Assembly (NCBI GenBank): GCA_965223265.1
Contig: OZ244999.1
Coordinates: 2,496,001 to 2,560,000, forward strand
Direction of reading: 5' to 3'
Origin: Planctomycetota bacterium
GTDB lineage: Bacteria; Planctomycetota; UBA8108; SXIK01
DNA: 64,000 nucleotides
The notes under the pieces: generated by a model
What the model saw: the letters and a program-made list of their open reading frames with translations, nothing else
Databases searched by the model: none
Told to the model about the DNA's origin: nothing
Shown here: piece by piece, positions 1 through 64,000 of the stretch
How the letters are laid out: each line of letters begins with the position of its first letter
How positions within the stretch are numbered: position 1 is the first letter of the stretch
Program-made: the position numbers and the translations under genes

Positions 1-612
1 ATTCTGCGTGACCCGGTGGCTCGGTACATCTCCGACTACCAGCATTTTGTCGACCTGCTGGACTTTCCCGACGACTTTGAGCGCTGGCTCGACTTCGAGG
101 CGAGGCACAACTTTCAGACGCGCGCCATTGCTGGCAGTGATGACCTGGAGGCAGCAAAGACGATCTTGCGAAGTCGCTTCGACCTCGTCGGGCTCGTCGA
201 AGAGTACGGAGAATTTTTGGAGCAGCTGAGCCTGCTGTCGCCGTCGTGCGGACTGAGCCTCGAGTGCGAAGTCCGCAACAGCGCCGAGCAGCGAAAGTCG
301 CATCGGAAACCGCTGCCGCTGGATCAATTTCGCGAACAGATCATCGAGAACAACCGGATGGATCTGGCGCTCTACGAGGACGCGCGGGACGTTTTGCTGC
401 CGGAGCAGCGAGAGCGGTTTAGCGCGCGATGCGAAGGCGCCATCAGCACCACCGCGGCGACAGGCCAGCCGCGGCGACATCCCCTACGCGAACGAACGCG
501 AGCATCGATGAATCGTTTGTACAGAAACTTGATCTACAAGCCGTACCTCGGCTACGCCCCGTTTCGCTACCACGCCCTGCCACCCTATCGTAAACGCTCC
601 AAGAGAGACTGA
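1..612 (+). CDS. Sulfotransferase-family protein, 5' end outside the window
   Basis: Frame is open from base 1 and reads ILRDPVARYISDYQH, resembling the 3'-PB motif (LRDPxxRxxS.Y). It is followed by FDLVGLVE and NRMDLALYE, typical of Sulfotransfer_2-like proteins. The stop overlaps the next ATG. Confidence 0.7.
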   Translation: MLRDPVARYISDYQHFVDLLDFPDDFERWLDFEARHNFQTRAIAGSDDLEAAKTILRSRFDLVGLVEEYGEFLEQLSLLSPSCGLSLECEVRNSAEQRKSHRKPLPLDQFREQIIENNRMDLALYEDARDVLLPEQRERFSARCEGAISTTAATGQPRRHPLRERTRASMNRLYRNLIYKPYLGYAPFRYHALPPYRKRSKRD

Positions 613-1832
613 TGATTCGTTCGTTTCTAACGAAACACGCTCTCGGCATCGCATGGAGCCAAGCCGGCAACCGCGTTGCACGGCTTGTTGCGGCGCTCCT
701 CGTCTTCCGCGTTCTTGACGCCGACGGCGCCAACAGGTTCATGTGGCTTTTCTCCGCTGCCATGGTCGCCAGCGTTCTCAGTGATTTCGGGCTGCGGAAC
801 ACTGTTTACGCCAGAGTCGGGCGATTGGATCGAGATCAGCTACGGACTTACCTCGGCGAGGTCTATGGCTGGAAGCTGACTGCCAGTCTTGGGATTCTGA
901 TTCTGTTCCCGGCCTACATTCACTGGATTCACGACGAGCCCTGGCTCGTTGCGTTCCTCGCGGCGCTGCTGTCGGTGAACCTTTTCGTCTCCGACCCGGG
1001 CGTGCAGATACTTCGTGGCGTCGTTCTCGGGCACCTTGAATTCGTCGTTTTCGTGGTCGATAGCCTCCTGCCACTGGTGTTCATGTTGGCCCTCTGGTTC
1101 TTCGGATGGGATAGCCTAGCTTTGGTGGTTGCGGTGTGGGCGCTGACGAGCGTCATGCGGTCCGTGCTGACGTTCGCCTTGGTGAAACGGTACGTGTCTG
1201 AATTTTCGTTCTGCCGCTCCCCATCTCGGTTGCGCGCACTCGTTGCCGACAAAACTGCTGCGGGAGTCGTGCTCCTGATCTTTATGCTTCATCTGAGGTT
1301 TCCAGTCCTCGCGGCACCCTATTTGGGCATCGAAGAGCAGACTGGACTCATCGCCGCTCTCCTCATGATTCTGCAGTCGTTTCAGATCATCCCAGGGGTC
1401 GTGTCGAACGTGCTCATTCCGCTCCTCTACAAGGATGACCGAGGTGCCGATGTCTCGAAGCTTGTCGCGCCTTGCCTGGCGCTCAACGTCGTCGCGGGAG
1501 GTGTTGTCGCGGTTGTGCTTTTCTTCTTGGCGGCCCCCATCCTGATGCTACTCGACCCTAATCTTGCGGCGGGAGCTCATCTGCTACGGCTTTCGGTGCT
1601 GTCGCTGCCGTTTGTGTGCGCTAACCAGATGCTCCGACTCCTAGCGATCGCAGTCGAACTCAAAACCGTGCTCGTCGTCTCCATGGGATCGAGCGTGCTC
1701 GCTTCGATTGCGATGATCACCTCGCTCAGCTTGTCGCATGGGGCGAGAGGGGCCATCATAGGCTACATACTCTCTGAGGTGCTTCTTTTTGCCGTCCTTT
1801 GCGTCCTCGTCACGAGGAGGGGCGCGAAATGA
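612..1832 (+). CDS. Wzx-like oligosaccharide flippase (MATE/polysaccharide biosynthesis family)
   Basis: 406 aa, many TM segments, N-terminal LSDFGL motif, located in a polysaccharide cluster. Confidence 0.75.
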   Translation: MIRSFLTKHALGIAWSQAGNRVARLVAALLVFRVLDADGANRFMWLFSAAMVASVLSDFGLRNTVYARVGRLDRDQLRTYLGEVYGWKLTASLGILILFPAYIHWIHDEPWLVAFLAALLSVNLFVSDPGVQILRGVVLGHLEFVVFVVDSLLPLVFMLALWFFGWDSLALVVAVWALTSVMRSVLTFALVKRYVSEFSFCRSPSRLRALVADKTAAGVVLLIFMLHLRFPVLAAPYLGIEEQTGLIAALLMILQSFQIIPGVVSNVLIPLLYKDDRGADVSKLVAPCLALNVVAGGVVAVVLFFLAAPILMLLDPNLAAGAHLLRLSVLSLPFVCANQMLRLLAIAVELKTVLVVSMGSSVLASIAMITSLSLSHGARGAIIGYILSEVLLFAVLCVLVTRRGAK

Positions 1833-3073
1833 TCACTGAGTCTCGCTCTGCGTCGCGCACGTGCTGTGACCTATGGGTGTTCAGCCTCTTCGCCCTCGTC
1901 TTCGTGTTCGCCTCGAAGAGCCTATGGTACGACCTCAGGTTGATTCACCGCGAGCTGCTCGATCCGAGTCGTTTTCGACTCCTCTTCATCGTCTACGCTC
2001 TCCTCCTCTTACCGTTTCTTATCGTCGTGTTGTCGAGAGACGTGATCGGCGTGCTGACGAAGCGATGGAGTTGGCTGTTCGCAGCGCTAGCCTGGTACGG
2101 ACTCGTCCCCGCTCTCATCCACCGAAACGATTTGATCTACATCGCTCAAGATCTTTTCAAACTGTCGTTCGTACCGGCTGGATATCTCGCGTACCGTCTC
2201 GCCAGAGAGCGACTCGACGTGAAGAGATTCGCACTGTTTCTTGCGACTTCGGTGCTACTGTTTGAGATCGTTCGGCTCGCCATTCATGTGCTGGCGAAGG
2301 GTACGGGGACGAGGCTCGTCTACGGGACGATCATCGATGTTCTCCCGGTCGCGGCCTTTTTCGCTTTCATGTTGCATTCAACAGGTGCGAGGCGCTTCCT
2401 GTTCTTCCTGTTGACAGTTGCCAGTTTGCTCATGTCGCTGATCGGTCAGAAGCGGACTGTGCTTGCGTGCATTTGTCTCCTGGCATGCTTTTTCGTTGTC
2501 TCCACGCTTCGCAAGAATACGACGTTCGTGGTCTTTGCCGCGATCGTCACGACGTGTGCGCTCGCCGCGCTGGCGCTGGCAGGAGCTCTCAGCGGCGAAT
2601 TCGAGGTCGACGTCTTTCGTCGGCTTGCCGCAACCGACGTTCGAGCTGACATTGGCGAGTCCTCCGTGCGTTTCAAGGAGGTCAAAATCGCCATGCGGAC
2701 GCTAAAAGAAGGCGGTGTTGGCGCGCTTCTGTTCGGTTATGGGCACGGCGCCACTTTCGAGCTGTGGCATCCAGTGCGCGGCGTGGAGACGGTCCACAGC
2801 ATGCACTTCACTCCGGCGGCGATGATCTTTCGCTATGGATTCTTTGGCGTGGTTTTCTTCGCGATCCTGTTCGTGGCGATTTGGCGTCTCGTGTTGAGGC
2901 GAACGTCGATCGCCGCCTCAGCCGATGAAGCGGCCGTGACGCTTATGGGAAAAGGCTATCTTCTCAGCGCATCGATTGGCTGCTTTTTGCTCTTTGGTCT
3001 GGTGGATGATCTACTCTGCGGCGTCTTTTTGGGCGTCGTCGAGGATGGAACGCGGCGAACGGTGAGAGAGTGA
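1829..3073 (+). CDS. Wzy-like polymerase / O-antigen ligase family membrane protein
   Basis: ATG overlaps the wzx stop (ATGA). About 10 TM segments and a periplasmic loop with S.xVR...LFGYGHG...H, the Wzy_C/WaaL pattern. Confidence 0.65.
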   Translation: MITESRSASRTCCDLWVFSLFALVFVFASKSLWYDLRLIHRELLDPSRFRLLFIVYALLLLPFLIVVLSRDVIGVLTKRWSWLFAALAWYGLVPALIHRNDLIYIAQDLFKLSFVPAGYLAYRLARERLDVKRFALFLATSVLLFEIVRLAIHVLAKGTGTRLVYGTIIDVLPVAAFFAFMLHSTGARRFLFFLLTVASLLMSLIGQKRTVLACICLLACFFVVSTLRKNTTFVVFAAIVTTCALAALALAGALSGEFEVDVFRRLAATDVRADIGESSVRFKEVKIAMRTLKEGGVGALLFGYGHGATFELWHPVRGVETVHSMHFTPAAMIFRYGFFGVVFFAILFVAIWRLVLRRTSIAASADEAAVTLMGKGYLLSASIGCFLLFGLVDDLLCGVFLGVVEDGTRRTVRE

Positions 3074-3080
3074 CTCAGTA

Positions 3081-5003
3081 ATGTGTGGTATCGCCGGGTT
3101 CTATGGTTCTTTCAATGGGCAGCTGCTCGAGGCGATGAATGCCAGGACGCGCCACCGCGGCCCTGACGACGAAGGTACTCTCCATCTTGCCGATGTCGGC
3201 GTTGGTCTTGCCCACACGCGCCTGTCGATTCTCGACCTTTCGGAGCGTGGGCGACAGCCGATGTGGGACGCGACGAACTCGGTGGCGATCACGTACAACG
3301 GCGAGATCTACAACTACCGCGAGCTGCGTGAAGAGCTATCGAGCAATGGGTTCGCTTTTCGGAGCGGAACGGACACTGAGGTTCTTCTGAACCTTTACTT
3401 GAAGCACGGCGAGGAGATGCTCAGCCGGCTCAATGGCATCTTCGCGTTCGCGCTCTGGGATCGTCGTCAGCGGCGGATGCTGGCGGCGCGGGATGGTTTC
3501 GGGGTCAAGCCACTCTATTTCGCCGAAACGACGGCCGGGTTCGTGTTTGCCAGCGAGATCAAAGCGCTGCTTGAGGCGGAGTCCGTCGCGCGTGACCTCA
3601 ATCCTGCGGCGGTGCGTCACTACTTGACGTATTTGTGGTGTCCGGCGCCAGAGACGATCCTCAAGTCCGTGCGCAAGCTAGAGCCTGGACACGTGCTCAC
3701 CTTGAGTGACGGCAAAATCGTCTCATCTCGGTGTTTCTACGAGCTTCCCTACGACCAAGCGATCGCCGAGCCGTCGGTGGAGGAGGCGGCGGCGGAGCTT
3801 CGAGAGCGTCTTGAGAAGGCGGTCGAGCGACAGTTGGTTTCCGACGTGCCGGTCGGAGCGTTCCTCTCCGGTGGGCTCGACTCTAGCGCCGTGGTGGCGA
3901 TGGCGAAGCAAGCCGGCAGCGAGCGCCTGCAGTGCTTCACGATCGAGCAGAACGATCCGCGCGTCGAGGCGAGCGAAGGTCCGTCGCTTGATCTGCCGTA
4001 TGCGCGTAAGGTGGCGAGCCATCTCGATGTGGACCTCCACGTCATTACTGTCGGTCCTGAAATGACGGATCTGCTCGAGACGATGATTTATCACCTCGAC
4101 GAGCCGCAGGCCGACCTCGCCCCGATCAACGTCTACTTCATCTGCAAGTTGGCGCGTGAGCATGGCATCAAGGTGCTGCTCTCTGGTGCTGGCGGTGACG
4201 ATATCTTTTCAGGCTACCGCCGCCACTATGCGTTGGGTTTGGAAAGGTTTTGGAGCTGGATGCCGCGCTGGGCGAGGCGGTTCGTTCGCGGTGGAACGCA
4301 GTTGGTGCCGGTCTCCCACCGCGTTGGCAGGAAGCTGCGCAAGGCGTTTGAGTTTGCCGACGTCGATGTTCTCGAGCGGACGGCTGGCTATTTCTACTGG
4401 AATCATCCGGCGTTCCTCGAGACCCTTCTTGCGGACAGCGCCGCCGACGGAGACGGCACGATTGCATGCCCGCTGACGCGAGCCCTTCGACGATTGCCTG
4501 CGGAGATGCCAGCGCTCAACAAAATGCTTTATCTCGACGCCAAGTATTTCCTCGCTGACCACAACCTCAACTACACCGACAAGCTCAGCATGGCGCACGG
4601 CGTTGAGGTCCGTGTGCCACTCCTCGACCCTGACGTGGTCGCCATGGCCGCGCGCCTGCCGGTCTGGATGAAGCAGAATGGGCGGACGGGCAAGTGGATC
4701 TTTAAGAAGGCGATGGAAGCGTCGTTGCCGGAGAGTGTGATCTACCGTCCGAAAGCCGGCTTCGGAGCCCCGCTTCGCACTTGGCTCCGGGGCGAGCTGC
4801 AGCCGCTCGTCGAGGACGTGCTGTCGGAAGCGTCGCTTTCGAGGCGAGGACTCTTCGATCCGCAGGGGGTGAGACGCATGATTGAGCTCGACCGCCGTGG
4901 TGCAATGGATGCGGCCTATCCGACGCTGGCGCTGATGTCGATTGAGTTGTGGTGCCGGATCTTCCTCGACCGCCGCACCACTCCTGAATCGGCCGCCCCC
5001 TGA
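3081..5003 (+). CDS. asnB: Asparagine synthase (glutamine-hydrolysing), polysaccharide amidotransferase type
   Basis: MCGIAG Ntn N-terminus, HRGPD, RLSILDLS, NGEIYNY, SGGLDSS, LSGAGGDD, EVRVPLLD. Confidence 0.93.
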   Translation: MCGIAGFYGSFNGQLLEAMNARTRHRGPDDEGTLHLADVGVGLAHTRLSILDLSERGRQPMWDATNSVAITYNGEIYNYRELREELSSNGFAFRSGTDTEVLLNLYLKHGEEMLSRLNGIFAFALWDRRQRRMLAARDGFGVKPLYFAETTAGFVFASEIKALLEAESVARDLNPAAVRHYLTYLWCPAPETILKSVRKLEPGHVLTLSDGKIVSSRCFYELPYDQAIAEPSVEEAAAELRERLEKAVERQLVSDVPVGAFLSGGLDSSAVVAMAKQAGSERLQCFTIEQNDPRVEASEGPSLDLPYARKVASHLDVDLHVITVGPEMTDLLETMIYHLDEPQADLAPINVYFICKLAREHGIKVLLSGAGGDDIFSGYRRHYALGLERFWSWMPRWARRFVRGGTQLVPVSHRVGRKLRKAFEFADVDVLERTAGYFYWNHPAFLETLLADSAADGDGTIACPLTRALRRLPAEMPALNKMLYLDAKYFLADHNLNYTDKLSMAHGVEVRVPLLDPDVVAMAARLPVWMKQNGRTGKWIFKKAMEASLPESVIYRPKAGFGAPLRTWLRGELQPLVEDVLSEASLSRRGLFDPQGVRRMIELDRRGAMDAAYPTLALMSIELWCRIFLDRRTTPESAAP

Positions 5004-5100
5004 GAACCTCTCCGATCGAGCTGTGGTGCCGGATTTCCTCAATCGCCACACGACCCGTGGATCGATTCCGAGTGCCTCCTTCTCCTTCTTCTCCTCTCCT

Positions 5101-5117
5101 GAACCAATCCCAGGTTC
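5101..5117 (-). repeat. Single inverted copy of the array repeat downstream of the HUH gene
   Basis: Minus strand reads GAACCTGGGATTGGTTC versus consensus GAACCTGGGACAGGGTTC. It sits in a GAAGAA/GGAGAA purine tract like the array linkers. Confidence 0.6.
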
Positions 5118-5355
5118 CTTCTTCTTGTTCTTCTTGCAGGTTGGAGGAATCGGTCCGAATCCATGCCGAACAGCGCGCTTTCGACTGCGGAAGCGGCTTT
5201 CGTCACAACGACCTGCCGTCAAACGCTGTCGTTTCGACCTGCGGCGGAAGTTTTCATTCAATTGTGGCGTTTCCGCGACGTACATCGGCCACGGTTCCAA
5301 CGCGGAGTCAGAACGTTGTTCGCGGATCAAGATGCGTCGATGTCGATTCCATCCG

Positions 5356-6258
5356 CTACGGCGGCATCGGCGCGCAGCGCGCCGCGAAGTGAACACGCAT
5401 CCAGTAGGTACCGAACGGGAACAGCGCCTCGCGAAGGCCGGCGCAGAATTCCGTCAGGGCGCTACGGTACTCTCTGAGGAATCGCTTGTATTTCAGGAGT
5501 GCGTCGATGCGTCTCTCCTTGTCGCGGCATGCGAAGCGGGGATTGAGCTTTCGATACGGTTCAGCATTGCCGGGGCGAGCCAGCGGACTTTGGCGACGGA
5601 CGGCTCTGACGCCTGCGAACCGCCTGCCGCGCCGATCCATGTCGTTCCGTATGTCGGCTTCCTTCGATTCAAGATTCTTTTCCACGAGAGACGTGAGCTG
5701 TTCCTGCGAAAGTCCGGACTGAAGCGGCGGTGCTGAAATGTTTAGAGAGACGCGGTCGGGCATACTGCCATTATCTTGAAAAAAGAACGCTGGACGTATG
5801 ATCTCACGGCAAGTGCCGAAGTCCTGCGGCGATGAACGCAGGCCTGGCCACTCGTCTCCGTGAGAAACTAAACCTGCCGCCACGGGGTTGGCGAGGACGT
5901 AGACAGTCTTGTCGATCACGTCTTCTTCGCCGACGAGCGTCACTGCGCTGTACGAACCCGGTGTCCAGACGTTCTCGCGGCGCCCATAGTAGGCATTCAG
6001 CGCTCGCGCGACCAAACAGTTCAGGAGTTGAGTAAACGCAGGCAGGTTGCCAAGTCGGTCTGTGACAATCAAGTGGTAGTGGTTGCTGAGAACACAATAG
6101 CAATGGACGTCGATGAGGAAGCGTTCGGCAGCGTGCGCTAGCAGGTACAGAACAACCTGATTGACCACCTTCGACGGACGAAGGAGGAACTGCCGCTGCG
6201 CGCATCGACGCGTAACCATGTAAGTCGTCCCAGGGATAATTTGTCGTGGTGCTGTCAT
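5356..6258 (-). CDS. HUH/Y1 tyrosine transposase (REP-associated RAYT / TnpA-Y1 like)
   Basis: MTAPRQIIPGTTYMVTRRC start, HUH motif in YCVLSNHYHLIV, catalytic Tyr in VYVLANPV, W.SS-like WPGLRSS, plus a C-terminal extension of more than 100 aa. No adjacent tnpB. Confidence 0.88.
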   Translation of the reverse strand: MTAPRQIIPGTTYMVTRRCAQRQFLLRPSKVVNQVVLYLLAHAAERFLIDVHCYCVLSNHYHLIVTDRLGNLPAFTQLLNCLVARALNAYYGRRENVWTPGSYSAVTLVGEEDVIDKTVYVLANPVAAGLVSHGDEWPGLRSSPQDFGTCREIIRPAFFFQDNGSMPDRVSLNISAPPLQSGLSQEQLTSLVEKNLESKEADIRNDMDRRGRRFAGVRAVRRQSPLARPGNAEPYRKLNPRFACRDKERRIDALLKYKRFLREYRSALTEFCAGLREALFPFGTYWMRVHFAARCAPMPP

Positions 6259-6511
6259 CGTCGCCACATATAGGCAAACTACGTTCCACACACGCCAGCG
6301 GACGCAAATAAGTCGTAAGTCGTGGCACTCGTTTAGCCTTGTGGATTCAGTCGAGGCGGTCTGTCCTGTCGAGTTGTCGCGTACCTGCGACAACTGTTCG
6401 ATTCCGAGCGGTCAATCGTCACCGGTGGTTCTTTCTGGCTTTGCGTGTGAGTCTGAGATGGGTCGTCAGGATCGCTGCAAGGAAGGGACAGGGAGGCGGC
6501 AGATGGGCCAG

Positions 6512-7590
6512 GAACAAACCTGGGACGGGGAGAAGGAAGAGAAGAAAAGAAGGAAGAAGGAGAAAAGAAGAACGAACCTGGGACAGGGCTCGGGAAACCA
6601 AAACGAACCTGGGACAGTTCGAGGTTCGAGGTTCGCGGGGGCTCGGGAAACCCGTGGGTGAAGAACGAACCTGGGAAGGGAAGGACGGAAGGACGGGCGG
6701 CCTGAGGAACCTGGGACAGGATTCGGCGAACCTAAAAAGAGAGGAAGAAGGAGAAAAGAAGAACGAACCTGGGACAGGGTTCGAAAAGAACGAACCTGAG
6801 ACAGGGTTCGGTCCGGGGCTCGGGGTTCCGGGAAACCAAAACGAACCTGGGACAGGGTTCGAACCTATGGGTGAAGAACGAACCTGGGACAGGGAAGGAC
6901 GGAAGGACGTGGGTGAAGAACGAACCTGGGACAGGGTTCGAACCTATGGGTGAAGAACGAACCTGGGACAGGATTCGGCGAACCTAAAAAGAGAGGAAGA
7001 AGGAGAAAAGAAGAACGAACCTGGGACAGGGTTCGGTCCGGGGCTCGGGGTTCGCGAGAAACCAAAACGAACCTGGGACAGGGTTCGAACCTAAAAGAAC
7101 GAACCTGGGACAGGGTTCGGTGGTTCGGTCCGGGGCTCGGGGTTCCGGGAAACCAAAACGAACCTGGGACAGTTCGGGGTTCGCGCGGGGTTCCGGGAAA
7201 CCAAAACGAACCTGGGACAGGGTTCGAACCTATGGGTGAAGAACGAACCTGGGACAGGGAAGGACGGAAGGACGTGGGTGAAGAACGAACCTGGGACAGG
7301 GTTCGAACCTATGGGTGAAGAACGAACCTGGGACAGGATTCGGCGAACCTAAAAAGAGAGGAAGAAGGAGAAAAGAAGAACGAACCTGGGACAGGGTTCG
7401 GTCCGGGGCTCGGGGTTCGCGAGAAACCAAAACGAACCTGGGACAGGGTTCGAACCTAAAAGAACGAACCTGGGACAGGGTTCGGTGGTTCGGTCCGGGG
7501 CTCGGGGTTCCGGGAAACCAAAACGAACCTGGGACAGTTCGGGGTTCGCGGGGTTCGCGAGAAACCAAAACGAACCTGGGACAGGGTTCG
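6512..7590 (+). repeat. Array of ~24 direct repeats (G/A)AACGAACCTGGGACAG(GGTTCG) with recurring linkers
   Basis: Counted ~24 copies, e.g. 6570, 6761, 6876, 6918, 7013, 7097, 7241, 7283, 7378, 7462, 7569. Many form a CGAACC-TGGGACAG-GGTTCG hairpin. Includes a 365-bp tandem duplication (6821-7185 / 7186-7550). Confidence 0.95.
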
Positions 7591-7683
7591 GGCCGAGAGT
7601 GTCCTTCCGGCAAGCCTGCATGATCACGGGGGAGAATTTCGATATCGTCAGCGGTCCAACCCAATCCAAAAGGAGGACCGCCG

Positions 7684-8085
7684 ATGCCCCGCAGAGCCGA
7701 ACCGACACCTCGCCGACTTGAGACCGCACGCCTGCGCTTCGAGGAGTGGCGCGCCGAGCGCAAGCGTGGAGCGCGCATTCCGAAACGACTCTGGTCGCAG
7801 GCGGTCGAGCTTGCGAAAGAGTTTGGACTGCACCGCACCTCACGCGCTCTGGGGGTCGATTACGCGACATTGAAAAGACGAGCAGGCGCAGTCGGTGAAC
7901 CAGTCGTCGAGACACGGGAGCGCGGCGGCTTCGTCGAAGTCGCCGTGCCTCCCGCCGCTACACCTGGCTGCTGCACCATCGAGATCGAAGACGTCACAGG
8001 CCAGCGGATGCGCTTCAAGCTCCCGAGCATCGATCCGGCGACACTCACTTCCATCGCTCGTGCATTCCTTCGAAGCGAGTCATGA
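7684..8085 (+). CDS. tnpA: IS66 accessory protein TnpA-like (HTH)
   Basis: AGGAGG RBS; HTH-like IPKRLWSQAVELA...ALGVDYATLKRR, then FVEV...IEIE; overlaps the tnpB start. Confidence 0.75.
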   Translation: MPRRAEPTPRRLETARLRFEEWRAERKRGARIPKRLWSQAVELAKEFGLHRTSRALGVDYATLKRRAGAVGEPVVETRERGGFVEVAVPPAATPGCCTIEIEDVTGQRMRFKLPSIDPATLTSIARAFLRSES

Positions 8086-8441
8086 TCCAAGTCACTCCAC
8101 AGATGCGGATCCTGGTGGCGGTCGAGCCGGCGGACTTCCGTAAGGGCATCGACGGTCTGGTGAGGATCTGCCGAGAGGAGCTTCCCGCCGATCCGTTCTC
8201 CGGCACTGTGTTCGTCTTCCGTAACCGGCGCCGGACGTCGATCAAAGTCGTCGTTTACGACGGCCAAGGATTTTGGCTCTGCCAGAAACGCCTGTCGACA
8301 GGACGTTTTCGCTTTTGGCCGAACTCTTCAGAGAAGAGTCGGCAGCTCGAAGCGCACGAGCTCCAGATGCTTCTCAGTGCTGGGAATCCAGAAGCCGGCG
8401 CGGCTCCAGAGCCGTGGAGAAGCGTCTGTGTGGCCGTCTGA
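8082..8441 (+). CDS. tnpB: IS66 accessory protein TnpB (Orf2)
   Basis: DFRKGIDGL, VFVFRNRRR, YDGQGFWLCQKRL..GRF: IS66 Orf2 signature. Confidence 0.92.
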   Translation: MIQVTPQMRILVAVEPADFRKGIDGLVRICREELPADPFSGTVFVFRNRRRTSIKVVVYDGQGFWLCQKRLSTGRFRFWPNSSEKSRQLEAHELQMLLSAGNPEAGAAPEPWRSVCVAV

Positions 8442-8520
8442 TTTTTTTGAAAGAAACACTAGATTTTTGCGTTCCGCATCGCTACGCTCCAGCGTGCTAC
8501 CTCAGAGAGCATGACTGGAA

Positions 8521-10155
8521 GTGACGAAGAAACCTGAGCGAATCGATATCACCGAAGAGGAGCTCGAGGCGCTTGTTGAGCGCGTTGAGTCCGATCGCCT
8601 TGAGCCCGGCGACTACGAGGTGATCAAAGCGATGGCGGAGACGATTGCGTATCTCAGCCAAGCGATCGACCAAAAGGGCGTTCAGCTCAGGCGTCTTCTG
8701 CGCACGCTCTTTGGTTCTGGGAGCGAGAAGAGAGCGGAGGTTTTTGCTGAAGCGCTCGCCCGTGAGTCAGAGCAGTCAAGCTCGCCCGAGCCGGGAGAAG
8801 AAAGCGCAACTTCCGAAGCGGCGAGCGAGTCGGAAGCGACGGGCCATGGGCGTCGCGCCGCCAGCGAGTACACGGGCGCAGAGACGGTCGAGGTAAAGTT
8901 CGCGGGTCTCAGCTCGGGCGATCCCTGCCCAAAGTGCCCGAGCGGGAAAGTTTACGAACTGCCGGTTCTCGGCACGATCGTTCGAGTGAAAGGAACGACA
9001 CCGTTCGAAGCGACGGTGTACCGCCTTGAGAAGCTGCGCTGTAATCTCTGCGGCGAGATCTTCACCGCGGAGCCTCCCGCCGGAGTCGGCACAGAGAAGT
9101 ACGACGAGTCAGTGGTGAGTCTCCTTGCCGTACTGAAGTATGGCACCGGGATGCCCTTTTACCGACTTGAGAAGCTGCAGGAGTCACTCGGCGTGCCGCT
9201 ACCGTCCTCGACGCAGTGGGACATACTGAGTGGAGCGCTCAAGAGGATCGAGCCCGCTTATGACGAACTTTTCCGTCAGGCGGCACAGGGTGAAGTGATC
9301 CACAACGACGACACGACGGTGAAGATCCTGGAGCTCATGGGTAAACGGCGGGAGAATCTTCGCGATCCTCCGGAGCGTACGGGCATGTTCACAACGGGGC
9401 TAATATCGAAGAGGGAGTCACGAACGATTGCGCTTTTCTTCTCGGGATCGGACCACGCTGGTGAGAACCTGGAGAAGCTGCTGACGCTGCGGCAATCAAG
9501 CAGCGATCCGCCGATCCAGATGTGTGATGGTCTTGACCACAATCAACCAGCGGGGAAAGAGACCATCGTCGCCAATTGCCTCTCGCATGGTCGCCGCCGA
9601 TTCCTGGAAGTGATCGAGAACTTTCCCGCCGAAGTGCGCCATCTCATCGACGTGCTCGCCGAAGTGTACAAGGTCGACGGGCGAGCTCGCGCTGAAGCGC
9701 TCAGCGCGGAGGCGCGTCTTGAGCTTCACCAGAAGGAGAGTGCGCCGCTGATGGCGGACCTCCAGGAGTGGCTCGCGGCGCAGCTGAGCGAGAAGCGAGT
9801 CGAACCGAACTCGACTCTCGGTGAGGCGATCCAGTACATGCTGAAGCGCTGGGATGCGCTGACGCTGTTCCTCAGAAAACCCGGCGCCCCGCTCGATAAT
9901 AATATCTGTGAGCGCGGACTGAAGAAGGCGATCCTTAACCGGAAGAACTCGCTCTTCTTCAAGACGCGTCACGGCGCTCGCGTCGGTGATCTCTTCCTCA
10001 GCCTCATCCACACCGCCGAGCTCGCCGGCGCCAACCCGTTCGAGTACCTGAGCGCACTGCAAAGGAACTCAAAGATCGTCTCGAAGAAGCCACGCGACTG
10101 GATGCCGTGGAACTATCTTGAGACGCTCAAGAGCTCGGCGCCAACGACCCAGTAG
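8521..10155 (+). CDS. tnpC: IS66 DDE transposase TnpC
   Basis: LFGSGSEK, zinc finger CPKC...CNLC, HNDDTT, CDG, NCLSHGRRRF, LDNNICERGLK, NPFEYL. Confidence 0.92.
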   Translation: MTKKPERIDITEEELEALVERVESDRLEPGDYEVIKAMAETIAYLSQAIDQKGVQLRRLLRTLFGSGSEKRAEVFAEALARESEQSSSPEPGEESATSEAASESEATGHGRRAASEYTGAETVEVKFAGLSSGDPCPKCPSGKVYELPVLGTIVRVKGTTPFEATVYRLEKLRCNLCGEIFTAEPPAGVGTEKYDESVVSLLAVLKYGTGMPFYRLEKLQESLGVPLPSSTQWDILSGALKRIEPAYDELFRQAAQGEVIHNDDTTVKILELMGKRRENLRDPPERTGMFTTGLISKRESRTIALFFSGSDHAGENLEKLLTLRQSSSDPPIQMCDGLDHNQPAGKETIVANCLSHGRRRFLEVIENFPAEVRHLIDVLAEVYKVDGRARAEALSAEARLELHQKESAPLMADLQEWLAAQLSEKRVEPNSTLGEAIQYMLKRWDALTLFLRKPGAPLDNNICERGLKKAILNRKNSLFFKTRHGARVGDLFLSLIHTAELAGANPFEYLSALQRNSKIVSKKPRDWMPWNYLETLKSSAPTTQ

Positions 10156-10396
10156 CTTCGAGTGCGAACCGTCTCGTAACTGGGCCGGGAAGGCGCAACT
10201 CATCAGATTGGCGCTTTCCGGCCCCGCCGAACTTCCGGTGCGTCACGTGTCGGATAATTGCTCGGCGCGCGGCTGTCGGTGCGCCTCAACTCCGACCGCT
10301 CCGGGTGGGTGCTGCCAATTTTGCACGCCTGCCGGAAGGACACGGCCGAGACGGGGAGAGGGGAGGACGAAACGGGCGCGACTGGCGCAGGCGCGA

Positions 10397-10804
10397 CTAC
10401 TTCTCCTCAGCGGTCTGTTTGACCACCTTGCACGGGACGCCGTACGCGACGCAGTTGGCCGGGATGTCCTTGTTGACAAGGCTCATTGCGCCAACGACCG
10501 CGTTTTCGCCGACGGTGACGCCCGGGAGAATGACGCTGTGGCTGCCGATCTTGCAGTTTCTCTTGAGGTGGACAGGGCCTTCCTTCTCGTCGATCGTCGA
10601 CACGGTGTACACCGAGCAGTGCGAGCCGATCTGTACCTCGTCCTCGATAATGACACCGAACTTGGCGTTGATGTACGTGAACGCACCAATGTCGGTTCGG
10701 TGGCCGAGCTCGAGTCCGTCCTTGTTTTGCACCAACCAGTTGTACTTGGTGAGCTCACCTTCCTCGATCGCCGGCGGCTTCCAATCTGCGAACCTGTCGG
10801 TCAT
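10397..10804 (-). CDS. Hexapeptide-repeat (LbH) sugar acyltransferase
   Basis: VILPGVTVGENAVVGAMSLVNKDIP...GVPCK. The ATG at 10804 overlaps the upstream stop; the longer ORF start (11059) lies inside the upstream gene. Confidence 0.85.
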   Translation of the reverse strand: MTDRFADWKPPAIEEGELTKYNWLVQNKDGLELGHRTDIGAFTYINAKFGVIIEDEVQIGSHCSVYTVSTIDEKEGPVHLKRNCKIGSHSVILPGVTVGENAVVGAMSLVNKDIPANCVAYGVPCKVVKQTAEEK

Positions 10805-11457
10805 TCGCTCTGCGCCTCCTGCTGCGGGCGCTCCGTCCCTCTTCCGCTGTCGCTCGCGGTGCTCCCGGCCACGGTACCGGTGAACTTCGGCATGGTCGCG
10901 TGACCGGGCGCGTTGATCGCCCGCGGCCTGACGATCTGGCCGACCGTCCGGAAGAGGATTCTTACATCCAACCAAAACGATTGGTTTTGCACATACCACA
11001 CGTCGAGTTCGAACTTCTCCTCCCACGAACGAGAGTTTCGCCCATTGATCTGCGCCCACCCGGTGATCCCCGGTTTGACGTCATGGCGGCGTGCTTGCTC
11101 TGGAGAGTAGAGGGGGAGGTACTCCATGAGGAGCGGCCGCGGGCCGACCAGGCTGAGCTCACCTTTCACCACGTTCCACAGCGCCGGTAGCTCGTCCAAG
11201 CTTGTCTTACGCAAAAAGCTTCCGTAGCCCGTCAAGCGCTCGGCATCGGGGAGCGGATGGCCAGCGCCATCGCACGCGTTCGTCATGGTACGAAACTTGA
11301 TCATGAGGAACGGTTCTCCATGGAGGCCAGGGCGCTCCTGGCGAAAGAATACCGGCGAACCAAGGAGGATGCGATTCAACATCGCGATCACGAGCAGCAC
11401 GGGCGACAGCAGGATCAGCCCGAGACTCGCCGCGACGAAATCAACGCACCGTTTCAT
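10801..11457 (-). CDS. Undecaprenyl-phosphate sugar phosphotransferase (PglC-like)
   Basis: MKR..D, FFRQERPG, KFRTM, LRKTSLDELP, SLVGPRP, VKPGITGWAQINGRN, ELDVWY. Confidence 0.92.
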   Translation of the reverse strand: MKRCVDFVAASLGLILLSPVLLVIAMLNRILLGSPVFFRQERPGLHGEPFLMIKFRTMTNACDGAGHPLPDAERLTGYGSFLRKTSLDELPALWNVVKGELSLVGPRPLLMEYLPLYSPEQARRHDVKPGITGWAQINGRNSRSWEEKFELDVWYVQNQSFWLDVRILFRTVGQIVRPRAINAPGHATMPKFTGTVAGSTASDSGRGTERPQQEAQSE

Positions 11458-12673
11458 GGAATTCTTCGAGGTAGTCGACGAGGCGGTTCGCCAGCTGCTG
11501 TCGACTGAACTCGCGCTCTGCCAGTTTTCTGCCGTTTCGGCCCATCTCATGGCGCTCGTCCGGATGGTCTGCTAAATAAATCAGTGCATCGGCGAAAGCT
11601 TCCGGGTCTTCGGGCGCTACAGCGATGCCGCACCTGTTCTCTCCAATCATATCGGCCAACCAGCCCGGATAGTTGTTGAGAACCGGCAGACTCGCGGCGA
11701 TGTAGTCGAAAAACTTGTTGGGCGACGTCCCGTAGCGAAACGCCGGACAGTTGGCGAGAACCATGAGGCCGACGTCTGCGCAGCGAATGAGCTCCGCGAG
11801 GCGCGTTTTCGGCACCGGGTCGAGAAACAAACAGTTGTCCAGCTCGTCCTGCTCGGCTCGCGCGACGAGCTGGGGCTTGAGCTTTCCATCGCCGATAAAG
11901 ACGAGCCGGATGTCCTTCCGACCGCGCCCCGCGAGAACTGCTGCAGCGTCGAGGATGCTGCCGAGCCCATTGGCGATCCCGTGGGTGCCGGTAAACACCG
12001 CGACGAACTCGCCCTCGCGGGCGCCGGGGAAAGCGCGATCGCTGCTTGCGGCGTCTCCGAAGAGCTCGAGGTCGCAGCCGTTCGGCACCATGATCGTGCG
12101 CGACCCAGGTCGACTGCGTCCTTCGATCCCACGAACGATGCCCGGAGACAGTCCGACACATCCGTTCGCGGCGCGATAACTCAACCACTCGAGAAGGTCC
12201 ATTGCCTTGAGGATCACCGGGTTGGTGATCACTCCCATTTCGCGCGGTAGCTCCGGCCATAGATCGCGCACCTCGAAGACGAAGGGTTTGCGCCGGCGCA
12301 GCAGCCTCATGCAGATGCCTGGGATCCCCGCCGTCAGTGGCGTCGAGGTCGCGAAAAGAAGATCGTACTTCGTCGATAGTGCAACGCGAAGACTACGCAT
12401 GGAAAAAGCGAGAAACGTCCACGTGCGCTTCAGAAAACCATCGCGATTCGAGTAGGGGAGGCAAAACTCTACGACCTTAATTCCGTCGACGACGCCGCGG
12501 CGGACACCGCGCACCGGTTCGCCTTTGAGTCCCGTGTCGGCGACTCCGTAGGCGCCGCACACCATGGTCACCTCATGACCTCGCGAGATGAGACACCGCG
12601 CCATTTCATAGGACCGCGTTCCGGTGGCGCCCTCGGGTGTCGAAAAGTGTTGATGGAAGTAGAGGACGTGCAT
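11441..12673 (-). CDS. GT4 glycosyltransferase (WbuB-like)
   Basis: HQHFSTPEGATGTRSYE, FEVRDLWPE, GTHGIANGL, SPNKFFDY. Confidence 0.9.
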   Translation of the reverse strand: MHVLYFHQHFSTPEGATGTRSYEMARCLISRGHEVTMVCGAYGVADTGLKGEPVRGVRRGVVDGIKVVEFCLPYSNRDGFLKRTWTFLAFSMRSLRVALSTKYDLLFATSTPLTAGIPGICMRLLRRRKPFVFEVRDLWPELPREMGVITNPVILKAMDLLEWLSYRAANGCVGLSPGIVRGIEGRSRPGSRTIMVPNGCDLELFGDAASSDRAFPGAREGEFVAVFTGTHGIANGLGSILDAAAVLAGRGRKDIRLVFIGDGKLKPQLVARAEQDELDNCLFLDPVPKTRLAELIRCADVGLMVLANCPAFRYGTSPNKFFDYIAASLPVLNNYPGWLADMIGENRCGIAVAPEDPEAFADALIYLADHPDERHEMGRNGRKLAEREFSRQQLANRLVDYLEEFHETVR

Positions 12674-12722
12674 GATGCGTTTCCTGACCGCTAGGCCTCT
12701 TCGACCGGCCGGTGCATGACCT

Positions 12723-14633
12723 TCAGCTGAGATGAATCGAAGTGGTGATGCTGTACGTGCCCGGCTGCTCGATCTTTGCCTCGAGCACTGGAAGCTGTGT
12801 GCGTCTCAAATAGTAGAGGGACTCCCAACCAGCAGTCATCGAAAGAGCTATCGACGCATCTCCGGCGTCGATTTCCAGTCGACCGAGCGAACTCTCGCAG
12901 GCGTTACCGTCGAGGCTCCAGTTTTCCGGCGCCAAGCGCCAACGAAGCACCGCCGACCGACGGAAGCCGGAGACTGTATCGCGTACGAGCCAACGATCGT
13001 TCGATACCTCCACTCGGCGCTGGTGCGTGCAGCCTCTGTAATCTGTGTAGGCGCCTTGCCAGACGGCACCGCCCGACGTCGTCGTGAGATCCCTCTGCGT
13101 CTTGACAGCCGTCCAAGCGCCGAACAGGAAACGACCTATTCGCGGCATTTGGTCGCGACTGTCGAACTCCACCGTACTGTGACCCCTGGTGCCAGTGAAG
13201 TCATCGTACAGTTCGGGCTCGCAGTTGTAGCTGAACGAGCCACCATCGCGGATGACGTTGCAGCCTTTGTGCCAAAGATCCAAATGGAGCAGGTCGGAGT
13301 GAGGCGGGCGAAAGCGTGTGTTGGACGTGCGGACCAAAGCCCACGATTTGTGGCTGCGCATGACGACAAACCCGCCACCAGGGAAAGTTTGGCTGCTTCG
13401 GGTCAAACGCCGCGCCGTGCTATCGTGACAAACCTTCACGTCGAGCCAGCGTAGCGCCTCGTCCCAAGGGCCAGAGGGGAAGGCGGTCGCGTCGCAAAAC
13501 AGAGCGGCGCCAAGCTGAACCGACGGACGAAAGTCGCGGTAGTCGCAGGCGCTGAGTGGCAGCAACTGCGCGCCGTCGTTACCGCCCAAGTTGGGGGCGT
13601 CACCGGAGACGTCATCGACGAGTTGGTAAAGCCAATGCACGGCGGCGCGAGCGCGCTCTCGAAACGTCTCGGAAAAGCCGCGGAGGTCGAACGCCATCTG
13701 CCAAAACTTCGACACGCTCAGGGTGTCGAGCAGGAGGCGGTGGTACGTGACGGACGACTGCGAAAATGATCCGTCTGGAAAGATCAGTTTCTTTACTCGG
13801 TCTTCTAGCCAAATCCGACCCATCGACGACCAGTTCTCCGCCTTCGCCGTCATCGTACTCGCCGATTCATCCGACTCTTGCCGTTTGAGCCAACTGCCAG
13901 CGACGAACAATGCCGCCGCTTCGCTCGTGCCGTGATTGTTGTTCTGCGCGATTGCATAGCGAATGGTTGCAGCGATCCGCGTGCAGTGTTCGTCAACGAA
14001 GCGTGTCAGAGCCGGGGTTGGCTGGTCCAGTTGCTGGAGGAAGAATCCGCTCAGAAGCACATGCAGGAGGCGAATCGATGTTTCCTGACCGCACTTCCAG
14101 TTCGGGCCGCGGTTGAGCGGATTGGCGGCGGTCCAGCTGGAGATCCAGCGATTGAGAAGGTCACAGTGTCTGGCGTCACCCGTCACACGATGAGCCTGCG
14201 CTAGTTTCACAGCCCAGTCGAAGCGCGAGGGCTCCCAAACGGTTTTGATGTCGCCGACGCCTGCAGAAAAATCGCTGATCTCGACCCAATGGGTGTTGGG
14301 CTCGCTCAGTCGAGCTCCAGTGAACGGATTACAGAACCAGTGCGGCGGATCGCCGACGTCGAACTCGTGTGCTGAAAAGAAGCGCATCCGGCCAGCGTGA
14401 AGATTCTCCACTTCTTGAGCGAGAAGACGCCGCGACTCTCCATCGATTTTCACCTTCTGCGGATTCTGGAGCGGTGTGAAGAAATCGCCGTCCCAGGGTT
14501 TCCCCGACGGCAGCCATACTTTGCGAGCACCGCTCTTAAGCGTCGCGCGGTAGTACGCCGTGTAGAGCACGTTTCGCAGCCCCAGCCGCGGGATCGTTGC
14601 GAGCATCCAGCGCATGCGGTCGAGGGAGGCCAA
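12723..14633 (-). CDS. Heparinase II/III-family protein (polysaccharide-cluster type)
   Basis: DIKTVWEPSRF, GPNWKCGQE, NNNHGTSEA, DGSFSQ.S..YHR, HSDLLHLDLW, DGGSFSYN, GHSTVEFD. Confidence 0.85.
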   Translation of the reverse strand: MASLDRMRWMLATIPRLGLRNVLYTAYYRATLKSGARKVWLPSGKPWDGDFFTPLQNPQKVKIDGESRRLLAQEVENLHAGRMRFFSAHEFDVGDPPHWFCNPFTGARLSEPNTHWVEISDFSAGVGDIKTVWEPSRFDWAVKLAQAHRVTGDARHCDLLNRWISSWTAANPLNRGPNWKCGQETSIRLLHVLLSGFFLQQLDQPTPALTRFVDEHCTRIAATIRYAIAQNNNHGTSEAAALFVAGSWLKRQESDESASTMTAKAENWSSMGRIWLEDRVKKLIFPDGSFSQSSVTYHRLLLDTLSVSKFWQMAFDLRGFSETFRERARAAVHWLYQLVDDVSGDAPNLGGNDGAQLLPLSACDYRDFRPSVQLGAALFCDATAFPSGPWDEALRWLDVKVCHDSTARRLTRSSQTFPGGGFVVMRSHKSWALVRTSNTRFRPPHSDLLHLDLWHKGCNVIRDGGSFSYNCEPELYDDFTGTRGHSTVEFDSRDQMPRIGRFLFGAWTAVKTQRDLTTTSGGAVWQGAYTDYRGCTHQRRVEVSNDRWLVRDTVSGFRRSAVLRWRLAPENWSLDGNACESSLGRLEIDAGDASIALSMTAGWESLYYLRRTQLPVLEAKIEQPGTYSITTSIHLS

Positions 14634-14708
14634 GCGTCTAACCGTCCGGGGAAGGGTTTGAGTTGCGTTCGACGATCCTTGTCTCGCGCCGTGGAGTCAC
14701 AATTATGA

Positions 14709-15941
14709 TCAACACGAAGCGACGTGCAGAACTTTAGCAGCCGCGCGGCAGAGATCGTCGATCTCGGAGGTGCCCAGCGTTGGGTGAACCTGAAACATGA
14801 GGCTGCTCTCACCCAACTCGCTGGCAACGGGAAGGCGCTTTCGCGGTCTCAGATCATCCGTGTCGAACGCCTTTTCCAGGTAAACCTCGGAGCAAGAGCC
14901 TACGAAGCAGGGGACGCCTTCAGCGTTGATCGCGGTCAAAACGCGGTCACGGTCCCAGCCGGATCGGAGTCGCTCGCTGCGTAGAAACATGTAGTATTTG
15001 TAGTACGAGTGTCGCACGTGCGACGGCGGCTCCGTAAGACGCAGCGCCGGAAGCTCTCGCAATCGACTCGTCAGATGAGCCGCATGGCCTAGCCTCGTGT
15101 CCACTTGGTCGGCGAGCTTGCGCAGCTGAGCGCGCCCGATCGCCGCTTGAAATTCGGTCAGACGCCAGTTGGTCCCGAACGACTCGTGGAGCCAACGAAA
15201 TCCAGGTCCATGCTTCTTGTGGTAGACCGTGTCGTAATTCTTGCCGTGGTCTTTGTAGGCCCACATGCGTTCCCAGAGTTTGGCATCGTTCGTCACCACC
15301 ATGCCACCCTCGCCGCCCGTTGACATGATCTTGTCGTTGCAAAAGGAGAACGCCGCGGCGTCGCCGAAAGAGCCGACAGGGTGTCCGTTGTAGGTGGCGC
15401 CGTGCGCTTGGGCGCAGTCTTCGATCACCTTCAGGCCGAGCTCTTCCGCCAGCTTCCGAATCGGTTCCATCTCACAGGGCCAGCCAGCGAGGTGTACGGC
15501 GATGATCGCTTTGGTCTTGGGCGAGCAGAGTGGCCGGATCGTGTCGACGGTGATGTTCTGGCTCACGGGATCGACGTCGGCGAATACTGGGCGCGCCCCA
15601 ACGAGTATGACTGACGACGCAGACGCGATGAACGTCCGTGCCGGCACGATCACTTCGTCGCCCCGACCGATGTCGAGCGCGGAGAGCACGAGTTCGAGTG
15701 CAACGCTTCCGTTTGCAACTGCGACGGCGTGATCGACTTCGCAGTGAGCCGCGAACTCTGCTTCGAACTGGCGACATTCCTCTCCGGTCCAGTAGTTCGC
15801 CTTGCCGGAGCGCAGGACGTTCGCAGCCGCCTCGACTTCGTCCGCGGCGAAGTGAGGCCATGGTGGAAATGGTTCTTTCCGGATCGGAGTGCCGCCGTCG
15901 GCGGCCAATCGGACATCGGTTGATTGTTGCAACTCGGTCAT
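14709..15941 (-). CDS. DegT/DnrJ/EryC1/StrS sugar aminotransferase (PglE-like)
   Basis: ANGSVALE, VHLAGWP, IEDCAQAHGA, FSFCNDKIMSTGGEGGM with the PLP Lys. Start chosen at MTELQQ. Confidence 0.92.
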   Translation of the reverse strand: MTELQQSTDVRLAADGGTPIRKEPFPPWPHFAADEVEAAANVLRSGKANYWTGEECRQFEAEFAAHCEVDHAVAVANGSVALELVLSALDIGRGDEVIVPARTFIASASSVILVGARPVFADVDPVSQNITVDTIRPLCSPKTKAIIAVHLAGWPCEMEPIRKLAEELGLKVIEDCAQAHGATYNGHPVGSFGDAAAFSFCNDKIMSTGGEGGMVVTNDAKLWERMWAYKDHGKNYDTVYHKKHGPGFRWLHESFGTNWRLTEFQAAIGRAQLRKLADQVDTRLGHAAHLTSRLRELPALRLTEPPSHVRHSYYKYYMFLRSERLRSGWDRDRVLTAINAEGVPCFVGSCSEVYLEKAFDTDDLRPRKRLPVASELGESSLMFQVHPTLGTSEIDDLCRAAAKVLHVASC

Positions 15942-15973
15942 CCTGCGTGCGCGATCTGGGAGTGCGTCTCCTC

Positions 15974-16049
15974 GAAGCAGCCGGCACACTCTGTATTCCG
16001 TCGGTCTGGTCTCAAGCCACGGCACACGGAGTGTGTCCTGCTACTTTTT
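15974..16049. repeat. GTAG-type REP doublet (REPIN-like), one arm degenerate
   Basis: Minus arm AAAAAGTAGCAGGACACACTCCGTGTGCCGT (16019-16049) and a degenerate plus arm GAAGCAGCCGGCACACTCTGTATTCCGTC (15974-16002); intergenic. Confidence 0.6.
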
Positions 16050-16148
16050 CGGACAGAAGTTTTCAACGGGCTGTTAAGCCGTTCACTCGAGAGCGATTCA
16101 AATACATCCCGCCATCGATGTCAAAGCACGCGCTTGGTTTGCCGCCGT

Positions 16149-18128
16149 TCACGAAAGCCCTGGCCAGCTCACGGGACCTTCCGGCTGAGAGCTCTCCGCA
16201 CTGACCGACGGTGACGACTGGTGGCGGGTCGCCGCCGGGAAGCGGCTGGAGACCGGCGCCGGCGTAGTCTTCCGGGCGACCTCGAGTGCCGCCAACGTCT
16301 CCTGGTGGACGGGTGAAAAATCGGCAACGAGTTCGGTCAAAATGCGAAGCGCCGTGGGACGGTCTCCCTCTCTCGCTGTGGTGAAGAGAGTGGTTAACCG
16401 CGCGGCCAGATCCGGCCACTCCATTGCAGGCGGTGGGGCGCCATCGATCCAAACTTCCGGGCACGACGTTCTGGAATCTTCGGAGTCGATGAGAAGTTCC
16501 TCATAGATCTTCTCGCCAGGCCGCACACCGGTGAATTCGATGCGGATCTCGTGGCCAGGTTCTTTTCCCATGAGCCGGATCAGGTCAGTCGCCATGTCGG
16601 CGATGCGAACCGGCTCTCCCATGTCGAGCACGAACACCTCGCCGCCCTCGCCGATCGACCCAGCCTGGATCACGAGCTCCACGGCCTCCGACGTCAACAT
16701 GAAGAAGCGCGTCATCTCCGGGTGGGTGACTGTAACGGGACCGCCGCGGCGGATTTGTTCGCGGAATTTGGGTACGACGCTGCCCGAGCTTCCAAGTACG
16801 TTGCCGAACCTCACCGAGCAGAAACGCGTCGAGCTCTGCTCGTTCAGGACCTGCATGATGATTTCACCGAGTCGTTTCGTCGCGCCCATGACGTTGACCG
16901 TACGCACCGCTTTGTCCGTCGAGATGAACACGAACTCATTCGTGCCGTGGGTGTGAGCCGCGAGCGCCACATGGTAGAGGCCCTGCACGTTTGCGACGAT
17001 TCCTTCGCACGGGTTGAGCTCGACCAGCGGCACGTGTTTGTACGCCGCGGCGTGGAAAACGATTTCGGGGCGCGCTTGGCGGAACATGCGTTCAACGCTC
17101 GCGGCGTCGCGAACGTCGACGAGGTAGGGGTGCTCGAGGCACCTGTTCCCGGTCGCCGCGACTTCGCCGTGGATGCGAAAGAGGTTGTACTCGCAAGTGT
17201 CGCAGAGCGATAGAGAGGCCGGCTCGAGCTGGCTGACTTGGCGCACGAGTTCGCTGCCGACGCTGCCACCCGCGCCAGTGATCAACACGCGGCGACCGCG
17301 CAGCCAGCTGCGCATGCGGTCTCGATCCAGTTTGCGAGACGGTCGCCTGAGAAGATCGGAGATATCCGGCTCGTGAAACGAGGCGAGATCCGATGCGAGC
17401 AGCGCAGACTCAAGCCGCGGGAGTACCTTGACGCGCACGCCTTTTGCTTGCGCGCAGTTGTACACAGCCCGCAGCCGCTCGCCGGCGAGCTTGTCGATGC
17501 AGACCCAGATTTCGTCGACGGGGATGCGGTCGAGAGTGTCACTCAGAGTTTCGACGCCGCCGAAGATCTTGACCCCGTGGATCTCCTGGCCATGTTTAGT
17601 GGGGTCGTCGTCGATCAGCGCCTTCGCCGCGTAGTCAAACTTGAGCGACATGCGGAGGCCACGCAGGACAAGCTCCGCCGTGTCGCCGGCGCCGTAGAGA
17701 ATCACCCGCGTCGCATCGCCCGCGACTCGCTGGCGGTACGGCAGGCGAAACGCGAATCGGACGCCGCCGATGAGGAGGAGCGCTTCCATGCCGTAGATGA
17801 CGAACACGCTGCGCGGCACACCGTCGAGACGAAAGAGCATGAAGAGTGCCAAGCAGGAGAGCAGCACGGACCAGAGGACGGCCTTGACGACCGCGAGCGC
17901 GGTGGCCGTACTGGTGTAGCGTAGGATGCCGCTATAGAGTCGGTGGCGAGCCTGGGTGACGATACCGACGCCGAGGATGACGGGCAGCGTCTGCAGGATC
18001 GTGCCGTGGTAGCGGGTTGACTCCGTCCAGCCCACACGCAGCACGAAGGCGCCGTAGTAGGCCGCTGCCAGCAGCACGCCGTCCAGCGCCATGAGGCCCA
18101 GTTTGCGCCACGGTCCTCGCAGGTTCAT
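16149..18128 (-). CDS. Membrane UDP-GlcNAc 4,6-dehydratase (PglF/CapD/WbpM family)
   Basis: Four N-terminal TMs, ILYGAG, VLITGAGGSVGSEL, HAAAYKHVP, ISTDKA, MGATKR, VRFGNVLGSSGSV. Confidence 0.93.
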   Translation of the reverse strand: MNLRGPWRKLGLMALDGVLLAAAYYGAFVLRVGWTESTRYHGTILQTLPVILGVGIVTQARHRLYSGILRYTSTATALAVVKAVLWSVLLSCLALFMLFRLDGVPRSVFVIYGMEALLLIGGVRFAFRLPYRQRVAGDATRVILYGAGDTAELVLRGLRMSLKFDYAAKALIDDDPTKHGQEIHGVKIFGGVETLSDTLDRIPVDEIWVCIDKLAGERLRAVYNCAQAKGVRVKVLPRLESALLASDLASFHEPDISDLLRRPSRKLDRDRMRSWLRGRRVLITGAGGSVGSELVRQVSQLEPASLSLCDTCEYNLFRIHGEVAATGNRCLEHPYLVDVRDAASVERMFRQARPEIVFHAAAYKHVPLVELNPCEGIVANVQGLYHVALAAHTHGTNEFVFISTDKAVRTVNVMGATKRLGEIIMQVLNEQSSTRFCSVRFGNVLGSSGSVVPKFREQIRRGGPVTVTHPEMTRFFMLTSEAVELVIQAGSIGEGGEVFVLDMGEPVRIADMATDLIRLMGKEPGHEIRIEFTGVRPGEKIYEELLIDSEDSRTSCPEVWIDGAPPPAMEWPDLAARLTTLFTTAREGDRPTALRILTELVADFSPVHQETLAALEVARKTTPAPVSSRFPAATRHQSSPSVSAESSQPEGPVSWPGLS

Positions 18129-18669
18129 CCGCTTGAGAAGCCTTCCTGGGCGAGCTCTTTCGGCCCCGCCGGAGTCACCAAAGGCGCGCCTGTTCGGCAG
18201 ACGCTCCGCATGGAAAGAAACAGATGCCGTCGCACGCGACGCATCCCAAGCACGAAACTATATACGGAAAACTTCTTGGATGGGACAATCAATTCTCGTC
18301 AGCTCGAGCCTGCGATCCCGACCTGTCAGGCCAAGTTTTTCTGCTCTCGCCAGCAGGAAGTTGCAGACAAACCCCATGTTCTGAACTCCTTACTGGATCG
18401 GTTGTCCAAGGTGGGCAACTGAGCACGCGGCGTCCCAAGCCGATCGGCTGACCGTCGGAATTCTCGGCTCACTCTCAGAGATTGCTCATGAACGCCTCTC
18501 GACGCACGGGATACTGGGACGACGTGCACGTGATTCGAAGCGAGTGTGGATGGTGTCGCGGCGTCGGGTACCGCAGCCCGTGGGACGAATTTGTAGATTG
18601 ATGGGGTCGGGCGGGTTCTCGCTCCACGAGCAGTCGGTCACGGTCACTGGCGCGAATGTGGATGCCGAG

Positions 18670-18754
18670 ACGCCCACGCCCACGCCCCACGCAAACGCCC
18701 ACGCCCACGCAAACGCGAACGCCCACGCAAACGCAAACGCAAACGCAAACGCGA
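18670..18754 (+). repeat. Hexamer tandem repeat (ACGCCC/ACGCAA/ACGCGA) x14
   Basis: Fourteen ACGC(C/A/G)(C/A) units read directly; one unit has an extra C. Confidence 0.9.
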
Positions 18755-18763
18755 ATAAGACCG

Positions 18764-18794
18764 GACGGCACACGGCGTGTGCCTGCTACTTTTT
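18764..18794 (-). repeat. GTAG-type REP element
   Basis: Minus strand AAAAAGTAGCAGGCACACGCCGTGTGCCGTC: GTAG tag plus GGCACAC-GCC-GTGTGCC palindrome; near-identical to 16019-16049. Confidence 0.7.
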
Positions 18795-18806
18795 GAGAGG
18801 CTTTCT

Positions 18807-19604
18807 GTGAAACTCGCTACACTTTTTGTTGCTCTCGCTCTGCTCCCGATCGCGGCGCCGCGACAGCAGCAGGCACGACTCGTTGAAACGCAGCCGCTGA
18901 AAGAGGGCGCCGCTTCGCAGGGGGTGGCGCTCGCCAAGGATTTCTACTACGGATCAACGAGTCGGACGATTTGCCGCTTTGACACGGACTGGAAGTTCAT
19001 CGAGCAGAAAACGATCCAGGTTGCAGGCGTGAATCACATCGGTGCGATTCACTATGACGCAGGGTTCCTCTGGGTCGGGCTGCTGCATGGTCCCGTGAAA
19101 GGAAAACACGACCCGAAGCTCGACCGCGCGATCGTCGCTAAGGTCCGCGCGCGCGATCTCGAAGTCGTCGACGCGTGGGATCTGTCCAAGGACGTCACCT
19201 GGATCGATCCGGTCTGTTTTGCCGCGAAACGTCTCTGGGTGGGGGATCTCAGCGACCTGGGCATTCACCGCTACAAGCTCGTCGATGGCGAGCTCGTTCG
19301 CGACGGTATCTTTCGTTACCCGAAAGCCATGCACTTCTCGCAAGGCATTCGCATTGTCGGGGACAAGCTTTACAGCACTCACACGTTCGGTACGATGGAC
19401 GGTCTCTTCGAGTTTCAGCTTCCCGCCAAGCTCGACGGCAGCATCCAACAGCCGCGCCGCGTCTGGCCGATCCAGGAGAGGCGTTCGCACCTCGAGGGCT
19501 TCGCCTTCGTACCCGGCCGACCGAACGAGATTTGGCACGCACAGGGGAGCGAAGTCGACCGCTACGTGCTCGAGGGGCTCAAAGCTGACGACCGTCAGCG
19601 GTGA
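18807..19604 (+). CDS. Secreted hypothetical protein, probable beta-propeller
   Basis: GTG start with signal peptide MKLATLFVALALLPIAA; short beta-strand repeats (ASQGVAL, NHIGAIHY, FSQGIRI, HLEGFAF). Confidence 0.65.
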   Translation: MKLATLFVALALLPIAAPRQQQARLVETQPLKEGAASQGVALAKDFYYGSTSRTICRFDTDWKFIEQKTIQVAGVNHIGAIHYDAGFLWVGLLHGPVKGKHDPKLDRAIVAKVRARDLEVVDAWDLSKDVTWIDPVCFAAKRLWVGDLSDLGIHRYKLVDGELVRDGIFRYPKAMHFSQGIRIVGDKLYSTHTFGTMDGLFEFQLPAKLDGSIQQPRRVWPIQERRSHLEGFAFVPGRPNEIWHAQGSEVDRYVLEGLKADDRQR

Positions 19605-19714
19605 TGCGTCGCAGCTAGTGAGCGCTCGGCGACTGCGATTCAAGGCTCGGCCTCGTCCGCGGCGATGCATTCATATGGTGGCGATCCCTGACGCCGCCGC
19701 GACGACCCGTGGGT

Positions 19715-21283
19715 TCAACGACTCGCGCGAACGGCATGGTCCAGCCGTGGGTGGCCGCCGTCATCTCGACCGTTCCAGCCAAAGCTGTAAAGGATGTAGC
19801 CCGCGCCGACTCTTCGGTAGACGAGATCGCCTCCAGTGCGTTCCTTTGGCACGGCTTTCATGTGGTCCGGGACCAGATCACTCAGACTTTCAGGGTACTC
19901 GCCAGTCTCGACACGGTGGAGCGTCAGCAGAATCGCGGTGCGGACGATTCTTAGCTGTGTCTCCGAATCCAGAGCACATTTGATTAGGTTTTGTGCTGAT
20001 GGGCTCGAGCAAAAGTCCAGATAGTCGTCCAAGCACTGGGCTGGCGGCGACAGAAAAACACGCTTCAGCTCCGACGACGCCTGCCGTAGCCAAGCCCAGG
20101 TCTCGCTCGATCTTTCGAACTCCACGGCTCGGAGCCACTGAGCAGAAAGGTCTGACCCCTCAAGCATCGAGGCTACATCGTCGTAGGCTCGGTTCACTCG
20201 AGCGAGACAGCGGTTTGCATCGATGTCGTCGATCGTCAACTGCGCGAAGACTGAGTCCGCGGGATCTGACGCATCCACATTAAACGCGGAGTGGACGTCT
20301 CCCGTGCGCAGGAAGTTCTGGATCGAGTCGAGGTTTGTGTAGCGATCAACTTCTAGCGCCCAAGCCGAATCGGTTTGTGGAAGAGCGTCGAGGTCAGCAA
20401 GCAGTTGATGGAGCCGGCGCGGCTCTCTCGGCAGAGCGTTTGCCGCAGCGAGCTTGAGCCTGAGTCCGTGGTTCTCGTGCGCGATCCCAAGAATGAACCC
20501 CAACCATGTTCCCTGTGTCCCGACAAATCGTCCCAGGCGCACGACGCCGAGCGCGCGCCGCCATGCGCCGCGGAAGTCGCCGCAGCCGAGTTCGAGAAAG
20601 CCTTGGCGAACTAAAAGCCTCGCGCTGTGGTACAGCGAAAGAGAGTTCATCGACAGGTACACGCTCGTCAAGCCTTCGGCGTGGTTCGGCGGGATGCGCG
20701 GTATGAAGAACGCGGGTCGTTCGCTGGCCATCTGCAGGAGCGGAATAGCGAATTCATTTTCCTGCAGCCAGGCGTAGACGAGAGGAAATTCGTCTGGAGT
20801 CCATGGCCGCTCGGATGCGACGTCGCATTGGAGATCGAACAGCTCCTTGGCTTCCGGGCCGCGCTGTTTGTCCAGACGAGACGAGTAGCGGAATTCACCG
20901 ACCACGTACCGCCCGTCCTCGCGCAGCTCGCCGAGCCCAAGCGCCTCGAGGACGCGGCGGTTTCCGCTGACGAACTCCGGCCCGAACGCAGTGATCATCG
21001 GAATGGCGCCGTTCGTCTCATGCGTCACGCCGCGACCGATCTTCTCGTTGATCGCCGTGACGTAGTCGATTGTGCCGTCCGGATAGCGGGGTTCGAGGAG
21101 GTACGTCGTCTGGCGCGAGTAGATGAGCTCCATCGATCGAGGAGCCGCAGCGATCGTCCAGAGCGCGATCGCGCCAGAGACGGCCAAGGCGCATGCGGTG
21201 CCGTAGAGCAATCTACGGGTGATCCGATGGCGTCCGAGAGGCTGCGTCCGGGTCGTTTGCATTGCGGCGAACTCCTCTGCCAT
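19715..21283 (-). CDS. Membrane-anchored helical hypothetical protein with a GspG-like C-terminal motif
   Basis: N-terminal TM, DGTIDYVTAIN, C-terminal GEYPESLSDLVP...YILYSFGWNGRDDGG. Confidence 0.65.
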   Translation of the reverse strand: MAEEFAAMQTTRTQPLGRHRITRRLLYGTACALAVSGAIALWTIAAAPRSMELIYSRQTTYLLEPRYPDGTIDYVTAINEKIGRGVTHETNGAIPMITAFGPEFVSGNRRVLEALGLGELREDGRYVVGEFRYSSRLDKQRGPEAKELFDLQCDVASERPWTPDEFPLVYAWLQENEFAIPLLQMASERPAFFIPRIPPNHAEGLTSVYLSMNSLSLYHSARLLVRQGFLELGCGDFRGAWRRALGVVRLGRFVGTQGTWLGFILGIAHENHGLRLKLAAANALPREPRRLHQLLADLDALPQTDSAWALEVDRYTNLDSIQNFLRTGDVHSAFNVDASDPADSVFAQLTIDDIDANRCLARVNRAYDDVASMLEGSDLSAQWLRAVEFERSSETWAWLRQASSELKRVFLSPPAQCLDDYLDFCSSPSAQNLIKCALDSETQLRIVRTAILLTLHRVETGEYPESLSDLVPDHMKAVPKERTGGDLVYRRVGAGYILYSFGWNGRDDGGHPRLDHAVRASR

Positions 21284-21585
21284 CGCTTGCAGGCGGCGCT
21301 GCGGGATGACCTTCGCTTGGGAGTCTTTCTACCACGGAAGGGGCGGAAATCAGCGCTGGAAAGGAGCCGTTTCTTCCTCAGCAGTACGATCACTCACGTC
21401 TCCGGTTGAGTCGAGGGACCGTGACGTTGGTGATGGCGCAAAGGTTCGGTCACGCGGTTTTCATCCGCATGCTTGCCCCACCCGCCAAGCCCCGGGGAAG
21501 TACCGCTGGGCCGCTCGCGGCCGCGGCAGTACAATGCGATCGCTGCTATGGTTTTCCGAGATCTCCGCCAAGCGCGAGGTGCGAC

Positions 21586-22884
21586 ATGAGCAAGACTTCT
21601 GGGAAGCAAATCGAACGCCGGACGTTTCTGCACACGAGCTGCGCGCTCGGCGCCGGTCTGACTGCGGGAGCGCTCTCAACCGCCGCCGGTGGGGCGGCCG
21701 GGGCGAACGAGCGTTTTACGGTCGCCGTGATGGGGCTCAGCCGTGGGCTTGGGATCATCCGGACTCTCTTCGATGTGCCGAACGTCGACATCGCCTACGT
21801 TTGCGATGTCGACCTGGAGCGCATCGACCGCGCTGTGCAAACAGTTGACAAGCGCATTGGCAAGCGTCCGGCCGGCGTCCAAGATTTTCGCCGTCTGCTC
21901 GACGATCCGGCGATCGACGCTGTGTTCATCGCCACGTGCAACCACTGGCACGCACCGGCGACCATTCTCGCCTGCAAGGCGGGGAAGCACGTTTATGTCG
22001 AAAAGCCGGGCAGTCAGAACCCGCACGAAGGTGAGCTCATGGTCGCCGCCGCGAAGAAGTACGGGCGCACGGTGCAGATGGGAAACCAGCGCCGCAGCTG
22101 GCCGTCGATCATCGAGGCGATCGCGAGGCTGCACGGCGGGGCGATCGGAGTGCCGCGCTTCGCACGCTGCTCGCACAACGGCGCCCGCAAGTCGATCGGC
22201 CGCGGTCATTCCGTGCCGATTCCAAAGCACCTCGACTACTCGATCTGGCAGGGGCCAGCTCCGGAGCGGCCGTACAAGAGCAACCTCGTCCACTACAACT
22301 GGCACTGGCATTGGCACTGGGGGAACGGCGAGCTCGGCAACAACGGCGTGCACTCTCTCGACATCGCGCGCTGGGGCCTGCGCGTCCACTACCCACTAAG
22401 GGCGTCGTACGTCGGTGGCCGCTACCACTTCGACGACGACCAGGAGACCCCCGACAGCGGCGTCGCCAGCTTTGACTTCGGCGACGTCGGCATCACCTGG
22501 GACGGCAGCAGCTGCCAAGCGCGGCGCGGCGACCGCCCCGCCTTCGTTGAATTCAGCGGCGACGATGGGACGCTTGCGATTCGCGACCCGGGTTACGTCA
22601 TCTACGATAACGACGGCAAGGAGGTCGTGTCGAACGCTGGCAAGCGAGACGACCCGCCGCACATGATCGACTTCTTCGACTGCATCAAGAGCGGCCGGAA
22701 GCCGCACTCACACATCGAGGACGCGCAGCGAAGCACGCTCCTGTGCCACCTCGGCAACATCGCCTACCGAACCGGAGAGACGATCCATTTCGATCCCGCG
22801 GCGCGTCAGATCGTCGGCAGCGACAAAGGGGCTGCGCTTTGGAAGCGCGAATACCGCCCCGGATGGGAGCCGACGCTCACTTGA
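21586..22884 (+). CDS. Tat-exported Gfo/Idh/MocA oxidoreductase
   Basis: RRTFL Tat motif, DHWH-like CNHWH, GKHVYVEKP, QMGNQRRS, NNGVHSLD. Confidence 0.9.
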   Translation: MSKTSGKQIERRTFLHTSCALGAGLTAGALSTAAGGAAGANERFTVAVMGLSRGLGIIRTLFDVPNVDIAYVCDVDLERIDRAVQTVDKRIGKRPAGVQDFRRLLDDPAIDAVFIATCNHWHAPATILACKAGKHVYVEKPGSQNPHEGELMVAAAKKYGRTVQMGNQRRSWPSIIEAIARLHGGAIGVPRFARCSHNGARKSIGRGHSVPIPKHLDYSIWQGPAPERPYKSNLVHYNWHWHWHWGNGELGNNGVHSLDIARWGLRVHYPLRASYVGGRYHFDDDQETPDSGVASFDFGDVGITWDGSSCQARRGDRPAFVEFSGDDGTLAIRDPGYVIYDNDGKEVVSNAGKRDDPPHMIDFFDCIKSGRKPHSHIEDAQRSTLLCHLGNIAYRTGETIHFDPAARQIVGSDKGAALWKREYRPGWEPTLT

Positions 22885-22893
22885 TCCGCGCGA

Positions 22894-24183
22894 TCACTCG
22901 TCCTCGTCCCCGCCCTCGCCCTTCGCCTTCGTCGCCTTCAAGGCGACCATGACCGCCTGATCAGGGTGCTCAAACGTGCCGTTGGTGCCGACATAGAGAA
23001 TGCCGTCGTCTCCGAGGGTCATTGCCTCGGCGAACAGACCTCCCTTCGGCACGACTTGCTTGCGCCAGATCGTCGCGCCGTCTTTGAGCGAGAGGCAGTA
23101 CACCCCGCCGTCGTCGCAGAGCGAGATGTAAACGGCGTCTTTGTTGACAATGGGACTGCTCATCTCGCCCTTGATGCCGTAGAAGGCGCGGCGCCACTTC
23201 TCTTTGCCCTTCAGGTTGACGGCGATCAGGCGTGGATCGGCGCCGACCGTGGAGAGGTAGATGGTATCCTTGTCCATGGCGGGGAAACGTGGGGCGTCGC
23301 CGGGAAGGAGCGGATCGAACAGCCACTTCTGCTTTGGGGAGCCTCCCTGATCCGTCAGCGCGAACAGGAATCCGTGACGGCTCTCCTGTATGTAGATCGT
23401 GCCGTCCCTACCGACAATCGGTGAGCACCAACTAAAGTCTGCGTTAGGAAACGCGAACGTCCACTTGAACGTGCCGTTAGACGTGCTCAGGGCATGCACG
23501 TACCCTTCGCCGCGGCTGCGAAAACCGCCGCCAAAGTAGACAGTTTTCTCATCTCGAGAGAGAGCAGGAGATGACGTGACCTGCGATCGCTCGAACGATG
23601 ACGTCCACACGACGTCGCCGTTGTTCGGATCTATCTTGAAGAAATCTCCCTCGACGCTGCCGCCGATGTAGACGGATCCCTTGCGATCGGTCACCGGAGA
23701 AGCCAGCACGCCGTAGGAACTCATGGATGTTGAAGTTTCCCATTGAAGCTCGCCGCTCGTACGACTGAGCGCACCAACGTAGCTGTCTCGAAAACCCGAG
23801 ATGAGTCTACCTTTCCTAACGAGCACGGGAATCGACAGACCATCGCGACGTGCAGCACGCGAGTAGCGCCAGCGTTCCTTCCCCTTCGGAGTGAGCGAAA
23901 GGATATGATCGCCGCCGCCAAATGCACAGTTGACGTAAAGATTCCCTTTTTCGTCTATGATCGCCTGAACGGTCACTCCGCCGCCGGAGAGACCGGGCGC
24001 GGCTTCCCACAGAATCTCGGGTTCCGTCAGCGGCCCTGCACGCTCCGAGAAACCTGTGCGCTGAGGGTTACCCGCGGCCATCGGTTGCGCCGATTCGACA
24101 GCCTGCGCGTAGGAGTCCCTTGCAGCTAAGAACGGGAACGCGACGCCGACAACGAGTAGAGTTAAGGTCGCCCGAGTTTTCAT
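22894..24183 (-). CDS. PQQ-like (BamB-type) beta-propeller secreted protein
   Basis: Signal peptide; repeated xLxxxGxxxW blades (GKERW, GELQW, GDVVW, GTFKW, GKEKW, GATIW) and SSP motifs. Confidence 0.8.
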   Translation of the reverse strand: MKTRATLTLLVVGVAFPFLAARDSYAQAVESAQPMAAGNPQRTGFSERAGPLTEPEILWEAAPGLSGGGVTVQAIIDEKGNLYVNCAFGGGDHILSLTPKGKERWRYSRAARRDGLSIPVLVRKGRLISGFRDSYVGALSRTSGELQWETSTSMSSYGVLASPVTDRKGSVYIGGSVEGDFFKIDPNNGDVVWTSSFERSQVTSSPALSRDEKTVYFGGGFRSRGEGYVHALSTSNGTFKWTFAFPNADFSWCSPIVGRDGTIYIQESRHGFLFALTDQGGSPKQKWLFDPLLPGDAPRFPAMDKDTIYLSTVGADPRLIAVNLKGKEKWRRAFYGIKGEMSSPIVNKDAVYISLCDDGGVYCLSLKDGATIWRKQVVPKGGLFAEAMTLGDDGILYVGTNGTFEHPDQAVMVALKATKAKGEGGDEDE

Positions 24184-24384
24184 CGCTGCACCCAATACTT
24201 TCTTCGCCGAGCTCCCCGGCTCAGCAGTTACCTTGTCACATCGAGACGAGCTGGACGTGGGGGTTCCGCGGCTTTGCCACAAAGAGAGACTACCGTCTCC
24301 ACCGCGCCCCACCAACCTGTTTGCTCTACTTTCCGTTTCGCCGCTCGCATACCCTTGTCGACGTCTGACTTGCGAGGAGAGTTT

Positions 24385-25977
24385 ATGCTACTGCACGTTT
24401 GCGCCACCTCACGCGTCGCCCTCACCTTCTTCGCCGTGACCACGACGTTCATGAAGCTGCCGACCATCGGGGCGCTCGAGATCGGTCGTTCGCCAGGCGC
24501 TGTGGAGCTGACGACGCTGGCAGGGCATCGCTTCAAAATGGACAACTACGGAGACCGTCGCGGCACGGCGGTCGTGTTCCTTTCTGGTCGCTGCGCGCGC
24601 ACGGCCGAGAGTATCGAGTCGATCAATCGTATCCATACTACCTACCGACTTCGTGAGATCCTGTTCGTCGGCATCGTGTCGAACAGTGTGGAGTCGGGAG
24701 CCGAGATCCGCACTTTCGCGCAAAACACGGGCTGCATCTTCCCGATCTATCGCGATCCCGAGCGCCAGGCACAGCGCCGGTTCGCTGCTGAAGTCACTCC
24801 GGAGGTGTTTCTTCTCGACGGCGCGGGGCGTCTCGTCTATCACGGCGCCGTCGACGCCGTCGAGGGAGGCGGCGGCGTCGAGCCTGCGATCGTCTCGCTC
24901 CTCGCGAAGCAGCCGATCGTGACCTCTCGCCTGCCAGCGACGGGCACGGCGATCGACGTCGTCGGCCAGGAGCTTCCCCGCGGCAACCCTTTCGGCCGAC
25001 CTGCCTTTTCGTCCGAGCTCATCTTCGAGCACATTCCAGGCGCTCCTGTCCATCACTGCTCGACGATCACTGAGGCGCCCAGCGGCGACCTCCTTTGCCT
25101 CTGGTACGGCGGCAGCTACGAATCGGCCGAGGACCAAGTACTCTTTCTGAGTCGACGCACTCGCGGCAGTCGCGTCTGGAGCGAGCCGCAGGTCGTGATT
25201 CAGAATCACGGTCAGCCGCCCGGGAACGCGGTCATCTTCACCGACGGTCTCAAACGCGTGTGGATCGTCTGGGGGCGCATGGAAAGCCGTCGCCCGATCC
25301 GCCGCGGCTCAGGTTGGGGGGAGTGCAGGCTGCTTTATCGCACCTCCGGCGACGATGGTCGCACCTGGAGCGAGGATCGCGTGCTCCCGGGCGAGCTGGG
25401 TTGGCTGCCGCGGAACGTTCCTCTTCGGGTCAAGTCTGGTGATCTCCTCCTGCCGCTTAGTGGCCGAGTTGACGGCGCCTACGGCTCGTTCTTTTTGCGC
25501 ACGTCTGACCATGGAGCAACCTGGAAACGCTCCGGTGTCATTTCGCGAGGCAGTCAGCCCACGCTCGTCGAGCGCGAGGATGGGGCGCTGTTCGTCATGA
25601 TGCGCCACAGCCCCCGCAGTCTTGAGAGCGTCTCGATGGACGGTGGAGCGACATGGGAGCCAGTGGCGCGCTCGGAACTCAAGAATCCCGGTGCCGGCAT
25701 CGCTATGACGAAGCTGCGCAGCGGCATGGTCGTTCTTGTGTTCAACGACACCGAGCAGGAGCCGCGTTCACCCCTAAGCGCTGCGCTGTCGCTGACCGAG
25801 GGGCGAACCTGGGAGAAGCCCGTCCAACTGGAATCAAACCCGGGCGAGTACTCCTATCCGTGCGTCGTTCAGACTGCCGATGATCGAATTCACATCACCT
25901 ACACGTTTCGGCGCTTCGCGATCAAGCACGTCGAAATCAACGAGGATTGGTTGACGCGGTTCGAGCGGCCGGATTGA
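24385..25977 (+). CDS. Redoxin (AhpC/TSA-like) domain fused to a BNR exo-sialidase-fold domain
   Basis: N-terminal VVFLSGRC...FVGIVSN...TPEVFLLD...YHGAVD; C-terminal Asp-boxes SGDDGRTW, TSDHGATW, SMDGGATW, SLTEGRTW and EYSYP. Confidence 0.8.
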   Translation: MLLHVCATSRVALTFFAVTTTFMKLPTIGALEIGRSPGAVELTTLAGHRFKMDNYGDRRGTAVVFLSGRCARTAESIESINRIHTTYRLREILFVGIVSNSVESGAEIRTFAQNTGCIFPIYRDPERQAQRRFAAEVTPEVFLLDGAGRLVYHGAVDAVEGGGGVEPAIVSLLAKQPIVTSRLPATGTAIDVVGQELPRGNPFGRPAFSSELIFEHIPGAPVHHCSTITEAPSGDLLCLWYGGSYESAEDQVLFLSRRTRGSRVWSEPQVVIQNHGQPPGNAVIFTDGLKRVWIVWGRMESRRPIRRGSGWGECRLLYRTSGDDGRTWSEDRVLPGELGWLPRNVPLRVKSGDLLLPLSGRVDGAYGSFFLRTSDHGATWKRSGVISRGSQPTLVEREDGALFVMMRHSPRSLESVSMDGGATWEPVARSELKNPGAGIAMTKLRSGMVVLVFNDTEQEPRSPLSAALSLTEGRTWEKPVQLESNPGEYSYPCVVQTADDRIHITYTFRRFAIKHVEINEDWLTRFERPD

Positions 25978-26227
25978 CACCCCGCTTCAGTGCCGCAGCT
26001 CGGCTACGAAGCCGCCGAGGGGGCGTCGGCTGAACCGCGACCCTCGGGCCGCTCAGCGGCGCCCAGGTCGCTCCTGCCGTCCAGCCCTGCGTTCAGCAGG
26101 CGCGGGGCCAGAAGTTTTAGAAAATCCGCGACGCCGTACGTCATCACTTCGGCCGGTCGAGCGTCTGCGCCCGTGATCTACGTCTACGGGGCAGTTCAGA
26201 GCCTCATTCGCCACGGTGGAGGCCCGA

Positions 26228-26722
26228 ATGGATGTCGTCATGAATCTGAGGTCGAAGTTGGAGGCGCTCTACCTCGAAAACCGCCAACAGCTCTACACCT
26301 GCGCCCTCGCGATCGTACGCTGCCCAGAGGGCGCAGAGGACGCCGTGCAGGAGGCGTTTTCACGGCTATTTGTGATGGGCACCGCTCCGGGCAGCATCAG
26401 AGCGTACGTATTCCGTGCCGTACGCAATGCCGCGCTCGATCAGCGCCGGCGCAAGGGGCGAATCGTCGCCGAACTGAGCCACTACATCTTCGACCCTCGC
26501 GACGGACCCCACGAAACGGCGCTGGCGAATGAGTTCAAACAACGCGTGGTGGGGGCGCTCCTCGACCTCGACGACGAAGATCGTGAGATCGTCATCCACC
26601 GTCTTTACGTTGATTTGACGTTTCGCGAGATCTCCGAAGTCATGGATCTTCCGCTGTCGAGCGTTGCCTACCGCTACAGGCAAGCCCTCCAACGAATGCG
26701 AAGTTCACTCAAGGAGTCATGA
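26228..26722 (+). CDS. ECF RNA polymerase sigma factor
   Basis: AEDAVQEAF (region 2), YVFRAVRNAALD, region 4 LTFREISEVMDLPLSSV; GGAGG RBS. Confidence 0.9.
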   Translation: MDVVMNLRSKLEALYLENRQQLYTCALAIVRCPEGAEDAVQEAFSRLFVMGTAPGSIRAYVFRAVRNAALDQRRRKGRIVAELSHYIFDPRDGPHETALANEFKQRVVGALLDLDDEDREIVIHRLYVDLTFREISEVMDLPLSSVAYRYRQALQRMRSSLKES

Positions 26723-28512
26723 TGGATGACTTTGAAATTCAACTGAAGAGTCTACCGTTGCTCCAGGTGCCGGACTCGCTGGATGTCCGCGTACTGGCAG
26801 ACGTACTGGACGACACGAGCGAGAGCCCGAGACCTTCGGCACGCGGCACGCGAGGCGCGTGGATTTGGAAGTGTGTCGCGGCCGCTTTGGTGGTTGGCGC
26901 GATAGGCGTCGCGATCACCCTTGCGCTGCGATCGCGTCCGCATGACGTGGCCGTCCATCGACCGGCGCGGTCGCTCGTCTTCCCGCAGGAAACTTCGATC
27001 GGCAAGATCCAGACAAGGATTGCGAGCGGGCGCACGTTTTTAGAGGTGGAAGCCCCGTGGACGGAGTTAGGTGTGGCTCAGGGCGAGTTGGCGGTGCCGG
27101 CCGGGACTGAGGTTCGCCTTGACGTCAGTCCGCGAGTGAAAGACCTCTCACCTCTCGCTCGCCTCGCACCTGATGCGCTCGATAGCCTCATGCTTTGGGG
27201 AAACGGACCTAGCGAGAGCGGGTTGAAGCCGCTCGCGCATCTCAGCGGCCTCCGTCAGCTCAACGTCAGCTATCGACGCTTCTCTGGATCGCTTGAGCCA
27301 CTCGCGGGACTGCGCGCGCTTGAGCATCTCAGTCTCTCGACGGGCGGGGAGCTCGAGGACGATGATCTGCGCTTTGTCAACGGGCTGCGCAAGCTGCAGA
27401 CTCTATGGATCCCGCGCAGTCGGATCAGCGACGACGGTCTACGGCACTTCCGGGGTTCGCAGAGCTTGAATTCTCTCTTGCTGGGGGACGCGAGGGTCAC
27501 GGGGTCCGGGCTATCCCACCTCGCCGGTCTGCCTTTGACTCGCCTAGGGCTTGTCGGGAGTCCCCTGATGGGTGATGGCTTGCGTCACCTTGGGAACCTA
27601 CCCCGACTCAAGTCGCTGTTGCTCGGAGACAGCGAACGACGCGCCGTAAGTGACCTCGGCGACGGATGGATCGTCCACGTCGCACAATTGCCGGAGATTG
27701 AAGAGCTCAACATTTTCCGAGTGGCGTTGAGCGAGAGGTCGGTCGAGCAGCTCACTCGGCTGAAGTCGCTACGTCGTTTGTGGCTTGTTGGTTGCCCGAT
27801 CGCCGATACGGAGTTGGAGCGCATCGCCGCGCTTTCGTGGTTGGAAAGTCTCAATCTAGGTGAGACCCGTGTGACGAACCGTGGCCTGGCCGCCCTCCAA
27901 TCGATGAACTCACTCGAGACCCTCAATCTGACGGGCACGGCAGTTACCGACGAAGGATTGAGCTCGCTCCAGAAATTGCCGAATTTGGCGTACCTCCGAG
28001 TGAGGAGAACGAAGGTTACGGCGGCCGGGTTAGCCCAACTGCAGCAGCTGCACGCTTATCAAGTCGTGCACCAGCGTTTGGGGAACAGGGCTGAAATCGG
28101 CGCGGCGGCGCCCCTCTTTACGGTCACAACACTTCAGGGGGATCGGCTCGATCTGGCGAGCTATCGAGGCAAGCTTGTTCTCCTCGTGTTTTCGAGTTCG
28201 TGGGACTCGGGCGTCGACCCAGGTGCGCTTAAGGAACTCCACGAGACTTTTCGTCGACAGTCTCGATTCGTCATGATTGGGCTAGGCATGGACCACGAAC
28301 GAGAGAGCACAACGCGTCGAACAGAGAACCACGGGCTGACCTGGCCTTGGGCTTTCATCTCGTGGCGGGACTGGCCCGACGGCGTTGCCGGTGCCTACGG
28401 CGTCGATGCGACGCCAGCATTCATTCTCGTCGATGAAGACGGTCAGCTGATTTGGCGCGGGGTCGGCGATATCTCCGCTGCGCGTGAAGCGATCGCGGCG
28501 GCGCTCGAGTAA
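26719..28512 (+). CDS. Putative anti-sigma factor: TM + leucine-rich repeats + thioredoxin-like (TlpA) domain
   Basis: Overlaps the sigma stop. Short cytoplasmic N-terminus, one TM, about 12 LxxLxL LRRs (LESLNLGETRVTNRGL), C-terminal IGAAAPLFT...GKLVLLVF...YGVDATPAFILVD. Confidence 0.8.
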   Translation: MMDDFEIQLKSLPLLQVPDSLDVRVLADVLDDTSESPRPSARGTRGAWIWKCVAAALVVGAIGVAITLALRSRPHDVAVHRPARSLVFPQETSIGKIQTRIASGRTFLEVEAPWTELGVAQGELAVPAGTEVRLDVSPRVKDLSPLARLAPDALDSLMLWGNGPSESGLKPLAHLSGLRQLNVSYRRFSGSLEPLAGLRALEHLSLSTGGELEDDDLRFVNGLRKLQTLWIPRSRISDDGLRHFRGSQSLNSLLLGDARVTGSGLSHLAGLPLTRLGLVGSPLMGDGLRHLGNLPRLKSLLLGDSERRAVSDLGDGWIVHVAQLPEIEELNIFRVALSERSVEQLTRLKSLRRLWLVGCPIADTELERIAALSWLESLNLGETRVTNRGLAALQSMNSLETLNLTGTAVTDEGLSSLQKLPNLAYLRVRRTKVTAAGLAQLQQLHAYQVVHQRLGNRAEIGAAAPLFTVTTLQGDRLDLASYRGKLVLLVFSSSWDSGVDPGALKELHETFRRQSRFVMIGLGMDHERESTTRRTENHGLTWPWAFISWRDWPDGVAGAYGVDATPAFILVDEDGQLIWRGVGDISAAREAIAAALE

Positions 28513-28589
28513 CGGGCGCGACTGGAGCTCGAGGTCGCACAGCTGTAGCGGCCGGAGTCTTCTTCGGTGCGCTCTGTAAAGGTGTCAGC

Positions 28590-31076
28590 TCACTCCGCAC
28601 CCGTGCCCGCGACCGCCGCCGGCAGCTCGCTCGACCACACGATGTCGATCGTCGCGTCGCCGTAGATCGGGTCGCCGTTCTCATCGCGCGCTGTCGCGCG
28701 AATCGTCAGCGGCATGTTGAACGGCCCCGCCAGCTCAGCTGCGCGAAGAACGAGGCGGGCACTGCTTTCGGACGCGGCCACGTCGACCGGCGCCGCGCTC
28801 AGGCCGCTCATATGCGATGGGACGATCAACTCCACCGTGACCGGAGAGTCCAGGTCTGGGGCGCGACCGACCTTAGCGTTCAGCGTCACTTGAGAGTTCG
28901 GTGAGAGAACGACGGAGGGGCGGTCAAGTGAAACGTTGAGGCGTCCCGAGGTCACGCTCAAGACGAGCTGCGGGGATTCGGTGTTGGAAAACGCCACTCG
29001 ATGCTTCGTGCCGTCCGGCTCCTCGATCTCGCCGATGGCGACAATGAGGACGCGACCCGTCCGCGCGATTTCCATGAGCGGGCGCAACTGCACCGTGTAT
29101 TCGAACTCATCGACGCCAGCTGGAACAACGAGCGGCTTGGCGGTGACGCCTTGAAGGTGGCGACGCTGCTTTTCGGCGAGCCTGATCGTGAGTGGACCCT
29201 CGTACCCATTTCGCTTGATGCGAAACGGCTCGGTGACGGCGCAGCCGCGAGGAGCGCGCGAGTAGTACGGGCCCGTGCGGTGAATCTCAAACGGTGTGCT
29301 CAACGTGACAGCCACGAGTACATCCTCGATGGGAAGCTCGCCGCGCCGTCCAGGTTTCATCGCTGTGCGCTCGACTCGAATGCCGCCCAAGTCGACTCGC
29401 CCGCGGACGCGGAGAGCGCTGCCGCGGATGGCGGCAGTGTCGTCGGCTACGAGCGGGATCGACGCGGAGTTTTTGTCCGCAGGAATCACAACTGACTCGG
29501 CAGTGACTCCCGGCGGCAAGTTGTCCACGATGAGCTCAATCGGATCCTTCGTTCGGCCCATGCGTCGCGCCGTCACCGCCACCGACCCTTTGCCGCCGCG
29601 CTTGAGGCTGAGCGCGTCCTGCGGAAGAGTGAGTTCAAAATCTGGACGCTCTAGCGACCGTAGATGGAGCCGGTAGGCGAACGCCGGGCCACCACGCGAG
29701 CGAAAGCGCTCGGCGACGCGCACCTGGTAGACGCCGTCAGCAGGTGGATCAAACTCGAGCTGCGAATCGGTGTTGCCGCCCGTGTCGTCCGCGCGTGCGA
29801 GCTCGCTCCCGTCCGCAGCGACAACTGTGATCACGGAGTCGAGCGGGCTGCCCAGCTCGGCGGCGTCGAGGTCGATGATCACAGGTGCACCCTTCCGTGC
29901 TTCAAAAGCCCACGCGTCCATGTCGCCAGGAGCGCCGACGCGGCCGTTGAGTGTCACCGGAGGAGCGGCGGCGTTTTCCACACATTGAACCTCCGCGGTC
30001 TCGACTTCGAGGCGCTCGGGAGCGTCGCCGAGCTGCAAGAAAACCGTATTGGAATAGGCGCCGTCGCGCTCGAGTCGATAGCCATAATCGCTCGAGCCCG
30101 TCGGCGGCAGACGCACTGTCCGGGCCTCCGTGCGGCGTGCACCTGCAGTCTCCGTACCAAGCTCGAGCGCGAGCTCGCCGCCGCGCTGGCCACCGAGCGG
30201 ATAGTTCCAGGCGACGTGCACACCGCGCGACACGGTGAGGCGGTAGACGTAGCTCTGCGCGCCGTTGTACTTGACGTCGCTCAGGTGAATCTGATAGACG
30301 CCGTCGACAGTGGCGATCAAGTTCAGGAATGGATCACGATTCGTGCCGCTCGTCTCTTCAGCGATCTTGCTGCCTTCGGGATCGAGAACGACCAGACGCG
30401 CATCGAGGGGCGACTCCAGACGTGCCGCGCTCACTTCGATGTTATAGCTCTCGCCAGCCCGAGCGTCGAACGTCCACACATCGACGTCTTCGCGTGGGAA
30501 GATGCGCCCGTTCACGGTCACAGGCAACTCGATCTTTTCCGGGAGCGGCGCGCCGTCTGCCTCCGCTTCCACGATCTCCGGCAGGTCGCCGACGACGAAG
30601 CGCCGCGCCGGCGTAGCTCCCTGAGCCGTCCACACGCGCCAATAGCGGTCGCCCAACGGCGCCGTGGCATGAATCGTCACTTCGCCGGCGTGATCCGACG
30701 GGTAGTCGTCTCCTTTGAGCGACAGCGGCCGACGCACGAGAGGGCCTTCAAACCACACCGTGTCGATCTCATGAATCCTGTCCCGCGCCTCGACGCCGGG
30801 ACCGCTCATGCCGAAGCTCGCTTCGCCGAGGAGGAATTGACCGCCAACGCGCACGTTCACCGTGGTTCCCCGCTGGCCGCCGGCCGGAAAGATGTACATG
30901 GCGGCCGGGTGATAGTACTGCGCCACCGATACGCTCGCCCAGCAGACCGCGAACAGGATCGCCAGCGTCACCAGCCGCGTCAGGCCATGGCGTGTGGCTC
31001 GCGACGAAGTTTGGTGGGACGCGCGGGCCATCCAGCCGCGCTCGATAGGCAGACGTAGGGGGAAACGTGACGGCAT
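28590..31076 (-). CDS. Planctomycete PPC-domain (pre-peptidase C-terminal repeat) secreted protein
   Basis: Signal-like segment then IFPAGGQRGT, LPVTVNGRI...DVD, SPLDARL/SPLDSVI repeats. Start is uncertain (31076 or 31031); the 31685 extension overlaps the DUF1501 gene. Confidence 0.75.
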   Translation of the reverse strand: MPSRFPLRLPIERGWMARASHQTSSRATRHGLTRLVTLAILFAVCWASVSVAQYYHPAAMYIFPAGGQRGTTVNVRVGGQFLLGEASFGMSGPGVEARDRIHEIDTVWFEGPLVRRPLSLKGDDYPSDHAGEVTIHATAPLGDRYWRVWTAQGATPARRFVVGDLPEIVEAEADGAPLPEKIELPVTVNGRIFPREDVDVWTFDARAGESYNIEVSAARLESPLDARLVVLDPEGSKIAEETSGTNRDPFLNLIATVDGVYQIHLSDVKYNGAQSYVYRLTVSRGVHVAWNYPLGGQRGGELALELGTETAGARRTEARTVRLPPTGSSDYGYRLERDGAYSNTVFLQLGDAPERLEVETAEVQCVENAAAPPVTLNGRVGAPGDMDAWAFEARKGAPVIIDLDAAELGSPLDSVITVVAADGSELARADDTGGNTDSQLEFDPPADGVYQVRVAERFRSRGGPAFAYRLHLRSLERPDFELTLPQDALSLKRGGKGSVAVTARRMGRTKDPIELIVDNLPPGVTAESVVIPADKNSASIPLVADDTAAIRGSALRVRGRVDLGGIRVERTAMKPGRRGELPIEDVLVAVTLSTPFEIHRTGPYYSRAPRGCAVTEPFRIKRNGYEGPLTIRLAEKQRRHLQGVTAKPLVVPAGVDEFEYTVQLRPLMEIARTGRVLIVAIGEIEEPDGTKHRVAFSNTESPQLVLSVTSGRLNVSLDRPSVVLSPNSQVTLNAKVGRAPDLDSPVTVELIVPSHMSGLSAAPVDVAASESSARLVLRAAELAGPFNMPLTIRATARDENGDPIYGDATIDIVWSSELPAAVAGTGAE

Positions 31077-31137
31077 AGCTTGTCTTTCACTCAGTGTTAT
31101 TCGCCCTGCGAGTAGACCGGCCGGCAAGAAGTTTCTA

Positions 31138-32484
31138 TCAGAGCAGCGAACGGATGACTTGGCCGTCATTGACGATCTTGAAAGGCCTTCCATCCGGCGC
31201 GTGGAACTCTCCGCCCGGGTCGACGCCCATGAGGTGGAGAATGGTCGCTGCCAAGTCTTCGGGCCCGTGCGGGTCGGCCGCCGGCTTCGCTGCGATCGCG
31301 TCGCTGCGGCCGACGACGCGGCCGCCGTGGACGCCACCGCCGCCCACGGCCACGGTGAACGCACTACTCCAGTGGCCGCGGCCGCCGTTATCGACGCGCG
31401 GCGTACGTCCGAACTCGCCGGTGACGACCACGAGGGTCTTCTCGAGCATGCCGCGATCGGCGAGATCGCGAAAGAGCGTCGACATGGCGGGATCAAGACT
31501 TGGCAGGAGATGTCCTTTGAGAAGCTTGAAGTTGTCGCCGTGCGTATCCCAGTTGACGTGCTCGATCGTGACGCAGCGCACGCCAGCCTCGACGAGACGA
31601 CGTGCCATGAGGCAGCTCTGACCGAGCGTCGTACGGCCGTACTCGTCGCGCAGCTTCTCCGCCTCCAAGTTGATGTCGAACGCACGCTTGGCGGCGGGAG
31701 ACGTCATCAGCGAAAAGGCTTTCTGACGAAAGACGTTCAGCGTCTTCGCAGACTGGTTCGCCTGCGTTTCGACTCCCTTCTCGAAGCGTCCCAGACGACT
31801 GAGCAGATGCTGTCTGGAGTCCAGGCGCGCCGGGTCAACGCTGAAAGGCGGGGCGAGATCGGGGACGGCGAAATCCGGTGCGTTCGGATCGGCACCGATG
31901 ACGAACGGCTCCGAGCTCGGCCCGAGAAACGCGGCGCCGGCGCTCTTGTGCATCGTCGGCAGGCAGACGTAGGGGGGAACTGAGCCTTTGGGGCCGAGCT
32001 CATGCGAGATGATGGAGCCGAACGACGGCCGCTCGTTGTTCGGATTCAAAGCACGGTTGAACGACGCCGTTGGGTGGTAGCCGGTCAGCATGTAGTGATC
32101 GGCGAGACCGTGACCTGAGTTCGTGTGCGTCAGCGAGCGGATGAACGAGACCTTGTCCATCTGCGTCGCCAGCTTCGGCATGTGCTCGCAAACTTGGATG
32201 CCCGGAACGTTCGTCGAGATCGGTTGGAACTCACCCCGAAACTCGCTCGGCGCGTCCGGCTTCAAATCCCACGAATCGATCGTGCTCAAACCGCCGCGCA
32301 AGAAGACGTAGATGAGCGACATCTCGCTATCGACAGGTCTTTTCCCCTCGGAGGCTGTCGCAGCGTGCGCCTGCGCCTCGAGCAGGTAGGGAAGCGAGAG
32401 TCCCATGCCGAACAGATTTGCGCTGCCGATGCGAAGGAACTCACGCCGTTCGACTCCGTCGCACTGTTTCCGACTGATCTTCAT
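31138..32484 (-). CDS. DUF1501 domain protein (Tat)
   Basis: RREFL, GGLSTIDSWDLKPDAP, CLMARRLVEAGVR, WDTH, GEFGRTP, GRGHW. Confidence 0.9.
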   Translation of the reverse strand: MKISRKQCDGVERREFLRIGSANLFGMGLSLPYLLEAQAHAATASEGKRPVDSEMSLIYVFLRGGLSTIDSWDLKPDAPSEFRGEFQPISTNVPGIQVCEHMPKLATQMDKVSFIRSLTHTNSGHGLADHYMLTGYHPTASFNRALNPNNERPSFGSIISHELGPKGSVPPYVCLPTMHKSAGAAFLGPSSEPFVIGADPNAPDFAVPDLAPPFSVDPARLDSRQHLLSRLGRFEKGVETQANQSAKTLNVFRQKAFSLMTSPAAKRAFDINLEAEKLRDEYGRTTLGQSCLMARRLVEAGVRCVTIEHVNWDTHGDNFKLLKGHLLPSLDPAMSTLFRDLADRGMLEKTLVVVTGEFGRTPRVDNGGRGHWSSAFTVAVGGGGVHGGRVVGRSDAIAAKPAADPHGPEDLAATILHLMGVDPGGEFHAPDGRPFKIVNDGQVIRSLL

Positions 32485-32549
32485 ATCGTATGACCCTTGC
32501 AGTGAACCGTTTCGATTTTGAGTCTTGTGATCAGATTTCGATCGTGTTC

Positions 32550-35051
32550 CTAGTGATTGAGCGCGAACTCAAGCGAGTTGAGTAGGCTCCACGCTAAATC
32601 CACCGCGGCTTGCCGTCGCCGCGAGCGATGAGAGCTGAGATGCTTCGCGGCGAACTCCTGCTCTTCCGCGGTGGGATATCGATTGTAGAAACTGAGATAA
32701 ACTTCAGTCACGAGTTTGGCGTCGTCCCGGATCTCGCGTTCGAGGCGAGCTACGGTGCCGCCGTCGTGGACGAGCTTGTTGTGGATGAGTGGCGAGTTCA
32801 TCAGGTGAAGGACCTGCGCAACGTTGGGCTCGCTCACCCGTTCGCATTCGCAAGCGCTCTTGCGAATGGGGCGCCCGAAGAGATCCAAAAAGTCGTGTTC
32901 GACCTGACTGTCCCAGAGGGCGATGGCTCGCTGGCCGTACGGCACGCCGCCGAATTTTTCGGGCACGCCGGTGACCTGGCACACCGCATCGAGGAGAACT
33001 TCCGCTTCGAGCGGTTTGAGAAGGGCGCGAGAGTAGTTTTGCTCGTCGTTTTGGTTCGTCGCGTTTGGTGTTGATGAAAGACCGTAGACGCGTGACGCGG
33101 TGATGGTACGAATCAGTGCCCGCAGATCGAAGCCGCTCTCAACGAAGTAAGCTGCGAGCGCATCATGCAGCTCGGCGTTACTGGGTGGGTTCGTGGCGCG
33201 AAAGTCGTCGACTGGCTCGACAAGACCGCGGCCCATGAAGTGCGCCCAGACGCGATTCGTCAGGTTGTGCGCAAACCACGGATTTTTTGCCGCGGTCAGC
33301 CAGTCGGCAAGAACGAGCCGACGGTCGCCGCTCGGCGCTGCGCTCGGCATGCTCGTACCGAGCGCGTGGGCGTAAACGACCTTGCCACTGCGTGGGTGCT
33401 TGGTCTCGGGATTGCCAGCGGCCATGAGAAACTCGCCGCGTGGCGACTTCTTCGTCTCGAGCTGCGTGAAGAAATCCACCATGCCATAGTAGTCAGTCTG
33501 ACTCCAACGATCGTAGGGATGATGGTGGCACTCAGCGCAGTCGATCCGTAGTCCCAGGAACACCTGGGAAACCGTGGTGGCGCGCGCGCCTGGTTTTTCG
33601 ACGACGCGAAAGAGGCTTCCCTGGGGCGCCTCGTCGAGAGGGCCTTCTGCCGTCAGGATTTCGTAGACGAATCGATCCAGCGGCTTGTTCTCGGCGAGAC
33701 TGTCGCGGATCCAGCGGTAGTATTCGTAGGCGCCTTTATGTCCGAGGACGTCACGATCAACGCGCAGGCGGTCGGCCCACTTGAGAGCCCAATACGTCGC
33801 ATATTCCGGGCGCTCGAAGAGAGCCTCCACCAAGCGCGCTCGCTTGTCGGACGCCTTGTCGGCGATGAAGCGCCGGGTCTCGTCCACCGTCGGCAGAGTG
33901 CCAATCACATCGAGAAAGACGCGGCGGAGAAAATCAGCGTCGCTGGCTGGCCCTGACGGGACGACATTCAGCTTGCGCAGTTTCGCGTAGACCAGCTCGT
34001 CGATGAAATTGTTGGCGACAAGCTGCGGGTAGTCGTCAATCGTTTCCGCACGGGGTATCAGGGCGCGAAAAGTATTCACCGCGCCATGAAAGTTCGCCAT
34101 GATGGCGACCTGGCCGGGGATGCTCCCGACGGTCACAAGACCGAACTCGTCGACCGAAGCCAGCCCTTCATTGTTCGATTGATACTTGGCGAGCGGCGTC
34201 ACGTCGACCTCATGCCCGTCGCTGTAGGTGGCGACGACGCGCAGCTGCTGCGTGCTCTTCATGCGCAAACGGCGTTCACCCGGCGTCACGACGATGCCGC
34301 GGACCGTCGGCGCGTCGTCGCGTCCATACGGGACGCCTGCACGCATCCAACCGCGCAGCGTCTGGTATGCCCACGAGTCGACCTCAAAGCGCCGCCCGCC
34401 ACCGTGAGGAATCTGGTTCGTGGCTTTGCGCAGAAGGAGGCTAAGGTCCGGGGCGGCGAACGAGACGCGTCGGCCCCGGGCGTCAGCGACGAGCTCGTCG
34501 TAGTCGGCGGCGGCGTCAAAGCCAAACACCGAGAGCTGAAAGCCGTTCTGGCCGCCGTTGGCCTTGGCGTGGCAACCGGAGCCGTTGCAGCCGAAGCGCG
34601 TCATGATCGGCAGAACGTCATTCTCAAAATGAAACTCCCTGGGGCGGTCGAAATCTCTCACCTCAACGGCAACCTCGACGCTGCGTCCAGCAGCTTCGAC
34701 TTCGATGGCGGCGGACCCGGCAGCGACCGCGCTCACGACCCCGCGCTCGGAGACGAGCGCGATCTCAGGGTGTCGTGAGCGGAACCGAGCCTCGTGGGTG
34801 AGATCAAACTCGGGCAATAACTCCTCGGGCAATAACTCACCGCCGTCGGGGGCCTTCGCGGCTCGGCCGTGGACGAGAATCGAGTAGGTTTCGGTGGCGC
34901 CGCGCAGAATGATCGACCGCGGCGAGACTCGGATTTCGGTTTCTCCGGCTGCGGCCGTGACCTCGGAACCGTGGACACTGCGGTCGGCTGGGGTGCTCAG
35001 GGCCCCGAGAAGCGACAGGCAGAGAATCGCTAGAAACAGCAAACAGCTCAT
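32550..35051 (-). CDS. DUF1549/DUF1553 (PSD1) protein with Ig-like domains
   Basis: FENDVLP...GCNGSGCH, NNFIDELV, FLRRVFLDVIGTLPT, CAECHHHPYD, NRVWAHFMGRGLVEPVDD, LLNSLEF. Confidence 0.9.
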   Translation of the reverse strand: MSCLLFLAILCLSLLGALSTPADRSVHGSEVTAAAGETEIRVSPRSIILRGATETYSILVHGRAAKAPDGGELLPEELLPEFDLTHEARFRSRHPEIALVSERGVVSAVAAGSAAIEVEAAGRSVEVAVEVRDFDRPREFHFENDVLPIMTRFGCNGSGCHAKANGGQNGFQLSVFGFDAAADYDELVADARGRRVSFAAPDLSLLLRKATNQIPHGGGRRFEVDSWAYQTLRGWMRAGVPYGRDDAPTVRGIVVTPGERRLRMKSTQQLRVVATYSDGHEVDVTPLAKYQSNNEGLASVDEFGLVTVGSIPGQVAIMANFHGAVNTFRALIPRAETIDDYPQLVANNFIDELVYAKLRKLNVVPSGPASDADFLRRVFLDVIGTLPTVDETRRFIADKASDKRARLVEALFERPEYATYWALKWADRLRVDRDVLGHKGAYEYYRWIRDSLAENKPLDRFVYEILTAEGPLDEAPQGSLFRVVEKPGARATTVSQVFLGLRIDCAECHHHPYDRWSQTDYYGMVDFFTQLETKKSPRGEFLMAAGNPETKHPRSGKVVYAHALGTSMPSAAPSGDRRLVLADWLTAAKNPWFAHNLTNRVWAHFMGRGLVEPVDDFRATNPPSNAELHDALAAYFVESGFDLRALIRTITASRVYGLSSTPNATNQNDEQNYSRALLKPLEAEVLLDAVCQVTGVPEKFGGVPYGQRAIALWDSQVEHDFLDLFGRPIRKSACECERVSEPNVAQVLHLMNSPLIHNKLVHDGGTVARLEREIRDDAKLVTEVYLSFYNRYPTAEEQEFAAKHLSSHRSRRRQAAVDLAWSLLNSLEFALNH

Positions 35052-35334
35052 ACGGCCCGCACCTGTTGACTGGAGGAGGAACTTGCTCGTTTGAATCGAA
35101 GCCGTTGTCGTGGCTTGGGTTACACCACGCGCCGGCTACGACCGGCATAGCCTAACGGAAACACCGAAGACTGTTCAACAACCTTCGCCTCAGCGTTCAG
35201 GATTCGCGGCTGCTCGCGGTCGACGAGTCGCGCCTCGTCCGGAGAACGTGCGAGGTGGTGTCGGCTTCGTAAGTTATTTGATCGAAGTGCTTTGTGAGCT
35301 TTCGGGGCCGCCATCCGTGGCCTGTCAGATGCCC

Positions 35335-36867
35335 TCAGCCCTCCGTCAACTGGCGAACGAGTTCCATTGCGTGGTCTTCGTAAAGGCGCTGCCAACCAGC
35401 CCCTAAAAGGCAGTCGCTGTCCTCCTGCGCGCCGCCGACGTTTCGTAGCTGCTCTTCGGTGGGGGCGTAGTAGATGTAGCCGTTCGTGTATCCGGCGACG
35501 AATGTGAACGCGTGTTCAGAGGCGCGTTTGATATTGAGCCCGATGCGAACGGTCAACTCGCCTGGGAATGTCGTCAGGACGAAGTCACCGATCCGCAGCC
35601 CCATGAGTTCGACTTCGATGGTGTCTCGGCCGCTGGCAACGCGGCGTGATTCGTGTTTGCGCAGCAGTTTGAGGTTGGTTTGGAGGCGCGTCAGCTCCTC
35701 CATGGTCTGCACGTTGCGCACGTACTGCGTCATGTTGCGGCGGTTTTCTGCGTCGAGCCTGCTGAGGTGTTCTCGGCCAACCGCCTTGTCGTGCAGATAG
35801 CGGTGAGAGTAGTAGGAGGGGAAGTCTCTCGAGAGGTTGTACTTCACAGCGAGGTGAAGGAACGTTTTCAGGTTGAGGCTTGTGCCGGTGAGCGCCGCAA
35901 GTAGGCGCTGCTGCTCGGCTTCCATGGCGGCGATGCGCGTCGCGAGCTTTGCCCTCGGGAGCTCGATCACGCGGCGCACGACGCGGAGTCGAGAGTCCGC
36001 TTTGGTCTGGACCCGGCGAAGTGCTCGCAGGGTGCTGAGCCCAAGCAGGTTGCCGAGTGGCTCCGCGTCTCGCGGGTGGTCGACATCTTTGTACCAGACC
36101 GGATTGATGTCGCCCGCGCACCCCTGCACGAACAGCGCGACTGTCCCGGCGCTCAAGTTGTCCTCAATCACCTGCGAGGCAAACCCCGTCACGTCTGCCG
36201 TGTTACCGCCGCTCGGAACGCCTTGGATCGGGTGGCAAGCGAAATTGTAGACGACCGCCAGAGTACGGCCGTCGGTTCGGTCGAGCCGCAGCACCCCGAT
36301 CTCCGGGTCGACCGGACCGACTGCGACGACGGCATCGTCGGGCGGCAGGGAGTACGCGTGACGCACATCGGCCTCCCTGCCGCTCTTGAGTTTAAGCCGA
36401 CGGTTTTCCATGATCCGGTCTTCATGCCCGGTGCCGGTGCCGACTTTCACCGGCACAACACGCTGAGCAGCGTCTCTCACCGCTTGGACCGTTCGCGCCT
36501 CGATGTCGGAACAAACGACTCCGTGGCAGTGACTGGCGTTGATGAGGACGTTTTCCGGCGCGATCCCGAGTTCTTCCTTCAGACGCGAGCGAACTCGTGC
36601 CAAGTAGTCGTTGCCGATGGAGCCGATCTCGGCAATGGCGACCGCGTCGACCGTGATCAGCACGACGCTGGCCGATTCGGCGCGCAGCACGAGCGCTTTG
36701 ACGTAGAGACGGTCATTGATCGGACCCGCTTCGACGTTCGTGATGTCGACTTTCGCAGCCCCGGCCTGGATCTCGGCGCCGACGATGTGAGGCGGCAGCG
36801 CTGCGGCGGCGCAGAGCCACGCGGTGAGCGTCAGAAGTCGGTAGCGATCCACTCGTCGAGATTTCAT
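35335..36867 (-). CDS. Neutral/alkaline ceramidase-like secreted protein
   Basis: AGAAKVDIT, LYVKALVL, NASHCH, NFACHP, GCAGDINP, FPGEL, GYTNGYIYY. Start is uncertain. Confidence 0.75.
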   Translation of the reverse strand: MKSRRVDRYRLLTLTAWLCAAAALPPHIVGAEIQAGAAKVDITNVEAGPINDRLYVKALVLRAESASVVLITVDAVAIAEIGSIGNDYLARVRSRLKEELGIAPENVLINASHCHGVVCSDIEARTVQAVRDAAQRVVPVKVGTGTGHEDRIMENRRLKLKSGREADVRHAYSLPPDDAVVAVGPVDPEIGVLRLDRTDGRTLAVVYNFACHPIQGVPSGGNTADVTGFASQVIEDNLSAGTVALFVQGCAGDINPVWYKDVDHPRDAEPLGNLLGLSTLRALRRVQTKADSRLRVVRRVIELPRAKLATRIAAMEAEQQRLLAALTGTSLNLKTFLHLAVKYNLSRDFPSYYSHRYLHDKAVGREHLSRLDAENRRNMTQYVRNVQTMEELTRLQTNLKLLRKHESRRVASGRDTIEVELMGLRIGDFVLTTFPGELTVRIGLNIKRASEHAFTFVAGYTNGYIYYAPTEEQLRNVGGAQEDSDCLLGAGWQRLYEDHAMELVRQLTEG

Positions 36868-37036
36868 GCGCCCGACGAATCTGCCGAGAGAGTTACCCGC
36901 GAGTCCGCCAGTGATCGTGTTCCACTTCATGGTGAGCAGCTCCAAGAAGAATACCGAGCGTTGTCAGTGTCATTCGGATGCGTGGTAGGATATCGGCGCA
37001 GAGGGTTCGCGGACGATACCAGAGCTGGAGTATGCC

Positions 37037-37528
37037 GTGGAAAAAGTCGCACTGTTCGTCGACGTGCAAAACATCTACTACACGACGAAAGAGGCTCACG
37101 GCTGCCACTTCGACTACCGATCGTTTTGGCAGGCGGCGACCTCTGGACGGCAGGTCGTCGGCGCGAACGCTTACGCGATCGACCGTGGCGATGGAACGCA
37201 GAGGCGCTTTCAGGAGATCCTCAAGCAGATTGGCTTCGAGGTCAAGCTGAAGCCGTTCATTCGACGCCGCGACGGCTCCGCCAAGGGCGATTGGGATGTC
37301 GGGATCGCCCTCGACATGATGGAGTATGCCGAAGTTGCCGACGTGCTCGTCTTGGCCTCGGGCGACGGAGACTTCGATCTCGCTCTCCGGCGTGCGAAAG
37401 ACAAGTTCGACGCCGCCACGGAGGTGTATGGCGTCGCCGGACTGACGGCTGCCTCCCTGATCAGTGCGGCGTCGCGCTACATACCGGTTCAGGGCGAGCT
37501 GCTTCTGGATCCAGGCGAGAAGAAATAG
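37037..37528 (+). CDS. NYN domain (LabA/DUF88, PIN-fold) protein
   Basis: FVDVQN, KGDWDVGIALD, LASGDGDF. Confidence 0.9.
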   Translation: MEKVALFVDVQNIYYTTKEAHGCHFDYRSFWQAATSGRQVVGANAYAIDRGDGTQRRFQEILKQIGFEVKLKPFIRRRDGSAKGDWDVGIALDMMEYAEVADVLVLASGDGDFDLALRRAKDKFDAATEVYGVAGLTAASLISAASRYIPVQGELLLDPGEKK

Positions 37529-37684
37529 ACCGTTGCCGCAGAAACCAGGTGAACCGCTGGCAAGCTCACAGAGCGCTGACGTCCATACGCTCGCACATCG
37601 CCCCGGCGCGGCGCGCGTCTAATGAGCCGCAGGCTGCTAACGCTCCACTCGAGGCGAGTGCGGGTTTCAACCAGTGACTGGCTG

Positions 37685-38164
37685 CTAGCCAGAAACAGGA
37701 ATTTTTTTGCGAGCCTTCTTTGCCTTCTCCGTCTTGGGCAGCGTCACCGTAAGGACGCCCCTTTTGAACTTTGCGTCGACCCGCTCCGATTCGATTTCCG
37801 TTGGTAGAGGGATGATCCGCTCGAATCTGCCGAAAGAACTTTCCTTGATTTGAATACCCTCTTCGGTGCGTTCCGACTCGTCTTTCTTCTCCCCTCGGAT
37901 GGTCAATGAGTTCTCGTCGAGCAGGAGCTCTACGTTCTTTTCGTCCATGCCTGGAAGTTCCGCCTTCACTTTGATGTTCGCGTCAGTTTCCGAGATGTCG
38001 ACTGTCGGCGAAAACGAACCATCATCGTCGCTAAAACGCAGCGGCTGCGTGAAGAAGTTGTCGAAGAGACGATTCACTTCCCGGCGGAAAGCTGTGACCG
38101 AGTCATCTCCGCTCTGACGTGCGGCAGCGCGCGTTTTCCATGGCACGAGGTCGGTGAATTTCAT
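37685..38164 (-). CDS. Small heat-shock protein Hsp20
   Basis: PTVDISE, AELPG, LTIRGEK, FGRFERIIPLP, AKFKRGVLTVTLPK; AGGAG RBS. Confidence 0.93.
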   Translation of the reverse strand: MKFTDLVPWKTRAAARQSGDDSVTAFRREVNRLFDNFFTQPLRFSDDDGSFSPTVDISETDANIKVKAELPGMDEKNVELLLDENSLTIRGEKKDESERTEEGIQIKESSFGRFERIIPLPTEIESERVDAKFKRGVLTVTLPKTEKAKKARKKIPVSG

Positions 38165-38263
38165 GGCCTATACTCCTTTCTTGAGCAGGGGCCGCACCGC
38201 GGCCGCTGCGGCGCTCGAATTACGACGCGGAATGTTGCCGGACCGGCATCACTCAAAAGCGAA

Positions 38264-38279
38264 AGCAAAACATGTGCCG
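38264..38279 (-). promoter_or_regulatory. Putative sigma54 (-24/-12) promoter for hsp20
   Basis: Minus strand CGGCACATGTTTTGCT fits GG-N10-GC (consensus TGGCAC-N5-TTGCW), 100 bp upstream of the hsp20 ATG. Confidence 0.55.
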
Positions 38280-38506
38280 CTGGCACACCACTTTTTGTGC
38301 GCTGCTCGATCCGCTGCTGGACGCCGAAACGGGGAGGGGGCACGTGCACGAGCGCGGATTTTTCTTCAGAGCTCGGAAAATGACGCATCCTCGGTCGGCG
38401 GATTTTTCCACGGAGCGTGTACACACGCGTCACGTTGCGCGTGGAACGAAATGTGCGCTTTTTCTCCGCGAAAGTTCCGTCAGTTGAATCCTCTCGCGAG
38501 AAAATC

Positions 38507-39511
38507 ATGGCCTCGATTCAGTTCGGAGTGTCGGCCTTGGTGATCGTCACCTGCGGCGTCGCGCTGACGCGTTTTGCTGACGCGATGGCGAGCCACACCC
38601 GGCTGGGACGACTCTGGATCGGAACACTGTTTCTCGCTGCTGCTACGTCGCTGCCAGAGCTTTCAGTCGACATCGCGGCTGCGCGGCGTGGTCTCCCGGA
38701 TGTCGCCGTGGGAGATCTGCTGGGGAGCAGCCTCTTCAATCTCCTGATTCTCGCAGTGCTCGATCTCTCTCGTCTGGCGCGCGGTCACCTGCTGTCGCGA
38801 GCGGCGTCGGCGCACGCTCTCGCCGGAGTCGTGGGGATTGTCCTGATCGCATTGGCCGCCGGCTCGATCCTCCTTGGGTCACTCGCAAATGTCGGGTCGA
38901 TTGGCTGGGGCAGCTTGGCGATCGCTGCTGCGTACATGCTGTGTGTGCGTCTCGTCTACTGCGACCAGATATGGACTGCTGGTGCCAACGGTGGGGCGCT
39001 TGAGGCTAAACGGCCATCGCCGAGCCGGCTCTCACTTCGACAGGCGGTGCTTGGATTCTCGTTGACAGCCGGTGGGATCCTCGTCGCCGGGCCTGTTCTC
39101 GCCTCCTCGGCTGGGGAGTTGGCAGAACAAACGGGATTGGGCGACACGTTCGTAGGTACGACCCTCGTCGCTCTCGCAACGTCGCTCCCCGAACTCGTCA
39201 CGACGCTCACCGCGTTGCGCATTGGTGCGATCGATTTGGCCGTTGGTAATATCTATGGCAGCAACGCCCTAAATGTGTTTCTTCTCGCCGTGGTCGACTT
39301 TGCCTATGAAAAGCCTCTGCTATCTGTGGTTTCCTCGCTCCACGTTTTCACTTGCCTGGCCACAGTCATTATGACGGGTATCGCTGTCCTCTCGCAGCTT
39401 GCGCATATGGATGGACGTGGACGCGCCGTGAAGCCAGGTGCATGGCTGATCATCGCGCTCGCTCTCGGTGCCCTTGGCGTGATCTATTCTCTACGTGACG
39501 GGCTCTCATGA
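38507..39511 (+). CDS. Sodium:calcium antiporter (CaCA/YrbG family)
   Basis: Two alpha repeats ATSLPEL...GDLLGSSLFN and ATSLPEL...GNIYGSNALN. Confidence 0.9.
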   Translation: MASIQFGVSALVIVTCGVALTRFADAMASHTRLGRLWIGTLFLAAATSLPELSVDIAAARRGLPDVAVGDLLGSSLFNLLILAVLDLSRLARGHLLSRAASAHALAGVVGIVLIALAAGSILLGSLANVGSIGWGSLAIAAAYMLCVRLVYCDQIWTAGANGGALEAKRPSPSRLSLRQAVLGFSLTAGGILVAGPVLASSAGELAEQTGLGDTFVGTTLVALATSLPELVTTLTALRIGAIDLAVGNIYGSNALNVFLLAVVDFAYEKPLLSVVSSLHVFTCLATVIMTGIAVLSQLAHMDGRGRAVKPGAWLIIALALGALGVIYSLRDGLS

Positions 39512-40326
39512 CGACACCCCGCTCTACCGCACTGAAGCTCCGCTCAACGATCGTCGAGCCTCACAGGTTGAGTCGCGAGGACGTGCTGGGAGTTCTCGGA
39601 AGTGATCAACAAGTAGGCTTAACAGTCGCCGAAGCACAGCAGCGTGTCAAAGAGTGCGGCTGGAACGAGATCGCTACCGCGCCGCCGATCCCATTGTGGC
39701 GGAAGTTCGCTGCACAGTTCCGAGAGTTGGTGATCTGGATTCTCATCGTCGCGGCCCTTCTCTTCGGTGTTCTCGGTGATTGGCCCGATGCGCTCGCCAT
39801 TCTGACGATCGTCGTCCTGAACGCGTTTCTCGGTTTTCTTCAGCAGGAACGGGCAGAGCGTTCTCTCAACGCTCTGAGGAAACTCTCGGCGCCGCAAGCC
39901 AAGTCAATTCGCGGTGGTTTGCTGCAGGTCGTGCCGACTAGAGAGTTGGTGCCTGGGGATGTGATCGAGCTCGAGGCTGGCGATCACATTCCCGCCAACG
40001 CTCGAATTCTTGAGTCGTATGAACTCAAGGCGCAGGAGGCATCGCTGACAGGCGAATCCGTGGCAGCGAGCAAAGACCATCGAGCTCTCCTAGCCGGCGA
40101 CGCGGCAATAGGAGACCGCGTCAACATGGTGCACTTCGGCACGATCGTCGCAGCAGGCAAGGCAAGAGCGGTCGTTGTCCGCACGGGCATGGAAATCGAG
40201 CTCGGGCAGATTGCCGGGATGCTTCAAAGCTACGACCGTGAGCCAACTCCCCTGCAGCGTCGACTGCGGCAACTCGGAAGGCTCTCGTTTGGGACGGCGA
40301 CAGCGACTGTGGCATCGATCGGATGA
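39508..40326 (+). pseudogene. Truncated cation (Ca2+-type) P-type ATPase: N-domain, TM1-2 and actuator only
   Basis: GLT..EA..R...GWNEI, ELVPGD, EASLTGES, TGM..ELGQI, TPLQRRL, then a stop at 272 aa. No PEGL, DKTGT or GDGVND downstream. Confidence 0.8.
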
Positions 40327-40414
40327 GAACGCGCGTGGTAGAGGTCCAGGCGCTGATGAGTGAACGTAGCGATAGCGACGAACGAAAAGCCAACCAGACT
40401 ACGCGGAGGTGACC

Positions 40415-42853
40415 ATGGCGACTACACGCGGGAGCGCTCGTTATATCCGTTTTTTTGATGAGCTGAGTAGTGACGACGTTGCGCTGGTCGGGGGAAAGAA
40501 TGCCTCGCTCGGCGAGCTGTATCGCGAAATGACCGAAGAAGGCGTGCTTGTGCCGAACGGATTCGCTGTGACTTCACACGCTTATGTCGACATACTCGAG
40601 CGTGCGGGGGCGTGGCCGAAACTCCATAAGGCACTCGACGCACTCGACCCTGACGACACCGACGATCTTGTCCGGCGCGGACGAGAGGCCCGAGAGATTG
40701 TTCTGGCAGCCGAGTTTCCCGCGGAACTTCGTCGAGAAATCCGGGCTGCCTACGGCCAGTTGATGGAGGCGATCGGGCCGCAGGCGTCAGTTGCCGTGCG
40801 CAGCTCCGCCACGGCAGAGGATCTCCCGACGGCGAGTTTCGCCGGCCAGCAGGATACGTACCTCAATGTCAGCGGCGAGGCGGCACTCCTCGACGCATGC
40901 CGGAGATGCTTCGCGAGCCTTTTCACTGATCGCGCGATTCACTACCGCATCGATCAAGGTTTTGACCACTTCCAAGTCGCGTTGTCGATCGCCGTGCAGC
41001 AGATGGTCCGCTCTGATCTCGCTGCCAGCGGCGTCATGTTTTCTCTCGATACCGAGTCGGGCTTTCGTGACGTCGTGTTCATCACGAGCGCGTTCGGGCT
41101 CGGCGAGAACGTCGTGCAGGGCAGTGTCGACCCCGATGAGTTCTATGTTCACAAACCCACGTTCCAGAAAGGGCACCGCTGCGTCCTGCGAAGAACTCTT
41201 GGGGAAAAGAAGATCAAGATGATTTACGCGGACGGTCGCACGCGTGAGGCGACGCGCAACATTCCTACCTCGCGTCAGGACCGTGCCCGATTTTCGATCA
41301 GCGACGATGAAGTAATTATGCTCGCCGACTACGCGATTAAGGTCGAGAGGCACTACAGTCGGCGCGCAGGTGTGGATCGGCCGATGGACATGGAGTGGGC
41401 TAAGGACGGGCTGGACGGCAAGCTCTATCTGGTGCAAGCACGGCCGGAAACCGTGGTGTCGCAGTCGCGTGCGGACGTCCTCGAGACCTACGAACTGAGT
41501 GGGAGTGGGACTGTCGTCGCTCGCGGGCGTGCTGTCGGGACGAAAATAGCAACGGGGCCGGTGCGATTGATTCAAAGTGGGGGGCGCCTTGGCGAGCTCA
41601 AAGACGGGGAGGTGTTGGTTGCTGATACGACAACTCCCGACTGGGAGCCGCTGATGAAGACCGCCGCGGCGATCGTGACCAATCGCGGCGGCCGTACTTG
41701 TCACGCTGCGATCGTTGCACGCGAGCTGGGAATTCCGGCCGTGGTGGGGGCCACAAACGCAACGCAAGTCATGCGAAACGGTCAGATCGTGACGGTCTCC
41801 TGCGCCGAGGGCGAGATCGGAAAAGTCTACGACGACAAGTTGCCGTTCGAGATCAAAACGATCGATCTAGGTGGGCACGCGCGTCCCGCCACACATATCA
41901 TGGTCAATCTTGGAAACCCGGAGCTGGCCTTCAAGACGGGCCGCCTGCCAAGTGACGGCGTTGGCCTTGCACGTCTCGAGTTCATTATCAGCGAGTCGAT
42001 CAAAGCACATCCGATGGCTGTCGTTCACCCCGAGCGTGTGGAGGATGCAGCCGAGCGCCAGGCGCTACAGGAGCTAACACAGAATTACGATAGGCCAGCG
42101 GACTTTTTCGTCGAGCGACTGGCGGAAGGTGTCGGCACAATCGCCGCCGCCTTCTATCCCAGGCCCGTCGTGGTCAGGCTCTCTGACTTCAAGACGAATG
42201 AGTACGCCCAGCTTCTCGGCGGTCGGTGGTTTGAACCTGAGGAGAGCAATCCGATGCTCGGGTTTCGTGGTGCGTCACGCTACGCCCATCCAGCGTATGA
42301 GGAAGGGTTTGCCCTTGAGTGCGCCGCGATGCGTCGTGTGCGCGACGTGATGGGGCTCACTAACGTGAAGTTGATGATTCCTTTTTGTCGTCGTGTCGAC
42401 GAGGGCCGGAAGGTTCTTGACGTCATGGCTTCGCATGGGCTGCGACGGGGTGAGAATGGTCTGGAAGTTTTCGTCATGTGCGAGATCCCAAACAACGTCG
42501 TGCAGGTGGATGCTTTTGCTGAGATCTTCGACGGATTCTCCATCGGCTCGAACGACCTCACCCAACTGACGCTAGGTGTGGATCGTGACTCGGAACTCGT
42601 CGCGTTCGATTTCGACGAGCGTGATCCCGGGGTGCTCGATCTGATCAGCCAGGCGATCGCCGGCGCGAAACGAAGTGGGCGTCACTGCGGCATCTGTGGG
42701 CAAGCGCCGTCCGACTACCCTGAAGTAGCAGAGTTCCTCGTCCGGCATGGGATTGACTCGATCAGTCTCAACCCTGACAGCGTGCTAGCGACGTCGATGC
42801 GCATTCTAGAGGTCGAGAAAGAGCTCGGACGTAAACCTCGCAGCGCACCGTGA
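40415..42853 (+). CDS. ppsA: Phosphoenolpyruvate synthase
   Basis: VGGKNASLGE, VRSSATAEDLP.ASFAGQQ, DMEWA, VQARPET, GGRTCHAAIVARELG, NPMLGFRGA, MCEIP, IGSNDLTQ. Confidence 0.96.
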   Translation: MATTRGSARYIRFFDELSSDDVALVGGKNASLGELYREMTEEGVLVPNGFAVTSHAYVDILERAGAWPKLHKALDALDPDDTDDLVRRGREAREIVLAAEFPAELRREIRAAYGQLMEAIGPQASVAVRSSATAEDLPTASFAGQQDTYLNVSGEAALLDACRRCFASLFTDRAIHYRIDQGFDHFQVALSIAVQQMVRSDLAASGVMFSLDTESGFRDVVFITSAFGLGENVVQGSVDPDEFYVHKPTFQKGHRCVLRRTLGEKKIKMIYADGRTREATRNIPTSRQDRARFSISDDEVIMLADYAIKVERHYSRRAGVDRPMDMEWAKDGLDGKLYLVQARPETVVSQSRADVLETYELSGSGTVVARGRAVGTKIATGPVRLIQSGGRLGELKDGEVLVADTTTPDWEPLMKTAAAIVTNRGGRTCHAAIVARELGIPAVVGATNATQVMRNGQIVTVSCAEGEIGKVYDDKLPFEIKTIDLGGHARPATHIMVNLGNPELAFKTGRLPSDGVGLARLEFIISESIKAHPMAVVHPERVEDAAERQALQELTQNYDRPADFFVERLAEGVGTIAAAFYPRPVVVRLSDFKTNEYAQLLGGRWFEPEESNPMLGFRGASRYAHPAYEEGFALECAAMRRVRDVMGLTNVKLMIPFCRRVDEGRKVLDVMASHGLRRGENGLEVFVMCEIPNNVVQVDAFAEIFDGFSIGSNDLTQLTLGVDRDSELVAFDFDERDPGVLDLISQAIAGAKRSGRHCGICGQAPSDYPEVAEFLVRHGIDSISLNPDSVLATSMRILEVEKELGRKPRSAP

Positions 42854-43079
42854 CGGCTGTACATCGTTGATGCGTTCTCGCGCCTGGCTTGCGCAGGCGA
42901 TTTGTACCTGCGCCCGATCGGGCGCAGAGACGCTGTCCGGAAACGCGTTCGATCGAACCTGCTGCAAAGCTGAACGCTGGATTTTAGGGACAGGCATTCC
43001 TCTTCGTTTCCTCGTCCTTCAGACGTACAATCCATCGCTGGAGAAGGTCGATGACGCGATCAGCCCCGGAGGGTGGCAC

Positions 43080-46000
43080 ATGCCTTTAATTGCACGTTTT
43101 TTCGGCGCAATCTTGACCGTTTGGCTCCTGTTCTGCTCGTCGCTAGTCGGACAGGACTGTAACGGCAACGGCGTCGAGGACCGAGAGGACGTTCGTACTG
43201 GGACGAGCGAGGACTGTAACGGCGACGAAGTTCCCGATGAGTGCGAGTTCGCTCCACTACCTTTCGACGCCAGCGACAGCTTTCATATCCCAGGATCAGT
43301 CGTTGATCTGATCGCACGGGATTTCGACGGCGACTCCGAGCTTGACTTTGCCTTGAGCTACTCCGGCGGTGTGATGATGCATCTAAACCGCGGCGGCGGC
43401 GAATTCGACACTGTCAACCACCCCCTTGCCGGGACGAGTAGCCGCTGGGGTGCGGGTGACCTCGATGCCGACGGCGACGTCGATCTCGTCGCGCTCTTCG
43501 AGGATGGTGTTCGGGTGTTGGTCAATCGCGGCGATGGTCAGTTTGATGCGGGCGAGACGGTAGCGCTCCCGAACCTTCTCGGTATTGACGTCGGTGATCT
43601 CAACGGCGACGGAGCCGACGACATTGTCGTGGCGAACGGCGAGGAGGACCTGATTTCCGTGCTCATGGGGGCGCCCGACGGGGCGCTCTCTCCGAAAGTC
43701 GACTATCAGGTCGGCGACGAGCCGATTGGCGTCGCCCTCGGCGATATCGATGCGGACGGTGACCTTGATGTTGCCGCAGCGAACCAGACAGCGAACACGT
43801 TTAGTCTGTTGATCAACGACGGCGACGGGACCCTTCAGACGGCTGCTACAGTGCAGGTTGGAGGGGTACATCCAGAGTCGATCGGCATGGCTGACATGAA
43901 TGGCGACGGGCGAGCTGACGTCGTCGTGGGCGATGATTTCGTGCGCGTTTTCGTGCAGCAGGGCGACCTTGAGTTCACGCCTTCGCCGCCTTTTTTTGTC
44001 GGCTCGAGGTGGGTTGCCGATCTCGGATTCGGTGACCTTGATGAAGACGGCGACGTCGATGTCATTGCCGGTACGCGGACGCCTGGGGCGACGTACGGTC
44101 TCCTCAACGACGGGCAGGGTGTCCTGCGCTCAGGGACGAGCGTTGGCACCGGCACGGGCGCATTGGGGTCGGCGCATGGCGATTTCGACGGCGACGGAGA
44201 CCCCGACCTGGCGATCGGCGGCCGGCGTGACGACTCCGCGACGATTGAATGGAACAACGACGCGGCCCGAGCACATTTTGTTAAGGTCCTTGTCGAAGAT
44301 ACCGTACCGGTGTTCTTTGAGCCGCATGCTGGAGCACTCGCTGATGTCGACAAAGATGGCGATCTCGACCTACTCTTTGTCGACGGTGGTGCGAGTCTCT
44401 ATCTCATGCCAAACGATGGGCAAGGAACGTTCGCGCCTCGCTCTCCTGAACGTCAGTTTTCCATGCGCGCCAACGCTCTTTTTTCTCTGGTGGTGAAAGA
44501 CCTGAACGGAGACGGCAACCTTGACGCGGCCGCGATGAGTGACGTTCAGTGGCTGGTCCACGTGCTCCATGGCGACGGTCGGGGGGCGTTTGAGTACGAC
44601 ACTGCGTACACGATCGGCGCTGGGAGACCGTTTTTCATGAAGGACGTCGACTTGAACGGCGACGGACTCCCGGAGCTGCTGACAACGAATCAAGGCGACA
44701 ATTCACTCTCGATTCTTCGCAACTTGGGGCCGGACGGATTCGCGGATGCGGAGCTTCTCGATGTTGGCAGTGGGCCGACCTCAATCGCCGGTGCCGATCT
44801 TGATTCTGACGGCGATCAGGACGTGATCATCGCATCATCTCCGCTGATGATTTTCTTCAACGATGGCGAAGGGAATCTCTCGCGACGAGTTGATTTCGAG
44901 GGCGCCGGTGCGGCGTTTGTCGTCACCGATGACATGGACAGCGATGGCGATCTTGACATCATCACTGGCGGGGGATCTCCTTCGGTCGCTCTCTTTGAGA
45001 ACGACGGACGTGGTGGATTCCGTTTTCTCTCCGGCGTCAATACGCAGACCTCCGTCCACTCGCTCGCGACGGGTGATCTGAACGGCGACACGCGCGTGGA
45101 TGTGATTACCTCGAACAGTGTGAACGGCACCATTTCGTTGGTGATCAATCTCGGCGGCGGTGAACTCGAAGTCGTGCGCGAGCTCGTCGTCGGCGAAGGA
45201 ACACGATTCGCTCCGGTCGGTGACATCGACGGCGACAACGATCTAGACATCGTCGCCCTGAACCACGACACGAAGGACTACACGGTCGTCCGGAATCGCT
45301 TTGTCGGGGAAGTTGGAAGGCCATTCCTCGAGGGCGTCTGTACGGAGGGGGATTTCTTCTCGATCTCGGCGCCGTCAACGGTGAGTAGCGAGGTGCGGCG
45401 AGTGACGAAGTATCTCCTGCCGGCCGATCCGAGCGATCCCGAGCTGCTGCCGCCTCTCTTTCACAACGTGCGGCGTTACCCTCTGCACCAACAGTTCCTG
45501 GCGGCCGAGTTTGCGGACCGGTTCGCCGTCGAGTTTTACAGTCAGCTCGTCGGTGATCGCGCCACGCGTAAGTACTTCAGCGGCGCGGTGTTTTTTCTCC
45601 AGACCGAAGAAGGCCGGCGCTATGGGTACAACGTTCTCACGAACTTTGACTCTGACGCGAGCGAGCTGCCAACGTTCGAGGAGGTGCGCGGGGTTCACGA
45701 GCAGATGTTGGAAGCTTTCACTCTCAGACCTCTCTTTTACTTTCCGAATTCGCGCATAACACGCGAGGACGCTGCCACCTGGCCGGACACTAGCTTCGTT
45801 CACTTCGGCGAAGCTGACCCGGAGCTGTCGTTCCAGGCGTACACGCAGGGCGTCGGATTCGGCCGCGTGCGGCTGCACACACGCGCTAGCTTCGACGCCG
45901 CCAACGAGAGCGGGCTCATCAGTTTTCAAGACATCATCGTGCTTGACCACGCTCCCCGCGATATCGAGGGCGTGGTGAGCGGCGTAGTGACGGCGGAGCC

Positions 46001-48467
46001 GCAGAGCGACCTTAGCCACGTTGCTGTGCGGACTGCTCGCCGCGGGACGCCGAACGCGTTCGTTCAGGATGCATTCCAGGCGTTTCAACAGCACGAAGGC
46101 AATCTCGTGCGGTTTGAAGTGACCGCAGCAGACTTCACGATCACGCCGGCGACGAGTGAGGAAGCGGAAGCGTTCTGGGATGAGAATCGTCCTCAGCTGT
46201 CAGTTCTGCCCGGCATCGATCCGGAGTATCAATCGTTCGATCGTTTGACCGAGTTCGACCTGAACAACGACAGCATCGTTCTGGAAAACAGATTCGGCGG
46301 TAAGGCGAGCAACTTCGCTCGCCTGCAGAGCGTCCTCGACGGGCCGATGGCGCAGTACCGAGAGGTTGGATTCGGAATTCCAATGCACTACTACGTGGAA
46401 TTCCTGAACGCTGGGAGAATCCCATCGGCTCGCGATCCAGCCAACGACGTCAGCTATGCCGAGTACATTGCGGAGCTCGAGAATTGGCCAGAGTTCGAGA
46501 GTGATTCACAGCTTCGTTTCTCTGTTCTTGAGAACCTGCGAGACCACATGCGCGAGAACGGAGTCATCGATCCTGAGCTCGTGTCGACGCTCGCCGCACG
46601 CATCGAAGAGGTCTTTGGGTCGCAGCGAACAGTGGTGCGGTTTCGTTCCTCGTCGAATGCTGAAGACGCGCTTGAGTTCAACGGCGCCGGTCTCTATGAC
46701 TCGACTTCCGTGTGTGCGCTGGACGACTTCGATGCGAACAACTCCGGTCCGTCGATCTGTGACCCGACGAAGAACAACGAGCGTACGATTGTGCGGGCAC
46801 TGAAGAAGGTATGGGCGAGCAATTGGAACTTTCGTGCTTATGAAGAACGCGCGTTTTTCGGCATGCCTCAAGACTTGACGGCCATGGGGCTGCTCGTGAG
46901 CCGTGCGTTCCTCGACGAGACGGCGAATGGTGTTGTCTTTACAGGTAACCCAGATCAAGCACTCGACAACAGGTATATCGTCACGGCGCAGGTCGGTGAG
47001 GAGAGCGTCGTCAGTCCCGAACCTGGCGTCGTCGCCGAGAAGAACGTGCTGCGAGTCGAGGAGGGGCGTGTCGTCGAGATCTTTCGCGCTTCGCCATCGA
47101 CCTTGACGGCACCAGGGGAGGTCGTGCTCACCGACGATCAGCTGCGAGAGCTTGGCGCCCTGATCTGGCACATCGATCAGAACTTTTCGATCGACACGGG
47201 TGAGTATTCACGCCGTCAAGTTCTCCTCGACCTTGAGTTCAAGGTCGAGCCGAACGGCGATTTGGCCGTGAAGCAGGTGCGTCCGTTTCTGCGCACGGCC
47301 GAAGCACCGCCGGCTCCTACGTTCGAGCTTCAGATCCCGTCGGGGGCGGCTAGCTGTGGGGTGTTCGTGCATTCGCGTGGCCAGCGGGAAGCACTGTCGC
47401 TGAAGAGCCGGTTGGAGTTCATCGACGGGATCCATCAGCTACCGACAGATGTCGAAAGTTTTACGGGCGAACTCTTTGCCGAGGTTCGGTTCGGCGATGA
47501 GAACGAAATCGCGGTGCCAGACGGTCCCGGTGTCTTTCGCTGGACGGCTTTTTCCGGCGGCGGTACGACGCAGTACAACTTTCGCTTCGAGCAAACGTTT
47601 CGCTTGTCGGATGGTGAACCCCTCACGCTGCGACTACAAGACCTTCAGTTCCGCGGCGAAGGCGAGTTGAGCCTCGACCCTCCGAGGCTCTTTGACGAGG
47701 AGTTTTTGACGAGGAGCTTGAGTCTCGAGGGAGAGCGCGGGCTCACGGTCCGCTACTCGTCGTGCACCTACGAAGTGTTGCCGCTTTGGGAGGTCGGCGT
47801 CACAGCCGCGTCTGGTGAGAGCTTCCGTCTACTGGAACGCTTTGAGCCGGCAGCCGATCCAACCCAAACTGGCCCTGCGAGCTTGGTGTTCGCCGAACTC
47901 GACTTCGGCGGCGGTGTTCAGAGGCAAGTGATCCGCTACTGGGACCTCCTCTACGGCTCTATTCGGCACAACCGCAACGTCAAGTATTGGGTCGTCCTGT
48001 CGCCACCGGTCGCCGTCGACGGACTTGCCGAGAGCGTCCACGTCGTTGAAGTCGTCGCCGAGGAACCAGATCTGGCCATCAAGGCCGAGGTCAACTATCT
48101 CAACGCGAACTTCGCCCAGATCGCGACGCTGAGCGGTCTGACCTTCGAGAAGAGTATCGTCTCCTCGGGCGTCGGCGAGGACGTTCCATTCTCGCGCGGT
48201 GACGTCAACGGAGATGGTCGTGTGCATCTGAGCGATGCCGTCGACTTGGTCAGTCAGCTCTTCCGCGGCACGCCGAACACATCGTGCTGGAAGATCGCCG
48301 ATGCGGATGATGACGGCCTCGTTGATCTCTCGGACGCTGTCGGCATCTTGCTTCATCTCTATGGTGGAGCCGGACCGCTGGCGGCGCCGTTCGGCGCCTG
48401 TGGCGTCGATCCGACGCCCGACAGTGTGCCTTGTCGCGAAGACGCAAATTGCGTGAGCGATGGGTGA
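43080..48467 (+). CDS. Secreted FG-GAP-repeat protein with a phosphohistidine + PEP/pyruvate-binding (ATP-grasp) dikinase core and a dockerin-like tail
   Basis: GGAGG RBS, signal peptide, DCNGNG/DCNGDE repeats, 14 DxDGDGxxD repeats, LSHVAVR, FGGKASN, RSSSNAED...GAGLYDS, DLEFK...KQVRP, C-terminal RGDVNGDG...DADDDG. Confidence 0.85.
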   Translation: MPLIARFFGAILTVWLLFCSSLVGQDCNGNGVEDREDVRTGTSEDCNGDEVPDECEFAPLPFDASDSFHIPGSVVDLIARDFDGDSELDFALSYSGGVMMHLNRGGGEFDTVNHPLAGTSSRWGAGDLDADGDVDLVALFEDGVRVLVNRGDGQFDAGETVALPNLLGIDVGDLNGDGADDIVVANGEEDLISVLMGAPDGALSPKVDYQVGDEPIGVALGDIDADGDLDVAAANQTANTFSLLINDGDGTLQTAATVQVGGVHPESIGMADMNGDGRADVVVGDDFVRVFVQQGDLEFTPSPPFFVGSRWVADLGFGDLDEDGDVDVIAGTRTPGATYGLLNDGQGVLRSGTSVGTGTGALGSAHGDFDGDGDPDLAIGGRRDDSATIEWNNDAARAHFVKVLVEDTVPVFFEPHAGALADVDKDGDLDLLFVDGGASLYLMPNDGQGTFAPRSPERQFSMRANALFSLVVKDLNGDGNLDAAAMSDVQWLVHVLHGDGRGAFEYDTAYTIGAGRPFFMKDVDLNGDGLPELLTTNQGDNSLSILRNLGPDGFADAELLDVGSGPTSIAGADLDSDGDQDVIIASSPLMIFFNDGEGNLSRRVDFEGAGAAFVVTDDMDSDGDLDIITGGGSPSVALFENDGRGGFRFLSGVNTQTSVHSLATGDLNGDTRVDVITSNSVNGTISLVINLGGGELEVVRELVVGEGTRFAPVGDIDGDNDLDIVALNHDTKDYTVVRNRFVGEVGRPFLEGVCTEGDFFSISAPSTVSSEVRRVTKYLLPADPSDPELLPPLFHNVRRYPLHQQFLAAEFADRFAVEFYSQLVGDRATRKYFSGAVFFLQTEEGRRYGYNVLTNFDSDASELPTFEEVRGVHEQMLEAFTLRPLFYFPNSRITREDAATWPDTSFVHFGEADPELSFQAYTQGVGFGRVRLHTRASFDAANESGLISFQDIIVLDHAPRDIEGVVSGVVTAEPQSDLSHVAVRTARRGTPNAFVQDAFQAFQQHEGNLVRFEVTAADFTITPATSEEAEAFWDENRPQLSVLPGIDPEYQSFDRLTEFDLNNDSIVLENRFGGKASNFARLQSVLDGPMAQYREVGFGIPMHYYVEFLNAGRIPSARDPANDVSYAEYIAELENWPEFESDSQLRFSVLENLRDHMRENGVIDPELVSTLAARIEEVFGSQRTVVRFRSSSNAEDALEFNGAGLYDSTSVCALDDFDANNSGPSICDPTKNNERTIVRALKKVWASNWNFRAYEERAFFGMPQDLTAMGLLVSRAFLDETANGVVFTGNPDQALDNRYIVTAQVGEESVVSPEPGVVAEKNVLRVEEGRVVEIFRASPSTLTAPGEVVLTDDQLRELGALIWHIDQNFSIDTGEYSRRQVLLDLEFKVEPNGDLAVKQVRPFLRTAEAPPAPTFELQIPSGAASCGVFVHSRGQREALSLKSRLEFIDGIHQLPTDVESFTGELFAEVRFGDENEIAVPDGPGVFRWTAFSGGGTTQYNFRFEQTFRLSDGEPLTLRLQDLQFRGEGELSLDPPRLFDEEFLTRSLSLEGERGLTVRYSSCTYEVLPLWEVGVTAASGESFRLLERFEPAADPTQTGPASLVFAELDFGGGVQRQVIRYWDLLYGSIRHNRNVKYWVVLSPPVAVDGLAESVHVVEVVAEEPDLAIKAEVNYLNANFAQIATLSGLTFEKSIVSSGVGEDVPFSRGDVNGDGRVHLSDAVDLVSQLFRGTPNTSCWKIADADDDGLVDLSDAVGILLHLYGGAGPLAAPFGACGVDPTPDSVPCREDANCVSDG

Positions 48468-48501
48468 GATCTTCCCGGCGACCAGCCAACGACGTTGAGA
48501 T

Positions 48502-49845
48502 TTAGTCGACGAGACTCCACCGAATCACGGCGAACTCGGTTTGCCCGGTGAAATCCTTCCACCCGATCTTCTCGCCAGAGTATGTTCCGGTGAGCGTGAG
48601 CATCTCTTCGCCGTCGAGGGTGAGCGTGCGTGCAAAGCCGGCGATCAAACCGTTCGATAGGTAGTAAACCTCGTCTCGCCAGGTCTCGCCGTCGTCGTCG
48701 CTGACTACGGCGCGTGCGCCGCTCATCGGTCGAGGGTAACGGTGATCGTACGCGACGACGACGCGGTTGTCTGTGAGGCCGACGGCCTGTCCATGGCACT
48801 GCCCAACCTCGGTCGTCACCTGCCGCAGGCGTGACCACGTTTGACCGCTGTCATCCGAATGGCTGACAAAGACGTGCTTGTACGGGAACGTGTGGCTATG
48901 ACGTTTTGCTCCGGTGACGACGAGAATGTTCGGAGGATCGGACGGCAGCGTGTGCCGCTGGTACCGGATCACGGCAAGCAGTCTGCCGCTGGGGAGTTCT
49001 GTCAGGTTGATCTCGTGTCCCCATTCACCGATGAGCGTTGGCGCGGCAAAGCTTTTGCCGCCATCGCTCGAGCGGAAGAAGAGAGACTTGCCCTCTTTCC
49101 AGGCGCTCTCTCCAGTCGCCGACTGCTCCCAGTAGATAGCGGTGACCGCAGCGACGACGCTGCCATCGCGGAGGACCTCGATGCAGCCGAGGCGAACATC
49201 GTCTGTTTCGAGCGCCGCACCGATCGTCTGCAAGTGGCGCCAAGATTTGCCGTCGTCTTGCGAAATCGAAAGAGTGATCCTGCCCGGCTCGTTCTTCGCC
49301 TGAACCCAGGCGCCATCGGCGAGGACGCGAAGATCCATGAAGTGTTTTTCAGGCTCGCCGATGTCCTCGATTTCATACGACGTGTGGTTCCACGTTTTGC
49401 CACCGTCGCTCGAGCGCGACAGCACGGAGCATTGCGCCGCGTAGAGCGTCCCATCCAGACCTTTAAAGAAGGAGAGGCGCTGCACGTGACCGCACGGGTC
49501 GAGTGGCAGAGCCGTCTTTTCGGCAGGTGTCGCCGAGATCTTGCTGTCGTGAGATCGCAGGACGTAGTCGCCGGCCTGCATCTCGCGCAACGCTTCGACG
49601 GTCGGGAGAATGCCTCCAAGAGCAACCGTCGACCAGCCGCGGGCGGCATAGTCAGGGGGCGGTGCGACGCTTCGATGTGCTGGCACATCGCCAGCCAATG
49701 TGTGCGCCACACAGACACAGAGGAACGCTGCAGCGATGCAGTCCTGATGCCACCGCCGACACCTGCGAGACGTGCGACCACAACACAAGAAAGATTGAGT
49801 TCGAGGCATCGGTCGACTCATTTCGCTAGCTCCAACTTCGTTCAC
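48502..49845 (-). CDS. BNR/Asp-box sialidase-fold protein
   Basis: SSDGGKTW, SQDDGKSW, SSDGGKSF, SDDSGQTW, SDDDGETW. Start is uncertain. Confidence 0.8.
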   Translation of the reverse strand: MNEVGASEMSRPMPRTQSFLCCGRTSRRCRRWHQDCIAAAFLCVCVAHTLAGDVPAHRSVAPPPDYAARGWSTVALGGILPTVEALREMQAGDYVLRSHDSKISATPAEKTALPLDPCGHVQRLSFFKGLDGTLYAAQCSVLSRSSDGGKTWNHTSYEIEDIGEPEKHFMDLRVLADGAWVQAKNEPGRITLSISQDDGKSWRHLQTIGAALETDDVRLGCIEVLRDGSVVAAVTAIYWEQSATGESAWKEGKSLFFRSSDGGKSFAAPTLIGEWGHEINLTELPSGRLLAVIRYQRHTLPSDPPNILVVTGAKRHSHTFPYKHVFVSHSDDSGQTWSRLRQVTTEVGQCHGQAVGLTDNRVVVAYDHRYPRPMSGARAVVSDDDGETWRDEVYYLSNGLIAGFARTLTLDGEEMLTLTGTYSGEKIGWKDFTGQTEFAVIRWSLVD

Positions 49846-51011
49846 GAGTCCTGCAGGCGCGCGTTGAGGGCGACCAGCGCGATGCGACTGATGCCAACGT
49901 CTTCCTTATTGATCGAATACGCAATGTAGAGGTGTTCTTTCCAGCTCGTCGACGACGGGTACTGGAACCCATCCAGCTTGTTCAGACCCTTGAAGCGTTT
50001 AGTGGTCGGTTCGCCGCGGACGACGAAGGCTCGATCGAACGTGACTCCGTCGCGACTGAAGGCGATCGTGAGTGGAGTTCGACGGCCAATCGATTTCACC
50101 TCGCCGGCGTTGTGGTTTGGGTTGTTGATGATGTACGCGGTCAGGTCGCTGAGGTTGCCAGCGTGCGTCCGCGCTGTCGCGCAGGGAAAGTTAGTCGGTG
50201 CGGGGCGTGTCCAGCTGCTGCCGCCGTCGCGGCTGATGCTGGCGTACAGAGTGGCTTCGGGCCGCGGCCTTGTTCGCGTCCGAAACAGCATGACAACGGA
50301 GCCGTCGCGGCGCTCAAACCATGTCGGCTCGGGCCAGCCAAAAAGGTCGGCGAAGGGAATCGAGGCATCCTTCCACCCTGAGGTGCCGTCGGGGGAGTCA
50401 GAATAGAGAAGACGCGGCTGACGATGGGGGAACTGGCCATTCATGAGGAGTCGGCCCGACCGCAAGCGTCGTGGGCTCTCGATGAAGAAACCGGCGACGA
50501 GATCCTTCTTCTGCTTCCACGTCGTTCCGTCCCGCGACGACATGGCAACGAGTCGGTCGCGCACGTGCGTTGTGTGATTGTCGACGATCGTGCTGTAGTA
50601 GGCTACGAGCTCGTCTGTGGCGACGTAAAACCCAGCTGCTACGCAGCCGAGTTCGCCGCCGGCCCCATCAGGGTCGGCGGCAAGGACCATGGGCGTCGAC
50701 CAATGATCGCCATCGTCACTGAAAGAAAAGACGACAACCTGGCCGTCGCGATCTTCCTCACGAATCCCGCTCGACCAAGAGGCGTAGAGACGATCGTTGA
50801 AAACGGCGAGGTTGGAATGGTGGCAGAATTTGTAGCCGCTCGGTGAGGCGCGGTAGAGCGTCGTGTGCGTCGCCGGGATCGTTTCTAGACCGAGCGCGCG
50901 GGGGTCGCTCTGATCGAACAGACCCTTCGCAGCCTGGATGGGGGGCGGATCTTCGCGTGGCGTGCCATGAAGCGCCGCGGCACTCCAGGCGATGAGCGCC
51001 AGACAGCGCAT
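49842..51011 (-). CDS. Secreted BNR exo-sialidase-fold protein
   Basis: Signal peptide; SDDGDHW, SRDGTTW, SRDGGSSW, SRDGVTF; FQYP, YSINKED. Confidence 0.8.
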   Translation of the reverse strand: MRCLALIAWSAAALHGTPREDPPPIQAAKGLFDQSDPRALGLETIPATHTTLYRASPSGYKFCHHSNLAVFNDRLYASWSSGIREEDRDGQVVVFSFSDDGDHWSTPMVLAADPDGAGGELGCVAAGFYVATDELVAYYSTIVDNHTTHVRDRLVAMSSRDGTTWKQKKDLVAGFFIESPRRLRSGRLLMNGQFPHRQPRLLYSDSPDGTSGWKDASIPFADLFGWPEPTWFERRDGSVVMLFRTRTRPRPEATLYASISRDGGSSWTRPAPTNFPCATARTHAGNLSDLTAYIINNPNHNAGEVKSIGRRTPLTIAFSRDGVTFDRAFVVRGEPTTKRFKGLNKLDGFQYPSSTSWKEHLYIAYSINKEDVGISRIALVALNARLQDS

Positions 51012-51448
51012 CAGCGTGATCGATCCAAACGCCCTACCGCGTCTCGCCGCGCGATGGCCGCAAGGCGCGCTACGAAGAACCTTTGCACGCGCGTAGAATG
51101 AGTTGTTTGTGCTCGCCATCTCTTTTGGAGCGACGGAGTCCACTAAAGCGAGAGGGAGTGAGGCAGTATTCGTGTTCGACCGCCGCATCGTACTGGATGA
51201 GGCTCTCTCATTCCCCATCTGATCTCTCGCCCCGCCTTGTTGACGCCTCTCTTTGGTGTTGCGATCGGAGCTGCCTTCGAGGCGTACAGCCGATCCTGAT
51301 CGAGAACCGTTGCGCTCGTGTCGGTGCACCTTGACGGCGACTCCATCTTTCGCCAAACTCGAGCGTCAAGCGCGAGTGCTCTCAATGTTCTGTTTTTTGT
51401 GTTCATGGTGTCAGTAACACTCTCGGTCGAGGATTCAGAGGCGGTGTT

Positions 51449-52153
51449 GTGTCGCTCTTGAGTGCTCGCGGCGTCGGTCGACGTCAGGCGAGCGACCAGC
51501 CCTGGCTCTTGGACGACGTCTCGCTCGAGATCTCACGCGGTGGGCGTCGAACGATCGTCGGTCCAACCGGCGCGGGAAAGACGCTTCTCCTCAGGGCGTT
51601 AGCCTGCCTCGATCCGTTGGACCGTGGCGAGATCCTATGGCGCGGCGACGCGGTTCGTGGCCGCGATGTGCCACGCTTTCGGCGCCAGGTGATCTATTTG
51701 CACCAACGCCCTGCACTCATTGAGGGCACGGTGGAAGAGAATCTGCGTCTGCCGTTCAGTTTTCGCAGTGGCCTCGCTCGGGGACACACTCAGTTCGATT
51801 TGGGTGCAGCACTTTCCCTTCTCGAACGGGCAAATCGGACGAGAGACTTTCTCGATCGGCTCACCCGAGATCTTTCCGGCGGAGAATCTCAAATCGTCGC
51901 CCTCGTTCGGGCCGTTCAGCTTGACCCGGTAGTGCTCTTACTTGACGAACCGACCGCCTCGCTGGATGGCGAGACGGCTGGACTGCTCGAAAGTCTCGTC
52001 ATGAGCTGGTATGACGCTGCGCCCGGCGAACGCGCCTTCGTCTGGGTGAGTCACGACGCAGAGCAGGTTGCCCGCATCGGAGCCGAAACTCTCACGATGC
52101 GAGCCGGGCGTATCGTCGCAGGCGGCGACCAGAGAGCGGAGGATCGGACGTGA
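51449..52153 (+). CDS. ABC transporter ATP-binding protein (FetA/YbbL-like)
   Basis: GPTGAGKT, LSGGE, LLLDEPT, VSHD; coupled to a UPF0014 permease. Confidence 0.88.
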   Translation: MSLLSARGVGRRQASDQPWLLDDVSLEISRGGRRTIVGPTGAGKTLLLRALACLDPLDRGEILWRGDAVRGRDVPRFRRQVIYLHQRPALIEGTVEENLRLPFSFRSGLARGHTQFDLGAALSLLERANRTRDFLDRLTRDLSGGESQIVALVRAVQLDPVVLLLDEPTASLDGETAGLLESLVMSWYDAAPGERAFVWVSHDAEQVARIGAETLTMRAGRIVAGGDQRAEDRT

Positions 52154-52950
52154 AGTACCTCGAACTGACGTCCATCGATGTCGCGCTGGCCGCAGCGCTG
52201 ATCGTGATCAACGGCGTCATCTCGCTGCTGCTAGGGCTGCGGATGGAACGTTCGCTGATTCTTGCGTCTCTGCGCACGGTCCTACAGCTGCTATTGATCG
52301 GACTAGTTCTCCAGTCAGTGTTTGAAATGAAACACTGGCTTGCGATTGCAGGCCTCTTGATCCTTATGACGTCGATCGCCGGGGTTGCTGCGGTCGGTCG
52401 CGTGCAGCATCGATATCGCGGCATCTACGTCGACAGCGTCATTGCCGTCTGGTCGAGCTCCTGGTTGGTGGCCGCCTACGGGCTCCTGGTCATCTTGCGC
52501 CAGAACGAGCCTTGGTATCAGCCTCAGTACGTGATCCCACTGGTCGGAATGATTCTTGGGAATTCCCTCAACGGCATTTCCTTGGGGCTTAATCGACTCA
52601 ACGGGCAGTTGATTGCGGATCGCGATCGCGTCGAAGCTCAACTGGCGCTCGGTGCCTCGCGCTGGGAGGCGGCGCGCGGGAGTGTGCGGCAAGCCGTGCA
52701 CGCCGGTTTGACACCGATCATCAATTCGATGATGATCGTCGGCATTGTCAGTTTGCCCGGCATGATGACGGGCCAGTTGCTCTCCGGTGTGTCGCCTCTT
52801 CAAGCCGTGCGCTATCAGATCGTCATCATGTTTCTGATCGCCGCGGCGACTGCACTGGGGACGGTGGCCGTTGTGCTGCTCAGCTATCGGCGGCTCTTCA
52901 ACAGCGACCATCAGTTCTGCTACTACCGACTGCGCGGTGAAGGTCGTTAG
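52150..52950 (+). CDS. fetB: UPF0014 ABC permease (FetB/YbbM-like)
   Basis: RTVLQLLLIG, PQYVIPLVGMILGNS, GIVSLPGMMTGQ, AVRYQI. Confidence 0.85.
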   Translation: MKYLELTSIDVALAAALIVINGVISLLLGLRMERSLILASLRTVLQLLLIGLVLQSVFEMKHWLAIAGLLILMTSIAGVAAVGRVQHRYRGIYVDSVIAVWSSSWLVAAYGLLVILRQNEPWYQPQYVIPLVGMILGNSLNGISLGLNRLNGQLIADRDRVEAQLALGASRWEAARGSVRQAVHAGLTPIINSMMIVGIVSLPGMMTGQLLSGVSPLQAVRYQIVIMFLIAAATALGTVAVVLLSYRRLFNSDHQFCYYRLRGEGR

Positions 52951-53110
52951 AAGCGCTAAGTTCGACGCTGGCGAACGCCGTTTCGTGTCTTTTGGAAAAG
53001 AGGAACTGCGGGATGGACTACCACGAGCGCGGGTAACCTCCGACAGTCTTTGAGTCGTGACGCGGCCGCGCTTGGCGGGAAGAGGTTAGCTTCTCGGCCG
53101 AATGACTTTT

Positions 53111-54433
53111 TCAGCGGGCTGTTAACCCGGGGTAGTCGAGCGTGTACGGCCGACGATACTCCTTGGTCAACAGCGCGTTGGCCTTCTGCAGATCGGCGCT
53201 CGAGCGCGTAATGCGCTGGGCAGCAGGATCGTACGTGAGTGTGGCGTTTCCGAGTCGCGTGCCGATGTTGCCGAGGTTGCACAGGTTCGTCGACACGGCG
53301 GCGATTTCGATCGGCGCATGGAGCCGTGAAGGATCGTTGTGGCGTGCCGCGTCGATGAAGTTCTCGAAGTTCCCGCCTGTTGACTCGATCCCGTAGTCCT
53401 CGGCACGGATCTGAATCTTCTCACGACCCTTGTCGCGGACCGCCGTTGAGCCGGTCACGAAGCCATCGGTGCCGTAGAACACGGTGTGGTTGCCGCCGCC
53501 TTCGAGTCCGTAAGGCGTCCACAGACGCATCTCATAGATCACCTGAACGTCAGGATAAACGTACACCACGTTCTGCGTGTCCGGCGTCTCGTGGTCGTCG
53601 TCGTACCAGAGCTGCCCGCCCGAGGTGACGATCTCGGTTGGATACTCCCGGTCTTTTCCCATGCCCCAGATCGCCAAATCAACGTGGTGGATGCCGTCGT
53701 TGACAAGGTCTCCGCCACCATAGTCCCAGAACCAGTGCCAGTTGTAGTGCCACCGATTCTCCGTGAACGCATGCTTTGGCGCGGGACCCTGCCAAAGATC
53801 GTAGTTGACGCCTGCGGGTGGGGCGGTCGGTTTCGCGCGCCCGATCTCTCGCCGTCGCTGGTGGTTGATCGCCTTGGCCATCAAAACCTTGCCGACGATA
53901 CCCGCGCGCAGCGCTTTGGCGACCGCCATGAAGCTGGCGACACTACGCCTTTGCGTGCCGTGTTGAACGCACTTGTTGTTTTCGGCCGCTGCCCGCACGA
54001 GAAGGTTCGCTTCGTGGACCGTGTGACTCGCTGGCTTTTCGACGTAGACGTGTTTGCCCGCGAGAATTGCCGCGAGCGCCACTGGTGCGTGCCAGTGATC
54101 ACAGGTGGCGATACTGATCGTGTCGATGTCTTTGTCGTCGAGGAGTCTGCGGAAGTCATCGTACTTCTTCGGTTGGGCCGCGTCGCCGACGCGTTCGGCG
54201 GTCTTGTCAAGGCGCGCCGGGTCGACGTCACAGATCGCGACGAGCCGGCAGTTCTCCGTCTTGGCGAACCCTTCCGCGTGTCTGGATCCCTGTCCACCGA
54301 CGCCGACCACCGCATGGTTGATCGTCTCATTGGCGCTCGCCCCGCGGGCCGAGGAATAGACTGCAGGGGCCGCTGCCGCCAGAATTCCCGCCCCGGTCGT
54401 CTTGACAAACTTGCGACGCGTCCAGTTCGTCAT
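53111..54433 (-). CDS. Tat-exported Gfo/Idh/MocA oxidoreductase
   Basis: TRRKFV, VGVGGQG, DHWH, GKHVYVEKP, GTQRRS, DGIHHVD. Confidence 0.9.
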   Translation of the reverse strand: MTNWTRRKFVKTTGAGILAAAAPAVYSSARGASANETINHAVVGVGGQGSRHAEGFAKTENCRLVAICDVDPARLDKTAERVGDAAQPKKYDDFRRLLDDKDIDTISIATCDHWHAPVALAAILAGKHVYVEKPASHTVHEANLLVRAAAENNKCVQHGTQRRSVASFMAVAKALRAGIVGKVLMAKAINHQRRREIGRAKPTAPPAGVNYDLWQGPAPKHAFTENRWHYNWHWFWDYGGGDLVNDGIHHVDLAIWGMGKDREYPTEIVTSGGQLWYDDDHETPDTQNVVYVYPDVQVIYEMRLWTPYGLEGGGNHTVFYGTDGFVTGSTAVRDKGREKIQIRAEDYGIESTGGNFENFIDAARHNDPSRLHAPIEIAAVSTNLCNLGNIGTRLGNATLTYDPAAQRITRSSADLQKANALLTKEYRRPYTLDYPGLTAR

Positions 54434-54633
54434 CTGTTCTCTCCTGATCCAGTTTGTGTCGGCCTGAGAGCAGCTTGCCAGAGTCGCCCGCTGTCTCGAA
54501 TCAAAAATTCGTGTCATTTTCGCACGCAGCCCTGATGGCCGCAGTTTTTACCCGCCGAAAGGGTGGCACGCTGGACACAGGCTTGCCGGCCTGGACCTTA
54601 CGGGCTAACGTCATGAGAGGAGAAACGAGCTCA

Positions 54634-57627
54634 ATGATACGAGGTCTCTGGTTCGAACGATTGAAAGGACTGCCGTTTCAGCTTCGGTCGGCGTGCGTTC
54701 TCTTCGCCGTCGTGTTGGTCTTTCACGCGACGCGCACGGGCGCGGCCGCGTCTGACGGCCCCACCTCGTCTGGCGCAGCTGCTCTGCCGCCGGTGCCGGA
54801 TCAACGCGTCGAATTCGAGCGCGATATCCGACCTCTTCTGAAGAAGCGTTGCCTACGCTGCCACGGTCCGAAGCGTCGCCAGAGCGAGTATCGGCTGGAC
54901 AGAAGACATGACGCCCTTCGGGGTGGCCTGACCGGCGTCGCGATCATCCCCGGGGACAGCGCCCGCAGCCCTCTGATCCACTACGTCGCGGGACTTAACC
55001 CCGATCTTGTGATGCCTCCAAAGGGAAAGCCACTGAGCTCCAATCAGGTCGGTCTTCTACGCGCTTGGATCGACCAAGGTGCGGATTTCGGGAGTGCTCT
55101 CGAAGGCGAGGGGGCTGCAGCTGCTTCGCAGGAAAACGTTCATTGGGCATTTCGGCAGCTGTCGCGCCCTGCTGTTCCCGCACGCCTGGAGGGCAGCGAG
55201 CGTGCAGGAGAGACCCCCATCGATGCGTTCGTGCGTGCGCGGTTAGAGACGGCCGGGCTGAAGCCGTCGCCGACAGCCGATCGCGTCACGCTGATCCGTC
55301 GACTCGCGCTGAGTGTTTTGGGATTGCCCCCCTCACCCGAAGAAGTCGACGCGTTCGTGAACGATCCCGATGCAGGCGCATATGAAAAACTCGTCGATCG
55401 CTTCCTCGCCTCGCCGCGTTACGGAGAACGCTGGGCGCGTCACTGGCTCGACGTCGTCCGCTTCGCCGAGACGTTCGGCTTCGAGCCGAACAAGCCGCGT
55501 GAGACCGCCTGGCCCTATCGCGATTACGTGATCGATGTGTTCAACCGAGATAGGCCCTACGGGGAATTCTGTCGCGATCAGATTGCCGGCGACGCGTACG
55601 GCGAGCATCGCGGTACCGGCTTTCTTGTCGCTGGACCGCAGGACAAAGTCGAGAGCCCAAACCTCGAGTTGACTCTGAACAAGCGTGCCAATGAGCTTCA
55701 CGATATCGTCTCGACAACAGGTTCTGCTTTTTTGGGGCTCACGGTTGGTTGTGCACGTTGTCACAACCACAAGTTCGATCCGGTGTCGCAGCGCGATTAC
55801 TACGCCTTGACGGCGGTTTTTGCGGGGGTCCATCACGGCGAGCGTCATTGGCCGGCGTCGTCCTCGATGGAGGCGGGGCGCCAGCGCCAGCTACGAGACG
55901 CGGAGACTGAGCTGCTCAGCATTTTGGGCGAGCTAACAGCCGCCGCACCCATCGCCGGACAGTCGGCTGGCAGTGGCGGCGGGCGCAAGAGCGTTCGCCC
56001 ACCGCTTGACGCACGCTTCAATCTTGACCGATTTGTGCCGACGGTCGCGACGGCGCTCCGCTTCACGGTACTCGATTCTGGCCAGTCCGAGCCGGCGCTG
56101 GATGAGATCGAGGTGCTGTCGACCGAATCTCCACGTCGTAACGTCGCGGCAGCAGCTCACGGCGCGGTAGCACGGGTGTCGGGAACGCTCATCGGATTCA
56201 GTCGCCACAAGCTGCGCCACATCAACGACGGATGGTATGGCAATGGACGCAGCTGGGCCTCGGACGAGCTGCGGCGCGGCTGGGTGGAGATCCGGCTCGC
56301 CGCGGCGACTGAGATCGACTCGGTCGTCTGGGCGCGCAGTCGCCTGCGAGAGCGCACTGACCGCGTGCCGACCGCTTACCGCATCGAGGTGCAGGTCGAC
56401 TCAGGGGAGTGGGTCACGGTCGCTGACTCGACGGATCGGCAGCCGCAGCCGGAGAGAGACAACTCTCCTGCGCGTGCGAGCGCGAATTCACCCGAGTCCG
56501 CAGCGGCGGCGGTCAATGCGTCGTTAGACAGCGCAAGTGGTCTCGGAGAGCTCTACCGGCGTCGCGAGGAGCTGGAGACACAACTGAATGAGCTGCGCCG
56601 CGGTCGTGCAGCGTACTTCGGCCAGTTTTACCCGCCGCCGCCGACGCATCGTCTGCATCGCGGCGACCCACTGACGCCGCGAGAGGAGGTCTCGCCGGGG
56701 GCGATCGAGCGCGTCGGTCCGCGACTCGAGCTGGCAGCCGATGCCTCCGAGCAGGAGCGTCGAGTCGCCCTGGCGCGGTGGTTGAATCATCCCGAAAATC
56801 CATTGCCCGCTCGCGTCCTGGTCAACCGCCTCTGGCTGCATCACTTTGGCGCTGGCATCGTCAACACTCCCAGCGACTTTGGCGCTGGCGGTGATCGACC
56901 ATCGCATCCTGCCCTTCTCGATTGGCTTGCGAGCGAGCTCGTCGACAGCGGCGGCAGCATCAAGCATGTGCAGAGGCTGATTTTGCTTTCATACACTTAT
57001 CGCCAGGCGAGTCGGCCGAACGACCAGGCGCGTTCCATCGACGCGCAGAACCGTCTTCTCTGGCGTTTTCCGCCGCAGCGACTGGCCGCCGAACCCATTC
57101 GCGATTCGGTTCTTGCAGTGAGTGGTCGCCTACGGCTGACCATGGGCGGGGAGGGGTACCACGTCTTCGAGCCAAACCAGGACTACGTGCGTGTCTACAC
57201 GCCGAAGAAGGTCTACGGGCCAGCTGAATGGCGACGCATGGTCTATCAGTTCAAGCCGCGCATGGAACAGGATGCCGTGTTCGGCATCTTCGATTGTCCT
57301 GACGCCGCCCAGGTGGCGCCGAAACGAACTCGATCGACAACCCCCCTGCAAGCGTTCAATCTGTTCAACAGCGGGTTCATGCTGCAGCAAGCCGAGGCTT
57401 TTGCCGCTCGCGTGGAGGACGGTGCTCGCCGCGAGGGCCATGGTGACGCTGAATCGAGGGACGGCGAGGTGGTCGCCCGCGCGATTCGGCGCGCGTTTCG
57501 TTTGGCGCTCTGTCGCACGCCCGATGCTGTTGAGCTGCGCGCTGCAGTCAATCTGGCGACGCAGCACGGTTTGGTTGCGGTCTGTCGTGCTCTCTTCAAC
57601 TCGAACGAATTCCTTCATGTGTACTGA
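54634..57627 (+). CDS. Planctomycete cytochrome c + DUF1549 + discoidin-like insert + DUF1553 protein
   Basis: FERDIRP...[45 protein letters not shown] insert, [14 protein letters not shown]. Start is uncertain (54613 or 54634). Confidence 0.88.
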
Positions 57628-59138
57628 TGGACGAACCTAGCCCTTCACCAACCGGACTTCGGCTCCTGGATCGTCGTCGTTTCTTGCAGGCCTCCGGTCT
57701 TGGGCTGGGTTCCATGGCCCTCGTCGAGTTGCTGGGGCGCGACCGACGGCTACGTGCGGCGGATGAGTCGAGCGGGAGTGAGCCTCCCGACGCACCGTGG
57801 CGTCCGGACGTCGACCCGGCGCGTCCCTATGCGCCGCGCGCTGGACATTTTCCGCCACGCGCACAGCGAGTGCTCGTCATCTTTTGCTCTGGCGCTTGCA
57901 GCCAGCTCGACACCTTCGACTACAAGCCCGAACTCTTTCGCCTGCACGGCAGGCCGCTTCCCGGATCTGATCAGATCATCACGTTTCAGGGGAGACAGGG
58001 GCGCCTGACCAGGAGCCCTTATTCATTCGCACCGCGGGGCCAGTGCGGCAAATACACATCGGATTTGCTGCCGCACCTCTCTGAGCTCGTCGATGAGATG
58101 TGTTTCATCCATTCGATGACCGCGAAGACGAACACGCATGGACCTGCCGAAAACCAGATGAGCACGGGATACGTTGCTGAGGGGTTTCCGAGCATGGGGT
58201 CTTGGGTTTCGTACGCTCTGGGCACCGATGCCGACGACCTCCCCGCATTCGTCGCCATCCCGGATCCGCGCGGGGTGCCGCAGTCCGGTCCGAATAACTG
58301 GGCGTCCGGATTCCTGCCCGCGCTCTTCCAAGGTACGCCGTTTGGTGCCGATCGCCCGATCCCTCATATCGATCGGCCGGCTTCGGTCTCTCGTGTCACA
58401 GATGTCGCCACGCGCGACTTTCTTCGACTGCTCAACGATCGCCACCTGGAGAAGTTTCCCGGTGACAGTCAACTCAGCGCTCGCATCGCCAGTTATGAGC
58501 TCGCCGCGAAGATGCAGCTGCGCGCCGCTGCGGTCGGCGACTTGTCGACGGAAAGCCCGTCGACGCTCAAGAGCTATGGCGCCGACGACACGCAGAACAA
58601 ACTCAAAGCGCGGTTTGCGCAGAACTGTATTTTGGCGCGTCGCCTGCTCGAGAGAGGAGTGCGCTTCGTGCAGCTCTTCAACGGTGCGTATGCGATGGGC
58701 GAAGGGGTGGGCAATTGGGACGGTCACAAGGAGCTAAAAAAGCAGTACGACGTTCATGGGCCGATCTTGGACCAACCGGCGGCTGCCCTGCTACGTGACC
58801 TCAAGGAGCGCGGTCTACTCGACGACACGCTCGTCGTATGGACGACGGAGTTCGGGCGCATGCCCACCTTTCAGTTCGGGGCGCAAGGCCGGGATCATAA
58901 CCCGAAAGGGTTTACGGTTTGGCTCGCCGGCGCCGGCGTCAAGCGTGGTCACTCCTACGGCGCCACCGACGAGTTCGGCTACCGCGCTGTCAAAGATGTC
59001 ACAACAGTCTACGACCTTCATGCCACGATCCTGCATCTGTTGGGCATGGATCATGAACGCCTCACCTTTTACCACAATGGGCTTGAGAGACGACTCACCG
59101 ACGTCCATGGCCATGTGGTGGAAGACGTTCTCGCTTGA
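57627..59138 (+). CDS. DUF1501 domain protein (Tat)
   Basis: [51 protein letters not shown]. Confidence 0.92.
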
Positions 59139-59378
59139 CGCGCGTTGCAGGCCGGAGATCTGCCGCTCCACGGATTCAGCAACTGCTGAATGGCTATCCG
59201 CACAGCGCGACTTTTGAGTCGCGTTAGGTCGATCGTCGTCCTGCGACACTTGGACTGGCGACAAGCCCGTTAGCTGCGCATTGGGAATGCGGTTATCTGT
59301 TTGAGGCAGCGCGACGCCGTGCTTGGTGTGGGCGCCGTGGGTTACTCCTCTCCGCGTCGACGACAGACGAAAGTTGAC

Positions 59379-59876
59379 ATGAATTCGCTACCGCATCGCA
59401 GCTGGCATCGCTCCACGTTCATCTGCGCGGGTCTCTACAACCTCGCTTGGGGAGCCTACTCTCTACTCGATCCGCAGTGGTTCTTTCGCTTCGCGGGTTT
59501 GCCGCTGTCGAATCATCCGGAGATCTTCGCCTGCCTGGGAATGGTCATCGGACTCTACGGAGCCCTCTACCTGCGAGTCGCCTACGCTCCCGAGAGTGGC
59601 GGCTGTATCGCTTTGATCGGACTCGTCGGCAAGGTGCTCGGTCCGATCGGCGCCGTCGCTCTCATCTGCCGCGGCGATTGGCCAGTCAAGGCGATCGCGC
59701 TCTGCGTCGCGAACGACTTCGTCTGGTGGTTTCCGTTCGCGCTTTATCTGCGAGACTACCGGATCGTTCTCTTCAGACTGACCGCAGATCCGCGTTTGGC
59801 GTCAGAATCGGAGGACGGGCGTGGACAGTGCGCCAACGCCGAGACGGGTCCGAAAACGTTGGATCTTGGCATCTGA
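59379..59876 (+). CDS. Small conserved membrane protein (4 TM)
   Basis: AGLYNLAWG, GMVIGLYG, GLVGKVLGPIG, NDFVWW.PF. Confidence 0.7.
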   Translation: MNSLPHRSWHRSTFICAGLYNLAWGAYSLLDPQWFFRFAGLPLSNHPEIFACLGMVIGLYGALYLRVAYAPESGGCIALIGLVGKVLGPIGAVALICRGDWPVKAIALCVANDFVWWFPFALYLRDYRIVLFRLTADPRLASESEDGRGQCANAETGPKTLDLGI

Positions 59877-59970
59877 TACCTCGTTCGGGTGACGTGTCGT
59901 AATCTTGAGCAAGGCTTTTTCACGAGCGGGAATCACCCGTGCTAGTCCGGTCCAACCAGCACTCGAACCG

Positions 59971-60426
59971 ATGTTCAAACCCCGAATCGTTCACCGGCGC
60001 TCGTTCGGCTTCACGCTGATCGAGCTGATGATCGTGGTCGCGATCATCGCTATTGTCCTTGCCATGGCAATCCCGAGCATTCGTAACGCGCGTTTGGCGG
60101 CGAACGAGAGCTCGGCTGTGTCGTCGCTTCGCTCGCTTTATACCGCTGAACAAATGCATCGCACGCGCTTCGGAAATTTCACGAACGTTGCCGATCTCAA
60201 GACACTTGGATTCGCCGAGGCGTTCGACTTCTACCAGAGTGTCAATCTGAGCAAGGCTGGTTATGGATTCTTCTTTCATACCCTCTCCGCGGGGCGCTGG
60301 CGCATCCGAGCCAATCCTCTGCGGGCAGGATCGACTGGAACTCGGTGGTTCGTGATCTACGACGACGGGGTGATTCGCTACTCAACAACGCGCGCCGCGG
60401 GCATCAGCGACCCGCCGATTGACTGA
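59971..60426 (+). CDS. Type IV pilin-like prepilin
   Basis: G|FTLIELMIVVAIIAI N-methylation motif, followed by ANESSAVSSLR. Confidence 0.9.
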   Translation: MFKPRIVHRRSFGFTLIELMIVVAIIAIVLAMAIPSIRNARLAANESSAVSSLRSLYTAEQMHRTRFGNFTNVADLKTLGFAEAFDFYQSVNLSKAGYGFFFHTLSAGRWRIRANPLRAGSTGTRWFVIYDDGVIRYSTTRAAGISDPPID

Positions 60427-60454
60427 CGGTCAGCTGCGCGCAAGATTTCCCTCC

Positions 60455-61126
60455 TCACCGTGCGCGGCGCGATCGTTTCGCCTTCACGCGCGCGATGCGG
60501 TAAGCGCAGCGGCGATGCCCGGAGAGCAGGTGTTCCGTCCGTTCAACGACGACCTGCGGACCGAGCAAGCGCTGAAACACTTCGAGCTCAGAGCGGCACA
60601 GTCCGGTACAGCTTTCGGCTGCCTCGCACACTGGACAGTGATTTTCGACCAACAGATAAGTCCCCGCGCGTTCCCGCTCGACCTCAGCCATGTAGCCTTC
60701 GCGAGTGCGCAGGGCGGCTAGTGCTTCGACACGAGATTTGAGCGACGACTTAGCCCCCGGCATCCGGGATCGATAGCGCCGTAGCTGTTCGCTCGCGCGT
60801 GTGTCGATCACGCGATCCAGGCCCTTGTCGCCAAGCGTTTTGCGCACGGCATCGATCAATTCCACGGTCAGGGCGCCATGATGATCGGGGAACAGCTGCG
60901 CTGCCGCATCGGTCAACGACCACAAAAGCGCCGGGCGGCCGCGACCGACGGCGTCGCTGCGTCGCTGGACGACAAGTCCTGAACTTTCCAGAGAGGCGAG
61001 GTGTTGCCGCGCGGCGACGTTCGTGATCTCGAGTGCTGAGGCCAACTGCGAAGCAGTCGAGGGGCCGTGAGTCTTCAAGAACTCGACCAATCGTCGTTTG
61101 GCGCCCTGCACGGCTTTCGTTTCCAT
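60455..61126 (-). CDS. SufR-like HTH metalloregulator
   Basis: N-terminal wHTH (ASQLASALEIT..AARQHL..L...GLV, GRGRP), LFPDHH, ENHCPVC...C...LCRSEL...RRCAY. Confidence 0.85.
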   Translation of the reverse strand: METKAVQGAKRRLVEFLKTHGPSTASQLASALEITNVAARQHLASLESSGLVVQRRSDAVGRGRPALLWSLTDAAAQLFPDHHGALTVELIDAVRKTLGDKGLDRVIDTRASEQLRRYRSRMPGAKSSLKSRVEALAALRTREGYMAEVERERAGTYLLVENHCPVCEAAESCTGLCRSELEVFQRLLGPQVVVERTEHLLSGHRRCAYRIARVKAKRSRRAR

Positions 61127-61166
61127 ACCTCAACAATACCGCAAGAGTGCCGTGCGCCACCACGAT

Positions 61167-61229
61167 TTTAGAAAGATAATGCTTGTTAAATTGGGCTCCG
61201 GATATATAAGAAAGTGTAGACTTTCTAAA
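61167..61229. promoter_or_regulatory. Two palindromic operator-like sites, consensus TTTAGAAAG-N6-CTTTCTAAA
   Basis: TTTAGAAAG-ataatg-CTTGTTAAA (61167-61190) and ATAAGAAAG-tgtaga-CTTTCTAAA (61206-61229) in an AT-rich divergent intergenic region. Confidence 0.7.
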
Positions 61230-61250
61230 TTCACTCCAAAAGGAGGACGC

Positions 61251-61622
61251 ATGTTTATCGAGCATGTCAATCTGACGGTGTCTGATCTCGAACGCTCGAT
61301 CGACTTTTACTCCGAGTTGTTCGACTTCCGCCTGCGCTGGCGAAATCGTCGCGACACTGGCGAGCAGCCAGCGGCTCACGTCGGCGACGATCGCTCTTAC
61401 CTGGCGTTCTTCGAAGCGCCGAAGCCAGGGCAGGTCGATGTCGACTATGACAAGGTCGGACTCAATCACTTCGGTCTTGTCGTCCCCGACCTCGCGCCGT
61501 ATCGATCCCGACTCCACACCCTTGGCGTCGAACCTCACCTAGAAAGGACGTACGACCCCGGAGAGCGCCTCTACTTTTTCGATCCCGACGGTATCGAAGT
61601 CGAACTGGTTGCGTACTCCTGA
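61251..61622 (+). CDS. VOC/glyoxalase family protein
   Basis: AGGAGG RBS; IEHVNLTVSDLERSIDFY, LNHFGL, YFFDPDGIEVE. Confidence 0.92.
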   Translation: MFIEHVNLTVSDLERSIDFYSELFDFRLRWRNRRDTGEQPAAHVGDDRSYLAFFEAPKPGQVDVDYDKVGLNHFGLVVPDLAPYRSRLHTLGVEPHLERTYDPGERLYFFDPDGIEVELVAYS

Positions 61623-61800
61623 AGGTGGTCGTGGTCGCTAGCGATCGTAGAGCCGGAAGTATTTCTGTCTCGTCTCAGCTTCGTCTCAGCTTCGTCTCGG
61701 CGAATGAGAACTCGAGTCGAGTGCAGCTGCGTCGGCGGCGCGTGTTTGTCGCGAGCTCCCCGAGTTGCGAGCCCAGTGGTTTCGCGATAGAATCCCCGAC

Positions 61801-62196
61801 ATGCGAAACGTCGCTGCTGCTCTAAGCTCTCTTTGGCTGTTCTTTGCGCCCACACTCTGCGGTTCGGGCCTGTTGACGCACACATGCGACTGCGCACGAG
61901 AGGCAGAGAGCGTAGCGTGCTGCGCAAACAACGAACGTGCCGAGGCAGGCGGCGCCGTCGAGGCGGGATGCCAGCATGGTAACTGCGCGAATGACCCTTG
62001 CCGCACAATGGTCGCGGTCAAGCGGCTCTGCGAGACCACAGTTGTTCCACCGGCGGATGATGCGTTCTCGGCTTTCGTTACGTATCCGCCGCTGGACCAG
62101 CTGCGGCCCTGCGGCGCGCTGGTCGGCCGGGCGAATCCACCGCTGGACCGGCGCCGCCTTCCGTGTCACGCCGCGGATATTCCGCTGCGCCTCTGA
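61801..62196 (+). CDS. Small Cys/His-rich exported protein upstream of heavy-metal efflux genes
   Basis: Signal-like N-terminus; HTCDC, ACC, GCQHGNCANDPC; Pro-rich tail. Confidence 0.55.
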   Translation: MRNVAAALSSLWLFFAPTLCGSGLLTHTCDCAREAESVACCANNERAEAGGAVEAGCQHGNCANDPCRTMVAVKRLCETTVVPPADDAFSAFVTYPPLDQLRPCGALVGRANPPLDRRRLPCHAADIPLRL

Positions 62197-62293
62197 TCCA
62201 GACCCTGTCATTGACACTCCAGAGCGTTCGCGGTGCAGGCAGACTCAGCCTGAACTGCATCGCGATCTGTGTTTCGCAGGGATCAGAGGTCTC

Positions 62294-63715
62294 ATGACAA
62301 GGTTAGATTTTGCGTCTCACCAGGGGATTGCCGCGAGCTGCTGGAAGTCCCTTGTCGTCGTCTTGAGTTGTGTTGCCGGGTGCTCGCAGTCACCGACCAG
62401 CCGCGCGGAAGTTGTCGCCTTACCCCTTGGCCGTGAGTTCGCGACTTTCGCCGCGCCGGCACATGCGCCGGCGTCCCCACCGTCGCCCGGGCTGCAGCCG
62501 CACACGGACGCTCCAGTGGAAGGAGTCCTGGCTCTGCGAGACGTTCTCGCACGGGCGCTGCTCGGCAATCCGGAACTGGCGACTTTTTCCTGGGCGCTCC
62601 GAGCCAGTGAGGCGCGTACGCTGCAGGCGAGGTTGCTGCCGAACCCCGAGTTTGAGGCAGAGGTCGAAGACTTTGGCGGCAGCGGAGAGTTCAGCGACTT
62701 CGACGCGGCCGAGTCGACTCTTGCGATCAGCCAACTAGTGGAGCTTGGCGGCAAACGAGCCAAGCGCGTCCGATTGGCCGAGCTCGGACGCACCCTGGCT
62801 GCGTGGGACTACGAGGCCGCCCGCCTGGATGTCCTCACCGCGACGGCGGAAGCGTTCGTCGACGTTCTCGCGGGTCAGCAGCGAGCAGAGCTTCGCGCTG
62901 GCAGTCTCGCGCTGGCGCGGACGGCACTGCGAACCGTTTCCGAACGAGTTGAAGCTGGTAAGAGCTCACCTCTCGAGCAGACGCGCGCGGAACTCATCGC
63001 TTCGCAGGCTGAGATTTCACTCGAGCGCGCGCTGCGCACGCTGACCGCGGCGCGGACGCGACTTGCCGCTATGTGGGGGCAGCGACAACCAACTTTCGAG
63101 TCCGTCTCCGGCGCATTCGACGAGACCCCTGAGCCGCCGAACGTTGTGACGCTTGAGGCTTGGGTGAACGAGACGCCTGACATCGCGCGCTGGGCCGTCG
63201 AAGTCGCGGAGCGGAAAGGGCGCGTCAAGTTGGCTAGCGCGAACGGCGTCACGGACGTCACCGTCAGGGCTGGCGCTCGATTGCTCGAAGGATCCGACGA
63301 AACAGCGTTCGTGATCGGTCTATCGGTTCCGCTGCCACTTTTCGACAGAAACCAGGGCGAGAGGCGGGAAGCGGAATTCAGCTTGGCTAAGGCGAGGGAG
63401 GAAAGCAGAGCAGCCGAGGTGCGCGTTCGCACGGCATTGAGCGAAGCGTATCAGTCGCTCCTCTCGACATTTCGCGAAGTCGCGACGCTCCGTGACGTGG
63501 TGGTCCCCGCTGCTCGGTCGTCGTTAGAGGGTATCAGCGAGTCCTACCGTCAAGGAAAGTTGACCCAACTGGACGTTTTGGACGCCCAACGCACCCTTTT
63601 CGCCGTGCGTGAGCAGTACACCGAAGCGCTGTCTTCGTTTCACCACGCTCGAGTCCGCGTCGAGGGACTCGTAGGACGACCGATCATTCAACCGGACGGG
63701 GAAGAGAAGCCATGA
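62294..63715 (+). CDS. czcC: CzcC/TolC-family outer-membrane efflux lipoprotein
   Basis: Lipobox VAGC, LPNPEF, QLVELGGKR.KR, VPLPLFDRNQG, YRQGK...LDVLDAQR. Confidence 0.85.
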   Translation: MTRLDFASHQGIAASCWKSLVVVLSCVAGCSQSPTSRAEVVALPLGREFATFAAPAHAPASPPSPGLQPHTDAPVEGVLALRDVLARALLGNPELATFSWALRASEARTLQARLLPNPEFEAEVEDFGGSGEFSDFDAAESTLAISQLVELGGKRAKRVRLAELGRTLAAWDYEAARLDVLTATAEAFVDVLAGQQRAELRAGSLALARTALRTVSERVEAGKSSPLEQTRAELIASQAEISLERALRTLTAARTRLAAMWGQRQPTFESVSGAFDETPEPPNVVTLEAWVNETPDIARWAVEVAERKGRVKLASANGVTDVTVRAGARLLEGSDETAFVIGLSVPLPLFDRNQGERREAEFSLAKAREESRAAEVRVRTALSEAYQSLLSTFREVATLRDVVVPAARSSLEGISESYRQGKLTQLDVLDAQRTLFAVREQYTEALSSFHHARVRVEGLVGRPIIQPDGEEKP

Positions 63716-64000
63716 ATGCCATGTCGAAGTTGACGATCCTGGCGTCTGTCGTAGCGTCTGCGTTCGGCTGTACGCCTGATCACCCTGTCGACACTCATGA
63801 GCAAGATCACGACCACGAAGAACTTGTCCTTTTGAGTGACGAACAACTTGAAGAGTTCGGCATCGTGGTCGACGTCGCGGGCCCTGCCACTCTCGAGCTC
63901 GAAGTGAAGCTCGCTGGAGAGATCGTCGCCAATGCCGATCAGGTCGCACACATCGTTCCGCGTGTCCCGGGTGTGGTGCGTGAGGTGAAGAAACGGATCG
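63712..64000 (+). CDS. czcB: CzcB-like RND periplasmic adaptor, runs off the window
   Basis: Not in the ORF track. ATG overlaps the czcC stop and translates MNAMSKLTILASVVASAFGC, His-rich HEQDHDHEE, then GEIVANADQVAHIVPRVPGVV. Confidence 0.8.
   Translation, partial: MNAMSKLTILASVVASAFGCTPDHPVDTHEQDHDHEELVLLSDEQLEEFGIVVDVAGPATLELEVKLAGEIVANADQVAHIVPRVPGVVREVKKRI

Follow-up and report, generated by a model that had tools for sequence, protein, structure and literature searches.

How RAYT-type Y1 HUH nucleases disperse the repeats that belong to them, and gather them into clusters, is a standing question in the field. Judged by published description, the closest described kind to the locus presented here is the TIRtron with its TIRYT, or TIR-associated tyrosine transposase (Di Nocera et al., 2013; PMC3733652). 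In the sections of that description dealing with the repeats, many TIRs of TIRYT genes, though not all, share the consensus GGGGWSAS at similar distances from the gene, and TIRs can form dimers or clusters and belong to moderately abundant families. The published TIRYTs form four groups. Twenty of 26 TIRYTs fall into subclass 2.1, whose proteins have a C-terminus of the HTH type and measure 238 aa in the median (PMC6006769), and according to papers that use the term, this TIR-flanked branch is without biochemical study. Other Y1 systems considered here are the REPtron of Escherichia coli with its TnpAREP (PDB 4ER8), typically present in one copy per genome, and the IS200-type proteins of about 150 aa, which have a Y---Q motif and small subterminal hairpins (PMC6006769, Table 1). 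TnpAY1 class 3 of Planctomycetes, Acidobacteria and Proteobacteria combines features of IS and REPtron; its proteins have the motifs W[TA] and Y----Q and a median of 178 aa, and the foot of its hairpins is CnGA (Quentin et al., 2018; PMC6006769).

The window, that is, the whole 64-kb stretch of DNA that was analysed, contains a Y1 HUH gene with repeats on both sides. The surrounding genes form a polysaccharide-synthesis cluster, the genome is planctomycete-like, and the element has asnB on one side and a hexapeptide-transferase gene on the other. We consider it likely that the locus is a Y1 element bounded by TIRs, one terminus of which has been amplified. On this reading, the array beside the gene is one end of a small mobile element, multiplied in tandem, and not a CRISPR-like locus, and the repeats belong with the gene as terminal inverted repeats (TIRs), not as REP hairpins. 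The features are as follows:

5101 to 5126, minus strand: right terminal inverted repeat, a single copy; the minus strand reads AAGAAGAAGGAACCTGGGATTGGTTC, outward from the gene.
5356 to 6258, minus strand: Y1 HUH nuclease/transposase gene, 300 aa, intact (NCBIfam, Pfam, alignment and fold).
6259 to 6510, no strand assigned: spacer from the start codon to the innermost left-end copy, read directly; presumably holds the promoter and 5' UTR.
6511 to 6568, plus strand: innermost, degenerate left-end copy (AAACCTGGGACGG) and its purine-rich tail; the original left terminus is probably this copy.
6569 to 7590, plus strand: the left terminus 23 more times, head-to-tail, with a filler of one of about seven types after every copy; holds both 365-bp blocks.
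7599 to 10343, plus strand: IS66-family element (Pfam TnpB_IS66, E 2.9e-30; DDE_Tnp_IS66, E 7.2e-52).
10352 to 10396, plus strand: outer flank of the array from before the IS66 insertion, a purine-rich tail and then the 3' end of the hexapeptide-transferase gene.
10397 to 11059, minus strand: hexapeptide-transferase gene.

The first-pass annotation had described a purine-biased array of about 1.1 kb and one inverted copy, with a RAYT-like HUH/Y1 gene carrying a long C-terminal extension between them, and all of these were borne out. The protein belongs to the RAYT/TnpAREP type of Y1 HUH nucleases and consists of an HUH core (approximately residues 1-140) and the C-terminal extension of about 160 aa, a domain that is conserved at full length across the whole protein family. 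H60-Y-H62 and Y120 are invariant in an alignment of 37 sequences, in which H60, H62, Y120, N124 and P125 are all invariant or nearly so, and the tyrosine motif reads YVLANP, i.e., Y---NP. The scores of both curated profiles lie below their cut-offs (NCBIfam REP_Tyr_transpos, E 2.5e-16, 59.9 bits, cut-off 80; Pfam Y1_Tnp, E 0.042, 14.4 bits, cut-off 23). The protein is a distant relative and not an equivalog. The AlphaFold2 model (pLDDT 95.7, pTM 0.93) has TnpAREP as its best Foldseek match in the PDB (4er8_A, E 2.8e-7, target-normalised TM 0.68, 138 columns), and the chains of ISDra2 and IS608 also match it by fold (E 2.7e-5 to 8.2e-4). TnpAREP was found by the fold search only; a sequence search of the PDB gave nothing significant (best E 0.69). 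No Pfam family matched the C-terminal domain, and in the ESM Atlas it hit only unnamed Myxococcota clusters at 0.86-0.89, under the lead level of 0.9. The protein family comprises 812 clusters at 50% identity (E up to 1e-30), and the source contig carries four paralogues in all, the other three being 77, 77 and 65% identical. Among the 72,556 plasmid records of PLSDB, seven matched, none of them covering at least 80% of the protein; these matches were to the HUH core only, at 26-32% identity.

The array (6511-7590, 1080 nt, 68.9% purine) consists of 24 head-to-tail copies of A[A/G]AACGAACCTGGGACAG on the plus strand, and its strand asymmetry is strong. The exact 16-mer AACGAACCTGGGACAG occurs 20 times. 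When the 64-kb window was searched for GAACCTGGGACAG with up to two mismatches, 26 matches were found, while dinucleotide shuffles gave a mean of 1.52 and a maximum of 7, with 26 or more in 0 of 100. Twenty-four of the matches lie on the plus strand at 6516-7584 and one on the minus strand at 5105-5117, the latter with two mismatches to the array core; the last, at 25805, likewise has two mismatches, lies within an ORF with a BNR domain and is taken as chance. The units are 24-62 nt long and irregularly spaced, and their fillers are of about seven recurring types, namely stutter-like fragments of the motif with variable junctions. TRF detected a higher-order period of 365 bp (2.1 copies, 99%). 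The corresponding blocks at 6838-7202 and 7203-7566 show four differences over aligned positions, and this block duplication is very recent and arose in place. A G-quadruplex reading of the array was dropped because the whole array contains a single canonical G4 motif, and a protein-coding repeat was rejected since the ORFs across the array keep no constant frame and neither the unit lengths nor the 365-bp period are multiples of 3.

The two ends of the element form an inverted repeat (5108-5126 and 6565-6583) of 19 nt with 95% complementarity, including the AAGAAGAA context. The right end begins 240 nt past the stop codon, compared to a family median of 239 nt. The left end fits the family less well: between it and the start codon there are 258 nt, versus a family median of 107 nt, and gaps near this value were seen only in two homologue loci, L036 and L075 (222 and 230 nt). 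The purine-rich tail of the innermost left-end copy resembles the tails past the right end and past the outer edge of the array. At that edge, the IS66 element adjoins the last array unit. It is bounded by 14-nt perfect inverted repeats and a clean 8-bp target duplication (GGCCGAGA at 7591-7598 and 10344-10351), and is a later insertion outside the system.

A RAYT-like Y1 gene between TIRs that are unrelated to GTAG REPs, in the window as well as family-wide, is what the locus has in common with TIRtrons as far as these are portrayed in PMC3733652. The short GGGG(A/T)CA-type motif that the first-pass annotation had named corresponds to the GGGGWSAS consensus given there for TIRs beside TIRYT genes: the window core TGGGACAG fits 7 of its 8 positions, with no exact GGGGWSAS in the array and 21 occurrences of the 7-nt GGGWSAS. 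Unlike TIRYTs of subclass 2.1, the window protein has 300 aa and a C-terminal domain without a Pfam match. Furthermore, the strictly head-to-tail array of 24 copies at one end, seen at this size in the window only, has no mention in the TIRtron portions of PMC3733652.

In order to place the repeats in a family context, we compared 80 homologue loci (43-55% protein identity, mostly Anaeromyxobacteraceae), with a 14-sequence alignment as the profile. Their flanks share the motif yCTsGGwCnGG, which was scanned for as the 12-nt expression [CA][TC][CT]T[GC]GG[TA]C[N]GG. Motifs of this type lie on both sides of the gene, always reading outward, and the median gap to the gene is 107 nt on the upstream side and 239 nt on the downstream side. 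In the 2 kb next to the gene, the expression reaches 0.88 per kb in sense downstream and 0.59 per kb in antisense upstream, against 0-0.054 per kb everywhere else in these loci and a first-order Markov expectation of 0.019 per kb per strand. Distal flanks are near chance density, a few inverted pairs excepted. At least one outward copy within 1 kb was found in 55 of the 76 loci with enough upstream DNA and in 52 of the 76 with enough downstream DNA. Relatives with the AACCTGGG variant, among them the Planctomycetota MAG L036, match the core of the window. Mapped on the protein tree, motif position 5 required 6 changes (shuffled mean 20.0, minimum 14 in 300 shuffles) and positions 2-3 required 2 (shuffled 5.9). 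The motif variants thus track the protein tree, which may reflect merely the common descent of gene and ends. These data show that the TIR arrangement is kept family-wide in position, orientation and sequence, and uphold the earlier claim that the repeats point outward and go with the gene. A point against this is that the expression is found on neither side in 12/80 loci, some of which are short contigs or have variant motifs (e.g., the left end of L006).

Amplification of an outward terminus is a recurrent property of the element family. At least two outward copies at one end were counted in 38/80 loci and at least three in 19/80, with a maximum of 11 (L009), and the 24 copies of the window are the extreme of the family. 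The extra copies are all head-to-tail with variable fillers, and the arrays occur at element ends on either side. Neighbouring copies mostly share the whole unit of about 24 nt, according to a comparison of 72 pairs in which the units of the window were not counted: the modal exact match between successive copies extended 6 nt ahead of the core (16/72 pairs) and, counted from where the core starts, over 17-18 nt (32/72). The relatives are also recently mobile. One MAG contains four element copies that are 96-97% identical at the nucleotide level from about -130 to between +130 and +480, and inverted pairs without a gene were found at five loci (L071, L054, L022, L023 and L033). No regular target-site duplication was detected in 39 loci; in 37 of them the longest shared flank word did not exceed the 95th percentile of the control (9 nt), and in the other two the words of 13 and 11 nt lay away from the ends. 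Neither a target duplication nor an empty site defines the exact element ends. A direct repeat of 34 bp at the two ends was seen in L006 only.

We posit a TIRtron-like mobile element of about 1.5 kb, in which the gene for a 300-aa Y1 HUH single-strand DNA nuclease lies between TIRs of approximately 19-24 nt with the core AACCTGGGAC. Through the inversion of its ends, the element presents one and the same single-strand motif, 5' to 3', on opposite strands, reading outward. The left terminus would have been copied head-to-tail 24 times, giving the 1.08-kb array. As the Y1 enzyme presumably nicks there, the terminus would be a hot spot. New copies could come from an exchange of strands, made by the enzyme, between copies of like orientation on sister strands or, alternatively, from template switching while the nick is repaired, and larger blocks may then have been duplicated through unequal recombination or slippage. 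We propose this amplification route tentatively and hold it to be somewhat doubtful; for filler fragments with variable junctions, slippage is at least as good an explanation as exact joining by the enzyme, and may be a better one. Most likely the transposase produces the array incidentally, and the host has no function for it. A bolder proposal, which we regard as unlikely, is that a large family of 300-aa Y1 HUH enzymes recognises a G-rich terminus of about 24 nt in linear form, not as a hairpin, with the terminus of each end presented on the strand opposite to that of the other. The enzyme itself would then lengthen this terminus head-to-tail, exchanging strands site-specifically between copies that share an orientation. 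If true, the arrays would be enzyme-written records of transposase activity and a tractable model for the unsolved growth of REP/BIME-type clusters.

Instead of being copied in place, the units might have accumulated as solo-end or miniature elements inserted precisely, one after another, beside an existing end, the target site being recreated each time as in IS200/IS605, which insert 3' of a fixed short target. The recurrence of whole units of about 24 nt with a modal boundary would agree with this, as would the gene-less miniature derivatives in relatives. Many Anaeromyxobacter array units, moreover, start with TTAC, which we take to be the IS608 target. However, the window array runs on one strand throughout and contains no left-plus-right inverted pair, its fillers are partial motif fragments with variable junctions, and the duplicated 365-bp block is a duplication in place. 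We therefore judge serial insertion to be rather improbable. The element does resemble IS200/IS605 TnpA systems (IS608, ISDra2) in its HUH/Y1 fold, its small size as a mobile element and the lack of a regular target duplication in the loci compared, and differs from them in its inverted ends, Y---NP motif and length of 300 aa. It likewise shares atypical flanking repeats with TnpAY1 class 3, but the window protein has Y---NP and 300 aa, and no CnGA foot was seen at the locus.

A domesticated classical REP/RAYT system, in which a single-copy immobile RAYT spreads REP hairpins genome-wide and the array is a BIME-like cluster, has in its favour that REP_Tyr_transpos is the best match by family and TnpAREP the best by fold. 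The Y---NP motif, a signature of class 2 TnpAY1 (PMC6006769, Table 1), is present as well, cognate inverted repeats flank the gene, a 6-bp hairpin forms in 13/24 units, and the gene-less inverted pairs in relatives look like REPINs. REP sequences also cluster in tandem units with variable bits of flanking DNA, as part of PMC3733652 describes. The earlier view of the hairpin as the recognised feature, however, is not supported. A perfect CGAACC-N8-GGTTCG hairpin is present in only these 13 units (16 units for a version of at least 5 bp), and its 6-bp stem is weak (-6.7 kcal/mol folded as DNA). No hairpin over the core was formed by two folded homologue array units (L009 and L013), and the aligned homologue ends, judged by eye, are not self-complementary. 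The hairpin foot is AACGAACC and not GT[AG]G, and the five GT[AG]G of the array all sit within fillers. Furthermore, all 24 copies are head-to-tail and none alternate, the other 62 kb of the window hold no further copy apart from the one chance-like match, and the distal flanks of the homologues hold the motif at about chance density, their few inverted pairs aside. Unlike that of a REPtron, the gene occurs in several copies, 96-97% identical in a relative, where it has moved recently, and as four paralogues in the source genome, and its product carries the extra C-terminal domain. A domesticated REP/RAYT system is therefore quite unlikely.

It seems very unlikely that the gene merely has a common satellite prone to slippage, or an artefact of assembly, for a neighbour: near-identical 365-bp blocks are a type of sequence that assemblers mis-count and the stutter-like fillers suggest slippage, but similar arrays recur at homologue ends in independent assemblies, the single inverted copy lies at the canonical distance of the family, an IS66 element with a clean target duplication abuts the last unit, and the source contig is 9,179,496 bp long. 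The CRISPR-shaped reading of the first-pass annotation, taken further here to an RNA-producing repeat-spacer locus that is served by the HUH gene and processed into structured RNAs, could appeal to the repeat-plus-filler layout, the short hairpin in about half of the units and the strong strand asymmetry, yet it is scarcely credible given a few recurring motif-fragment fillers in place of unique spacers, irregular units, no cas family in Pfam scans of the large ORFs of the window, no Rfam family beyond one chance-level match (mir-2241, E 0.54), no sigma-70-like promoter in a scan of 4900-7700 that included the spacer at 6259-6510, and arrays in relatives that attach to element ends on either side.

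With the TIR-bounded element as the preferred reading, the locus and its 80 relatives define a large, little-studied family with a conserved terminal motif and C-terminal domain, recent mobility, miniature derivatives and a repeated tendency to amplify one terminus. This makes the family usable for tests of mechanism, with the 24-nt single-strand motif as a defined substrate and array length as the read-out. For annotation, purine-rich 'repeat-spacer' arrays beside hypothetical genes of 300 aa should be read as transposon ends and not as new CRISPR-like loci. Fifteen of the array units in the window look like weak terminators on the strand of the gene, and we speculate that they might insulate it.

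The locus is a Y1 element that is flanked by terminal inverted repeats (TIRs) and carries one of its termini in 24 amplified copies; the 300-aa family it belongs to is large and uncharacterised. The surrounding features are as follows:

3081-5003, plus strand: asnB (Pfam Asn_synthase, E 1.2e-93)
5356-6258, minus strand: 300-aa ORF, between asnB and the hexapeptide-transferase gene
6511-7590, plus strand: repeat array of 1080 nt, upstream of the 300-aa ORF
7591-7598 and 10344-10351: 8-bp target duplication GGCCGAGA of the IS66 element
7599-10343: IS66-family element, at the outer edge of the array
7684-8085: tnpA-like ORF of the IS66 element
8082-8441: TnpB_IS66 of the IS66 element
8521-10155: DDE_Tnp_IS66 of the IS66 element
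10397-11059, minus strand: hexapeptide-transferase gene

With up to two mismatches, the core GAACCTGGGACAG is matched 26 times in the 64-kb window against 1.52 expected, a count reached in 0 of 100 shuffles. Twenty-four matches lie inside the array (plus strand) and one at 5105-5117 (minus strand), while the match at 25805, within a BNR-domain ORF, is chance-like. The 16-mer AACGAACCTGGGACAG is found in exact form (n = 20). The array has a purine content of 68.9% and consists of units of 24-62 nt, in which a conserved head precedes one of some seven fillers. The fillers are either purine-rich stretches or pieces of the 3' part of the motif (GGTTCG, GGGGCTC, GGGGTTCC). Thirteen of the 24 units contain a perfect CGAACC-N8-GGTTCG hairpin. 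The inverted copy at 5108-5126 is complementary to array positions 6565-6583 over 19 nt at 95%, including the AAGAAGAA context; array, unit hairpins and inverted copy are in every particular as the first-pass annotation had described them. The array also holds two 365-bp blocks, units 8-15 and units 16-23, with 4 differences at aligned positions between them. They are a very recent duplication and are preceded by a diverged, older version (208 of 369 columns identical).

The IS66 element is complete, with perfect inverted ends of 14 nt, and its insertion point lies 1 nt past the last array unit; it arrived after the array. With the element excised in silico, the last unit is followed by a short stretch rich in purines and, after it, by the transferase gene's 3' end; the array end at 7590 is therefore natural. 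On the other side, just past the asnB stop and between asnB and the right end of the element, the last 45-65 nt of asnB (4939-4980) recur degenerately at 5013-5055; 22 nt match at 91%, and the similarity continues beyond them. The repeat may have been left behind when the element arrived, or by terminal amplification that took flanking DNA along.

The protein matches the NCBIfam model for REP-associated tyrosine transposases over residues 5-138 (E 2.5e-16; 59.9 bits, below the 80-bit cut-off) and Pfam Y1_Tnp only at E 0.042; a PDB sequence search returned no significant match. Its AlphaFold2 model, built from 37 sequences (pLDDT 95.7, pTM 0.93), fits best to 4er8_A, the E. coli TnpAREP with bound REP hairpin (E 2.8e-7, target-normalised TM 0.68, 138 columns), followed by the ISDra2 and IS608 transposases. 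The 37-sequence alignment shows little or no variation at H60, H62, Y120, N124 and P125, and the catalytic residues are intact. The protein's tyrosine motif is YVLANP, of the Y---NP form listed for class 2 (TnpAREP-like) proteins in Table 1 of Quentin et al. (2018; PMC6006769).

At an E threshold of 0.001 there are 2735 homologous proteins; among the 120 matches listed, alignments cover 96-100% of the query. An exhaustive search at E up to 1e-30 gave 812 clusters (50% identity), nearly all of about 300 aa and matching end to end. Because homologues align over the full query length, the C-terminal 160 residues are, by alignment, not a one-off extension: the long extension noted at first is present, but it is family-wide and not particular to the window. 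This domain matched no Pfam family and no PDB fold outside the HUH core, and its nearest Atlas clusters are unnamed (scores <0.9). Three paralogues (77, 77 and 65% identity) lie on the 9,179,496-bp source contig. None of the seven matching PLSDB plasmid records covers at least 80% of the protein, and no full-length member was found there.

The flanks of 80 homologue loci (43-55% identity, up to 10 kb of flank each) were compared; these are mostly from Anaeromyxobacteraceae, with a few Planctomycetota, Acidobacteriota or Polyangia MAGs, and the source genome is outside the set. K-mer counts revealed repeated words beside many homologue genes, with upstream words being the reverse complement of downstream words. 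A 12-nt regex, [CA][TC][CT]T[GC]GG[TA]C[N]GG, spans these words and the window core. Within 2 kb of the gene its density was 0.88 per kb downstream on the sense strand and 0.59 per kb upstream on the antisense strand, against 0-0.054 per kb in all other bins and strands and 0.019 per kb per strand expected under a first-order Markov model. This enrichment of outward copies bears out the proposal that gene and repeats belong together, a link that is strongly supported.

The flank comparison envisaged in the first-pass annotation found an outward copy of the related motif on at least one side in 68 of the 80 loci and on both sides in 42. At least one outward copy lies within 1 kb upstream in 55/76 loci and within 1 kb downstream in 52/76 (those with at least 400 nt on the respective side). 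The innermost copies have median gaps of 107 nt ahead of the start and 239 nt past the stop. The inverted copy of the window begins 240 nt past the stop and is therefore the family's canonical right end. The left end, 258 nt from the start, lies beyond the median; the gaps are similar in the homologue loci L036 (222 nt) and L075 (230 nt), which have the AACCTGGG motif variant in common with the window. On the protein tree, motif position 5 requires 6 changes where 300 shuffles average 20.0 (minimum 14), and positions 2-3 require 2 against 5.9. This shows joint inheritance of gene and ends; because relatives share labels, the tree fit alone does not demonstrate co-evolution.

Two Planctomycetota MAGs have peculiarities of their own. 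L078 carries four gene copies or fragments in 17 kb (3-614, 4389-4607, 6440-7324, 9043-9345), with no terminal-motif regex match beside any of them. L036 contains, near its homologue of the gene, long 126-nt (378-nt) tandem repeats in 6-15 copies (2143-4067, 6706-7501, 19227-20139), which are probably coding.

In homologue loci the innermost copy can be followed on its outer side by further copies, all oriented alike. At one end there are at least two copies in 38/80 loci and at least three in 19/80, the latter upstream in 7/76 and downstream in 15/76. The maxima are 11 (L009), 9 (L016) and 7 (L007), and the window array is the largest among the 81 loci examined. As in the window, whole units of about 24 nt alternate with variable fillers; these are incomplete copies of the motif or take in 57-80 nt of the inner sequence of the element. 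Exact matches between successive copies most often begin 6 nt ahead of the core (16/72 pairs) and extend 17-18 nt from core start (32/72). Outward terminal amplification is a recurrent family trait.

The repeats of window and homologues are the ends of a mobile element. Four copies in one MAG share 96-97% nucleotide identity from about -130 (the upstream motif) to between +130 and +480. Elsewhere in homologue flanks, gene-less left and right ends are paired back to back or 25-170 nt apart and resemble MITEs or REPINs:

L071, 17373-17410: almost perfect palindrome of both ends
L054, 7844-7957: gene-less pair
L022, 5412-5592: gene-less pair
L023, 9781-10030 and 12817-12915: gene-less pairs
L033, 7104-7421: gene-less pair including a copy truncated after the first codons of the gene

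Among 39 loci with both ends, a search for target duplications gave no regular one; the longest shared flank word was at most 9 nt, the control 95th percentile, in 37 of them. An exception is L006, where a 34-bp direct repeat lies exactly at both ends (~9840-9875 and ~11170-11205). This repeat resembles a target duplication of unusual length, and no such repeat was found in the 39 other loci tested.

Among described systems, the nearest is the TIRtron, in which RAYT-like genes (TIRYTs) lie between TIRs and not GTAG REPs, according to the portions available of Di Nocera et al. (2013; PMC3733652). There, many TIRYT TIRs have GGGGWSAS at similar gene distances, and some form dimers or clusters as well as moderately abundant families. 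GGGGWSAS corresponds to the GGGG(A/T)CA-type motifs mentioned in the first-pass annotation. The window TGGGACAG agrees with it at 7/8 positions; the array contains 0 exact copies of the 8-mer and 21 of GGGWSAS. In the available parts of Quentin et al. (2018; PMC6006769), 20 of 26 TIRYTs fall in subclass 2.1 (median 238 aa, HTH-type C-terminus), and no subclass consensus there exactly fits the 300-aa family (NHYH, W then T/A/S, YVLANP). Class 3 of that text has host phyla and W[TA] in common with the family; it differs in its Y----Q motif, its length (median 178 aa) and the CnGA foot of its hairpins. Literature searches (TIRYT/TIRtron; TnpAY1/TnpAREP/REPtron since 2018; Anaeromyxobacter tyrosine transposase; Planctomycetes HUH and TIRs) found nothing on the 300-aa family or on head-to-tail terminal arrays.

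The initial REP-hairpin reading found no support among relatives. A typical window unit folds as single-strand DNA at -6.7 kcal/mol (z -3.07) and the right-end copy at only -3.1 (z -1.19). The only two homologue units folded, from L009 and L013, form no hairpin over the core (z -0.49, +1.34), and stem positions in the homologues' motif are, by inspection, non-complementary. In our reading, the hairpin is a peculiarity of the lineage to which the window terminus belongs and not the conserved recognition element. Fifteen array units match a loose terminator pattern (6-bp stem and T-rich tail) on the gene's strand, and the region contains 19 terminator-like sites against 4.0 +/- 2.1 in shuffles. 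As a side effect, these predicted terminators could possibly insulate the gene from the converging transferase gene, an effect not shared by relatives without the hairpin. The CRISPR-shaped and structured-RNA readings are likewise unsupported.

The two ends are inverted: each offers an outward-reading copy of one single-strand motif, on the strand opposite to that of the other end. The layout is family-wide, and relatives combine recent mobility with miniature derivatives. We posit that the enzyme may nick at its own terminus, which would make this a duplication hot spot. New copies could arise by catalysed strand exchange between same-orientation copies on sister strands, favoured by the whole-unit periodicity, or by template switching in repair, favoured by the stutter-like fillers and variable junctions; sequence alone cannot separate the two. 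Larger blocks would duplicate afterwards through unequal recombination or slippage.

Elsewhere in the window, PSCyt1/PSCyt2/PSD1 and DUF1501 genes, typical of Planctomycetes, lie at 32550-35051 and 54454-59138 and suggest a planctomycetal host. In a 272-aa ORF (39508-40326), a P-type (E1-E2) ATPase is represented by its N-terminal part alone; the gene may be truncated, and a PEP-utilising enzyme gene follows directly at 40409. An ACGCCC/ACGCAA hexamer is repeated in tandem about 10-14 times at 18670-18752, just upstream of the ORF at 18777-19604.
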